Assembly (NCBI GenBank): GCA_002269645.1
Contig: NIVC01003885.1
Location: forward strand, 7,799-71,798
Source: Macrostomum lignano
Taxonomy: Eukaryota
Reading direction: 5' to 3'
DNA: 64,000 nucleotides
Part shown: piece by piece, positions 1-64,000 of the stretch
Position numbering within the stretch: position 1 is the stretch's first letter
Layout of the letters: the number at the start of each line of letters is the position of its first letter
Position numbers and translations under genes: made by a program
Notes under the pieces: generated by a model
The model's database searches: none
What the model was told of the DNA's origin: nothing
Seen by the model: only the letters and a program-made list of their open reading frames with translations

Positions 1-2
1 GC

Positions 3-290
3 TATGGGGGGCCAGATCTTTGTTCCCGAGGAATTGTGAAAACCGATGATACCAATGGCGAATACAACTAAAACTTTATTTGTTGCACGACATGTTTCGC
101 TGAACACGCAGTATCGTCAGGTATACTCAGAAACATCGAAAATTCGCCATCACAGAAGATTCTACCTGTGGTCGCCACTTTTGAGAGTGCAGGTAAAGTC
201 TCTCAATCTCTGGGAGTGACGGAACATAGCTACACCGTGGCAGACTTGAGTTGAGAAATGAAGTGTGGGAGCGGTGTGCGAAGGTTAAAC
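3..290 (+). pseudogene. Degenerate transposase fragment, paralogous to the minus-strand NOF-like fossil at 730-1690
   Basis: Positions ~44-110 align at roughly 80% with the reverse complement of ~773-842 (ccgatgataccaatggcgaatacaactaaaactttatttgttgcacgacatgtttcgctgaac vs ccgatgatatcgatggtgaataaaactaaatatttatttgttgcacggcatggttcgctgaac). The frame contains stops. Confidence 0.3.
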
Positions 291-729
291 ACGGATTAAA
301 GCTACCTCGATCAGTTTTCTCGTATCTTTTAGTTCAGAATAGTCCAAAGAGAAAATTGCTCACTGGTACATAGAGTGGCCACTTTTCAATGTTGCTGAGT
401 AAATTTGTGAGAACCAACACGGACGCAAAATATAAATTTGAGCACAGTGTACAGATTAGCTATGAATGCGCAAACATAATTTACATAGTCGATGGAACTA
501 GAAGATTCTGAGGTGCACACTGCTGCCTCTCCCTGCTAGTTGAACGTTTAAGGAGGGTTTGAAATCTTTGATGTGCGTTGACGACACTCTTTTTCTAATA
601 CGATCTTATAAGTTGGTTTACCGTAAGACAACCTCTTTAAGCAAAGACTTAATTAGTTTATTATGTGTAAAATTCAGTTATATTTCGCCAACTTCAGCTT
701 CAAACCAATTGGCAACTTAGATTGATCGA

Positions 730-1690
730 CCTCTTTATTTAGTAATTACTACATTAATAAATACTGCTAATGCTGTGGGTTCAGCGAACCATGCCGTGCA
801 ACAAATAAATATTTAGTTTTATTCACCATCGATATCATCGGTATCCACAAATATTCGAAATAAGCAGAATGTATCCTCATACGTTCGGGACTTGTCAAAA
901 TAATTAAAATATAATCCAAGATGCGTTTCCAAGTCATACTAGTGAAATTCCAAACAGCTGTGAATCAGCGCCTACGAGAAAGCGGTGACCTGAGCATTGG
1001 CATGAAAGTTGATATTTCATCGAATGAAAGTTGGTATTGAAGCTAAATTGTGCTCATTTGTAATGTAGTTAGCGATGGAGCACGGCTGCTCAGTTTTGGA
1101 TGCTGTGGTCACCACAGTGTATAAATGCATCCGACCATGGTCGCTGGACTTTGTAGGCATTGAACTTGAGATGACCGTCCTGCTGTTGATGACAGAAATT
1201 ACGATCTAAGCAGGGAAGGATCAAACAAGCAATGCTTTCGAGTGATCTCCTGCAAAGACTGGGGATACTCGTCCAAAAGTGCAATCTTTACAATCAACAA
1301 ATTTTTGCCAACAGTCAGTTTTTTCTTACGTGTCTTTCGTGCATCGCTTCATTGAGCAATTGCCGGTAAGCTGCAGTAACTCGACTAAATGACTGTGTAC
1401 CCCCCCCCCCCAGGGATGAACCGGGAGCTGCGAACCCGTCTATTCCTACTCTAATACTGCGAGAGTTCACTGCATAACTCGTTTCCACGCGCGGCACCCG
1501 GTAAGTAAAGAGACTCGCACCTGCAGTTTGTCGAAATCCAACAACGCGCCCGAATGCACCGCTAACTGTTGCGTATATTTTGCTATTCACTTCACTACCG
1601 TCAGTGGGACACAGGGCGCGCGCATAAATAGCAAAGCAAAAAGGGTGAGGGTTAAACCGACAGACAAAGCAAGTACACCCAACCCAACTG
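730..1690 (-). pseudogene. Decayed NOF/FB-like (MULE-related DDE) transposase
   Basis: Minus-strand translation across frameshifts and stops gives LHFWTS..LPCLD, HLYTVVTTASKTEQPCSIANYITNEHNLASIPTFI and VTAFS*ALIHSCLEFH*YDLETHL. These resemble, in order, motifs I recall from NOF-FB 120.7-kDa-like proteins (V.FWT..LYLDATG; LY..V....P.PVAEFIT..H...I..FL; VTDFSWALI...L..FN...L..YL). Motif recall only. Confidence 0.5.
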
Positions 1691-3576
1691 GCTAGCCAAT
1701 CACAAGCTGCCGCGGGAAGGGTGGGGCAACAGAGCTGGCCGCGCACGAGCTGACCGGGCCCTGGGCAGGCCGTAGCCAGACTAGAGCGAGGCCTATAAAG
1801 CCCCCAAACCCCAGTCCGACCGGCCAACCCGATGAGAGAAAAGGCCGGGGAAGCCCTCACTGACGCAGCAAGGCACAAACAGGACCAATGCGCTCTTCTT
1901 CGGCTAAGGGCATCCGTCGAAAAGTTGGATAGACGCTGTTGTCATGGCAAAAAATGTATTCTTCCTTTGACAAGCAGCAGTCCCACTGCTCCAAACTTTG
2001 GAGGACCAGTTTCATAATAAAAGTGTAAATTCTGCTTCATCCAACTACTTTGCAAGACGCTTTTACAGGTCCAAAAAGGACAATTACGTTTTCTGGAAAG
2101 ATGGAGTTCAAATTTGGCGGTAGCCCTTCATTTTTAAGACAAAAGATGACAGTGCTTCGCAGTGACTTACATATAGGGGTTTCATTTAGCAGCGCCTTAA
2201 AATTATATACTTCGACCTATTGGAAGTCTCCGATTGGACTGCATCAACGTCGAATCTCAACATTTGAAACGTCCTTGAACTTCTTGATTGTGTGAGCTAA
2301 TACGAGCGTAGTATCAAATGGAATGCTACATTTGTGGTTCTCTTATACTCGTAAGACAAAAAGGTTCGCAATTGAAATGGTGTTCAATTATCGATCTTTC
2401 GGTGGGCGGCAAGCCTTTTAGCTTATAGCTGTTTATCTGACGAGCTTGCAATGCGAATCAAAGAAAACAAACAATATATGAAGTATTCGATTGGATTTTC
2501 CTTCTCACTGTGCTCGCAAGCACCTACACTTAATCTAATTCAGAGTGAACGAGCTACTCTTGTCATCAACCATTCATGTACTTTAAGCTTTAGCAAGGAC
2601 TAGGGTGCAGCAAAGCGTTCATTGATGTCTTCCATCAATTTTTTTGATATATCAACGATATATTTCATTGATGTAACTACATTATAAGCCAATAAAGATT
2701 CCAATCAAAGGCTTATATACAGCCGAGCCCACCCAATTCGAACCAAAATACACTTTATGTACTTATTTTTAAGTGTTGTAATTAACAAATGTTGTAGCTC
2801 TTAATTTTTTCCCGCATACTCTTTTTCGTCTGTATCATGAGATAATACAAATTACTTAGCACATGTACAGTAATGATGGCAGCTTAATATAGATTGATTA
2901 TATTACAACAGAATTAATTCTACAAGGTTTTTTAAAGACATTGACGGTGACGTTGAGAAACGATTATGATGAGACAATCTATTATACTTTGCTCAATATA
3001 GTACATTTAATTTGTTTACTAGACAACGTCAGAAAGCTGAAAAATGTGCACAATATGTTTAGTTCGTAAAAGTACAAGCGATATTTTTGTCAATAACCGA
3101 AACCAAATAAAACAAAATATATTTCAAAGGCAACTTTTTGAGTACAAAAACGCAGTGTGTACAAAAAGGTACAGTTATTAAATCATACATCTAATCGTTG
3201 TTATTTTGTTAATGTATACGTAAAACAAACGGTAATAATATTAAAACGCTTTTTAGGCTTTATGGTTTTCAACAAAAACTTTTTAGAGAATAAAGTTGTA
3301 TTTCATTTTTCTACTTTTAAACCTCAATTCAATTTAATAATTCAACAAAATCTGCATGTCGGCTCACGAAAACGAGAATGGATATCAAGTCGTCTTTTCA
3401 AATAAAGTCGATCGGTAGCTATGCAAAATTACAAAAACTGCATGATAGATAATCGAAAAATAAAGAAAGAACAAAAGAGCAACAGATACATTTTGAACGA
3501 AACAGAACGACATGGGTTGCAATTATTTTTTACTAAACAGATTACTAAATTAGATGATACAAGTACACTTGGAGCT

Positions 3577-3708
3577 TCATCCGACCGTCTCCTTTGTAGT
3601 CTGCCTGGTTAGGACGGCGGCTCTCTTGCCAGCTGTAACTTTTCGCTGAAGTTGCTGCTCTCCGTCACTCAGTTCTGCTGCTTTATCGTCGTCATCTTCA
3701 AATCGTTC
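3577..3708 (-). CDS. RGS22: Distal terminal exon ([23 protein letters not shown]...KETVG*)
   Basis: aatctttag|GAA; phase 0, ends in TGA. Confidence 0.7.
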   Translation of the reverse strand, partial: ERFEDDDDKAAELSDGEQQLQRKVTAGKRAAVLTRQTTKETVG

Positions 3709-6700
3709 CTAAAGATTTGATCAATCGGTTGTTTTTCATTAATTAAATAGATTGTAGAACTTTCTGTTTTCTTATATTCAGTTTTCTTCGTTTCTTGCTT
3801 AAAAAATGGTGAGCTTCAGGTGCCCTAAAAATTGTCCCTCGATATTGGGAAAATCAGGTAAATTTAACTAAAGTGTAACCGAAATCTAGGTTAGTGTAGC
3901 TTCCCCGTACAACAATATGTCGTTGGCGACCTCTAGCCGACGTTCTCGACGTCTCTCGACGTCCATGACAAATATGTGCTTTTACATTTACATTATCTGA
4001 ACGTCGATGTAAAAGTAAATGTTTGTCATAGATGTCGATAGGCGTCGGCAATGTTGGCCCACTGGCCGACGTCGGATTACTGTAAGGGGTCTGAGTCTTG
4101 AACTGTCCGACCAAAGGCTGATAATGAGCAAAATTGCTGTAAACATACAGACAAAAAGTCCTATTTTTGTTTAATTTAATTTGGAAAATATAAATTTTTT
4201 TATCCATTAGTATCACACGTAAGTTAGTGAAGGAATAAACAAGTTAGAGATCGTGACGCAAAAAGCAGAAATGACTGTATGAATTTTGAATCAAAACGTT
4301 TCACAATTACATAAAACATCACATAACAACACTTCAATGTACTGAATTAAGTGAATCAAAGCCTTTCAATTCTGTAATAATTCACTTAATAATTATTTAT
4401 TGGAAGATTCGTTAGCTCAGTCAAAAAATAAATTAGGTATATTATTACACGATTACATAGAGTTTCTCAATCACTCAATTCGTTTATAAAAGCTCACTTA
4501 AATAAAGCGCGCGTAAAAATCGCTCTTTTCGTCGTTTACATATGATGGTTGCCAAAAGTAGTGAAATTTTCCTACTTCTGTTTAATTCTTATCGTAAGCG
4601 TTCTACCGTTGCATCCTTAGATGCATTCACAGCGACTACTGCCGTAGAACGCTGCACTCGATTTTCTTAGAAATGACCCGAACAGCAATGCGACATTGTC
4701 GACTTCGGCAGACGTTCCCGATGTCTTTGAAATATCTACTTTTTATTTCATCGATGGATAACAAAGTCATGAGTATGGAACGTCGGCCGACGTCGGATTG
4801 CTGCTGGGGTGAGCTGGAGAGCGGTAGGTAGTCGTACATTATGTGTGTCGTATTGCTAGTGTATTTTAGGATGCTTAGAATTTCTTTTTCGCCAAAGAAA
4901 ATCTCATTCCTGAAAGCATGCTATTCTAGAAATGCACCAGCGAAACAACAAATGCACATTCGTTACCGGCCTTCGACACATATCTTACAAAATCGAGTGG
5001 TAGAGTCCTTCGACTTCTGAGATTTTAATGAACTGCAGTTTTCGATCGGCCATATCCAGATTATAGGAAGTTCATCATGATTCGAACTTTTTCCAAAAAT
5101 CCTATTTATGGCGAAATTTTGAATCTTCTATGCAGCCGATCGATTCGACATGATTTTCCGATTTTTCGACATGCATCGCTCGACATGTATAAGTTAAAAT
5201 GGTTACTTAAGAAATCGACAACAATTTATCACACTTCAAATTTGTTACAGCTAAAGCCTAATAAAAATCGTTTAAAGTCAGATCGATTTAAAAGAAGAAT
5301 TCGCGTCTTCTTTCTGTGAGAAAGGAAATGCGCGCTCTATTTATTAGCTTCATGCTAAAAAAGTTTTTCGAGTGCCACAAACCTTCTCGGTCTCTTATCG
5401 TCGTCGTCCTGCATGTATTTTAAGACATTATTGGCACAAATATTACTAGTAGCTAGTTTTGGAGATCATTTTTTGATAGACAACATCGAGTTACGTATAA
5501 AAGCGCACACATTATATAACACCATTCGATTAAAAATGATGACTTACACTTCTAACAAATTAAAAAGAGTGTCTCTAAGAGTTATATAAACATTTGTCGA
5601 ATATTCAAATCGGTACGAGACAACGAGCTTAAAAACTTAATCTACAATTCTCAGAACTAATGTTTTAGCTATACTGAAAGGACCAGCTCTGCAACAGTAG
5701 TCTCTATGCATAAAACAACAGCTTAGAAGCACATCATTAAATACAACACTACTCAAAACCATTACAATAATCAAATCTCCCATCACCAGATTTTTATCGC
5801 GTTAGCTTATGCAACAGGGTTTTCACTAAAAACAGATTAAGCAGCATTCTACTAGTAACTACTTTTCACGTACGGAATGTACTAAGAATATTTTGCCACA
5901 TAAATTATGGAGCTCAGTGGATTATTGAAGTTTAGGCTGCGTTTTAGCGCGGACTTCAGTAGCAGCTTCAGCGCCTGCCTCTCGGGCAGCAAATTCCTAG
6001 GAATAAAAATTAACAAACGAGCGAACAATTGCAACGAACATACTCAAATTGCTGCGGATTTTTGTTACACTATGTCAGAAGTTGCACCGATTTGAAAATA
6101 TAACGAAATGATAGCGAGAGCATTTAATAGAGCAAAGGGTGAACTGAAATAGATCTGATCTGGGGGTTTAAATGCTTGAAGGTCAAAGGATTTAAACAAA
6201 AGAAGGCCTTGCAATCGCTAGCGAACGCAAAGATTTTAAGGATGTTTATTCAAGTCTAAATAAAAATCAATAAAAGTATGAAAACTTATTCTACAATGTT
6301 TCGTCAAATTTTCGGTGGAAGCCAGATATAAATTGCTTACCTCATTCTATGGGATAATTAAATAAAAAGTTGCTGTTAAAACAAACTGATGGTAGAAAGT
6401 GTACTTCGAAGAAAAATCGGATACATAAATCGTTAAGAACTGGCTTAAGGCTTTAGTTACTGGTAAAAGTTACAGCTGTATATAATAGGGATGACACTAT
6501 TCATATTCTAGTAAATCTTCTTGTTTTTAGTACTACTTAGTGCAAATATTACTTGCTGAATATTATTCAACTTTGATTTTAGGGTTTGTATACAATAATT
6601 AACACGGAATATGCATAAATTACATTATTTTTCACCAAAACATATAATAATTTAGTATAATAAATGTGGAGGTTTTAACACTGCACACACTATGAGCTTC

Positions 6701-9700
6701 GGATCTTTTCTAACTCAAAACTCTAAAATGTACTAATTTAACTTACTCTCCGTAACATACAGTACATCGATCTAATCACTTTTGTCTAGAGAACTTTGCA
6801 AAGTCTGTATTGCGTGCTTTCGAGATCACGACGTTTTCTGAAAAAAAGTCGTCGTTACAAGGTTGTCAGCAACCAAGTTTTGGAAAGATATGAGATGGAA
6901 CCTTTGCATTTTATAGCTGCTTCAAGATCGGCTTGATCACCAAATGCACATTTAATTGTTCATTGTACATTTACATGTCGAACAAAGGTTGATGCACTGT
7001 GTTTCAGATCGACTCTATGCTCGTAGGACGAATCAAACTTATTATTGCTCGTACATGTGTAGTATATATTGAAACTATAGTAGTAGGAGTGCTTAATACA
7101 AAATACGCATACAGAAATCGTAGTGCGAAAAGTTCAGAAATTTAATAATTTAGAGGTATATTCAATTACATGCAGGTACATGTAGAAGGTTTTGAAGTAA
7201 ATTCATCGGTCACATGGAAAAATATCTACAGAAACTGCAAAATTACCAAGCACAATTTATCCAAAAACTCTACATGTATCACTGAAAGCACGTTATGAAA
7301 AAAGTACAATCGAAAAAATCGATTTCTGTTTCACCTTTTCAGCACTCTGAAAAATATAGGATGAAATCGAACGATGGTTTTTTATCCCAATAAAAACTAG
7401 TTTGATTTTGTGATTTCAACAAGTTTAAACGCGCAATGAAGTAACAAAGACTTAATTTGTTTGAATTGACTCGTTTCCAAAAAAATCACTTATTTTAGCG
7501 GCTAATTATAACATAATAATTACGTAAGCAATAAAATTTATCTCAAATTAACGTCAAAAGGTGTCACTCACCTTCCACTTGATTCCGTCCATGAGGCTCA
7601 TCGTTAGAGAAGAGATCGGGCCTCCGCTGTGCGCAGGCAGCTCAGGCAGCTTAAAGTTCACATTCGGCTTGTCCGATTTCTCAAATTTCTGCAGCCGCTC
7701 TTCGAGCATTCGCTTCTGTTGCGACACTGGAAAAGTATCGGAGATCGAAGTTTGCGTTTACAATTTCTTATAGTTATTGATTCACATGTATCAATAGTTT
7801 GTGTCGTATTAAAATAGCTGCAACGTGCAATAAAGTGCACATTTACACTGTCGTGATGCCAGTAATTATTGGTTCATTTTTCCGTGCGACATTCGGACGT
7901 TCGCCAACGTATCCGACATACCCGGCATCGATGGAAGATGTCGCTGGCAAATTGGTTATCTTTAGATTACGGATAACGACGTCTTCATCGGTGTATAATA
8001 CCCATTTGCTAGCGACATCAATTAGACGTCGAGAACATCGGCCAACGTCAACGAATTTCGTGAGGAATTGCATGCTATTAAGCAATAATCAATCACTGTA
8101 GTAAATCAATTAATATAGAATGTGAGAAATTTCGAGCCGGATTTTTTTACGCTTAAACACGTAATCATAAGAAATTGATGCAATTGCAGGCATGGTATCA
8201 ACCAGTTAAAAAATTGGTGAACAGATTGTTTCGATTTAAAAATCTCATAACTGATCGATTCCAGGTGAAAATAATATATGTACTATATAGTCTGCTTCAA
8301 GTGAATATAAATTGCCGGAGAAAATATCTTACAGCAGATACTCCACAGACTCTTAAATGGAACTGAAATGATTTGAGGTCAACGAGGCATTGATTCTTTT
8401 TTTCCAAGAAATATTTCTCTATTTTTTTTAAATTTGAAATTTAATTTACACAAATATTCATCTGGAAAACTCAATGTGACAAAATCTGTTCTTTATGCCT
8501 ACCTGCTTCATATGGATCAGTGACCAAAGAGGAGTGACCGTACGAGGGTTTTCACGGGTCCCAAAAGGGATCATCAGGTATCAGAAGGTGATATCAGTAG
8601 TTAATAAGGTGTTAGGGCCTACAATTGGGTTTTATTGGTCAGAAAAGAAGTATTTGTTTGAGCCCGAAGGTTAGCTCGCATAGGTCCGTCATTCATCGAT
8701 CGGCATAATGTAAATATACGCATCGAAATCTTGTACGTGTGTCGAATGTCGAAATGCTGCAGGTGAGGGCCCCCATTAGGGTTCCTATATTCAGAAAGGG
8801 ATGCCAAAAGACCGGAAAACAAGTGACAGTAAAACGACTCCGGACAGATGCACGCGCCCAATGACTCACCAGGTCTGTACTCCTTGCCAGTAGGGGTCCA
8901 CTGTTTCATAAATCCGGCCCAGTAGGGCAGCATTTCCTTGAACACGGCGAATTGAGCCTCGTCAAAGATTGTCGGACTAATCTCCTCTTTGAATTTTGGG
9001 CTGTAGAATTTCTGCGCATTGCGCAGGGTCCGCTGATGAACATCGTTGCTGACTGTGATCTGCATTGCGGCGAATGCGGTTGGATTGATGTCGGGAAATT
9101 GAGGTGTAAAAAACAGTTTTATAGTACTGATATACTGGTACACTTTACACTTTACTGGTACACTTCACTTTACTGATACTGGTATACTTCTAAAAACCCT
9201 TGACAGCATACATGTTTATTGTTGTTGTTTTTGTTCTTGTTGCTCTTGTTGTTGCTGTTGTTAATGTTGTTTTTTTGTGGATAAATAAGAATAATATTTG
9301 ATTACAACTGCCCTGATTGGGCCAGATGTGCAACCGACAGCTCAGCAGCAGCTACCAAGGACTGGGGGGTCGCCACACACACCCTCAATTACCCCAGCTA
9401 ATATGCTGGCACCCATTTTACAGCCGGGTGAACTGAAGCAATGCAGAGTTAAGTGTCTTGCTCAAGGACACAAATTGTTCCAGTGGGATCGGGAATCGAA
9501 CCCCCCACCTTCAAGTCGTGAGTCCGACGCTCTAACCGCTAGGCTACAACCCCTACTTGTGGTGGATAAAACATGGCGGATAAAACTGCGAAGTGAATCG
9601 ACGATATTTGACACGTTAACTCGACAAACTTATAAGTCAACCTTAAACAAAAGTGCCTTCTGTCACCACAAAAGTTCAACAATGCCTCACCTGCAGTGGT

Positions 9701-12700
9701 GGAGGAAACACGGACTCCAGGAAGATGCTGCTGATGACGTGAATTTTGCGCTTAAGAAACTCTTCGTCGCAGCCGCCCAGGGCAAACTCCTGTGTAGAGC
9801 GGTTTGTAATAAATTTTCAAACTGATTCAAACTGATTTTACAGACTCACCCTGTGTGAGCGCGTGCCCGCGTACGTACGTACTCCATGTGAGTACCCAGT
9901 GGTCAAAAGAATTAGCATTACGTCAGGGATTACCCTAGAGTCTACCTGCAAACTGACTAATTAACAAATGCTTAACAGCTTTCTTACCTTGTACTTTTGC
10001 GCTTCTACGTAGAAGAAGAGGTTCTTGTCCAGGTGCGGCACCTTGTCTTGCACGGCATACTGCATCAGGTACCGATAAAAGTACAGCATTTGCAGCGACA
10101 ATGGACCGCTGAGATTTTTCTCCAGAGCGACCAGAAATTCCACCTTGTCCTCCTTTGTTGGCGGGGCTTTTCCTGTTGCCTAGCAACGTTGTTTAAATGA
10201 GTACGAGTTGTTCGTTATAATGTTTACGATGTTTTCGAGAGAAAGAAAACTTCTAGGAAAAGTTGTTTCCTACAGCAGAGTGCATTTCGTTTTTAACAAT
10301 TGACAGAAAGTACAACTTTCACGTCGAATGATTTGCTTGTTTAAACAAAATATTTTGTGCAAAGTCTCAAGCAGTTTTAGACAAACAAGGGTATAATAGA
10401 TTGAAATGCTTAGTGAGACAGTATATAATGATAAGTGAATAAATAAAATAGTACTTTCTCACAGAGAAGTTCTCACTCAGAGAAAACAAGGAATCAAGAT
10501 CAGAGTTCGTTTGTTATGCAATTTATACCTTTGTGTACTTTTTCGAAGCTTTCACTCCTTTAGCCGTAGTGTCTCGCTGTGATTAAAAAAATATGAAAAT
10601 GAAATGGTTGAATTACTAACTGTATTCTATTTAGCACCGTAAAGTGATTTTAAATTGCACGCAGATAGAGATTTAAAAAACTGCTGTAAATTCAAAATCG
10701 GTGTCGAAAAAATTAATTTTTTTATGTCTACTAACAGTAGGCTATGACGTGATTCAGAGTAAGCGAGAGTGAATCTGTGTGAATAAAACTTTTGATGAAA
10801 CAAGCTATCTAAACGCAGACTTATGAAATTTTAAAATAGAAATTCTTGAGTGCTTGGAAAAAACCTACTTATAGATCGATAGTTCAATAATGATGATTCA
10901 TTTTCTAATTTTAAATCATGCAGTTCAAACGCGCACACAAGAAAAGAACAGAATGAAACTTTTTTGGGTAAAAATGGCAAACTCGCGGTTTGATTGCGCT
11001 ACAAAGGTGCATGGCCGCCACACCTTTGAGTAGGCAAGTATTGAACTTGCGTTTGAAGCATCCAGCATGTTGCTGCTACTGTTGCTGGCGTTGTTAGTCT
11101 CCTGAATTAGAAATATCGATTGCAACAAAGTTTGGAACAATTGGAGATGTAATCATAATCTGCATTGGACTCTTTCAGAATGTACAACACAAAATAAGCA
11201 AGTTCTACTTAACTTAATTTGCCTAATAGTCAGTTCCGAAAATGAAATAAATTACACGACATTAAGCTAAAATACTGTCTGGAGAGTCGAACTACTCTAC
11301 TGAGAACAGTAGTGCAACGCAGAGTATATCCTTATTAATGTCTTCGTTATGTTACTTTTTTCTGACGAACTCGCGATAAACGTTTTCGATGTTTCCTTTT
11401 CGATGCCGCTGCATCGCTGATGGCGGCAATGCCGCGACCCATACGAACGGTGCTCTTGGGATCGGGATTTGTGATTGAACGAAAATTTTACGGTGCATTG
11501 TACAAGACAAAGTGCTGTAGGGTTCAGTGGGCTTGGGTGTGCAGTAGTGCAAATAAGAATGGAAGGACGAGTAAATAAAGCTTTTGGATATAGAGGGCTC
11601 ACTTTGGTAGTAATCTGTACGAGTCTTCGTATTCCATAGAACCAAAAGTAACGAGGGATATTATATGTAGCCTACATAAGCTTAATATAGGTTTCAAAAG
11701 TATCAATAGTATTCTTAAAAGCAATAGGTGGGTTTGGACGTGAGGGAAGCGCTAGCCAATCAGTGAAGGACAGGGCTAGTAGGCTGGGAAAGAGGGGTTT
11801 GGGGTTGAAGGACTCGCTAGCCAATCAGCGAAGGACAGGGCTAGTGGGCTGGGAAAGAGGGTTTGGGGTTGAGGGACTCTCTAGCCAGGGGGTTTGAGGT
11901 TGGGGTTGAGGGGTTGGGGTTGAGGGGTTGGGGTTGAGGGGTTGGGGTTGAGGGGTTGGGGTTGAGGGGTTGGGGTTGAGGGGTTGGGGTTGAGGGGTTG
12001 GGGTTGAGGGTTGGGGTTGAAGGGTTGGGGTTGAGGGGTTGGGGTTGAGGGGTTGGGGTTGAGGGGTTGGGGTTGAGGGGTTGGGGTTGAGGGGTTGGGG
12101 TTGAGGGGTTGGGGTTGAGGGGTTGGGGTTGAGGGGTTGGGGTTGAGGGGTTGGGGTTGAGGGGTTGGGGTTGAGGGTTGGGGTTGAGGGGTTGGGGTTG
12201 AGGGGTTGGGGTTGAAGGGTTTGGGGATGAGGGACTCGCTAGCTAATCAGCTAATAATAAGGCAAGCTGCTTTTTCGCAACATTTTCGTCGTGGATGTAG
12301 TTTTTTTAATCTAATACTGCTTCAAACAACCAACTACCAAAGTGGCCCTCGTTATCGGAAGAGATTTTGACCGTAAAATATTTACTGACGAAGAGATTGC
12401 AGTGTAATTACGATAAGGAAAGATTTGTGCTGTTGATATTTGATCTTACACCATGTACCAATAATTAAATTCAAGCTATTTCAGTTTTTGCTAATTGTTA
12501 TCTTGCTCGGAAATACTGGCATTTATTTGTGCAAGTTGTAACAGGTCAACAAAGTGAAGAATTTCTGAAGACTAATAAAGGCTACTTGTCGGTCAAATAC
12601 CTGGACGAAATCGCGCAGCAAGTTGGATATCGGGTGCTTAATGTACTTTGACAAATCGGTCAAGTCATAAGCCCGACGCCTGACACCGCCTCCCCGCCTC

Positions 12701-13122
12701 CGCGGGGCAGAACGGCGGCGAGATCAAAGGCCGCAATAAAATCATCATCGTTTGAGTTTTTGTCGCGTCGGCCCCTGCGGCGGGAGGCACGACTGGCGCC
12801 TTGGGAGTCAGACTGGGTCAGAGCGGCGATGCAATTAGGGTGAGGTACGAGTTTTATTACACTTAATAAGCTAATCAATTATTAAGATTTTTCTGCTAAT
12901 CGCTAATCTCAGGGCAAATAAAACTTGGATAATTGCGTAGCCAAAGCGTAAATAAAAATGTTTTCAAAATTTTGGTTATAATGCTTTAATATTCTATTGC
13001 AATTAGTAGCAAGCAAAGCGGCAAGCAGATATGTAAATTACTACGCTTAAATACATGCAAGGTTTGAACTAGTGGATAGTTTTATATTAGCCCTCAGTTT
13101 ATAATCTTTGTGTCTGTCTTAG

Positions 13123-13181
<59 letters not shown>

Positions 13182-13186
13182 GTCTA

Positions 13187-13279
<93 letters not shown>

Positions 13280-13330
13280 GTCTATCTGTCTGTCTGTCTG
13301 TCTGTGTCTATCTGTCTGTCTGTCTGTCTG

Positions 13331-13361
<31 letters not shown>

Positions 13362-13378
13362 GTCTGTCTGTCTGTCTG

Positions 13379-13411
<33 letters not shown>

Positions 13412-13420
13412 GTCTGTCTG

Positions 13421-13457
<37 letters not shown>

Positions 13458-13530
13458 TAGTGTCTGTCTGTGTCTGTCTGTCTGTCTTAGTGTCTGTCTG
13501 TGTCTGTCTGTCTGTCTTAGTGTCTCTCTG

Positions 13531-13577
<47 letters not shown>

Positions 13578-13598
13578 GTCTATCTGTCTGTCTGTCTG

Positions 13599-13655
<57 letters not shown>

Positions 13656-16600
13656 TAGTGTCCGTCTGTGTCTGTCTGTCTGTCTTAGTGCCTGTCTGTC
13701 TGCCTGTCTGTGCGATATTACGAGCTACAAGTAAATATTCCTGGTTATGTTGTGTTATTGCTGAATTAGTATAGCTCCTAAATTATATTAGTTACATCCA
13801 TGAACAATGATTCAAGCTATCTCAGCAATAAACCAATCAAAACCACGTGTGGCAGTAATAAAAGCATTAGACTGCACTATCAGTAGACAAGCCAGAACTG
13901 AACCGTCACTTTTCCGCACCTTTTTCCCTCGCCTGCCGCCGGCTCCAACGTCGAGATCCGCTCGCATTCGCAGCTCCTTCTCGGACATGTTCTTCAGCGC
14001 CGACATGTCGATGCCCATTTCCTCGGATTGGTACTGGAAAGTTGAACAATTTGTTTTGAAACTGTAGTGACAAATGAATTCATGGCTGAGGGTTCACCAT
14101 CAGAGGAAAGTGTTCCTGCTGCCATAGGAATTTTCGACATCAATAGACATCATATTCGAGCAAAGCACATTGTTCAGTTTGAAAATTAAGTCAGAAATGG
14201 CACGATCGATGATTTGAAAGTCGGCAGAGCACGCAATGAATTGGAAAATTTCAAGCGATAGAAGCAAACAAGACAGCAACAATCATTTCGGTCGAGCGTT
14301 GCAGTTTACGTAAAAAATAACGTTCTACGAGGTCATTCCTTCAGGTACTTACTCCTTTCTTAGAAGCAACCTGGAAATGTGTCAGATAGTTGCGTAGCGG
14401 AGTGTACGGGTTGCGAAAAATGTGAGCGGACCAATGGTACTTTTGTTTGTCTTATTAATTTTGCGTATGCTAAGTGCATCATAGGTGCGCGAGTCTGTGT
14501 AGCACACCCAGAGTCTCACTCACCTGCCAGAAGTTGGAAAACAGCAAGTTGAGCTTGCTATGCAGGTGACTCGACAGATCCTTTAAGGTTGGCGTCTTCG
14601 GCCTGTCCTTGTCCACCGTGAGACGCTGCTGCAGCCTCTCACTGGTCACCTCAACGCGACGCTTGCAGCCTTTCTCCAGGTAGGTCTTGTACAGGTAGAG
14701 GGCGTTGCCGTCGCGCTTCTTCTTTGCCTTGTCGCTAACGCCCGGCGGAAGTTCGAGAAACTCCAATGTCTCTTGGTAGAGGCTGAGCGCATTGACACTG
14801 TCCTTGCCCTCTTTGTCGGAGGCGTACTTCTTGAATAGGGCCATTACTCTGGGAATTTTGGTTAAGATGCGGCGTTTCAAATAGACTCGAATTTCTACCT
14901 CGTCAAAAAGCCATAATTATTCACATGTTACCATGAATGGAAGAGATTACTTATTGAAGAGTAACATCGAAAGGATGCCAATAATCAATAGGGAGTTGCT
15001 GAGATGCCAAGGCTTATAGGGTGAGTTGCTGAGATGCCAAGGCTTATAAGGTGAGTTGTTGAGATGCCAAGGCTTATAGGGCAATATCTTAGGCTAAATA
15101 GCTATCTTTCAAGGTTGATGCAATTTTGCTTCGAACATGGAGAAACAAATTTGGTTAGGACAATTTGACAATGAATAGAAAATCTGAAACGGGGTTCTGG
15201 ATGGGTTTGCGATTTCGAATAGTATTGTACACACAATAATCAACAATACAAAATTGGGATTCAAGTTTTATCCAAACTAAAAGTACACTAGCTCGCGTCT
15301 TACTAGATAGTATTTCCTTAAGCAGACAATCAAGAGTGACTAATTCCAAATTTTCAAACTCACGCTCGATTCTTCGTCATCTCCTTGAGCTCTGGTGCTT
15401 TTTCGACTTCCTCTTCCTCTTCGACTTTCTTTGCGCTGGCGCGTCCCTCGTAGTCCTGTAGTGATGAATTTTTCGTTTAAACGGTTTGCTGTAGGAACTT
15501 CAATAAATAAGTTCCTTAGAAAGTAAGCAGCTGCTGCCGAACATGATCCACTATTGCGGCTGTGCAAGCCGGGTCATATATGATTATAACTAAGTATATT
15601 ATCAACTAGCAACATTCCGGGTGAGAATTGGTGCACACTGAAACAAACGTTAAGCAAAAACCAAGTAAGGTAGATGAGCGCTAGTGAGTCAAATATTAGC
15701 CTTTAGTGAACACATTTTACCGATATTTAAAAAAAGTTTTGAAAAACAATCAATCAGAAAGGTGAGATGTATTATAAAACTCACAAGCTACATTATGCTT
15801 GTTTAGTGTCTAAGCCATTTACTAACTGCTTGATTTCTTTTTTTTAAATTTGAATGCATCTCTGTCTAAACGATCAAAACGTGATCCGTCATCCTTTTGA
15901 GTTCGCATGCACTTTGACGACTTGCGAAGCTGAAAGTCGATAGCTCTTTAAATGCACGTACCGCGTGCGTGTCCAACACCAAGAGGCAATTAAGTCTAGC
16001 CAATCTACTGTACCAAAGTAAAAGAAGAGGAAATGCGTGACCCGTGCTGTTTCTTTTGACGGATTAAAAGCAACTTTCGCTGAAGGGCATTGTTTTTACT
16101 GAACAAGACGCTTTGTCGCCGTCCACGAAAACTTTGGAATCAATGGCTGCCAGAGACCCATCAGTGAGCTTCTCGGTTGAAGTCATCGGAACATCTCGTC
16201 GGTGTTTACGGCGACGCTGCTTCTTTGAAGGCCTTTCAAATTTGACAGAACTACCAACGCTATCGTGCCCCTGGTGAGGTCGTTGCTCATCTTGGAAGCT
16301 GCTGTCTTCTTTTATTCTTCGAGAAGCGAGTTCCGGTATTGAGTTTGACGGCTCATCCAGTGGTGACTCAATGACTGGCAGGAGTCGCTGCTGTTTCTTC
16401 AAGCGCTTTGATCGACGCTTTGAATACTGATGGAGCACTGTCGGGTGAAGCTGAGTTGGCGCCGTGGATCTTTCTGTCGAGTTGACGTCGGTCACTTCAG
16501 GCGGTTGGACAACAACTAGGGGTGGAAGCACAAGTCGGGGAGAAGAGGACATTGCAGTTGAAGATGTAGCGACCGTTTGAGACTCTGCGGACTCCTCTGT

Positions 16601-19600
16601 AATTTTTATTGCTGCTGCTCCTGCTGCAGCTGCAGGGTTGTTGGAAGAAAAGCGAACCCGCTGCTCGACCCTGGGCAGGAGGCGTCCGGATTGCGTGCGA
16701 GCGAAACGCCGATCTGGTGGCGGGTGCGGAGTCGGCTGCGGCGGCGCAGAGGACAGTTTCCTTTCATCTGTGCTGCTAATCGAGACTATTTGAGAATCGA
16801 AGTTATCGTTAATGGAACCCTCCACCGATAGGTTAGAGCTGTTATTTTTTTCTGTGAGGTTGTTAAGCTCAACAGCCGGAACCGCCACCACGGAGTTCAC
16901 TTCAAACTGGTTGACGTCTCGGTCCGAATCGGATGATTCAACCTCTTCATCCTCATCCTCCTCTTCCTCTTGAGTTTCTTGGTCGCTGTCACTCACTTTA
17001 ACAAAGTCGAAACGAAGCAGAGGTCGACTGAGCCGTTGTTGCCGGACCATGTCAGCAAATTCACGACCCGTTTGAGAATTGACATCAACACCTTCGAGGT
17101 CTGTTGGCTCTCGTGAGCGGGCTGGAATTCTGGGCAGGCTGAACTGCACCGACTTTCTCGTGGCTGCTGCAGCCGCGGCCATCGCGTCTTGAAAGTCAAC
17201 GAACTGCGGTGGACTGTTCGTACAAGTAAGCGAATTGTCGGTCACTGGCTTCTGATTCTGCTGACTCTGCTGACTATCAAATGTCGACTGCTTTCGGTTG
17301 AACATGTAATCCTCGTTGTCCGTAGAGCTAGTCCATTGCTTTGATCCTAACTGTAAGTTAGTTTAAGTTATTGCTACTGTACAGCAATTGGACTGTAACA
17401 GAAATTTTTGGAAACTTTTGTAAAATTTTGTTTGAAATTTAAATGCCAAAGGTTTTTTAAATCATGGGAAAAGGTTAACGATTCAGACAAAAAGCAAGTG
17501 ACGGTAATTTAACTCGCACTTTGTTGGTTTGAAGTGTTACAAAACGTGTGCTTTGGGTTAGACCTAGGCTTTGTTTAGCTGAGGCTGAAAGCAATCGCGC
17601 GTGGATCATGACGGATACAATTTCTGAAGTGTTTTTTCTGATTCCTCTGATTTGGCTGAGCAACAGAAGAGGATACCTCTTTTACAGCATCCGGTCGGCT
17701 ATCGAATGTGGTTTCCGGTGTTTCGTCCTGTATTTCCGACTTTTAATAAATGGCAAAACAGAAAAATAGTTATGACACAAATAATAGCTGTTGTGTGAGA
17801 ACTTTTTGAAATCCAATAGCCTGGACTGGATCAATTGGTTAGGCAATTATTTACTTCGAATAGATAATAAATCCGCTTTACTGAAAATATCACTCGATAA
17901 CGTGTGTATAAAAGTTGTTTTTTTATGTATGAACATGAAAATCGTGTTAAATTTTTTGAAAATATTTGTTACCCATGACCACAGATCAGACGCCTTTTGC
18001 AGCAGAGTTGCAATTTAAACAAATTTGTGAGTTTTGTTAGCATGGCAACATTCGCTTTCGTTCAATGTAAATCCTTTCATTTATACGCTCGTAGTTCGTG
18101 ATTATCAAGCAAAATAGGAAGCTTAAAGAACTACAGTAAAATTTTGGAGAATCAACTCCAACTAGACCAGCTAATGCGCTTCTGGAGCTAGTACACATGC
18201 ATATATGCTTGAGATGCATATTACCCCCTCACGTAACTTCAGCAATTAGAGACTATAAAGACTAATGTTTAGAAAGTCAATTCATAAATTTACACCCCAA
18301 CAAATCACTAATTGTACGAGAGAGGTTGGAGCCAAGTGTATACACTTAAGTAAGTTTCTAACATACGTACTTTCTATTTATGAGTAACTCTGTACCCCTA
18401 AACCTTAGACAAATTAATTTTTAATGAGCAAAGGTAATGCAATCTGAATCCCGCGACTATTAAACCATAGAAAGATCTGATCAGTTGTACAGTACAGCTG
18501 CTTAAGAATTAAATAATTAATTATTCTTTACAATGCAATCTGTCGAGACAAATGTTGTCATGGAAATAAATTTACTAAAAATTTATAATTCGGCGTTTAA
18601 CTACTATAGCTACAGCGAAAATTTAAACAAAGTTAGCGGTTTGACTCTAAGCAAACAGCAATTTTTAATAGCTAAATTTATACTGCCAGAATCAAGCAGG
18701 CTCTCATTTCATTCTTCCAAACCTGAATACTTAATTAATAAAATACCGGTATTAAGCTGCATTATTGTATTATATCAATTAGGCGCAATCAGTTAACAAT
18801 ATCTAAGTTAGCCACGTCAATTCATTTTTTACCTCTTCCTCTAGCGGAACCAAAGTCTTTTTCTGTAGAATGTTTTGTTAAATTTTTATGTGAATAGTTA
18901 AATATTTAAAAAAAATTGAATCTTACGAACGTGAATTAAAAATGATTAATTACATAACGAGTGCATCTAGATTGCCAAAACAGATAGAAAATTCATCCAT
19001 AAATATAAAGAAGTGTCACAGCACGTAAGTCGTATAGAACGTTTATTATTTATATTACTAGTTTGGAATATTAACCTATACCTTTTCGAATATATTGCAG
19101 CCATTAAACTTTCACTCAAATTTGCAAGCATCGAAATCGAAATTGAATTTAAATTTGTATCTGAATTCATCGAATTTAAAGTATTCGAAAAGCATCACGA
19201 AATTGATAGTTTATTTGTTTTCTAAATGACAAAACACTGTTGGAACCCTAAATAAATGGCAAATTAAATGTCTGAATATTTTTGCACCAATCACCATGCC
19301 TTAGTACTCGTATAAATCAAATTAGTTTGACATATAAAGTTTTAGAATCGTTATCAAAGTGCAGATTCGCCGTTACACCATTAGCTAGACCGAGCACAGA
19401 GTAAGTATACATTTAGCACTTATTGATCAAGAGTGATTGATTTATTGATTATTAGCTGATGTGCTTCGCCAGAATATAGCGTGCTTTTATACCTACCTCT
19501 GATTTAAAAGAAAACAATTCAGATCGCCGTTCGTCTAAAGGTAACGCTAAAGGGAACGGGATCGGAGAACATTGACAACTTACTGACAAAAGCAGAAAAT

Positions 19601-20353
19601 CAAACAGCGAATTATATGGCCGGAACGGATTTGCAAGCAAAAAATCAAAATTTCTAAAGCAAAACAAATGCGAGCATGCGCTTATAGCTTCATTGTTTCT
19701 ATTTGTTTTAAAAACAAAAGTCGCACAAATAAACAAAAATTATTTCGGCAGTGAAAAAAATATTGAAAATTTTACCTTCCGTTGCGACACTGGAGTGACA
19801 CTAATTTCGCTGCTGTAGCTTAGCAACGCTTGTCTGGCACTCGCCTTTCAGGTGATTTTTTTAGAAAATAATTTTGTTCAGCAAAAAGTATCGAATTATT
19901 AACTTTAATCACATTTAAACCTAAAAACGGTTAATGGCCAGTTAATATGTGCGAAAGGTTTTGTTTTTCAATTTGGTGCTGCCTGCCGAAAGCCTAGGAA
20001 ATTAATTTTTTGTTTTAATATGGTGCTTTCGCTTCAAATCCAATCTAATAACGTACGAGTATTTAATATGAAATTACCTGTCCTTGACTTTTAAACCATA
20101 GAAATGCGAACTATTTTGTTTTATTGGATACGATGGGAAAAGTTAATGAATTGTTTTTTTACATTTAAAAAAAACTTTCCACATCGACACGTATTATACT
20201 GTATATGCATCTGTTACCAAAAGTTGCACCCACCCACAACAGGAGTTCTCCTCAACTTGTCTCACCGCTTTTAATGCAAGAGTGGAAGAAATGAGAGGGG
20301 TGTAGAGATGGCGATAGGGATGGAGAATGGAGGTAAAAAAAAGGCGGAGAAGG

Positions 20354-20393
<40 letters not shown>

Positions 20394-23300
20394 GAAAGCA
20401 GCAAGAGAAGGAAGAACAGACAAGCGAGTCAGAAACAGGAGACTATAAAGACTGAGATTAAAGAAGCTATGCAAGTTGAGATTAAATAAAATTTATGAAA
20501 AAGATAATAGATAACACAAAAATTTATTTGTCGACAGTAGGAAAAAACTTTTTTTACATTAAAAATTAGCTCACCTTCCGCCCAGACTCCTCCATCTCTT
20601 TGAGTCGTTTGCGCGCCGCCTTCAGCGCCTTCTTCCTCTCCAGCTCGGTGACGCGGCGTCTCTCGGCGGCGGCTTTCCTTCGCTCCGCCTTCTCCTCGTC
20701 CGTCAGGAAGTCCCAGCTGCGGCGCCGTTGCAGCTGCAGCTGCGCCTGGGATCTGAGAGGAGGATAAACAGGATGAGGGAATTCTGAAGTAGCGGTGTCA
20801 TTTGTCTCAGTCCGTCTTATTTGTCATGATACAGTTCTGCATAAGCATAGGTGGTGAAATATACTTTTCGCGCTTGGATTCTTAATAGGCTCTTGCGCAT
20901 AGCGTGTATGGACAGTTTTGATTATGCATCTTCATTGAATTTCTTCCCAATCTCATTTTTTCCTCCCTGTCTCTCTCACACTCTCTACCTCTCTTCCTGT
21001 CTGCCCTTCTCTCCCTCTCTCCATCTCCCCCTCTCTCCCCCTCTCTCCCTCTCCCCTTCTCTCCCTCTCTCCCCCTCTCCCCTTCTCTCCCTCTCTCCCC
21101 CTCTTCCCTTCTCTCCCTCTCTCCCCTCTTCCCTTCTCTCCCTCTCTCCCCCTCTCCCCTTCTCTCCCTCTCTCCCCCTCTCCCCTTCTCTCCCTCTCTC
21201 CCCCTCTCCCCTTCTACCTCCCCTCCCTCTCCCCCTCTCTCTCTTCCTCTCTACCTCTCCCCTTCTCTTACTCTCTCCCCTTCTCCTCCTCTCCCGCGCT
21301 GCCCCTCTCTCCCTTCCCCCCTCTCTCCCTCTCTACCTCTCCCCCTCTTTCCCACTCTCCCTGACTACCTCTCCCCTTTCTATGTTGTCCCTCTATCCCT
21401 CTCTCCTTCACTCCCTTTCTCCCTCTCCCCCCTCTGTCTCCCTCTCTCTCCCTCTCTATTTCTCCCCCTCTTTCCTTTGCTTCCTGACTTTACCGAGTCA
21501 ACTGAATGAGTTGACAGAGTTTGAGATTCTCAACCTCTCTCCGTCTCTTCACCTTCAATTATTCTTTATTGATTCCTTACGAAAACTTATTATCTTTAAT
21601 TGATAGATTTTCCTTGCAAATTTCATTTCAAAGTAAACAATGACTTTCTCAAGAACTATATGTATTTTCGAAATTGATAGCAGCGTTTAAATGCTAAAGA
21701 ATGTAGTGTACTAGTAGTACAAGCATAGGATAATAAATCTGTTCCTAAATCTGCAAGTACAACGTGTACTTTAAAAGTTAATATTTGACTAACGAGCGTA
21801 GATACTACGAATATAAACTATGCATATTCAATTGACAGTTTATATATTATTTGAGCATAATTACAAAAAAATAAAACATTGGACAAGTTCGAGCTACTTA
21901 ATAAAACCGTTACATGTAGCTCGTACGTGATGAAACTTTTTTTCAAAAACTGTGAACTGTGTGTGCTCACGACGAGGGAACTTGAGTGTGCAATGGTTGA
22001 TTTAAAAACGCTGGACTTCAATAAAAAAGCAATTAAGGTTCGATGAAAAGATTTAACTTCTGAGAAAAATGTTACCTGACAACTGGATCGATAAAAATTG
22101 AACGGTATCTGTCTTCTAACTACCATTTGCCGCTCAAAAATGTATAACTATGGCTATATACCAGGCCTCAGCCAATCAGAAGACACCGCTGTATTGTCTA
22201 TATATTAGGCCTCAGCCAATAAGAAGACACCGCTGTATTGTCTATATACTAGGCCTCAGCCAATAAGAAGACACCGCTGTATTGTCTAGATACTAGGCCT
22301 CAGCCAATCAGAAGACACCGCTGTATTATCTAGATACTAGGCCTCAGCCAATCATAAGACACCCGCTGTATTGTCTATATAATAAGTCTCAGCCAATCAG
22401 AAGACACCACTGCATCGTCTATACAGCCTTAGCCAATCAGAAAACATCTATGTCTTTGCTAATAAATGACTCAAATCCTTTGTAACTGCATTAAAAAGCT
22501 GTAAAATGATTTTCTTTGAACTAAAAGAATTAAAAAAGAGATGGAAACAAAAGATCTATTTAAAAAAGCCCCTGTCTCCTAGTTGCACAACAAATACCCT
22601 TTCAGGCTCTGATTATCAAACGGATCGCCGGCACTGGTGCCGACTTCGGAAAAGTTCAGAGCGGCACTCTGTCGCGAATATCGACGAGAGGATTGACGTC
22701 GAGTGGCGACGTCAGCGTCTAGCGCTGAGCCAGGAGACATTCGCGGGTCCAGACTTTGGAGTCGGCGGCTGGCTGAGCTGTGGCGATGCTGTCTGACTCG
22801 TTGATAGTTTTGGTGCGAGAAGCAAATGTTTTTTGTGATTAATAACGACGGCTCACAACCCGAATGAAGCAAAAAGTAAGGTAAGGCAAGTACACTCTCT
22901 GAACAGCGTCACAGTCACTGTACATGTAGTTTAAAACAAATAAATAAAAAAACTGGTAAATCGAACGTGTCTGCGATTATTCGGACGAAGTATTATTGAC
23001 TTTCATCGCATGTTGCTTTGCAATAAAACACAGAATTATAACAAAAAAATGGTTTAAACAACAAAGCTGAAAAACAGGTTACAGCATTCATGCAAGTTTA
23101 GAACTGTGTCTTTGGTGCTATCTAAATTGAATGACGCAAGCGAAATACCTGTAACACTTATCCCGGCGGTGTGCAAGATACGCGTAGCCACTCGATTTAT
23201 AACAACACGTTAGATATACCTTCAAGGGTTTTTACTCGTAAAAAGTTACCCAGAGGTCGCTTTCCGGTAAACGGGATTCGCCATTGATCACATAGAGGGT

Positions 23301-26300
23301 TCGGTTAATTACTGGAAACAGAGTGGCGCTGCGCGCAGTCACAGGAAGGTGAATGCTCGGTACTCTGGGGGAATACTACATGTATCACGACGGCTTCTGA
23401 CAGTGATTAACGGCTCCGAAAACTGTCGATTGTTAGAAAATATTTGTCGACACCTGCGTTGAAACAAAATGATCAGAGAGAGGCTGCTTCCATTGTTGAG
23501 TGCAACTGTTTTGGGTTACTTTGATAGCTTCAATACCTAAAGTGTCTTAGGATGGAAGTGTCTCTATAGGTATAAAATTACCTGTTGATTTCTCGTGGGA
23601 AAGTTGAAACGAAATTTAAAATTGCTACATATAGCCCAGATAACTTTAACGACTCAACACCTCAGGGTCGTTTCGGGCTCGTGAGAACCACCACCAGATG
23701 ATTCAAGTGTTAAAAATATGCTGCCTGTTATTGTAATCATACTTAAAGCAATTAGGCTTCTATAGAAATAGTTTTATAGGTGCAATTTATATCCGAGAAT
23801 ACATTTCTAAATTGAAGTTCATTTAGTCAAATTTCTCACCTTTCCGGTTGAATTCGTTTGACAATAATCTTTCCGTTTTCGATGTACACTTGAATTTCGT
23901 CTGACGTCTTTGGCGGGCTGTCGGAATCGCGATGCGACACCGATGATCTGGATGAGTCAATGTGGACATTAGCAATATTATTTTTTGTTTGTATTTTAAC
24001 CAATATGCTATTTTTTGTGTCTCTCCAACTGAAAAATTTTTTTCATTTTCGCGAATCCGCACTTTTGAGAATGTGTTGGACACCTATAAAACCTACGCAT
24101 TACAGAATCCACACATAAAGGACTCCGACCCTCGGTTCCATTAAAACTTTACAATAGCAATGCGGCCCTCTCAATGTCGTGTCTCTTCTCTCCTCTCTCC
24201 CCTCTCCACCGGTTCCCTCTCTTCTCTCTCCCCTCTCTCCCCTCTCTTTCCCCCTCTCTCTTCTCTCCTCTCTCCCTTCTCTCATCTCTCCTCTTTTTTC
24301 TCATCTTGTCTTGCTTCTTATCTCTTCTATTTCCTCTCTTTTCCTCTCTCATCTAGCACATAGCCATAAGCTGGATTCTTCATCCGGCCCTTGAGGTAAA
24401 AAACTTTGCCGACCCCGACTTAAGAGAATATGTGAAACACCTTACAGAATCTACACTTTATAGAATCTACACATTACAGAATCTACACATTACAGAATCT
24501 ACACATTACAGAATCTACACATTACAGAATCTACACATTACAGAATCTACACATTACAGAATCTACACATTACAGAATCTACACATTACAGAATCTACAC
24601 ATTACAAATCGTCTAAACTCACTCCAGGAAATTTTTCACATCCTCCTTCAAGAAGCGCAACCAGGTGTCGCCCATACGGACCACCACCGAGTCCTGAGCT
24701 TTGGCGAACACCTTCGCCGGGACTGTGTCCTTCGACCGGCGTAGCGCATCCAGGATCAGCTGATTCTCACGCTTGTCCACCTTGACCGGCTGCGCGGCGC
24801 TCACGTTCAGGTAGCGATTGAAGATGTTCCACGCGTGCCCAAGGCGCAGGAAGCGATCTGCGGTGCGTTCGTCTCGTCTGGAATATTCCTCCACCTGATT
24901 GGAGAGGGGAGGTGAGGAGACGCTGCAACCAGGTATGCTCGTAACACTGTTAAACGGGTGAGAAATCTTTGCAAAAAGTGACTCGACAACCCAGGTCACA
25001 ATCCTTGTTATCCAGGGACAAAACTGTCAAACAGGTATAACCCCGCATCCAACAGGTAATACTCCGTATCCAACAGGTAACACTCCGTATCCAACAGGTA
25101 ACACTCCGTATCCAGTAGGTCACATCCCGTATCCAACAGGTAACACTCCGTATCCAACAGGTAACACTCCGTATCCAGTAGGTCACATCCCGTATCCAAC
25201 AGGTAACACTCCGTATCCAACAGGTAACATCCCGTATCCAACAGGTAACACAACTATATAACAGGTAATACCTGTTGCAACAGGCATTTTCATTCATCAA
25301 CACATGTAGCACCACCATTCAACTTGACACATCATCTAATTAATGAATTTAAGTGCAACAGGAAAGGACAAAATCCATTAAACAACAGTGCCCTCGACTT
25401 CAAAGGAGAATATCTACAGAAGCGCGACAAAATTGAACTAAAAAATCACCTCCTGGAAGAACATCAAGCAGGCAAGCAGCTCCGGATCCCGATGTCGCAT
25501 CTCCAGGAAGCTTCGAAACGGTCCGCCAGCGATGCGGTCGACTGTCAGAGCGTCCCTCAGCCGAGCCTGGAACGGTCGCGACGCCGAGACGGGCTTAGCG
25601 GCCAGGGCCGGCTGCTGCAGCTGCGGACCGCCTTTAGCTGACCGAATCCGGTCGTCCAGCTGGCGACCTCCGGCGCGCACCCGATCCCAGGACTCGGTGA
25701 TGGCCAGGTTGTGCGCCAGGTCCGGCCGCACCGGCATGGAGTTGACCAACGACAGCGACGGGAAGATGGTCGACATGGCCGAGGCACGACGAGTGGCGTC
25801 GTTTAGCCAGGCCTGCTGCAGGTCTGAGAATGTCTGGCCTGTCAGCTCGCGTTCCTTGTGGATTATGTATCTGCAGCGCGGGTTGGGGTGAAATGCGGGA
25901 ATGTTCTGCTTAAGTGTGGCCTTATTTGTATAGTGAATATTGATACCCAACGTCAAAGGTACTAACGAAACCCACGTCTAAGGCACTAAACTCATGTCTA
26001 AGGCACTAAACTCCTGTCTAAGGCACTAAACTCATGTCTAAGGCACTAAACTCCTGTCTAAGGCACTAAACTCCTGTCTAAGGCACTAAACTCCTGTCTA
26101 AGGCACTAAACTCCTGTCTAAGGCACTAAACTCATGTCTAAGGCACTAAACTCCTGTCTAAGGCACTAAACTCCTGTCTAAGGCACTAAACTCATGTCTA
26201 AGGCACTAAACTCCTGTCTAAGGCACTAAACTCTGTCTAAGGCACTAAACTCCTGTCTAAGGCACTAAACTCCTGTCTAAGGCACTAAACTCCATCTAAG

Positions 26301-29300
26301 GCACTAATCTCCTGTCTAAGGCACTAAACTCCTGTCTAAGGCACTAAACTCTGTCTAAGGCACTAATCTCCTGTCTAAACATCCTAAACTCTTGTCTAAG
26401 GCACTAAACTCATGTCTAAACATACTAAACTCCTGTCTAAACATACTAAACTCATGTCTAAGGTACTAAACTCATGTCTAAACATACTAAACTCCTGTCT
26501 AAGGCACTAAACTCATTTAAACTAAACATACTAAACTCTTGTCTAAGGCACTAAACTCATTTCTAAACATACTAAACTCTTGTCTAAGGCACTAAACTCC
26601 TGTCTAAGGCACTTCATTTCTAAACATACTAAACTCTTGTCTAAGGCACTAAACTCCTGTCTAAGGCACTAACCTCATTTCTAAACATACTAAACTCCTG
26701 TCTAAGGCACTAAACTCATGTCTAAGGCACTAAACTCCTGTCTAAGGCACTAAACTCATGTCTAAGGCACTAAACTCCTGTCTAAGGCACTAAACTCATG
26801 TCTAAGGCACTAAACTCATGTCTAAGGCACTAAAATCAAATTTCCAAGTCTCAAAATGCCTGTCTAGAACGCCACAGGTTAGCAGCCGATGTTGTACTGC
26901 ATCTTTCTACCTACCTGGGCAGCCAATACGATCGGAGCCGTCGCAGCACGTCATACTGCGTTCGCAGCAGAATCGAATTCGCCTTCTGGTGGTCGTTAGC
27001 GGCATTGCGCATCTGCGCTTTGGCCTCCTCGGTGAGTCGCAGCCGGTACTTGTCCTGCAGGTCGCGCAGAAGTCGGCCTCGGGTCTGCCTGTTATCAGCG
27101 TCGCTGCGTTCCAACGCCGTGTCTTTGTAGAACTCGCAGTCCAGCCAGAAGTCCACCAGATGCAAGCCGGCTGTTGGTCGCAGGAATTCGAAGAACTCCT
27201 GCACGCCCTGCCTGTTGGCCAGCATCAGCTCTTTTAGGCGATCGAACGGCAGGTTCTGCCGAGCTTCCAGGCCTTTCAAGTCGAGGCTGTCTCCCGCACC
27301 GCCAGTCTCGCCGGCTCGGGTGCTGAAGGACACGACGGCAGGGGCCTCCTGTAGGTCGCGCAGCAGATCGAAATCGGTAGACATGGGTAGCATAGCGAAT
27401 TCCTTGGATGAGACGGTTGAGAATTCATTTTTAAGATTTTTTTCTGAGTGACTGTGCTCAGCCGCAGCTATTGCGCGGAGCATCTGAAGGCTGCGTACGG
27501 TTATTGAGTCCAAGGACTGGGGGTCGCCACCCACAACCCTCAATTACTCCAGCTAATGTTGCCACCCATTTTACAGTTGGGTGAACTGAGCAATGCAGAG
27601 TTAACTGTCTTGCTCAAGGACACAAATTGTTTCGACGTTCGACGTTCCAACCACTAGCGTTTAATCGTGTTATAGGCTTAAATATTGGTATCATAACACC
27701 ATTTTGACCAAACGGGTATCATTGCGAATTTTCTAGGTTTAGAACTATTTATTACATTTTTTGCTCCTTGATTCTGGATTTAAATAAAGCGTGTTCTTAG
27801 CGAAGACTACACTTTGAAACTTTTTTACTTTAATTTGCTGATTTATTTTTACGTAAAGCATTCCAAGCACTCTACATCTCTTTATCCAAGGACTACTAGA
27901 GAAGAAGGAAAGGGAAATATGTTTCTTGAAAATTTGTTGTCCTTGGATAAAGTATCCTTGGAGTAGTCTTTGTCTATATCATGCTAGCGAATGCAGTTAG
28001 TCTTTCGAGAGCGAAATATTCTTGTGACCGTCTGACTGACTGCAAACATGTTTCTCGACCAATGTGCAGCCAAAGAAACAAGTTCTAAGTCATTTTGGCC
28101 ATTCATAAATGATTTTCCTGACATTCTAATATATTTTTATATCTTTTACCCTGGCGCACTTTAAGCGACATTGCCGCGCAACCGGCGAAAGGCGCGTTAC
28201 TGCCCATTCCGCCGACTCTCCTGAGTAGGCACACAATCGCGCCGACACGCACAGGCACACACTCACACAGGAGTGTACAGCGGCCCCTAGCTTTATTCAT
28301 CGCGTTAGACAGGTACGCTTCGCTGTGCCTTGGGGGTTGGCCCTCAAGGCCGTTAATTGCACGAGCAGAGTCTAGCCGAGATTTCAAATTAATATGACTT
28401 GCACTTTATATCGAGCTTAGGCCACACCAAAGCGAGGCGCTAAACCACAGGGCTACGACCCCCACACTTTGCTAGACTTGAAAGTTTGAAAATATTGTTA
28501 GCAAATAAATTTCACACCTGGTAGTTGTGCGGCGCCGAGTAGGTTCGGCCATCGCCAGCCTGCTGCGACGCCTTCAAGCGTCGATGCTGTTGGATCCGAC
28601 TCGGCGTCGCGGTGGATGCATCGATCGCCAGGCCGCTGACGCTGGCGTCAACAGCGCCAGTGGTGCCTGACTCGTCCAGATCGCCGGTGGTGTCGATGTC
28701 GCGCGGTCGTCGACGTCTTCGCCGCCGAGCTCCGCTGCTGCCGGCCTTGCCGGTCAGGCGGTCCGGCAAACTCTTGGCGTGAGTTGGCGGCCGGTTGGAC
28801 ATGCCGCTGGACGAAGTCAAGTCCGTGGTGTTGTACTCGCCGTCCTCGTCTTGACTGTCTTCGAATTCTTCATCTTCGTCATCGTCGTCGTCATCAACGT
28901 CAGCGGAGGAGCCGTCGTCAGCGTCCGTATCGGTCAGCGAGCCCATGGAGCCTGGGTGAGGATTTTGTTAACACGGACAAGATGAAATGATGCAGAGGAG
29001 CCATCCTCAATGTTTTGTTATAGTGAGGTTTTAAACTTTCAAATTCGTGTACTGGAGTAGCCAGGGATCAACAGCACGGATCGTAGTGCTCCATGCGTCT
29101 TTATGGCGCGCCAACACATAGTGGCGCCAGCAAAAATGGCGCCAGCACCCAGTGGCGCCAGCACCAAGGGGCGCCAGCACCAAGGGGCGCCAGCACCAAG
29201 GGGCGCCAGCACCAAGGGGCGCCAGCACCAAGGGGCGCCAGCACCAAGGGGCGCCAGCACCAAGGGGCGCCAGCACCAAGGGGCGCCAGCACCAAGGGGC

Positions 29301-30388
29301 GCCAGCACCAAGGGGCGCCAGCACCAAGGTGCGCCAGCACCAAGGGGCGCCAGCACCAAGGGGCGCAAGCACCAAGGGGCGCCAGCACCAAGGGGCGCCA
29401 GCACCAAGGTGCGCCAGCACCAAGGGGCGCCAGCACCAAGGGGCGCCAGCACCAAGGGGCGCCAGCACCAAGGGGCGCCAGCACCAAGGGGCACCAGCAT
29501 CAAGTGTACAGCGGCCCTGACTTTCTCATAGTCCGAGTCTGACAATTTACGCCCACTCTCTGACTTGGAATTTGACCCTCAGGGGGGCGTGTGAATACAG
29601 GCCGTACGACGAACCCCCAGGTCAATTTTCGTGCACGAATTTTCATCTCAACTACTCGCACACCCTACTCAGTCATCTCAATTTTGAATTAAACACTCCC
29701 CAACCCACCGGAAGTGCGGCTGTAGCCGCGCACAAAGGTGCCAGGTCGGGTGCCGATTTTTCTGGCATCAACTGGCCTGAGCAGCAGCTTGCAGAGCTTG
29801 TACTCGCGGTAGAGCTCCGTTCTGGAATTAACCAATTGTAAAAATTAGTTTTGAGCTACAGGGGAATTATGCGATGTTACTCGATCGATTAAAGTACATG
29901 CATATTGAGTAAGGCTCACTTGGTGAACAGTGGCAGTCGCTCATTCTGCGCCCAGGTCATGATTGTCTCCCTCTCATCGTCGGTGGCGCCGTACAGCGGC
30001 TCGGAGGAGTTGCTCCACTCGACCAGCGAGTCGTCAGCGGTGTCGACAATGCGAAACGTGCCCGTCAGTCGGTGATATTGAAGCACCTGGGGAAATGCCT
30101 GCATTGTGGTGGGGAGAGACATCTTTGTAATAAAAGCAAGATCTGCAAACTCTGGAATAGAGTTGAATCAGTTCGACTAGAGTTCAACTCACGGGTAAGC
30201 TCAGAAAGGCGTTAAAGTAGTCCAGAAACATGTCATCATAGATGAGCATGTCCTCTAGATTTTCTAGGGCTTGTCGCCCACTCTCTGGAATGTGCGATCG
30301 ACATCAATAAGTTCCAATAAGCCTATTTGGGTTCGTATTAGCTTGAAATTCATTTTTTTAAAGTTGAATTTTTACCTTTTCGATCCAT
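3577..30388 (-). CDS. RGS22: RGS22-like multi-RGS-domain protein (whole gene; ~1280 aa from 19 core exons)
   Basis: All GT-AG junctions are phase-consistent from ATG 30388 to TGA 3577. Motifs [85 protein letters not shown] and [17 protein letters not shown] match RGS22 motifs I recall (DDFLVDYFNEFLSLP, WIKKERLPAF..DCYFEYRLAKLV, GLLFWQEVQKYK, CFINSSIPPALQI, VFREAQMTIFGVLFKFW). Confidence 0.85.
3903..4819. mobile_element. Degenerate non-autonomous DNA transposon (CCC-starting, GACGTC-rich ends)
   Basis: The left end ccccgtacaacaatatgtcgttggcgac resembles the reverse complement of the right end, ccccagcagcaatccgacgtcggccgac. A duplicate end motif lies at ~4065-4090 and a related inverted fragment at ~7865-8060. 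No clear TSD. Confidence 0.35.
5922..5996 (-). CDS. Candidate proximal terminal exon ([24 protein letters not shown])
   Basis: ttttattcctag|GAA; phase 0, GC-rich island ending in TAA. Confidence 0.55.
   Translation of the reverse strand, partial: EFAAREAGAEAATEVRAKTQPKLQ
7572..7726 (-). CDS. RGS22: RGS22-like exon 18 ([16 protein letters not shown]...DGIKWK)
   Basis: ttttccag|TG...AAG|gtgagt. Confidence 0.85.
8870..9059 (-). CDS. RGS22: RGS22-like exon 17 (ITVSND...[20 protein letters not shown])
   Basis: aatgcag|ATC...G|gtgagt. Confidence 0.9.
9222..9554 (-). mobile_element. tRNA-derived CORE-type SINE (family 1), full length
   Basis: Minus strand: A-box tagcctagcgg, B-box ggttcgattcc, CORE-like gtgtccttgagcaagacacttaac...ctgtaaaatgggt, then a (CAA)n-rich tail. 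Confidence 0.8.
9691..9789 (-). CDS. RGS22: RGS22-like exon 16 ([33 protein letters not shown])
   Basis: tacacag|GAG...CAG|gtgagg; not in the ORF track. Confidence 0.9.
9988..10179 (-). CDS. RGS22: RGS22-like exon 15 (RGS domain start ...[12 protein letters not shown])
   Basis: ttgctag|GCA...AAG|gtaaga. Confidence 0.9.
11024..11101 (-). CDS. RGS22: RGS22-like exon 14 ([26 protein letters not shown])
   Basis: aattcag|GAG...AAG|gtgtgg; 78 nt. Confidence 0.7.
11356..11454 (-). CDS. Candidate RGS22-like exon ([33 protein letters not shown])
   Basis: cccaag|AGC...AAA|gtaaca; 99 nt, phase 0/0, GC-rich. Confidence 0.55.
11888..12225. repeat. G-rich tandem array (GAGGGGTTGGGGTT)n with G-quadruplex potential
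   Basis: 13-14-bp units, flanked by copies of a ~63-bp unit containing ggactcgctagccaatcag. Confidence 0.95.
12601..12812 (-). CDS. Candidate RGS22-like exon with a 1-nt frameshift
   Basis: acccag|TCT...CAG|gtattt spans 212 nt, one short of in-frame. One extra G in the GGGG run gives SDSQGAS...[35 protein letters not shown]. Confidence 0.55.
13109..13710. repeat. (TCTG)n compound microsatellite
   Basis: Direct observation. Confidence 0.98.
13920..14033 (-). CDS. RGS22: RGS22-like exon 13 ([27 protein letters not shown]...)
   Basis: tttccag|TAC...AAG|gtgcgg. Confidence 0.8.
14524..14848 (-). CDS. RGS22: RGS22-like exon 12 (RGS domain: VMALFKKYA...[11 protein letters not shown]...FSNFWQ)
   Basis: ttcccag|A...CAG|gtgagt. 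Confidence 0.9.
14991..15081. repeat. 30-bp tandem repeat x3
   Basis: gggtgagttgctgagatgccaaggcttata. Confidence 0.9.
15364..15455 (-). CDS. RGS22: RGS22-like exon 11 ([19 protein letters not shown]...)
   Basis: actacag|GAC...GC|gtgagt. Confidence 0.85.
16064..17350 (-). CDS. Large low-complexity exon (428 aa to stop, or cassette ending at 16100), probably alternative
   Basis: ORF 16064-17305 extends to the acceptor ttacag|TTA at 17350 in phase 0. It ends in TAA, or at a weak phase-0 donor TCA|gtaaaa at 16100. Confidence 0.7.
   Translation of the reverse strand, partial: LGSKQWTSSTDNEDYMFNRKQSTFDSQQSQQNQKPVTDNSLTCTNSPPQFVDFQDAMAAAAAATRKSVQFSLPRIPARSREPTDLEGVDVNSQTGREFADMVRQQRLSRPLLRFDFVKVSDSDQETQEEEEDEDEEVESSDSDRDVNQFEVNSVVAVPAVELNNLTEKNNSSNLSVEGSINDNFDSQIVSISSTDERKLSSAPPQPTPHPPPDRRFARTQSGRLLPRVEQRVRFSSNNPAAAAGAAAIKITEESAESQTVATSSTAMSSSPRLVLPPLVVVQPPEVTDVNSTERSTAPTQLHPTVLHQYSKRRSKRLKKQQRLLPVIESPLDEPSNSIPELASRRIKEDSSFQDEQRPHQGHDSVGSSVKFERPSKKQRRRKHRRDVPMTSTEKLTDGSLAAIDSKVFVDGDKASCSVKTMPFSESCF
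20575..20752 (-). CDS. RGS22: RGS22-like exon 10 (coiled-coil-like: [35 protein letters not shown])
   Basis: cctctcag|A...AAG|gtgagc. Confidence 0.85.
20968..21480. repeat. CT-rich polypyrimidine low-complexity tract
   Basis: Direct observation; similar tracts at 24180-24352 and (GA-rich) 20330-20400 and 41670-41800. Confidence 0.95.
22163..22445. repeat. ~43-bp tandem repeat x6-7, each unit with a CCAAT box
   Basis: aggcctcagccaatcagaagacaccgctgtattgtctatatatt. Confidence 0.95.
22598..22792 (-). CDS. RGS22: RGS22-like exon 9
   Basis: gagtcag|A...GG|gtattt; only one open frame, phases fit. Confidence 0.8.
24441..24607. repeat. 16-bp minisatellite
   Basis: (ttacagaatctacaca)n, next to the exon 8 donor. 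Confidence 0.97.
24623..24894 (-). CDS. RGS22: RGS22-like exon 8 (RGS domain: [19 protein letters not shown]...WLRFLKED)
   Basis: caatcag|GTG...GA|gtgagt. Confidence 0.9.
25035..25250. repeat. 21-bp minisatellite
   Basis: (ccgtatccaacaggtaacact)n. Confidence 0.97.
25450..25870 (-). CDS. RGS22: RGS22-like exon 7 (YIIHKER...[26 protein letters not shown])
   Basis: ctgcag|A TAC...GAG|gtgatt. Confidence 0.9.
25976..26832. repeat. 20-bp minisatellite
   Basis: (gtctaaggcactaaactcct)n with an aacatac variant block in the middle. Confidence 0.98.
26915..27483 (-). CDS. RGS22: RGS22-like exon 6 (RGS domain: [24 protein letters not shown]...YWLPR)
   Basis: ccttcag|ATG...AG|gtaggt. Confidence 0.9.
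27512..27630 (-). mobile_element. Partial SINE family 1 copy
   Basis: Near-identical to ~9358-9478 (ggactgggggtcgccac...gtcttgctcaaggacacaaattgtt); tRNA head missing or degenerate. Confidence 0.75.
28255..28462 (-). mobile_element. tRNA-derived SINE-like element (family 2)
   Basis: Minus-strand head ggggtcgtagccctgtggtttagcg. The body is homologous to 33555-33651 plus 34243-34385. Confidence 0.6.
28518..28951 (-). CDS. RGS22: RGS22-like exon 5 (acidic/basic low-complexity linker)
   Basis: cacccag|GC TCC ATG...CAG|gtgtga; ORF 28512-28946. Confidence 0.85.
29137..29500. repeat. 16-bp GC-rich minisatellite
   Basis: (ggggcgccagcaccaa)n; source of five spurious ORFs. Confidence 0.98.
29709..29821 (-). 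CDS. RGS22: RGS22-like exon 4 ([14 protein letters not shown]...RTSG)
   Basis: ttccag|A...G|gtgggt; bridges phase 2 to phase 1. Confidence 0.9.
29920..30098 (-). CDS. RGS22: RGS22-like exon 3 (AFPQVLQY...[12 protein letters not shown])
   Basis: atgcag|GCA...AA|gtgagc. Confidence 0.9.
30193..30284 (-). CDS. RGS22: RGS22-like exon 2 ([31 protein letters not shown])
   Basis: ttccag|AG...CCC|gtgagt; conserved N-terminal motif; not in the ORF track. Confidence 0.9.
30376..30388 (-). CDS. RGS22: RGS22-like exon 1 (MDRK, phase 1)
   Basis: ATG GAT CGA AAA G|gtaaaa; phase matches the next exon. Confidence 0.6.
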
Positions 30389-31753
30389 TGCTGCCTGACC
30401 GGATTGAAACTACACCATCAAAAGTATTGCTGCTGAAATTAAGATGAACTTAATTTAAGCTTGTGTTTGTTGAAACTGAATGCATGAGATTGTTGCAAGC
30501 ATGAGTATATTTCAAAGTACAAATGTTCCAATAATATTATTAGTCAAACAATCGGGTCTGCTTGAATTTCCTAAATGAAAGTCTTGAATTAAACTTCAAA
30601 GCTATAAGAAAAAAGTGAAGTCCGAATCGATGTATTTTGTGCTAAAATGATAAGTTTTTATAGCCCATTAGTAGCTGAGTAAAAAAGCCGAGATCGTTAT
30701 TTTATTTCTTTGTTTTATGCCTAGAACGACAAAGAAGCTGAAATAAAAATTAAAATTTAATCTAACGCAAATATTCATAACAGATGGACTTAAAACTTGA
30801 CAATTTAAATTTAAATTTCGAAAGTATCACAAAATATTATTTGCATGGCAGTAACTGTCTTTTAATAAGATAATAAAAAAATGGTTGGAAAAATTGATCA
30901 AAAATAAATCATGGCAATAAATAAATGATCCCTACAGCCTTAGGTTTATAGACGCATTTGCAACTAATGTCATCGTGCTGTCAGTGCAGTACTACTTAGC
31001 AGCACACATATATATATTAACATTTTGTAGACGCGTAAATCCCTATAAAATCGAAAGTATTCCTTAAATTCTTACTTTTTACCTTTACCTCTAAATCTAT
31101 AGCGTTAATAAAATGTAAAAAATCTGGTGTCGGGTGATTGCAGATAAAAACGATTTGATCACAAGTTAAAATTGCTACTGTATAGTTAGTTATGACAATT
31201 CTAAATAGATTTAATTAGTTTGCACAATTTAAGTTTAGCTTTTATTATAGAGCAGCTTAAAAGCGTGCACAACAAATTTTACTATATCTAGATATTTTTA
31301 ATGGAAATCTTTGTTTTAGTGCACGTAGCTTAAGCACAAATTTCAAGTTGATTTTTTCAGTGCGCGAAATTTTTGTAAATATGAACTTACTCTGCTTCCG
31401 TTTTAGTTATCCGTAGCCGTAGGCCTACTATAATCTCTACTACTGTCTTATCCGTCATATCTTTAAAATTTCTGTCAAGTGTTTTTTCGATTCCTTTTAA
31501 AAATATGCTGATTTAATCCCTACCAATAGAAGCTACAATTATAGATAGAAGCTAGGCCTACAGCTAAAGGGTACAGCTGACTGCTGAGCTACTGAGCTAC
31601 TGAGGCGAGCCACTAAGCGGCTGAACCAGAGTGCAAGGCCCATCAGAAACCCATATACACGAAGCATTTGATATGCATGTCAAAATTATTAAGTATAACT
31701 TCGGTTTACTGCGCTAAATTATTATCCTGATTTTTTATTAAACTTTCTAAAAA

Positions 31754-32203
31754 GGCAGTTGTTATTTGTCTGGTGACCGGACGAATAGCCTTTTTGCTAT
31801 TTGTCCGGTTAAATTGCTAACACATATCTTATTTGTTTCGTGATGAATATTCTAGATTTTTAAGACCTTTTCTCATATACTGATTAATATTTTCTTATAT
31901 TACTTGAGTGTAAGCAAAGCAGTGTATAATTCGGCATAATTTGGTGTAGGCCCTATAAGACACACACTAGTATAACAATATAATAATCAAGACATGAGTA
32001 AGAAGTCTTTGAAGTCTAGTAATATTTACCCTTGTGGTTTTTATAAACTAGATATTTTAGCATTATCAATTTAACCGGACAAATAACAAAATGTCTATTT
32101 GTCCAGTATTAACCAGATGAATAGGAAAGCATGGTCAGGGTCCAGTAACTGGACAAATAACCACATCGTTATTCGTCCAGTCACCGGACAAATAACAACT
32201 GCC
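31754..32203. mobile_element. Mutator-like MITE (450 bp)
   Basis: Terminal inverted repeat (TIR) GGCAGTTGTTATTTGTC(T/C)GGTGAC(C/T)GGACGAATA; perfect 9-bp TSD ttctaaaaa at 31745-31753 and 32204-32212. Confidence 0.9.
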
Positions 32204-32667
32204 TTCTAAAAATGTAAAACTAACAAGTAAGTCACAGACATTAGGTTCTGGCCAAAGTCGTCATATTCGAGATTGTCATCTGCAGCTTACGAGAAAAACA
32301 ACTAAATTATCTAACTCGTCATTATCTCAGTATTGGACAATGCTGCATTCACTAAATTGTCATATTGTGTTGCATTGGCAATGCTGCAACTAAATCTATA
32401 TTGGCTGCATCTTAGCTCATGGCAGCAGCGTGTTCTTGTTTGCCAACAAATTAAAACAATTTACAGTGTATAACTTAAGGCTTAATCAAACTACCATCAA
32501 ATGAGCCATCAAAATCTGTCAAATACAAAGGAATCAAAAAGAATATGAAATTTGCTTTTAACTTGGAACTAATTTTATTGCATCATCGCACCTAGCCTAC
32601 TAAATGTCAGCTATACAATGTAGTTCATTTTTATCTTTGTGTTTTTACTTAATTGGCCGATAATTGA

Positions 32668-33032
32668 TAGAGGTCGGACGGGATCCCGAGGAAAATTGAA
32701 TTCCCGCGGGACCAGAATCCTGACCCTAAAAAACTCGAGATTTGGGAACAGGTCTTTTGATTAATAATTTGTAGAATTAGTGATTACTTGAAAGTATTTT
32801 GCTTTAACTTGTACTTGTTACATTATTTACTTTGTTGGTTACAAAACTTCATATCAATTTCGTTGTGTTTTACTTCTTGATCTTTGCAATCTTTTCTCAA
32901 TTTTGTTTAACTTTACATGGACAATACACTAAAAGACCTGATCCCGATTCCCGAATCCCGATCCCGATCCCGAGAAAAAAATTATTCCTGATCCCGATCC
33001 CGCCCGAAGATTTCAATCCTGTCCAACCTCTA
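32668..33032. mobile_element. hAT-like MITE
   Basis: TIR TAGAGGT(C/T)GGAC(G/A)GGAT; internal (cccgat)n subterminal repeats; TSD not evident. Confidence 0.7.
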
Positions 33033-33554
33033 CTATTCATAATATATCACTTATTAATTTTTAGAAAACATTGAATTCAAAAGTTTATGTCTTTATTTTA
33101 TCTTTATGCTTAACAAAGCTGCATTGGTATAATAATAATATAGGCCTTTAAAAACTTATTTTAAAGTTATTAAATATAATAACATAATCCAAAATAAAAG
33201 TCACTTTATAATTAGTATGAAAAAACAAAGCCTATCTTCTATTTAATTGCTAATGTTATATAGAGAAACTCCAATAAGATTTAAATACTAGTTTTTTATT
33301 TTTTCATTTGATCAAATTTTCATTTTCTCATATTTTCTTATTTGATCAATCTTAGTTAAAACTTTTTGTACTTTATTTAAATTTTAAATATTCTTTTAAT
33401 GCATTTTTGTCAGTTAGCTGGCACTAATAATTGTTGTTTAAAAACTTGTTTTTAGAGGGCCTAGTGGTTTTGACAAAACCTTTTATTTAATTATTTTTTC
33501 CAATGGCAAATGTGTCTTTTTAGCTTTTTTAACCTTTATCCAAAAGCCAAAAAA

Positions 33555-34385
33555 GGGGCTGTATCCTAGTAGTAGCGTAGTTGCTCTGGTTGCTATGCTA
33601 GCAACCTAGGCTTGATTCCAAGTGCAGTCACATTAATTTGGGGCTGAATTGCCACACTTAGGAAGGTGTCACATGTGCGCGGGAACATATTTCAGCATAT
33701 TTTTAGAGTGTGCGCTGTGTGCGAAGCTAAAATATGAATTTGTGCGCCAAGGTATACATTCATTTATTGACAAATACATAGCTAACTAATGTGCCGTAGC
33801 ACTAAAAACTCGGTAAAAGTCCAATTAAAACAAAACTAAAAAACGGATAAATTTTCGTACCTCATGTAGGCTTTTTTTAACTGAAAACTTTTGCTTTTTT
33901 TAGCTCACCTAGAAAATTCTCAAAAGAAATAGCTTTAACTTTATGTTAAAATCCCATTTTGAATTTTATTATTCGTTTCATTTACCAAGAAACAACAATT
34001 TTTTATTGATATGCTTTGAAAAAACGTAATCTTAAAGCACATTTTACGCACTGCATATGCAGATTATACATTTAGGTGACTCATTGTGAGCTAAATTTTT
34101 CTGATCAGGTTTTGCTATGCGCCACTGTGCGCTAAAAACTTCTGCTAAGCCTTTGTTGTGCGCCGTGTGCGCCACTTTGCGCATATTTTTCATTGATGTG
34201 TGCCAGAATTTTCCGCCATAATGTATACCTTCCTGAGTGTGGCTGAATTGGAATCTTGGCTTGGCTCTGCTCGTGTAATTAACAGCCTTGAGAGCCAACC
34301 CCCAAGGCGCAATGAAGTGTACATGCCTAAAAATAAAAAAAAGTTAGGGCCGCTATACACTTGTGTGAATGTGTGCCTATGTACA
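33555..34385 (+). mobile_element. SINE family 2 copy interrupted by a DNA transposon
   Basis: The two halves rejoin to match the reverse complement of 28255-28462 (caagtgcagtcacattaatttg...gaatcttggcttggctctgctcgtgtaattaac...gccaacccccaagg). Confidence 0.65.
33652..34242. mobile_element. Non-autonomous DNA transposon (591 bp, 8-bp TSD)
   Basis: TIR CCACACT(T/C)AGGAAGGT; TSD ctgaattg at 33644-33651 and 34243-34250. Confidence 0.85.
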
Positions 34386-35153
34386 TATCCACATACTTGT
34401 ATATCTGCTTAGGGGAGTCGGTAGAATAAGCAGTAATGCCTCTCACTAGTTGTGTGCCATTGTCATTTAAAATGCGCCAGGGTGCACACAACCCCCTGCC
34501 TCTAATAAAAAAGCCAAGAATCTAAGAAAGCCAATATAGCCAAAGCCTAATAATGCCTAAAAAATCAATCTTAGACCTAAAATATAAAAAAGATTTTTAT
34601 CTTTGTGTTAAATACATATTTAACATATTAAAAGTTGTTTTCTAATTAGGGCAATATAATAGACTTAAACTAGGCCTAATATTACTAACCAAATAAATAT
34701 TATAAAACAAAAGATAGAAATCTAAATTTAATAGTTATCTAATGAATCAAATTAGATTAATTATTTTTAGACAAGCCTAGTATATTAAGTTTACAAATCA
34801 AATGTATAGTTATTTTAGTTTTTTAATAGGTTTTAGAATTAAACAAAAAGGTAATGCAATTGAAAATGAGACAAATAGTGTTATTATAATTAAAAGTTTA
34901 TTAAAATAGAATAAACAGTATTATTTATACTAGATTTATAATTTTACAAAGACAAAAGCATCTTTTGAATATGTCCAACAAACTCTTAGTACAATAAACC
35001 TAAGTAAACTCTTACTAAGAGTTTGTTGGACACTTACTCTTCCTTGCTAATGCAAACTCTTGGTATAGTAAATGAAAAAAAAATATAAGCATATTGTAAC
35101 TCATCTAAATAGATAATAAATAAATAATTTAATAGTTTTTATGTACTGGAGCC

Positions 35154-35330
35154 CAGGGGCAAACCCAGGATTTTATTGAGGGGGGCAAGCCTCACGTCTG
35201 GTCAGGCCAGAGCTGCAATTAGGGTACCATGATACCAATACAGCATGATACCAATATATCTGAGGATTTTTTTGGCTGAGCTAAGGGGGGCCATGGCCCT
35301 TTTGGCCCCCCCCCCCTTGGTCCACCCCTG
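35154..35330. mobile_element. hAT-like MITE (177 bp)
   Basis: Ends CAGGGGC.../...CCCCTG; 8-bp TSD ctggagcc/ctagagcc. Confidence 0.75.
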
Positions 35331-35908
35331 CTAGAGCCTATCATACAGAGCTTTAGAAGATATCCTTTAGTTTACCCATTATACCATGAATATATTTTTT
35401 ATTATAGTCTATCATATTATATTTAGCTTTAGTTTTGACATTTTAAATTTTAACAATAATTGCAAAATTGGCACCCTGTTTTTTGCAAGTGAGATTTTAC
35501 TTCAATTCAATTTTAATTTTATATTCAAGTTTAGTTATATAGAGATTTTTATAATGCAAATCTTTTTTGAAATACCAATATTTTTTAAAGAAATCCTGAA
35601 AATGCTTTTGACTTTAAATCAAGATAGAGAAAGGTCACAAGACTGATTAATAATAAAAATTAGAGCTATTATTTCAAGTATAGGAGAGGTAGATACAAAG
35701 ATATTCTATTTTATTTTATAACATTTTGGCTGATGTATCTCTACATATAAAAATCAAAACTTTTTATATAAAAATGTACAGCTCTTGCTTAAAATGCTAA
35801 AAAGAATGCAATAAATATAAAGGCATATAGATATGCTATAAATGGAACTTTGAAAAGGAAATAAAACTGTGCTTAGAGAATGCTCAACACTCGCCAATCT
35901 TTGATGCA

Positions 35909-36774
35909 ATGAACTTGCGGCCAGTGTGCCCCAATGGCCAGTACTTACCGCCGCAGTTTTATGCCGCCTCGGCGGCTGCAGCCGCAGCAGCTGGCGCCCC
36001 ATTGCCCCTAGCAACAGTTGCTAGCAGCATCCCTGGCGGTCTAGTTGCCATGCCAACAGTGACAAGCGCTGCTGGTCTGCAGTATGTCATGCTGCCTCAG
36101 CAGCAGCAGCAACTGCAACATCAGCAGCAACAACAGCTGATGCTTCAGCAAGCTCAGGCTGCGGCCGCTGCTGCCTCGCTGTACAACCCAGCTGGAGGAC
36201 ACGGGATGCTGACTAATCCCCTTCATCAGCTGATGCTAGCCCAGGCCCAGCAGCAGCAGCAGCAACAGCAACAGCAGCAACAGTTTCTGCTAGCCCAGAA
36301 CTACTATGCGCAGCAGCTGGCTGCCGCAGCGGCAATCTCTCAGGCCCAGCAGCAGCAGCAACAGCAGCAGGCACTGCAGTTACAGCAGTTTCACCAGCTT
36401 CAGCAGCACCTGCAGGCGCAGCATCTGCTTCATCAGCATCATCTGCAGCAGCAGCAGCTGCATCAGCAGCGCAATCATCATTCGTCATCGTCAATGAAAG
36501 GCTACAGCGGAGGTCCTGGCACGCCCGGCCATGCGTCAGCCGTGTCCAGCGCAGTCACGACTCCCCGACCGCAGTCCTCCATTGACGTGGCCGGAGCTGC
36601 GGCCGCCACCGCTGCTGCTGCTTCTGCTGCGGCTTCGACTTCAACAGCAGCTGAGTTGCCGAGCTCCATCTCTGATGAGGACGGCTTAAAGTCCTCGCCG
36701 GAGCAGCAGCAGCAACAGCAGTCTACGAGATGGCAGCGGCTTGTAGATGACAATGGATGCGTTTCGTATCGCAG
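35909..36774 (+). CDS. MBD5: MBD5-like exon 1
   Basis: ATG 35909; CGC AG|gtaatt, phase 2. Confidence 0.85.
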
Positions 36775-39700
36775 GTAATTTATTAAATCATTTCTGTTAT
36801 GCCTGCATATTCTATATATAATACAGAGCCTCTATTATTGAATTGGACTGTAAATCTGTCTATTTCTTTTGTATATCCTTATCTCCGTTTATATTCATAC
36901 TCCATAGAGACTAACTTATATACATTTTTTGGATAAATAATATCGTCTGTCTTTGTTTATCGGCTTGTTATTGCGTAAGTTCTTTTCTTTGGATGAACCA
37001 ACTTGTAATTGTGTTGTTTATCTGTGCTTAGAGTAATAACATATGAGACAGGTTATTATTATAAGTTATCTTCAAGTTGGCGCTAAAATTGATCTTGAAT
37101 TTGGCGCTAAAATCAGTCTTCTTTTGCGCTTAAGTCTATGTTCGTTTGGCGCTAAAGTTAATATTCAATTTGGCGCTTAAATTAATAATCTTTTGTTAGT
37201 ATATAAGACATATTTTCTTGACTTATCTAAATTCAAATTTCGGTCGAATCAATTTAGGATTTTTTTAAGTTGCTTTTTTCACTTTTGTAGTCGCTACCGT
37301 CTACTGTTATGAGTAGGGCGGATAGCGCAGTGTTAGTTTTACTTTCAGGCATTTTAGGTTCACTCTCAGTCTCCACACTCAAGGCTTTGGAATGGTAATG
37401 TTATAATTCTTCTTTCATTTCCTGCAGCTCTTATAATTGGCGCATTGGGGATCTGGGTGTATTGGGGATCTGGGTGTATTAAGGATCTGGGTGTATTGAG
37501 AATCTGGGTGTATTGGGGATCTGAGTGCATTGAGGATCTGGGTGTATTAAGGATCTGGTGTATTGAGAATCTGGGTGTATTGGGGATCTGAGTGCATTGA
37601 GGATCTGGGTGTATTGGGGATCTGGGTGTATTGAGAATCTGGGTGTATTGAGAATCTGGGTGTATTGGGGATCTGAGTGCATTGAGGATCTGGGTGTATT
37701 AAGGATCTGGTGTATTGAGGATCTGGGTGTATTAAGGATCTGGTGTATTGAGAATCTGGGTGTATTGGGGATCTGGGTGTATTGAGGATCTGGGTGTATT
37801 AAGGATCTGGTGTATTGAGAATCTGGGTGTATTGGGGATCTGAGTGCATTGAGGATCTGGGTGTATTAAGGATCTGGTGTATTGAGAATCTGGGTGTATT
37901 GGGGATCTGAGTGCATTGAGGATCTGGGTGTATTAAGGATCTGGTGTATTGAGGATCTGGGTGTATTAAGGATCTGGTGTATTGAGAATCTGGGTGTATT
38001 GGGGATCTGGGTGTATTGAGGATCTGGGTGTATTAAGGATCTGGTGTATTGAGAATCTGGGTGTATTGGGGATCTGAGTGCATTGAGGATCTGGGTGTAT
38101 TAAGGATCTGGTGCATACATGCGCAACAGTCGGCCGAGTCGGCCGATCCGGCCGACTGATTTGGCAGCCAACCAAGGAAGTCGCAAAAATGCCCATCCAA
38201 AAAATACCCACGCAGTAGTACTAAGTAGCTGACGAGGCATTTTTGCCTGATAAGACAGTCATAGTTACTCCCGCCGTTTACCCAAAGTTGCGTTAATTTT
38301 GCTTTAGGGTTTTTTTACATGTAAGTCGCATTTTTGGCCAAAAACTACGTCGCATTTTTGTTAAAACTAAGTCGCACGGCCGACCGAATTTTGGACGTTG
38401 CGCATGTATGATCTGGTGTATTGAGAATCTGGGTGTATTGGGGATCTGAGTGCATTGAGGATCTGGGTGTATTAAGGATCTGGTGTATTGAGAATCTGGG
38501 TGTATTGGGGATCTGAGTGCATTGAGGATCTGGGTGTATTGGGGATCTGGGTGTATTGAGAATCTGGGTGTATTGAGAATCTGGGTGCATTGAGAATCTG
38601 GGTGTATTGAGAATCTGGGTGTATTGGGGATCTGAGTGCATTGAGGATCTGGGTGTATTAAGGATCTGGTGTATTGAGAATCTGGGTGTATTAAGGATCT
38701 GGTGTATTGAGAATCTGGTGTATTGGGGATCTGAGTGCATTGGGGATCTGGGTGTATTGAGAATCTGGGTGTATTGAGAATCTGGGTGTATTGAGAATCT
38801 GGGTGCATTGAGAATCTGGGTGTATTGAGAATCTGGGTGTATTGGGGATCTGAGTGCATTGAGGATCTGGGTGTATTGGGGATCTGGGTGTATTGAGAAT
38901 CTGGGTGTATTGAGAATCTGGGTGCATTGAGAATCTGGGTGTATTGAGAATCTGGGTGTATTGGGGATCTGGGTGTATTGAGAATCTGGGTGTATTGGGG
39001 ATCTGAGTGCATTGAGGATCTGGGTGTATTAAGGATCTGGTGTATTGAGAATCTGGGTGTATTAAGGATCTGGTGTATTGAGAATCTGGTGTATTGGGGA
39101 TCTGAGTGCATTGGGGATCTGGGTGCATTGAGGATCTGGGATCAATTCCATGGGCACATGGGATTCCATAATCTTGCATATCAACAATTATTTGTCAAAA
39201 TAGTTCTGAAATGTGTTGAAAATCTGTGTATTAAAACTAATAATTTTACAACTAATGCCTATTTTATATGCTACTTAATCGTATTGCATCACCCTTTGGG
39301 GCCGCCGAGGTTCGCCAGCAGTGAGTGTCTTGACTTGCACAACTATATTTATTAATATTATATTAAATTATATTTTGTGTTCGTTCCGTTTTTTGGCCTT
39401 GGTAAAGATATTTAATTTAAGCAGAGTTTTTAAAAAAAAAGTACATTGTGTCCCGGCTATCCCTTGCAATCAATAAATGCTACTCAAAGCAGGACTCGGC
39501 AGCATTCAGTCGGCTCAGCAGCATTCGGTACGCTCTCTAACTGCTAATTAATTATGTTAATTAATTAATTAAAGCAGCTCTTTCTTGCCACGAGAAGGGT
39601 TGAGACCAAGTGGCCTTGGTTTGCCAACAAAGAAATCTGTCTTTTAAATATCCTTACAATACTACTTAATATATATATCGTTCATTTCTATGTATAAAAG

Positions 39701-42474
39701 ACACACAAACAGCGTAGTGGCTTGTTGATTTCATTTTCTCAATATTCATCATATATATGCATTTGTATTTATTGTCAAAGATTGAAACGCGTAGTGTGAC
39801 TCTTTGCACCCAACAAGCTCTCTTTATGTGTTTGTTTACTAATCAGTTTTTTACCAACTTTTTACTGACCGTTGCTACCTGCCTATAATTTTGGTAATAC
39901 TGCCTTTGTTGGATTAATTGAATTTGGTCGTGTAACTTTATAATTATTTATCCTAGTGGTACACTGCAGCTCTTGACTTTTGTGAATGATATAACAAGCA
40001 TTATAATTTATTAATTAATCACTACACTGCCGACACACGCCGCACACTTTGCGACTTTGGCCCAGTTAATTACGTACTTAACATAATCGGATTAGAACTA
40101 AGTGTTTTTAAGTGTGCGCTTCAAGTAGTTCTTTTATTGTGTGTGCTTGCGCGTATGGTCTTCCCAAACCACCAACTCCCAGGCATTCGCAATATTCCCT
40201 CCGCATATAATTATTCAAATTGTTTGTTATATTTTGCTTTTTCTTTCATTTCTTAAGTGTGTGACACTTAGGTTTTGCTGCAATCTGCTTATCAAATCAG
40301 TCATCTCCAGGTATTTTTGGCCTCGAGAGACTGACCTGTTTGTTTCCTTCTGTTGAGCCATAGAAATCTATCATCTTGACCCATAGGAAACCTTTGACTT
40401 TAGGTTTAAGACCCTTTTGTAGTCAGTGCTTCTGCTAGTGGGTCAATGTGCTGGGTCAAGATCCCCGCTCCTTGACCCTCATTCAGTCAGTGGGTCAGGA
40501 ATCCCCAAACATTGACCCTCATTTAGCCAGTGGGTCAGGAATCCCCACACCTTGACCCTCATTCAGTGGGTCAGGAATCCACACACCCTGACCCTCATTC
40601 AGTCAGTGGGTCAGGAATCCCCACACCTTGACCCTCATTCAGTCAGTGGGTCAGGAATCCACACCATGACCCTCATTCAGTCAGTGGGTCAGGAATCCCC
40701 ACACCTTGACCCTCATTTAGCCAGTGGGTCAGGAATCCCCACACCTTGACCCTCATTCAGTCAGTGGGTCAGGAATCCCCACACCTTGACCCTCATTCAG
40801 TTAGTGGGCCAGGAATCCCACACCTTGACTTCATTCAACCAGTGGGTCAAGAATCCACACCATTGACCCTCATTCAGTCAGTGGGTCGGGAATCCACACC
40901 CTTGACCCTCATTCAGTCAGTGGGTCAGGAATCCCCACACCTTGACCCTCATTTAGTCAGTGGGTCAGAAATCACCACACCTTGTCCCTCATTTAGCCAG
41001 TGGGTCAGGAATCCCCACACCTTGACCCACCGGCAGATAGTTTCACTATGGCGATTCACATCTGCTCAACTCTCTGTCCTCAATCGTCTGCTCTCCGGCC
41101 ACTCTCACAATCTTAAATCCTCCCACCTGCTCCCTGTCAACTCGCCCAGTCATTAATCTGATTTCCCACTTGACTCCGTCAGCTGCTCAGGCGAGCTTTT
41201 GTCAAGCGCCGACGCCGTGCGTGGCTACCTCAGCCGCCCCGATGCCTGCCTGTGCGCCCTGCCGCTGGCCTGCGACCTTCGTCAACGACGTTCTCGACAG
41301 CGACGTCGACAGGCCGACGAGCAGCAAGACGGCGGCGCCGAGACTTCAACGGTAGAGGACGCGGCCGAAGACTCCGATGAAGCAGTTACGCTGCCAGAGG
41401 ATTCCGCCGAAGCTCTGGAAGCCGCCAGACGGCTGTTCAACTTCCGGCCAGACAGTCCCGCTCTGTGGCCGCCGCCGCTGCCAGCTGAGGAGCAGCAGAG
41501 GCTGGAGACTTGCCGGAGCGCCAAGCGGCTGGAGTTGAAGCGGGCAGCGGACTCGGCTGTCGCGGCTGAGGATGAAGAGGCGGCGAAGAAATCAAAGGAG
41601 GCTGAGGTGGGTCATCTCTGACAAGTATTTACTAGTGTAGGGCAGGGGTCGGAAAAGTTTTTAATCTCGAGGGAGGAGAAAGAGAGAGGAGAGAAGAGGA
41701 GAGGAGGGGAGAAATGAGAGAGAGGAGAAGAGAAGAATGGAGAGGAGAGGAGAAGAGAGGTGATAAGGAGAGATGCGAGAAAGAAGAGAAAAAGCTGAGA
41801 AAAGCGGGCCGGATAGAGGAGAGTCTTTGCCTTCCCCTGATATCGGGGGGGGGGGGGCACTAATAGACACGCTCATACGCTGGGGTACACTGTGTGCGGA
41901 GGTTCGTGTTGAGCAAGAGTCGAACAATTAGCATCTGTGTTCCATTCCTTTTCAGACAGCCGAACCAGACCCCAGCGACGCGGCGCAGGATCTGTCATCT
42001 GGGGCAGCTGCTGCTGGGTCATGCCAAGCAGAATCCGGTGCTGCAGCAGAAGAGAAGCTCAACGAAGAAGAACCGGATGACCTTGAAGCCAGCGCCGAGA
42101 GCGTCAATGTGATCGCCCCGCGCCGGGTTGCCACTCCGGAGTCCCGCCTGCTCGTAGCTGGCAGCTCCGTCACCTGGGTGTCCGGCCCCCTAGCAACGCA
42201 GACCGCTCCCGTGCAGGCCTGGGCCGGCTCTGCTAGCCGGCATCGCCACGCTTCCAACGGCTGTTTTCCTGGCGCCCCGTCGATGCCGCTGCAGCAGCCG
42301 CCGCTGGGACGTCAGCGAGCTCCGTCCGCTCCGGATGGTCGGCCAACGCAACTCGCCGTTGTGATGTCGCCAAAATCGCTGATGAGCAGGGAATTCCTGC
42401 CTGCTGCAGTCGCCCTGCCAGAGGCTGCGGCTGATGGAGCGCAGCTGGGACCGGATGGGGATGCAAATCCCTGA
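35909..42474 (+). CDS. MBD5: MBD5/MBD6-like protein (three coding exons, ~602 aa): poly-Q/A N-terminus, split MBD domain, possible degenerate PWWP
   Basis: The spliced junction gives RWQRLVDDNGCVSYR|SCSGELLSSADAVRGYLSRPDACLCALPLAC, matching the MBD5 MBD as I recall it ([44 protein letters not shown]). All phases are consistent. Confidence 0.8.
37448..39141. repeat. 17-bp minisatellite with a ~67-bp higher-order repeat
   Basis: Monomers atctgggtgtattgggg / atctgagtgcattgagg / atctgggtgtattaagg / atctggtgtattgaga recur in order. Confidence 0.97.
38114..38410. mobile_element. hAT-like MITE (297 bp) inserted in the satellite
   Basis: Perfect 14-bp TIR CATACATGCGCAAC; perfect 8-bp TSD atctggtg. 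Confidence 0.93.
40470..41028. repeat. ~40-bp minisatellite
   Basis: (ccttgaccctcattcagtcagtgggtcaggaatccccaca)n. Confidence 0.97.
41183..41606 (+). CDS. MBD5: MBD5-like exon 2
   Basis: ccgtcag|C TGC...GAG|gtgggt. Confidence 0.85.
41956..42474 (+). CDS. MBD5: MBD5-like exon 3
   Basis: ccttttcag|ACA; open to TGA 42472-42474. A donor follows at 42488 and an acceptor at 42665. Confidence 0.75.
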   Translation, partial: TAEPDPSDAAQDLSSGAAAAGSCQAESGAAAEEKLNEEEPDDLEASAESVNVIAPRRVATPESRLLVAGSSVTWVSGPLATQTAPVQAWAGSASRHRHASNGCFPGAPSMPLQQPPLGRQRAPSAPDGRPTQLAVVMSPKSLMSREFLPAAVALPEAAADGAQLGPDGDANP

Positions 42475-42518
42475 CTGACTGGCCTGCGGTGAGTGCTGGG
42501 GCTGACAGACTGACAGAC

Positions 42519-42553
<35 letters not shown>

Positions 42554-43065
42554 GCTAAAAGTCTAACAAACCGTTCCCTTCGTAGTGAAATTATTGTATT
42601 TTTCATTATTCAACCTACACTACTCGTGTCAGTAGAAATGTAGAAATATCGCTATTTATTTTCAGAATGGCAGCTTGGCGACCTAATGAATTGGGTTGAG
42701 AAAGATTAGAAATTTAACTGCCTCTGGCGAGTTTTCCGTGTGCGAATTCTCCCCCTGACCTACAAAAGTCCGACTCGGCCTCTGCTGCACTCACTTCCTC
42801 ATTTTAATTCCCGTTTAGACTAAATGCTTCATATTATAGTTTGTTATTGCGTTTCGAAATTTTCTGAAAGCTTTTTGTATCCTCTATATATATATATATA
42901 ATGTAAACATGTGTAATGCTGTAAGCCTAACGGAACTTAATACGCTATTCCAATCACATGCATACAGGTAGTTTTTTGCTTTGTCTAATCTGTTCTATCT
43001 ATAAAAAATAGACATATTTATTATATATTATGTGTTATCATAAAAGGAATAAACTTTGACTGCAA

Positions 43066-43652
43066 CTAAGACAGACAGACAGACAGACAGCAAGACCAAC
43101 TTTAAGAAGGACACTGAAACAGACACTGAGACAGACACTGAGATAGACACTGAGACAGACACTGAGACAGACACTGAGACAGACACTAAGACAGACACTG
43201 AGACAGACACTGAGACAGACACTGAGACAGACACTGAGACAGACACTGAGATAGACACTGAGACAGACACTGAGACAGACACTGAGACAGACACTAAGAC
43301 AGACACTAAAACAGACACTGAGACAGACACTGAGACAGACACTAAAACAGACACTGAGACAGACACTGAGACAGACACTAAAACAGACACTAAAACAGAC
43401 ACTGAGACAGACACTGAGACAGACACTAAGACAGACACTAAAACAGACACTGAGACAGACACTAAAACAGACACTGAGACAGACACTGAGACAGACACTA
43501 AAACAGACACTGAGACAGGCTCTAAGACAGACACTGAGACAGGCTTTAAGACAGACACTGAGACAGGCTCTAAGACAGACACTGAGACAGGCTCTAAGAC
43601 AGACACTGAGACAGGCTCTAAGACAGACACTGAGACAGGCTTTAAGACAGAC
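43066..43652. repeat. 12-bp minisatellite derived from (AGAC)n
   Basis: (agacagacactg)n; (GACA)n also at 42504-42553. Confidence 0.97.
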
Positions 43653-46600
43653 ACAAGTCTTCAAGAGTAGAATGTTAGGTAATTCTGCATCTCAATGTTT
43701 TGTCTATTCTCTGAAAAAAATGTTCTTATGTATAATAAAATAATAATCAGTTTAACTTGTTTTGTAGTAAAGTGCATGGTTGAAAATCAAAGCATATTTA
43801 TCATTGTCATTTGCTAAAATCGGCCTCACTTCAGTGCCATAGTTTGTGTTATAAAATAATACGCCATATGAATAACATTTTCTAGCAGCACTACTGCTCA
43901 CTGATGTATTTGGCTTTTTTCATCTCGACCGGCCTTACCGTGAAAATGCGTTAATTAAACAAAATTACTAATAGTACGTCAAATTGACTTTTTTATTGTT
44001 GCAGAATCTGATTTTGATTTGCTTTTTTGTCTCGTCCTTTCAGTTTTTTCTTCCTCTCTTTCTCTCTCACGTCTCCGTTTCCTGTTATTTTTCCATTGCT
44101 TGTGGAAAAATAATAAATTTTGCACAAACTTTAATTACACCATGTAGTTGTGCGCGCTGTTGTTTTTACTTTCACGTGCGGTTTTTTTTCGATTGTCTGG
44201 ATGGAGAAGAAATGATTGATTAATTTAAACAATTTAATAAAATGTAAGTTGTTACAAATTGTTAATAATTTGTAATGTCATTTTATAGGCACGATGGAAT
44301 TTATTATATCTGCAAAAAAATCAAAGCGATTATATATGTTCAATGTTCTTTTTTGTTGTTTTTTGTGTGAAAATTGCAATACGTGTGCATTTTTGCTTGG
44401 GTTAACTGTCTTTAGATAGCGAAAAAGTTATAGTAATTATCAACTCGTTATGTAGCTTGTAAATTTAAATTAACGATTTCTATAACAAAAATTTTCCGCG
44501 TTATCTTGTTGTTTGAGTTTGTCTGTTCTCATCTCTGAATTGTTTATTCAATATTGTCTCAAATTGATTGAATTTTCGGTTATTGCAGACAGCTTATGCT
44601 AGCCAATGCGACACACAACACACAGAGTGCAGGCGGCGCGTGTGAATTTATGTTTTGTTTGTTTGTTTCTTTTCTTTTTTCTGCTTTCCCTTAAAAATAT
44701 GGCGTATTAATATTATATTAGTCTGTGAAAAACTATTATTTAACTACGAGTGGTGTTGCAAAGTTTTTGCACTTTGCGTGTTTCGACACAAATGTCCTAC
44801 TGAGGTGACCTTTTAGCCTACAACTCTTGCATATCTGCTCGATTAGATTGTTGAATTGCACAAAGGAACGATTCGAAGTGCTGAGTAAAACTTTTAACAA
44901 AATTTTATTTGTTTTTAGCACGGGTTTTATAAGAGCTAATTCATTATCCATTCAATAGTGCAGATTTGCAGAGTTTTGGCTAAAGTTTGTCAATTTTCGG
45001 GGAACTTTTGCAACACAACTCGTATCTATATACCTGTATTTGTGTAATCAAATATATATAATTATTACATTAGATCACTTTCACTTCACACACGCAAGCA
45101 AAGCAAAAAAATCAAATTTGATCAATTCGTATTTCTGTCTTTTTGTCGTCTGTGTTTGAATTTTCTGGCATGTAGATGTACATGTACTTGTGTACACTGC
45201 CCCAGCAGTGAGACAACTAAGTGTAGTGTAGTTATCTTAGTTGGGTTCGAATTTCATTGATCTTTAACCTTATTTGGCAGCCGGTGGTGATATAAGCTGG
45301 TGTATGAAAATGCCTTTGGATTGTGGCCAACAGGTGTATGATATGGAAAGTTCACACTAGTCCATAGTCCATTTCATACACCTTACAGTGTACTCGGCAT
45401 AACTTTTTTAGATAAGAACCTCCTACTAAACTGCAACTCGGTCTCTGTATTCAGCTGTATTGCTTGTTTTGTAGGCTTACATGTGTGCGGTACGTGCGCT
45501 AGCAGCTCTCTTTATCTCTGGATTGAGACCCACGAAGCAGAATTTGGTTCAAAGAGTGACAATTTATCACTGAATTTCCTGACTCACTAACAGGTCGAAT
45601 CCGTGTTGCTATAGTTAGAGTTTTGGTGCTACTCATGATCCTAGACTTTAGGTGGGAGTCAATGGGGGGTCATGACCTCTCCAGACGGCCCACCATTAAA
45701 ATTTTCAATCTTCATTTTTTACAATTATCAGAGTTATGATATTTAGTAGTAAGGTAAATATGCGGTAGGAATAGACCTAAAATCTAAAGTCCCTCTTGTG
45801 TCGCCAAAATTTACACCAAGTAGCTTCAAGTTCCCCCAACAGCTGCGAAAGCAAAAGCAGAGCTCAAGTGTGCTGCTTTACTCCAACTGAAAGAATGTTG
45901 GCAAGAATATACTACTCACTTTGACTTACTAAACCAAGCCACTAATAGAGAACCAACGGTCCAGATTATTAGGCAGCAAAACCTCTTTGTTACATCGCTT
46001 AACTAAGCCAGTAAGACTTAAGGGGTTGGGCCCTGGAGGTGGAGGTTGCAGATTTGTTTGTTAAAGAACGTATCGATTCAATATAGTGAAAGAATAAATG
46101 GGGCTATCCAGGCCTTTTAACGAGGGGCCCGTGTGGGCTTGCTGACTAACGCAAGACTAACACATTCGCAAATTACAAAAGCGAATGCCTTATACTACTA
46201 CTGAAATGCAAACGTTTTTAATGTACCCAATTGAATGGAAAGGACAATTGAAGGTCGATTTGTTTAGTATATATTTAACGTGTATATTCAGGTTTCCGTT
46301 CATTTAAAGAGAAAAAATATAAGTCAAGTGAAAACCAATTCAATTAATTCATCCTTGTTTTCCATGTTAGGTCTCCATAAATGGCACTACTTTGTCATGG
46401 AAATTCTAATATATTCTACGTAATGCATACAGATAAAACTAAAGATTCTTTATATTCTCTAGCTTTTGAATTTCTACTTTACATTCTTAAATACTTAACC
46501 ATCAATGTCCATCATACTCAACTGTTCAGTCTGTTCTTTCTGTTTCTTTTTCTATATGCGGTTAGGTTTTAAATACAACTTCATACATGCAGCTACACGC

Positions 46601-46925
46601 ACTATACTACTGAACCAAATTCACGCCACTGATATTCTTGCACACGCGTAGTATATAATAAAATCGGAGGGAAAAAGCGTCAAAAAATTCTCCGTTTCAT
46701 CGCCAGTCAGAAATTCTGTCAGCGCCCGTGTGCAACGAAGACCACTCTACGAATTAAATTTTGACCGACGTCTGGAATCATCTCAGCCTTTATTCATCAA
46801 ATCAACCGTGTATTTCTGCTATGTAAAGAGATTCGTGGATTTCATGTCCTTTTTGCTATTCTTTGCAACTCTCAACTGGCAGCAACTGCCAACGTTCGAC
46901 ACTGGGAGGTTGCGGAAAGTACATT

Positions 46926-47078
46926 ATGAGCAAAGTCTCGTTTCGAGCCAGAGCTTTAGACTCCAATCGACCTCTGCAACTGCATTTTGACCATGAAATC
47001 CCAGATCTCTCCGACTATGCATCAATCAGCCGATCTGTGCCTCTTCTGCCTTCTGGCATGGAGAAGGACGAAGAAACG
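46926..47078 (+). CDS. EPC1: EPC exon 1
   Basis: ATG 46926; ACG|gtacta, phase 0. Confidence 0.93.
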
Positions 47079-50000
47079 GTACTACTTTGCTTATGTACAA
47101 TTCTTATTATTCCATGACTTTTGATGGCATTTTAATATTTATTAGGACTTATTATTAGTTTTGCATGCACCAGCGCGTAATAAGTCCTAATATTTTAATT
47201 GGAAATATACTTAGTCTAAAACAAAGTAGATCCGTCTAAGTCAGACGTGTACATTGTGTTTGTGGCACTTATTTAAAGCAAAATAAAAACGATTTTGATG
47301 TTTGGTGTTCAATAGCTTGCCTGTTTTCTGCATAAGTTCTTGGTGGCTTTGAAGTTTGTCAAAAACATTATTCCTTCAGTGTCCTATAATATTGTGCCTT
47401 CTGCAATTTTTTCTTTTAGATAAAAAATCTATTCACTCAATTGTTATGTCAAATGACCTATAGTTCACTACAGAACTTTTCTCCAATTAAATTTGGTCAT
47501 TACTACATTTAATTCTGTCTAACAGTCTTATACACCTTAGACATTTCTAAAAAAGTTTAAAGGATTTGGTCATGACTAAAAAAATCAGGTATGTTATCAT
47601 TATCGCAATATGATGATATTAATCTATCTTATTTTAAATTAAACTCAAGAGAATTAACAATTAACTTAGTCCTAATAAACTTTAATCATTTTTATTCACT
47701 GGGTGATATATTAGCAGGTACTAGGGGGCCCTATTAGAATAAATGTTGAAAATCTATAGATGCGCGCTTTAGAATAAAGTAAGGTCAAATTATTTTATCT
47801 TGCTTTAGCATTATCAAAGACAGTTTGTAAAAACAATTTATGCAAAATTGTTGATTGCAATCTATCAAAATTAAAATTTGCTAACTTTCTGAAATTGAAA
47901 TTTTCCAAAAACAAAATTTAGAAAAATAGTTTAATATGACCAACACTCATATTTTGCTTTTGGTTTGCTTATGCAAAACTAAATACATGTATATGTAGTT
48001 AGAAATTAGTTTATTTTTAGCTACTTTTTTAAACACTTCCAAAATTTTGATTTCTAAATTTTTCAAAATCAAAATTTTTTCTTTATAATTCTAAACTTTA
48101 GAAAATCAAAATTTTGGAACAACTCTAAGCATTATAAATGATGAGTGTATTAGGCCCTTTTCCATGTATATTTATTTGTTGGAGTAGCAGCCAGTAGAAA
48201 AAGGGCAGTGTGCGCGTGCAAGTGCTGCGTACTTGTATGTATTGCATTTAAAAAAATTTCAAAAGAATGCCAAATGCTGTCTGCAGTTTTACAACTTTAT
48301 CTTATAGGGCTAGGGGGAGGGAGGCTAATGATAATGTTATTAGTTATATTCTAAAAATGCGATATAATTCAAAGTAAAATATAGCCAATAATATTTAGCT
48401 TTAAAGCAAGTCTAACTAAATAGTTGGTTGGCTCTAATAATAGGGGCCTAGCCTGTCATTATTTGTGATATTAATAGATTAAAAAATAAAGTATAACTAT
48501 AACATTGATTTACAAAGAACAGTTTATTTTCATCTAAATAGACATAATCATTGAATAAGCTACATTGTTTTGTTTTAACAATGTTAACTTTTTTATAATT
48601 ATGTTACCATTGCCATGATAAAGATATTATCTATATAGTGCCATACTAATAATTGGTTTGTTTATTCTTTTTGTAGCAACCTAGGCCATGTAATAAAAGA
48701 AACTGGTTCCCAACCAATTGGTTTTTTAATTAATATTAATGCCTTATTAGAGCCATAGTTAGAAAGATAGCTTTTTACTGAAAATAACAAGCAAATTTAG
48801 CCTGGGTCAGAGCAAATTTAGGCAAAGTAAAGGTAGGTTCAAGGAAAATTGGGACAAGGTAATAGCAGTTACGGTTAGGTTAGAGACCAAGTGTGATTAA
48901 GAGCAACAAAGTAGTTGACTGGTTTCTTAAGCTAAGCCATGTTCCTCATTTGTTAGCCAATATTGCTATGTGTATCTAGATAAAAATTATTGAATGACTG
49001 AATTGAATAGACTTTAAAATCTTTAAAATACCAACAAATTAACTAAAGATCTTAGTACTAATCAAGATAATTATGCTTATGCTCTAGCATATTGACTTAA
49101 AAAATCATATCTTAAAATTAGACCTTTGATGCAAGTGCAAGTACTAGCAAAAACCTAGGCTAGGTTTTTTATGCAATAATAAATAGGAGGCTATAGCCTA
49201 GTAGTATTCTGTAGTACTCTTATATCCTAGCAGGCTAGACCCAAATCCAAGTGCAATAGCATTAATTTGAAACTAAATTTGAGTCTTGGCTTAGGTCTGC
49301 TTATACAATTAATGCTATTGATACTTAAAAGCCAACCACAAAAAGACGAAAAGATATTGTAGCTGCTGCCTAGTTACCTAGTTAAGGTGGCTCTATATTT
49401 CTATGAGAGCATACATGTGCAACCTTGGGATTCACTTGGCCTTTTCTATTGGCAACACATACATGTAAGTCACTATTGGCTGAAAGCAGTCATGTGACTA
49501 CTATTGTCCAATAGCAACTTACATGTATGTGCCTATGTTTGACTGTATATGTATAATGGGATTGGAAGAATGGGCAGAGTGCACCAGAGTGCACACAGCT
49601 CCCCACCTCTGATAAAAAATCGATTGCCTTATAGATAGATTTCCAGATCAAAACTGGGATTTATTTGATCTTGAAGATTAGATGCTACTATAAAATAACT
49701 TTCAAGAATCTAAGTTGTAACATAAATAAGACATGTTGGAAATTTCATATTCACCAATCAGAAATGATTGCAATATTTAACAGTTAATCAAAATCAAAAG
49801 TACTTGAAAAGCTTTCATCCCTTGTGCCTGTCTCAGCGTCAACTCACCTTACCCAACTTTCACCCGAACAGGAACACCATCTTCAAGAGGCACTGTTCGC
49901 CAGCAGCAGTTCAAGTCAACAGATCTTCACGCCATCCCCATACCCGAGATTGACGAGAATGCCAACAAGTTTAAGAGTTTGTACCACGCACTGTGCCGCG

Positions 50001-51373
50001 AGGGCACATTCCGCATGCCTAAGCAGTACATCCGCGTGCAGGCGTTCTCCTTGGATCACGGCGATAATGAAACACCAGATTACGATCTGGACAGCGAGGA
50101 CGAGGCCTGGCTATCAGCCTCGAAGCTCAGCTTGCCACCAATCGATCTGGAACGAATGCTGGAACAGTTGGAACGGTACAGCGATCACACTGTTGTCAGC
50201 TTGAATGAGGCCAAGGCTCTGTTGAAAAAAGATGACGGATTAACTACAGCCGTGTACGATTATTGGCTAGCTAAGCGGCTTAAGCACGGCCAACGGTTGA
50301 GTCTGGCTATCAAAGCCGATCGGAGAGACGGCTCGTCGAACAATGACCCGTATGTGGCGTTCCGGCGCCGTACAGAGAAGATGCAGACTAGAAAGCACAG
50401 GAAAAATGACGAGGCCAGCTATGAGAAGATGCTGCGCCTTCGCCGCGACATGGACCGGGCCTGTTCCCTCATTGAACTGCTGGTCAGGCGCGAGGAGACC
50501 AAATCCGCTCTGTTAGACACCGAACTGCGCGTCTTCCAACGTCGCTGGTCGGCTCGCGATTTTGACGCCAGCCAGCTGCAGGCTGCCGCCGTTGCTGCCG
50601 CGGCCGCTGCTGCCGCTAAAAAGTCTGCAGCAGCAGCATCAGCAGCGGCCGCTTCCTCATCCTGGCAGCAGCAGCATCAATTGAATCACCATCAGCAACA
50701 GCATCAACAGTCAGCGGCGCATCAACGCGGCTCCACAGCCAAGCGGGCGAGGAGGCGGCCGCCACCGTTGCCAACTCCGCCCGAAGTTGCAGCCGCTGAA
50801 GCCGCCGCCGCCGCCGCCGCTCCTCCCTTGTTTGTCGACGATGATTCTTTACTGCCTGGCGGTGACAACGGCGGTCGATTTGTCTGGTGCAGGCGTCGGG
50901 TTGGCGCGGTGTACGCGCCAGCCAAGCCGTTGACCGACGCTGAAGACTCTGCAGCGTTGCCACCGTCGGGAACTCAGCCCAGATCGGCTTTCGCTGGCGT
51001 CTACGGACGCCGAATGTTCAGCCTGACCCGACTGCCCTGCGTTGTTGGCTCCGAGTCGTCAACAGCATCTGCATCCTCCTGTCATCTGTCTTCCTCGGCC
51101 GGCTCGCGTCATTGCCGACCCTTAGCGGCCTATGTCGGTTTGCGGCTGGGCCGCGGCGGGCGCCTGCTGATTGACAGGCTGTCCGGGCCGCCAGGTGTGG
51201 ACGCCTACCTGTCCGGCTGGGAGGCCCGTCAGTCTGGCCTTGAGCTGCCAGACGCTCCGCCAGCCACCGTGTGCGCCCACTCTGGCGAACTGGTGGAAGA
51301 AGATCCTTTGTTCGATCTGCGACTGCCAGCCTACGAGCTGGCCGCCACCTCAAACAATGGCACTGTTGGATAA
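46926..51373 (+). CDS. EPC1: Enhancer of polycomb homolog (EPC1/2; NuA4/TIP60 subunit), two exons, 1-nt frameshift near 49900
   Basis: Exon 1 reads MSKVSFRARALDSNRPL...LPSGMEKDEET. Exon 2 reads EHHLQ.../AIPIPE...FRMPKQYIRVQAFSLD..PDYDLDSED...DPYVAFRRRTEKMQTRKHRKNDEASYEKML...GRGGRLLIDR. These are the EPL1 and E_Pc_C motifs. Confidence 0.95.
49872..51373 (+). CDS. EPC1: EPC exon 2
   Basis: cccgaacag|GAA CAC CAT; frame switches at ~49899-49901; TAA at 51373. Confidence 0.93.
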
Positions 51374-53872
51374 TTCTAGGATCAACTAACAAAAATTCTA
51401 ATCGATTATTGACGCTGGGCGTCGTAAAAAAGTCTGTCTCTATCTTGCTCTTGTTTGTCTTCAAACACTGTTTCAGTCTCCATTTCTGGCTGCTTCTTGG
51501 ATCCTCATCCTTTTTAAAGGCAAGTATAATCTAATGAACTCCCGGTTAGTTTCAGAGTAAGAACAGAAATCTTCATTTATAATATAACGTCCAATAGGCT
51601 GATGTATTTTTATCTATCTATCGAAATTCGAAAATATTGAACACAATTATAACTTTGCATTTATTTATTTATTTATATTTACCTATTTAGTTCTACTGTA
51701 TTAAGCGAGTTGAACAGCTAATGTAAACTGCTAATGTAGTTTATGGTTGAAACTATGGTAAGTAAGAGACTATTAAATTAGTAAAAGTCTTCTTAGTTTT
51801 TGTCTCCGTGGTCTGGGGCTCCTGTCTGTCCGCTTCTCTCCTCAAAAATCTGTCATTGAATTCAATTTTTATTTGAGTTTAACCCTGTCAGTGAATTGTT
51901 TAGAGAAAAAATAATTATAAAAATAAATAAAGTTTCACTGTTATGAGTCTATGACTCAACTTATTGTATAAGATGCACACAATTGCACCTGGATTTCATA
52001 TACAATTATACTTAGTACCTTTAAATTTGTACTGTTGCCAGTTATTTGTGTATGTTTACTTTTTAGTTTCTACTGTTGTATTTCTACATCATTAATAATA
52101 ATATTATTATTATGGTTACTGAAGCCTGTAAGATCATTGCTGTTAAACACTGACTTGGAATAGTAGTTATATTTAGTATAACCCCTATAATCAAAATTTA
52201 AATAATTAAACCTTTGACATATTTGCTTTTGTCTCGCATTCTTACTGTCTTCTCTTATACACTAGCCTCCTTAATCCTTAAACTTTATTTATTTGGTTAC
52301 ATTTGTTTGTTTGCAAACGGCATTGTGTAATGTTTGTGTTGATGTGTTTGTCAATGATTTTCAAGCACTCTTAGCATAACTGAACCAATTTCACCTGTTT
52401 AGCCAGTAAGCTCTAATCTGATTTTAGGCAGCCAGAAATTGCATTTCTTCGTCAACTTTGTGGAAACTTCACTCTCGGAAGGGCGTCGTTATTGTCTCTT
52501 TAACTGAAAATGTACTTCAGCTAAACCTCACCTGCCGCTCAAAAATACATTTGTCTAGTGTCTTTGCCCATTGTGTTGTCTAATAATTAATGGTCATTAA
52601 TCCTATATTCATAATCCAACTGATTAATGCATTAAGTTGACTCACTTTGCCCAGTTCCGGTTGTCATAATCATACACATTATAATGCATACAAATGTTTC
52701 AATAACACGAATGAAGAAGCTTCAAGTAGGCAATGGTGTTGACTTTGTGCGCTTTTCAATTCGCGGCTTTTTGAGTCCATTCCAATCGTTACCAACTTTA
52801 TCTGCTGTTATTTATCTACATGTATAACTACTAATACCGATATCCATATGCCAAACCAAATTATTGATAAAGTTTAATAATTATATTTGTATAATGAAGT
52901 ATCATTGCCGGTCAAGAGTCAGGTTAAATTTGTGAATAATTGCGCACTACACATACTATTTATTAGTAAGTAGTTGTTGCGCTAAATTTCTCTAATTTTT
53001 CTGTTTGCGTTTTTTATTAATAATTTCTTTTGTTTTCTTGCGGCTTCGCACCAAAACTCTGACTATGCTACTATAGTGGCACTCGTACTAGTAGTATGAT
53101 TAGCGAGGCGAATCGTTCGCATTTATAAACATTAATTTTGTCATTTCGAATCGGGGAATTGTTTGGCTTAGGATTCATTGTTTGCTTTGGTGCTTTTAAT
53201 CACCTTTGTACGTGTTAGTTGTCCAACTCCTTACTGTCGTGGGGGTACACAACTAATATCAGTTGATTATAATTATAAATATAGATTTAGAATAGAAAAA
53301 AAATATTATACAGCATGAGCTTAACCAGTTTTGCTAATAACTTTGGTTTCAATTTCTTTCCTCTCTATATATCTGTCAAAATTGATAACCAACAATTTGC
53401 TGTTTCAAGTTGGACTCACTCCGGTGCCTGTACTGTACATGCTGTACTAATGTAGGAATACACGAGCCATTCTGCATATTTGTCATTTATTCTAACCTGT
53501 AGTGGTCGCTCGGATACTGATTGCTGTGCACAAGTTTAACATCTTTTTTCATCGTGTTTAAAAACAAAACAATGCCGACAAAGTGTGCACTGTTGTGTGT
53601 TATTATATTTTATTTATTAGTAATGAGAAAATAGTGCGATACATCATTTAGAACTGGATACCAGTAGCCAACAAGTTATAATTTGGCACGCTGCAACTTT
53701 ATAAACTACATTTTTATAAATATATGCATCGCACACCCACTGTAGGGACTCCACTATCTCTGTGTTATTGTCTTTCTTATGTTTGAATAGAAAATATTCG
53801 TTATTTGCTTTGTCTTTTGATTTATTTGGATTCGTCAAATTGCTGCTTCAACTTTGACAATATCAATAACAC

Positions 53873-54400
53873 TTCTCTCCAAGATCTGATTCTTTTCTGT
53901 CCCAGATCTGACTCTTCTCTCCAAGATCTGACTCTTTTCTGTCCAAGATCTGACTCTTCTCTCCAAGATCTGACTCTTCTGTCCAAGATCTGACTCTTCT
54001 CTCCAAGATCTGACTCTTCTGTCCAAGATCTGACTCTTCTCTCCAAGATCTGACTCTTTTCTGTCCAAGATCTGACTCTTCTGTCCAAGATATGACTCTT
54101 TTCTGTCCAAGATCTGACTCTTCTCTCCAAGATCTGACTCTTCTGTCCAAGATCTGACTCTTCTCTCCAAGATCTGACTCCTCTGTTTTCCAGATTGACT
54201 CTTCTCTCTTCCATATCTGACTCTTCTCTCTCCCATATCTGACTCTTCTCACTTCCATATCTGACTCTTCTCTCTCCCATATCTGACTCTTCTCTCTCCC
54301 ATATCTGACTCTTCTCTCTCCCATATCTGACTCTTCTCACTTCCATATCTGACTCTTCTCACTTCTATATCTGACTCTTCTCACTTCCATATCTGACTCT
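53873..54400. repeat. 20-22-bp minisatellite, related to 56157-57785
   Basis: (ccaagatctgactcttctct)n grading into (cccatatctgactcttctct)n. Confidence 0.97.
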
Positions 54401-55039
54401 TTTAGCCAAAGTCTACCTGGCGAGGTGTGAATTTCACACTCGGTTCAAAATTTCGCATTTCGAATCGAAGTACAGAATCAGAACACGATGAAAATTTTCG
54501 AGCATGGACTTTAGGTTTCGAGCTTATTTAAAGGAAGTAAATGAATAAGTGTACACAGTATGTTATCAGTATGAGGTCTCATCCCGAAATGCATGTGCTC
54601 CCTGAATTCTCCTCGTTTGGGGATCTTTATTGTGAGTTTTGTGATCTATTGTGATCTTTATTTTTTTTTGTATTTCTATCTATGTGACTCATGATTTCAG
54701 AAAAATTACAGCTGAACAGGTCGATTTTCATCAATCAGATCAGAAATTTTTCAATTGGTATATATTGTGACTATACATCTATAAGAAATTGCTTGATGCT
54801 ATGTTAGAGGATTAAATTAATGCGAGCACTCCAAAAACATGCCTTTTGCAAAGGTCAAACTGGATTTTCGACTTGAAATGCATTTTGTATTGGTAGATTA
54901 TGCATTGTAGCCGTTGAATTCCAGTGCGCTGCCGCCTAGCTGCCACCGCAGCTCCGACTGTCTGGGTTGCGTCTTCCGCGTCTTTGAGCCGGATGGGCTG
55001 AAGTTCTGTGCCCGCTGAAGTGGCGAGCATGTAGTGAGG

Positions 55040-55292
55040 TTGAGTGGGTCTCGATGAAACTGTGAGGCTCAGCAGTGGGTCTGGATGAAGCTGTGAGGCT
55101 GAGCAGGGGGTCTGGATGAAGCTGTGAGGCTCAGCAGAGGGTCTGGATGAAGCTGTGAGGCTCAGCAGTGGGTCTGGATGAAGCTGTGAGGCTGAGCAGG
55201 GGGTCTGGATGAAGCTGTGAGGCTCAGCAGTGGGTCTGGGTGAAGCTGTGAGGCTCGGCAGTGGGTCTGGATGAAGCTGTGAGGCTCAGCAG
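55040..55292. repeat. 31-bp minisatellite x8
   Basis: (gtgggtctggatgaagctgtgaggctcagca)n. Confidence 0.95.
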
Positions 55293-55672
55293 AGCCGCTG
55301 TACACACTGCATGAGTGTTCATGTTTATGAGTGCGGTGACAGCACGGAGTCAGCGGAGCGGGCAGAATTGCCTCAACAGCGCTGGTTGTGGGGCGGTTGG
55401 CGGCTGGCTTTACGGAGGGTAAATTTGCGTTAATTTTACGAGTTTGTTAATCGAAATCAACCTACCTGCAAGTGGCCTAAAAATTTAACTTCAAGATTAA
55501 CACTGATCGTTTTCAATTGGGGAGTAACAAATCTAATAATATTTCCAATGACAAGCATCCAGTGTGCGTAGGATCTGTATCCAATGGCAGGAAAGCAACT
55601 GGTATAGAGACAACAATTAAGGATCAATGAAATCACAGTATAACTTCCACAGTGAAAGTTAGCGATAAAGAT

Positions 55673-56037
55673 ATGTCGTTAGAAACTCTTTGTTGCTTAT
55701 TTTCTGTTGCACTCTTGTCTGTGGAGCTCCTGCATGGCCTCAACTCCGAGCCCGCTGGGTTTTTTTAAGTTCGGCCCGCACGCCACGAAACCGGCTGTGC
55801 CCGCGTTTGTGCAGAAGCCGGGTGAGTTGCCGCTGCAACTGTGCACCGACACCTGCAAGTGCGGCCGTTTCTGCTGCTTCGGCGCTCAGTTCGGCGAGTA
55901 CTGCTTCTGCGGCTCGGCCTACGGCTCTGTCGGAGTCGCTCCTGCCTCCCAATGCAATTTCCAATGCGTCAGGAATGCATCGCAGGTGTGCGGTGGTCGC
56001 GATAGAAATTCAATCTATGGAATCATCTGCCCGAAAT
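55673..56037 (+). CDS. Secreted WSC-domain protein, first exon; frameshift at the T7 run 55760-55766
   Basis: Signal peptide MSLETLCCLFSVALLSVELLHG. In the +1 frame: LCTDTCKCGRFCCFGAQFGEYCFCGSAYG..VAPASQCNFQCVRNASQVCGGRDRNSIY (WSC cysteine pattern). Donor T|gtaagc at 56037. Confidence 0.8.
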
Positions 56038-56063
56038 GTAAGCGAATGCCATGTTTATCAGAT

Positions 56064-58395
56064 AGGAAAAGAAGCGCTTGCCTAAGTGGTGCATTGTCAG
56101 GCTCAGCAGTATGACACAGGAAAATCTCGCATCTTTCTGAGTGAAGAGTCTCTTCAGAGTGAAAAGTCAGATATGGGAGAGAGAGGGAGTGAAAATCTCT
56201 CCCGTATCTAAATCTTCACTCTCTCTCCCATATCTGACTCTTCACTCTCCCATATCTGACTCTTCACTCTCTCTCCCATATCTGACTCTTCACTCTCCCA
56301 TATCTGACTCTTCACTCTCCCATATCTGACTCTTCACTCTCCCATATCTGACTCTTCACTCTCCCATATCTGACTCTTCACTCTCCCATATCTGACTCTT
56401 CACTCTCCCATATCTGACTCTTCACTCTCCCATATCTGACTCTTCACTCTCCCATATCTGACTCTTCACTCTCCCATATCTGACTCTTCACTCTCCCATA
56501 TCTGACTCTTCACTCTCTCTCCCATATCTGACTCTTCACTCTCCCATATCTGACTCTTCACTCTCCCATATCTGACTCTTCTCTCTCCCATATCTGACTC
56601 TTCACTCTCCCATATCTGACTCTTCACTCTCCCATATCTGACTCTTCACTCTCCCATATCTGACTCTTCACTCTCCCATATCTGACTCTTCACTCTCCCA
56701 TATCTGACTCTTCACTCTCCCATATCTGACTCTTCACTCTCCCATATCTGACTCTTCACTCTCCCATATCTGACTCTTCACTCTCCCATATCTGACTCTT
56801 CACTCTCCCATATCTGACTCTTCACTCTCTCTCCCATATCTGACTCTTCACTCTCCCATATTTGACTCTTCACTCTCCCATATCTGACTCTTCTCTCTCC
56901 CATATCTGACTCTTCAGTCTCCCATATCTGACTCTTCACTCTCCCATATCTGACTCTTCACTCTCCCATATCTGACTCTTCACTCTCCCATATCTGACTC
57001 TTCACTCTCCCATATCTGACTCTTCACTCTCCCATATCTGACTCTTCACTCTCCCATATCTGACTCTTCTCTCTCCCATATCTGACTCTTCAGTCTCCCA
57101 TATCTGACTCTTCACTCTCCCATATCTGACTCTTCACTCTCCCATATCTGACTCTTCACTCTCCCATATCTGACTCTTCACTCTCCCATATCTGACTCTT
57201 CACTCTCCCATATCTGACTCTTCACTCTCCCATATTTGACTCTTCACTCTCCCATATCTGACTCTTCACTCTCCCATATTTGACTCTTCACTCTCCCATA
57301 TCTGACTCTTCACTCTCCCATATTTGACTCTTAACTCTCTCATATTTGACTCTTCACTCTCCCATATTTGACTCTTCACTCTCCCATATCTGACTCTTCA
57401 CTCTCCCATATTTGACTCTTCACTCTCCCATATCTGACTCTTCACTCTCCCATATTTGACTCTTCACTCTCCCATATTTGACTCTTCACTCTCCCATATT
57501 TGACTCTTCACTCTCCCATATTTGACTCTTCACTCTCTCTCTCCCATATCTGACTCTTCACTCTCTCTCTCCCATATCTGACTCTTCACTCTCCCATATC
57601 TGACTCTTCACTCTCCCATATTTGACTCTTCACTCTCCCATATTTGACTCTTCACTCTCCCATATTTGACTCTTCACTCTCTCTCTCTCCCATATCTGAG
57701 TCTTCACTCTCTCTCTCCTATATCTGACTCTTCACACTCTCTCTCTCTCCCATATCTGACTCTTCACTCTCACTCCAATATCTGAATTAATTAGTGACTT
57801 AATCTGCGAATATGGACAGACCAGACGGTAAACCTTAATTTTGTCCTTAATCTGATTTGTGCAAAGACGCATAAACATAATTGTCTATGTTTTAAGATAG
57901 CTAGATAATAATAATAAGCTCTTAGATCTTGTTAATATGCAGCTATAAAAATTGACGGGTGCAGGATATTCGAAAAAGTTGAAGTGGAAAATCTGTTGGC
58001 ACGCCATGGTACAGTCCACAAGAATGAGCGTTGCGTGGCTAAGGAGCCATAACTACATTGCCGTTTAGTGCATTGGTTGCCGCATTCAAATCCCGCTATA
58101 TAGAGAGCCCATTTTTAGTTTTGTTGGATCTGGCAGACAAAACAACAGACCATGCATGTGCAATCTTTTTAATGGAAATGATTAGTGACCCCTACTATCT
58201 GCATCAATTAAAATCACCCTTCCCATTCGAAAAATATATTTTTCTCTTAAGTAAATCCGTTGCGCTTGTAGAAGCTTTTTCAGCAGTTTTTTTTAATGAT
58301 GGATTATAATCGAAGGTGCGAAAAATGTGAGATTTTCCTGTGTCATATACTGCTGAGCCTGACAATGCACCACTTAGGCAAGCGCTTCTTTTCCT
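56064..58395. mobile_element. Possible foldback-like element: ~70-bp inverted repeats enclosing a 22-bp satellite
   Basis: 56064-56132 is almost exactly the reverse complement of 58325-58395 (2-nt indel, 1 substitution). No TSD seen. Confidence 0.45.
56157..57785. repeat. 22-bp minisatellite (~70 units)
   Basis: (cccatatctgactcttcactct)n. Confidence 0.98.
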
Positions 58396-59249
58396 GTTAC
58401 GCATCGCTGTGTTAATTAAAAGTCAACAAAACCAACTGAATATTTCATAGATCAATCAGTATTTCTAACCAAACCCATCTAGGAGGCTTACCTATCGGCT
58501 TAATTTGTTATTAATGAATTTAAGAAGAGGTTTGATGGCTTGACAAGACGCATTTTATTTCAATTTGCCTACAGTCTCATTGTATTTTTATCATTATATT
58601 TCGGAAATATATCGAAATATATTAAATTTCGATCGTAAAATGTTAATATTTCTACTCACAGTAGGCTATCCAGATCAGTCAGAAACTAAATAATTGCATA
58701 TCAATTGGGCAGCCCTAAGTACAATGTTACTGTGTGGCCTTAAAGCCCCTCCAATTTTTTTGCTCTCCTATATATTTTACGCCTGCTTTTGCACTGTGTC
58801 TGAGGGCCTCCGCCTCTATATCTTTGCAGTCTGCAGATGCTGCCAGGCCCACAGGGGGAGGGGGTAGAAGCTAGGGGGCATTTGACGTCATCAAACCGCG
58901 CCTTAATTCGCGCGGTACGTACTTTTTTGTGCAGAGTAACTGCCTATACGACTAGTACTGCGTGTCTAATCGGCTGTAGGAGGCCGTTTGCAGACTTTTG
59001 AAGATTGCGATAGCGATTAATACAGTGTACTTTAACCAGCAGTTCTAATTCTTTTAAATTAACCTTAGAAAAACTAACGGATCAGATTACGTAGTGTAGG
59101 ATTTTACCAGTTGTTCCAGAGGTACACAGGGTGTACATACATGTACTGTACATGTAGTTCTAGCTCGCATCTTATTAGTTAGATTTTTTTGCTAACATGC
59201 AAGTACATAAGCGCACATGTGCTGTAACTTACCACGTGTCTCTTCTTTT

Positions 59250-60222
59250 CGGGGACAGAGGCGCCAACCATCAGGGACAGAGGGGCCAACCTTCAGGGAC
59301 AGAGGCGCCATCAACCATCAGGGACAGAGGCGCCAACCTTCAGGGACAGAGGCGCCATCAACCATCAGGGACAGAGGCGCCAACCTTCAGGGACAGAGGC
59401 GCCATCAACCATCAGGGACAGAGGCGCCATCAACCATCAGGAACAGAGGCGCCATTAACCATCAGGAACAGAGGCGCCATCAACCATCAGGGACAGAGGC
59501 GCGCCATCAACCTTCAGGGACAGAGGCGCCATTAACCATCAGGAACAGAGGCGCCATCAACCATCAGGGACAGAGGCGCGCCATCAACCTTCAGGGACAG
59601 AGGCGCGCCATCAACCATCAGGGACAGAGGCGCCATCAACCATCAGGGACAGAGGCGCCATCAACCATCAGGGACAGAGGCGCCATCAACCTTCAGGGAC
59701 AGAGGCGCCAACCTTCAGGGACAGAGGCGCCATCAACCATCAGGGACAGAGGCGCCATCAACCATCAGGGACAGAGGCGCGCCATCAACCATCAGGGACA
59801 GAGGCGCCAACATTCGGGGACAGAGGCGCCAACCTTCAGGGACAGAGGCGCCATCAACCATCAGGGACAGAGGCGCCAACCTTCAGAGACAGAGGCGCCA
59901 TCAACCATCAGGGACAGAGGCGCGCCATCAACCATCAGGGACAGAGGCGCCAACATTCGGGGACAGAGGCGCCAACCTTCAGGGACAGAGGCGCCAACCT
60001 TCAGGGACAGGGGCGCCATAAACCATCAGAGACAGAGGCGCGCCATCAACCTTCAGGGACGGAGGCGCCATCAACCATCAGGGACAGAGGCGCCATCAAC
60101 CTTCAGGAACAGAGGCGCCATCAACCTTCAGGGACAAACGCGCCATCAATCTTCAGGGAAAGAGGCGCCATCAACCATCAGGGACAGAGGCGCCAACCTT
60201 CAGGGACAGAGGCGCCAACCTA
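59250..60222. repeat. Mixed 22/25/27-bp minisatellite
   Basis: Monomers cagggacagaggcgccaacctt / cagggacagaggcgccatcaaccat / cagggacagaggcgcgccatcaaccat. Confidence 0.97.
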
Positions 60223-62036
60223 ACTGTATAATTTTTCCAGTTCTCAACCTTTGATTAAAACGATAATTCAAAATGAAGACATTTAGCGGACATTTCTTGA
60301 AAATTGCTCATAAATGAAAGAGCATTTGCATGAAAATAAAAAACCCTGATAAAAATCTTTAATAAACTTTTGTGTGCCAGTCCTGGACTTTGACAACTCG
60401 CCTGGAGGCCATGCTCTCCTCTCACCGAATCACCCCACCAAACAGATATTTCTGGCCGTATTGTTTTTGTCATTTTCTTTATCAAAAGAACCGTGGGAAA
60501 CGGGGCCTCTGAATACAGCTTGCCTTAATGTCTCGCCTATTACTAATAAACAATTTTAAAGCTCCTGCTACTGCCTACTACAAATAACTGCCAACTGGTG
60601 CTACGGTCGAATAGTAGGCTAATAACCCATCCGGCCATCCGTGCCAGGCGATCAAACCAAAATCAGAGCAGACAAGATCAAAGACAGACAGCCAAGCAAT
60701 TGCGCTTTCTTCCTCCGATAAGTCCCGACCTCCTCAACTCCCATTATGCCATGACAGCCCCCCTCCCTCCCTCTACCCCAGACAGACGCTCGCTTATCTT
60801 GGCGGCCAACACACTCAATTTTTAAAAAATCCTTTTGCCAAAGCTTATAACAGATAGAGTTTTTATACAGAGTGCAGCCGAGCCCTCCCCGGGCTTTAGG
60901 GAAGCGCAAGTTTGGTTTAAGCAAACGGAGAAGGAGAACTGTCACGGGTGGGGTCGGGTCGGGTTTTTGGAGAAGATTGCCAGTTAATAATGAACAGCGG
61001 CCCAGATCTAACCCCCCTACGGAAAACTAACGTGCGGTCCCGAAATCAACCTCTACTCCTGACCCGCCCACAACCCCCGCCAAGAAGGGTGAGCGGGCGG
61101 CTATTTTTAGTTCATCCAGCCAGTTGCGTACATTGGCAACGACCTACTCCTCCCGCTTTGCCCTCTCACCCCACCACCCCACTGGGGGCCAACACGTCGC
61201 CGCCGAGTTCACTCCTTCGCGTCCAAACCCCCGACACTCTCCCCACCCCAATATCTCTCTCTCGCGTGCCAAAAAGCCCGTTTGGAAGTCAGCGGGGGGC
61301 CACCACCCATTTAGTTTAATGCACGCGACATTGCTGTTGGCCCTGTGGTGAACGGTGTGTGGGCTGGGCGCTGTTCATCTGTTCCCATACCGTTCCTACC
61401 AGCTTATTGCTGCTAGCACGCACGTTGAACTAAATTGTACTACCTTCAACAACAAAGTAAGTTAGTCTAGGAGTTATTAGGCGAGAAGAGAAAAAATCAA
61501 GTACGTTTTCGGACCAGATACTAAACGAGTATAACACAACTAACTTGACAACTTGAGCCTTGAGCTAGTTTGCAAAATAGCTAGTTTTTTTAACTGTCTG
61601 TATTGTCTTATTTTCGCTTATGACAATATACTAAAATATTTACTTGTTGTCGAGTCCCGCCCCGTAGTAAGGGCAAGGCCCAACAACTGGTTTTGATCGA
61701 GAACGAGCACCCGAGCACACGCAATGGCCTTGGAATCTGATTAAATAATTTTAAATTAGGGAAGCCGCTATTAGGAAGGCTTTTTATAGCTTGCTATTTT
61801 ATTGCTTACCTTGATCAAGTCCTCCAAACTCCCTCGATTTTATTGCCCGCCACACCCCTTTAACCCCAGTCATTCAATATTTACCGGATTAGTGCTGCCA
61901 TTGTGTGCAATCTAATCTAATCTACATAATCTTTGTTTTATTTGAGCCCAGCCCTAATAAAACTGAAACGAGTGCTACTGCTACGATAGTGGATATATAT
62001 TTATTACCATATCAGCTTGGCTCAGCTAATTAAAAG

Positions 62037-62162
62037 CCACATGGGCTGCACATCCAGCACCGAGAGGCGCGGTTCCACTGCACTTGGGGTGCCGATTTCA
62101 CTGGCATTGATCGACTTCAGCAGCAGCAGCATAACTTCACCGACCTTGCTGCCGACGCACAG
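62037..62162 (+). CDS. Possible unassigned exon (PHGLHIQHREARFHCTWGADFTGIDRLQQQQHNFTDLAADAQ)
   Basis: GC-rich island, aaag|CCA...CAG|gtgagc, 126 nt, phase 0/0; no recognised homology. Confidence 0.25.
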
Positions 62163-62228
62163 GTGAGCTGCATGAGCCAGTATCCTTGAAGATTTACGTG
62201 TGTGGCTACCTACATGTAGGTAGATCAC

Positions 62229-63062
62229 TCTGACACTGGCCTGACTGATCTAGTCACCCTGACACTGGCCTGACTGATCTAGTCACCCTGACACTGGCCT
62301 GACTGATCTAGTCACCCTGACACTGGCCTGACTGATCTAGTCACCCTGACACTGGCCTGACTGATCTAGTCACCCTGACACTGGCCTGACTGATCTAGTC
62401 ACCCTGACACTGGCCTGACTGATCTAGTCACCCTGACACTGGCCTGACTGATCTTCTAGTCACTCGACACTGGCCTGGCCCCCATCTAGTCACTCTGACA
62501 CTAACCCGGCCTCCATCTAGTCACTCTGACACTGGCCTGACTGATCTAGTCACTCTGAAACTGGCCTGGCCTCCATCTAGTCACCCTGACACTGGCTTGA
62601 CTGATCTAGTCACTCTGACACTGTCCTGACTGATCTAGTCACTCTGACACTGGCCTGACTGATCTAGTCACTCTGAAACTGGCCTGGCCTCCATCTAGTC
62701 ACTCTGACACTGGCCTGACTGATCTAGTCACTCTGAAACTGGCCTGGCCTCCATCTAGTCACCCTGACACTGGCTTGACTGATCTAGTCACTCTGACACT
62801 GGCCTGACTGATCTAGTCACTCAGACACTGGCCTGACTGATCTAGTCACTCTGACACTGGCCTGGCCCCCATCTAGTCACTCTGACACTGGCTTGGCCCC
62901 CATCTAGTCACTCTGACACTGGCCTGACTGATCTAGTCATCTGACACTGGCTTGGCCCCCATCTAGTCACTCCGACACTGGCTTGGCCCCGATCTAGTCA
63001 CTCTGACACTGGCCTGGCCCCCATCTAGTCACTCTGAGTCTGACACTGGCCTGACTGATCTA
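62229..63062. repeat. 29-bp minisatellite
   Basis: (gacactggcctgactgatctagtcaccct)n with variants. Confidence 0.97.
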
Positions 63063-63684
63063 TCATAAGTCAGGCCTATGCATGGTATGCTCTTTCATGG
63101 TTTAATGACTTAGACTAGTCTTTCTTACATTAAAACCATGAACGTGCAAAGCAACTAGAGTTCGTAATTCCACAATTTCTACTCCCTTATCCTGGGTGTT
63201 AAGGGCTATGATAGAAATAAGAAGGAACTGATCTGGGAACATATAAAAAATTCTCATTAACATCTAGCCCTGAACCCTTCCTTCCCAACTGGCCAAATTC
63301 TCCCAGCTATGATATTATTGCCCAAGGGTGTGCCTGTGCATGGTACGAGCGTATTTATTAACAGCCTAGTTGCACTCAGTGCTCTGTCTCTACTCACACG
63401 TGGCTTTTCTCAGCAGCTCACTTGCCTCAGCACTCTGCAGCAATCACCAGTCCTCATCACTCGTGAAGGAGGCTGGTTGAGATGAGGAGTAACTTGAAAT
63501 TCTTGTAGATGATGTTGGCAGTGTTGGCCCCACTGGAAAGTGGCAAGTAAGTAGGATTTGCTTCAACCTTGTGCTCGGCTTGCTGCACTGCATTCGGTGC
63601 AGTGCGGGGATGCAGATTAGAGATGCTGGAGTTTCCAGCTGCCAGCTGAACTAAAGTACATATACATATTTGCACCGCCGAGAT

Positions 63685-63958
<274 letters not shown>

Positions 63959-64000
63959 TTAATCCTATTAGAGTTAAAAACTCAAGAGTTTAGTGAACAA

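What the first reader, a model, noticed from the sequence alone, without database searches (positions are those of the whole stretch)
35909..51373. MBD5-like gene immediately upstream of EPC on the same strand: possible ancient microsynteny with human MBD5-EPC2
Seen: an MBD5/6-type MBD gene ends ~4.2-4.5 kb before the EPC ATG, in the same orientation, with no gene recognised between them. Established: human MBD5 and EPC2 are adjacent and co-oriented at 2q23.1; MBD5/6 associate with the BAP1/PR-DUB H2A deubiquitinase; EPC is a NuA4/TIP60 H2A/H4 acetyltransferase subunit. Inference: an invertebrate retaining this linked pair of H2A-directed chromatin regulators would imply deep conservation, possibly through shared cis-regulation or operon-like, trans-spliced co-transcription.
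Basis: partly seen in the sequence, partly recalled or inferred. Interest (0 to 1): 0.8.

Follow-up and report, generated by a model that had tools for sequence, protein, structure and literature searches.

The report
MBD5-like and EPC genes as neighbours
A very diverged MBD5/6-type gene lies 4.45 kb upstream of an Enhancer-of-polycomb gene on the same strand, as MBD5 and EPC2 do in humans; it is probably a leftover of an old gene order, but none of the other invertebrate loci I could inspect shows it.

Summary
On the + strand, a three-exon gene (35909-36774, 41183-41606, 41956-42474; 602 aa) encodes a very diverged MBD5/6-type MBD. An EPC gene follows it (46926-47078, 49872-51373). The 4,451-bp spacer holds no recognisable protein domain, Rfam family or tRNA.

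The MBD call does not rest on Pfam or phmmer, which both miss it. It rests on:
- a profile-profile match to 30 true MBD5/6 N-termini (E 2e-7; z about 14 against shuffles);
- the two zinc-ligand cysteines (C-x-C);
- an intron at the same position and phase as in Saccoglossus, Papilio and one metagenomic MBD5 gene.

EPC is unambiguous (Pfam EPL1; 55% identity to Lottia EPC).

Human gene order is ORC4-MBD5-EPC2-KIF5C. The paralogous regions MBD6-DCTN2-KIF5A and KIF5B-EPC1 suggest the linkage predates the vertebrate genome duplications. However, 16 other EPC loci with at least 5 kb of upstream DNA, including Lottia, Darwinula, Apostichopus, Helobdella and Rhamnusium, carry no MBD5/6 exon. Unrelated genes sit directly upstream in Lottia and Darwinula.

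Passive retention of an ancestral adjacency is the best reading (about 0.55). Coincidence is about 0.25. An operon is unlikely. This would be a modest new example of a known kind, conserved microsynteny.

The parts
35909..36774 (+). MBD5/6-like gene, exon 1. It encodes a long poly-Q/poly-A N-terminal region and then the first half of the MBD (…STRWQRLVDDNGCVSYR). It ends in phase 2 (AG|GTAAT).
   Evidence: hhalign aligns WQRLVDDNGCVSY to the GWQR..V.Y strands of MBD5/6. The donor position and phase are identical to Saccoglossus MBD5-like.
36775..41182 (+). Intron 1 of the MBD-like gene (4.4 kb), mostly minisatellite arrays.
   Evidence: Tandem Repeats Finder reports a 17-nt unit x99 at 37444-39140 and a 40-nt unit x14.7 at 40452-41028. 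The acceptor is CGTCAG|C at 41182/41183.
41183..41606 (+). MBD5/6-like gene, exon 2. It encodes the rest of the MBD (SCSGELLSSADAVRGYLSRPDACLCALPLACDL, a ~38-aa charged insert, then RRLFNFRPDSPALW) and a weak LxxxC…KR motif.
   Evidence: This is the best hit in the window for an MBD5/6 HMM that excludes the window (E 0.0094). Alignment A3 shows Y, C-x-C, L and F-N-F conserved. P0001 is identical.
41956..42474 (+). MBD5/6-like gene, exon 3. A low-complexity C-terminal tail ending in TGA at 42472-42474. No PWWP domain.
   Evidence: The junction KEAE|TAEPD is present in P0001. Pfam finds nothing, and there is no PWWP motif in the window.
42475..46925 (.). Intergenic spacer of 4,451 bp. It is AT-rich and holds a 24-nt minisatellite at 43110-43654. 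The first AATAAA after the MBD stop is at 43048. A pyrimidine-rich AG acceptor-like site lies about 50 nt before the EPC ATG.
   Evidence: no Pfam hit in six frames; no Rfam family or tRNA; poly-A signals, GC, CpG; repeat; sequence before the ATG.
46926..47078 (+). EPC gene, exon 1 (MSKVSFRARALDSNRPLQLHFDHEIPDLSDYASISRSVPLLPSGMEKDEET). It ends in phase 0.
   Evidence: The 51-codon first exon is the same as in Lottia, Helobdella and Apostichopus.
49872..51373 (+). EPC gene, exon 2. It holds the rest of the EPcA/EPL1 region and the C-terminal region in one 1.5-kb exon. There is an apparent 1-nt deletion at about 49901 (…TTCGC·CAGCAG…). The TAA stop is at 51371-51373.
   Evidence: Pfam EPL1 scores 41.4 bits against a cut-off of 25.4. 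It is 55% identical over 283 aa to Lottia EPC, E 5.8e-89. Near-invariant EPC residues lie on both sides of the frame change.

Best explanation
These are two separate, independently transcribed chromatin-regulator genes in head-to-tail order.

The upstream gene encodes a short (602 aa), fast-evolved member of the MBD5/6 (Drosophila SBA) family. In better-studied animals these proteins dock on the PHD finger of ASX/ASXL in the PR-DUB H2A deubiquitinase. The downstream gene encodes Enhancer of polycomb, a NuA4/TIP60 subunit.

The adjacency is most likely a relic of an ancestral linkage that also survives as MBD5-EPC2 on human 2q23.1. I think it was kept by lack of breakage rather than by a demonstrated constraint.

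Shown: the gene models, the family assignments, the adjacency and the empty spacer.
Inferred: common ancestry of the adjacency with the human one, separate promoters, and PR-DUB binding by this diverged MBD.
For: MBD5/6 identity:
- hhalign against 30 genuine MBD5/6 N-termini gives probability 93.6%, E 2.1e-7. With the loop insert removed it gives 96.6%, E 6.5e-10 over 68 columns.
- The real score is 47.6; 200 shuffles give 11.5±2.6 with a maximum of 23.4.
- The C-x-C cysteines, which form the composite zinc site with the ASXL PHD and are specific to MBD5/6 (PMC12713335), are conserved.
- The phase-2 intron in the Ser codon before S-P/C-S-G matches Saccoglossus, Papilio and an ENA contig.
- The generic MBD model does not hit.

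EPC identity.

Adjacency and empty spacer.

Human gene orders:
- ORC4, MBD5, EPC2, KIF5C (PMC7471508).
- DDIT3, MBD6, DCTN2, KIF5A (PMC3990535).
- KIF5B, EPC1 (PMC11203018).
These form a three-way paralogous region, which implies that MBD5/6, EPC and KIF5 were linked before the vertebrate genome duplications (inference).

Chance adjacency of two named genes, in the same order and orientation as in human, is roughly 1e-4 or less per genome for a pre-specified pair. Even after allowing for post-hoc selection and shared ancestral linkage groups, retained ancestral pairs should outnumber coincidences. This is my own estimate. Irimia et al. 2012 (PMC3514665) report 595 such ancestral pairs.
Against: - No other non-vertebrate locus I could inspect shows the pair. 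16 EPC loci with at least 5 kb upstream have no MBD5/6 exon.
- In Lottia the upstream neighbours are a polyprenyl synthase and a serine hydrolase. In Darwinula it is an isochorismatase.
- From my own knowledge, Drosophila sba and E(Pc) are on different chromosome arms.
- No extended synteny is present. The window has an RGS-repeat gene upstream and a WSC-domain ORF downstream, not ORC4 or KIF5.
- The MBD-like protein lacks PWWP. Its 12-aa ASXL-binding motif is degenerate (K61 equivalent is L; the third Cys is displaced by two residues), so orthology and function are less secure than for EPC.
- The source organism is unidentified. I could not place it phylogenetically beyond 'not a vertebrate': its EPC is only 52-55% identical to mollusc, chelicerate and vertebrate EPCs.
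Confidence: 0.55

Rival explanations
1. Coincidence. The two genes became neighbours independently in this lineage, or are neighbours by chance within a conserved chromosome-scale linkage group. The resemblance to human 2q23.1 then has no historical meaning.
For: No MBD5/6 exon lies within the flank available upstream of EPC in five named invertebrates or in 11 metagenomic contigs; in Lottia and Darwinula an unrelated gene sits directly upstream. No further synteny in the window. The pair was picked post hoc from all neighbouring pairs. If gene order is random within conserved linkage groups, a few tens of chance-shared adjacencies per genome are expected (my estimate).
Against: The same order and the same relative orientation as in human cut the chance expectation about four-fold. 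The vertebrate paralogous regions show the linkage is already older than the 2R duplications. Independent loss of an unconstrained adjacency in several phyla is the normal outcome, so the negative loci are only weak evidence.
Confidence: 0.25
2. Selectively maintained unit. The adjacency is ancestral and is kept because the genes share cis-regulatory elements or a chromatin domain. This could be a co-regulated pair, or a regulatory block with enhancers for one gene inside the other. It would coordinate PR-DUB and NuA4/TIP60 dosage.
For: Both products act on H2A-centred chromatin states (PMC9523997 for MBD5/6 with BAP1/ASXL; the EPC role is established knowledge). Conserved pairs as a class are enriched for co-regulation or regulatory blocks (PMC3514665). 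The pair survives here in a genome that has otherwise reshaped both genes: a short MBD gene and an EPC that has lost introns.
Against: The pair is broken in every other invertebrate locus examined, and in Drosophila from my own knowledge. That argues against strong constraint. In Irimia et al. it is 5'-5' (divergent) pairs, not head-to-tail pairs, that are over-represented among conserved pairs. One vertebrate paralogous region kept EPC1 without an MBD gene and another kept MBD6 without EPC. No conserved non-coding sequence could be tested.
Confidence: 0.15
3. Operon-like co-transcription. MBD-like and EPC are made from one primary transcript, and the EPC 5' end is generated by spliced-leader trans-splicing.
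For: The genes share a strand with no intervening gene. A pyrimidine-rich AG acceptor-like site lies about 50 nt upstream of the EPC ATG.
Against: The spacer is 4,451 bp. From my own knowledge, known spliced-leader operons have intercistronic regions from none to about 1 kb. Poly-A signals begin 570 nt after the MBD stop, and a 545-bp minisatellite lies between the genes. None of about 60 EPC mRNA-like metatranscriptome contigs from other organisms carries an MBD5/6 sequence. It is unknown whether the source organism trans-splices at all.
Confidence: 0.03
4. The upstream gene is not a functional MBD5/6 orthologue. It would be a decaying copy, or a lineage-specific protein that keeps only a remnant of the MBD5/6 domain, so the 'pair of H2A regulators' argument does not apply.
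For: Residues that are invariant in the 30-sequence family alignment are replaced: T, K, G, E and P of GTCKCGLECP become ACLCALPLAC. K61, required with C66 for ASXL binding (PMC9523997), is Leu. A 38-aa charged insert sits in the ASXL-binding loop. There is no PWWP. phmmer finds no relative among 1.84 billion proteins. Foldseek is inconclusive.
Against: The reading frame is intact over three exons with canonical splice sites. Composition is exon-like and GC-rich. The zinc-ligand cysteines, the F-N-F hairpin, the Y-L of helix α1 and the ancestral intron are all retained. AlphaFold models the strands and helix α1 at pLDDT 85-92.
Confidence: 0.15

Closest known systems
Human MBD5-EPC2 neighbour pair at 2q23.1 (within ORC4-MBD5-EPC2-KIF5C)
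   Same: The gene families are the same, the order is the same (MBD gene 5' of EPC), the strand is the same for both genes, and no gene lies between them (order from PMC7471508; orientation from my own knowledge).
   Different: The human genes are far larger: from my own knowledge, MBD5 spans roughly 500 kb and is roughly 130 kb from EPC2. Human MBD5 has a PWWP domain and an N-terminal MBD. Here the gene spans 6.6 kb, the MBD starts near residue 270, and there is no PWWP. The ORC4 and KIF5 neighbours are absent from the window.
Conserved ancestral microsyntenic pairs (CAMPs) of Irimia et al. 2012 (PMC3514665)
   Same: Two unrelated genes adjacent in very distant animals. The proposed causes are co-regulation, regulatory blocks or simple retention.
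   Different: A CAMP requires conservation in at least 4 of 11 major lineages. Here only two lineages show the pair (vertebrates and this unidentified animal). I could not check whether MBD5-EPC2 is among the 595 listed pairs, because the supplement is not held.
Drosophila Six-banded (SBA, dMBD5/6) and vertebrate MBD5/MBD6 as PR-DUB subunits (PMC9523997, PMC12713335)
   Same: A non-methyl-binding MBD with an extra loop after helix α1 and a C-x-C that completes a zinc site with the ASX/ASXL PHD finger. The window protein keeps the C-x-C, the helix and the F-N-F hairpin.
   Different: The 12-aa ASXL-binding motif is poorly conserved (K to L, third Cys shifted by two residues). The loop carries a 38-aa charged insertion. 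Binding to ASX is untested.
Spliced-leader operons of nematodes, tunicates and flatworms
   Same: Co-oriented genes with no gene between them.
   Different: The spacer is several times longer than typical intercistronic regions, contains poly-A signals and a minisatellite, and there is no evidence of trans-splicing.

Membership tests
MBD5/MBD6/SBA family | Significant sequence-profile similarity to the MBD5/6-type MBD and not to canonical MBDs | tested here: met
   hhalign against 30 MBD5/6 sequences gives E 2.1e-7, or 6.5e-10 without the loop insert. z is about 14 against 200 shuffles. An HMM built without the window picks exon 2 as the only window hit below E=1. Pfam PF01429 gives no hit at E≤0.1. 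No canonical MBD is found in the PDB at E≤10.
MBD5/MBD6/SBA family | Two cysteines (MBD6 C60 and C62, C-x-C) that form the composite zinc site with the ASXL PHD; absent from MBD1-4 (PMC12713335) | tested here: met
   Both are invariant columns that include the window sequence (…DACLCAL…) in alignments A3 and A5.
MBD5/MBD6/SBA family | 12-aa ASXL-binding motif with K61 and C66 (PMC9523997) | tested here: not met
   KCGLECPLxVxK corresponds to LCALPLACDLRQ. K61 becomes L. A Cys is present only after a 2-residue shift in the hhalign alignment.
MBD5/MBD6/SBA family | MBD5/6-specific loop between helix α1 and the C-terminal F-N-F hairpin | tested here: met
   The loop is present and enlarged by about 38 charged residues. 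F-N-F-x-P and the following W are conserved.
MBD5/MBD6/SBA family | Shared gene structure: phase-2 intron in the Ser codon preceding S-P-S-G | tested here: met
   The window has …CGC AG|GTAAT … GTCAG|C TGC TCA. Saccoglossus has …GTC AG|GTTAGT … TTACAG|T CCA. The same acceptor is seen in Papilio and ENA contig L006.
MBD5/MBD6/SBA family | MBD fold (β-sheet plus helix α1) | tested here: inconclusive
   AlphaFold gives two or three strands plus a helix at pLDDT 85-92. The first Foldseek run is headed by the SETDB2, BAZ2B and MBD2/3/4 MBDs, but at E≥0.6. The trimmed model gives a mixture of WW, peroxidase and MBD hits.
MBD5/MBD6/SBA family | PWWP domain (MBD5 and many invertebrate orthologues; absent in MBD6) | tested here: not met
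   No PF00855 hit in the protein or the spacer. No PWWP motif in six frames of the window. In Papilio a PWWP gene follows the MBD exons.
MBD5/MBD6/SBA family | Reciprocal best hit or phylogenetic placement | tested here: inconclusive
   phmmer against 1.84 billion representatives returns only itself and two spurious bacterial repeat proteins. The word-indexed search returns only P0001. The domain is too short and too diverged for a tree.
Enhancer of polycomb (EPC1/2, E(Pc)) | EPcA/EPL1 domain with the EPC N-terminus (MSKxSFRARALD…) | tested here: met
   Pfam EPL1 scores 41.4 bits (cut-off 25.4). 189 homologues at E≤1e-20, all EPC; the best is Lottia at 55% over 100% of the query. 24 invariant EPC columns are kept.
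Enhancer of polycomb (EPC1/2, E(Pc)) | Conserved first intron after codon 51 | tested here: met
   Exon 1 HSPs cover residues 1-51 in Lottia, Helobdella and Apostichopus, as in the window.
Conserved ancestral microsyntenic pair (Irimia et al. 2012) | Adjacency (≤4 intervening genes) in at least 4 of 11 major metazoan lineages | tested here: inconclusive
   The pair is seen in this window and in human. It is not seen within 5-10 kb in 16 other EPC loci. Flanks were limited to 10 kb, so '≤4 intervening genes' could not be assessed.
Spliced-leader operon | Short intercistronic region; downstream gene trans-spliced to a leader | tested here: not met
   The spacer is 4,451 bp with poly-A signals and a minisatellite. 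Trans-splicing itself cannot be tested without RNA data.

The most novel reading that the evidence does not exclude
The MBD5/6-EPC adjacency is a bilaterian-age, selectively maintained regulatory unit. It would couple the dosage of a PR-DUB accessory subunit (H2AK119 deubiquitination) to a NuA4/TIP60 scaffold subunit (H2A/H4 acetylation), through shared enhancers or a common chromatin domain. That would explain why it survives in both humans and a very diverged invertebrate genome.
Probability: 0.1. Interest if true: 0.6.

Novelty: new member of a known kind. Interest (0 to 1): 0.3.

Why it matters
If the adjacency is truly ancestral, it adds one more pair of unrelated genes whose order has survived since before the protostome-deuterostome split. 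It would also give an invertebrate handle on the 2q23.1 (MBD5/EPC2) neurodevelopmental locus. One could then ask whether the two chromatin regulators share regulatory DNA.

Separately, the gene is an extreme, short MBD5/6 variant. It keeps the zinc-ligand C-x-C but not the rest of the ASXL-binding motif. That makes it a natural test of what is minimally needed for docking on PR-DUB.

As it stands, this is a single-lineage observation of a known phenomenon, so its weight is modest.

Tried and rejected
- Pfam on the spliced MBD protein, and on the insert-free domain, gave no MBD hit.
- phmmer of the MBD region against the PDB gave nothing relevant. The PDB seems to hold no MBD5/6 MBD: a recalled human MBD5 domain hit only WW domains, and the family profile reaches MBD2/3/4 only at E about 1.
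- The word-indexed search with the window MBD returned only the self-match P0001.
- The full phmmer scan of 1.84 billion representatives returned only P0001 and two bacterial repeat proteins, which I judged spurious.
- Pairwise tblastn of family members against the window is weak (best E 0.013). Only profile methods give significance.
- I baited the family with human MBD5 and MBD6 sequences recalled from memory. All conclusions rest on the database sequences that search retrieved, not on the recalled ones.
- Foldseek with two AlphaFold models gave no hit below E 0.49.
- Identifying the organism failed. P0001 is a singleton cluster known only as UniParc UPI0007A1829D, and no contig is on record for it.
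- Context look-ups failed for Limulus, Perca EPC2 and Nucella.
- The Helobdella gene upstream of EPC is co-oriented, but it is poly-N/Q low complexity with no MBD motif, so it is uninformative.
- From the MBD5 side (Saccoglossus, Papilio, ENA contig), the 10-kb flanks end inside or just after the long MBD5 gene and show no EPC.
- Literature: no paper was found that describes MBD5-EPC microsynteny. The Irimia 2012 supplement is not held, and the Robert 2022 supplements do not name the genes.
- I considered a 14-nt 'intron', or a downstream AAG acceptor, to explain the EPC frame change. I rejected the first as too short. The second remains possible, but it would delete the near-invariant EHHLQ motif.

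Full report
**What is there**

The window is animal nuclear DNA, with GC-rich exons in AT-rich, minisatellite-laden introns.

On the + strand I built a three-exon model for the upstream gene. Exon 1 is 35909-36774, exon 2 is 41183-41606 and exon 3 is 41956-42474. It has canonical GT-AG introns and encodes 602 aa. A database protein, P0001 (275 aa, UniParc UPI0007A1829D), is 100% identical and reads across the exon 2/exon 3 junction.

The downstream gene starts at ATG 46926. Exon 1 (46926-47078) encodes MSKVSFRARALD…MEKDEET. Exon 2 (49872-51373) encodes the rest of a 551-aa Enhancer-of-polycomb protein.

The MBD stop and the EPC ATG are 4,451 bp apart.

**Is the upstream gene really MBD5/6-like?**

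Standard tools say nothing:
- Pfam's MBD model does not hit.
- phmmer against the PDB finds nothing.
- An exhaustive phmmer scan of 1.84 billion representatives returns only the self-match and two spurious bacterial repeat proteins.

I then retrieved genuine family members by baiting the database with recalled human MBD5 and MBD6 N-termini. The hits included MBD6 of chimpanzee and birds, MBD5 of fishes, and MBD5-like proteins of Saccoglossus, Asterias and Papilio. I aligned 30 of them without the window sequence.

Profile-profile comparison of that alignment with the spliced window sequence gives:
- probability 93.6%, E 2.1e-7 over 50 columns;
- 96.6%, E 6.5e-10 over 68 columns once a ~38-residue charged insertion is removed.

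The real score is 47.6. Across 200 composition-preserving shuffles the score is 11.5±2.6, with a maximum of 23.4. An HMM built from the same 30 sequences, run over all six-frame ORFs of the window and 86 loci, finds the known MBD exons and then window exon 2. That is the only window hit below E=1.

Two independent characters agree with this:
- The C-x-C pair is conserved. In MBD6 (C60, C62) it completes a zinc site with the ASXL PHD finger and is absent from MBD1-4 (PMC12713335). The Y-L of helix α1 and the F-N-F-x-P hairpin are also conserved.
- The intron that splits the domain lies in the same Ser codon, in the same phase (AG|C or AG|T), as in Saccoglossus, Papilio and an ENA metagenomic MBD5 gene.

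Against full membership:
- The otherwise invariant GTCKCGLECP is ACLCALPLAC.
- The Lys (K61) needed with C66 for ASXL binding (PMC9523997) is Leu.
- The third Cys is displaced by two residues.
- The ASXL-binding loop carries the charged insertion.
- There is no PWWP domain anywhere in the window.

AlphaFold models the strands and helix at pLDDT 85-92, but Foldseek matches are not significant.

I conclude that it is a highly derived MBD5/6-family gene (about 0.85-0.9). Whether it still docks on PR-DUB is open.

**EPC**

This assignment is unambiguous:
- Pfam EPL1 is above threshold.
- There are 189 EPC homologues at E≤1e-20. The best is Lottia at 55% identity over the whole 283-aa query. Limulus, spider, leech, sea cucumber and vertebrate EPCs are at 49-54%.
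- The 51-codon first exon is shared with Lottia, Helobdella and Apostichopus.

The equal distance to molluscs, chelicerates and vertebrates shows that the source is not a vertebrate and has no close relative in the database. I could not identify it.

One oddity stands out. The near-invariant EHHLQ…A motif and the following Q-Q…IPxPE motif lie in different frames, and they are joined only if one base is restored at about 49901 (GC·CAG). This is most likely an assembly indel.

**The spacer**

The six-frame translation of 42475-46925 has no Pfam hit. There is no Rfam family or tRNA. GC stays at 0.30-0.42, while the exons of both genes are at 0.48-0.66.

The spacer contains a 24-nt minisatellite (43110-43654). 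The first AATAAA lies 570 nt after the MBD stop.

**Is the adjacency ancient?**

Human gene order ORC4-MBD5-EPC2-KIF5C is documented (PMC7471508). The other EPC and MBD5/6 paralogues sit next to the other KIF5 paralogues: KIF5B-EPC1 at 10p11 (PMC11203018) and MBD6-DCTN2-KIF5A at 12q13.3 (PMC3990535). I infer that an MBD5/6-EPC-KIF5 neighbourhood existed before the two vertebrate genome duplications.

Outside vertebrates I found no second example.
- Lottia: EPC is flanked upstream by a polyprenyl synthase and a serine hydrolase, and downstream by MCM6.
- Darwinula: an isochorismatase lies upstream.
- Apostichopus, Rhamnusium and Helobdella: no MBD5/6 exon in 7-10 kb upstream.
- A scan of JGI metagenome contigs gave 80 more EPC loci. 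Eleven have at least 5 kb of upstream DNA, and none has an MBD5/6 exon.
- From the MBD5 side (Saccoglossus, Papilio, an ENA contig), the 10-kb flanks end within or just past the much longer MBD5 genes and show no EPC.

These tests have limited reach. Flanks were at most 10 kb, most of the organisms are unidentified, and typical MBD5 genes span tens of kb. They break strict adjacency in at least Lottia and Darwinula. They say nothing about looser linkage.

I found no paper describing this pair as conserved microsynteny.

**Weighing**

For a pre-specified pair, chance adjacency in the same order and orientation is of the order of 1e-4 or less per genome. After allowing for post-hoc selection and for random order within conserved linkage groups, I estimate tens of chance-shared adjacencies per genome, against hundreds of retained ones. 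The matching orientation adds about a four-fold factor. The negative loci take back about three-fold.

That leaves roughly 0.7 that the adjacency is ancestral. About 0.55 of that is passive retention and about 0.15 is constraint-driven. Coincidence gets about 0.25.

Against strong constraint:
- The pair is broken wherever else I could look.
- Two of the three vertebrate paralogous regions lost one partner.
- Head-to-tail pairs are not the class enriched for co-regulation (PMC3514665).

An operon is very unlikely, given the 4.45-kb spacer with poly-A signals and a minisatellite. No RNA evidence exists either way.

**Verdict**

This is a plausible but uncorroborated new example of conserved microsynteny. 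It also revealed an unusually derived MBD5/6 family member. Interest is modest (0.3).

Noticed in passing
window 49895-49905: EPC exon 2 has an apparent 1-nt deletion (…CTGTTCGC·CAGCAGCAG…). The conserved EHHLQEALFA and QQQFKSTDLHAIPIPE are in different frames. This is probably an assembly indel. Use of a downstream AAG|TCA acceptor that skips the EHHLQ motif is an alternative.
   Followed up: partly
window ~14400-30200, minus strand: A large multi-exon gene with at least three or four RGS-domain exons (an RGS22-like architecture), transcribed divergently from the MBD-like gene. ORFs at 14482-14916, 24622-25026 and 26914-27543 hit Pfam RGS.
   Followed up: partly
window 55683-56111, plus strand: An ORF with a WSC domain (Pfam PF01822, E 1.8e-8). 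It is the next recognisable coding sequence downstream of EPC. No kinesin (KIF5) motifs occur anywhere in the window.
   Followed up: partly
window 37444-39140, 40452-41028, 43110-43654: Three large minisatellites: a 17-nt unit x99 and a 40-nt unit x15 inside MBD intron 1, and a 24-nt unit x23 in the spacer. They create long spurious ORFs on both strands.
   Followed up: yes
window 41280-41430 (protein residues ~335-375): A ~38-residue Arg/Glu/Asp-rich insertion sits in the loop of the MBD that binds the ASXL PHD finger in MBD5/6. It is also present in the database protein P0001.
   Followed up: partly
window 9484-9553, minus strand: An Rfam tRNA hit just at threshold (30.1 bits against 29). 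ARAGORN does not call it. It may be a tRNA-derived repeat or pseudogene.
   Followed up: no
window 59180-60250, plus strand: Long tandem repeats give open frames of repeated 'GTEAPSTIRDRGAINHQGQRR'-like units in all three frames.
   Followed up: no
L001 (Lottia gigantea KB202849.1) 20382-25254: In Lottia, MCM6 lies about 5 kb downstream of EPC. From my own knowledge, human MCM6 (2q21.3) is on the same chromosome arm as EPC2. This hints at conserved chromosome-scale linkage even though MBD5 is not adjacent.
   Followed up: no
L005 (Papilio machaon KQ461133.1) 10001-42092; L088 (Rhamnusium bicolor) 6836-7416: Two likely annotation splits. The Papilio 'MBD6' model (123 aa) is followed by a separate 1910-aa PWWP gene that is probably the rest of the same MBD5-like gene. 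In Rhamnusium, the 87-aa gene upstream of EPC encodes the EPC N-terminal exons.
   Followed up: partly
window 49872-51373 compared with L001-L003: The EPC region encoded by at least five exons in Lottia, Helobdella and Apostichopus is a single 1.5-kb exon here. This indicates extensive intron loss in this lineage, apart from the first intron.
   Followed up: partly
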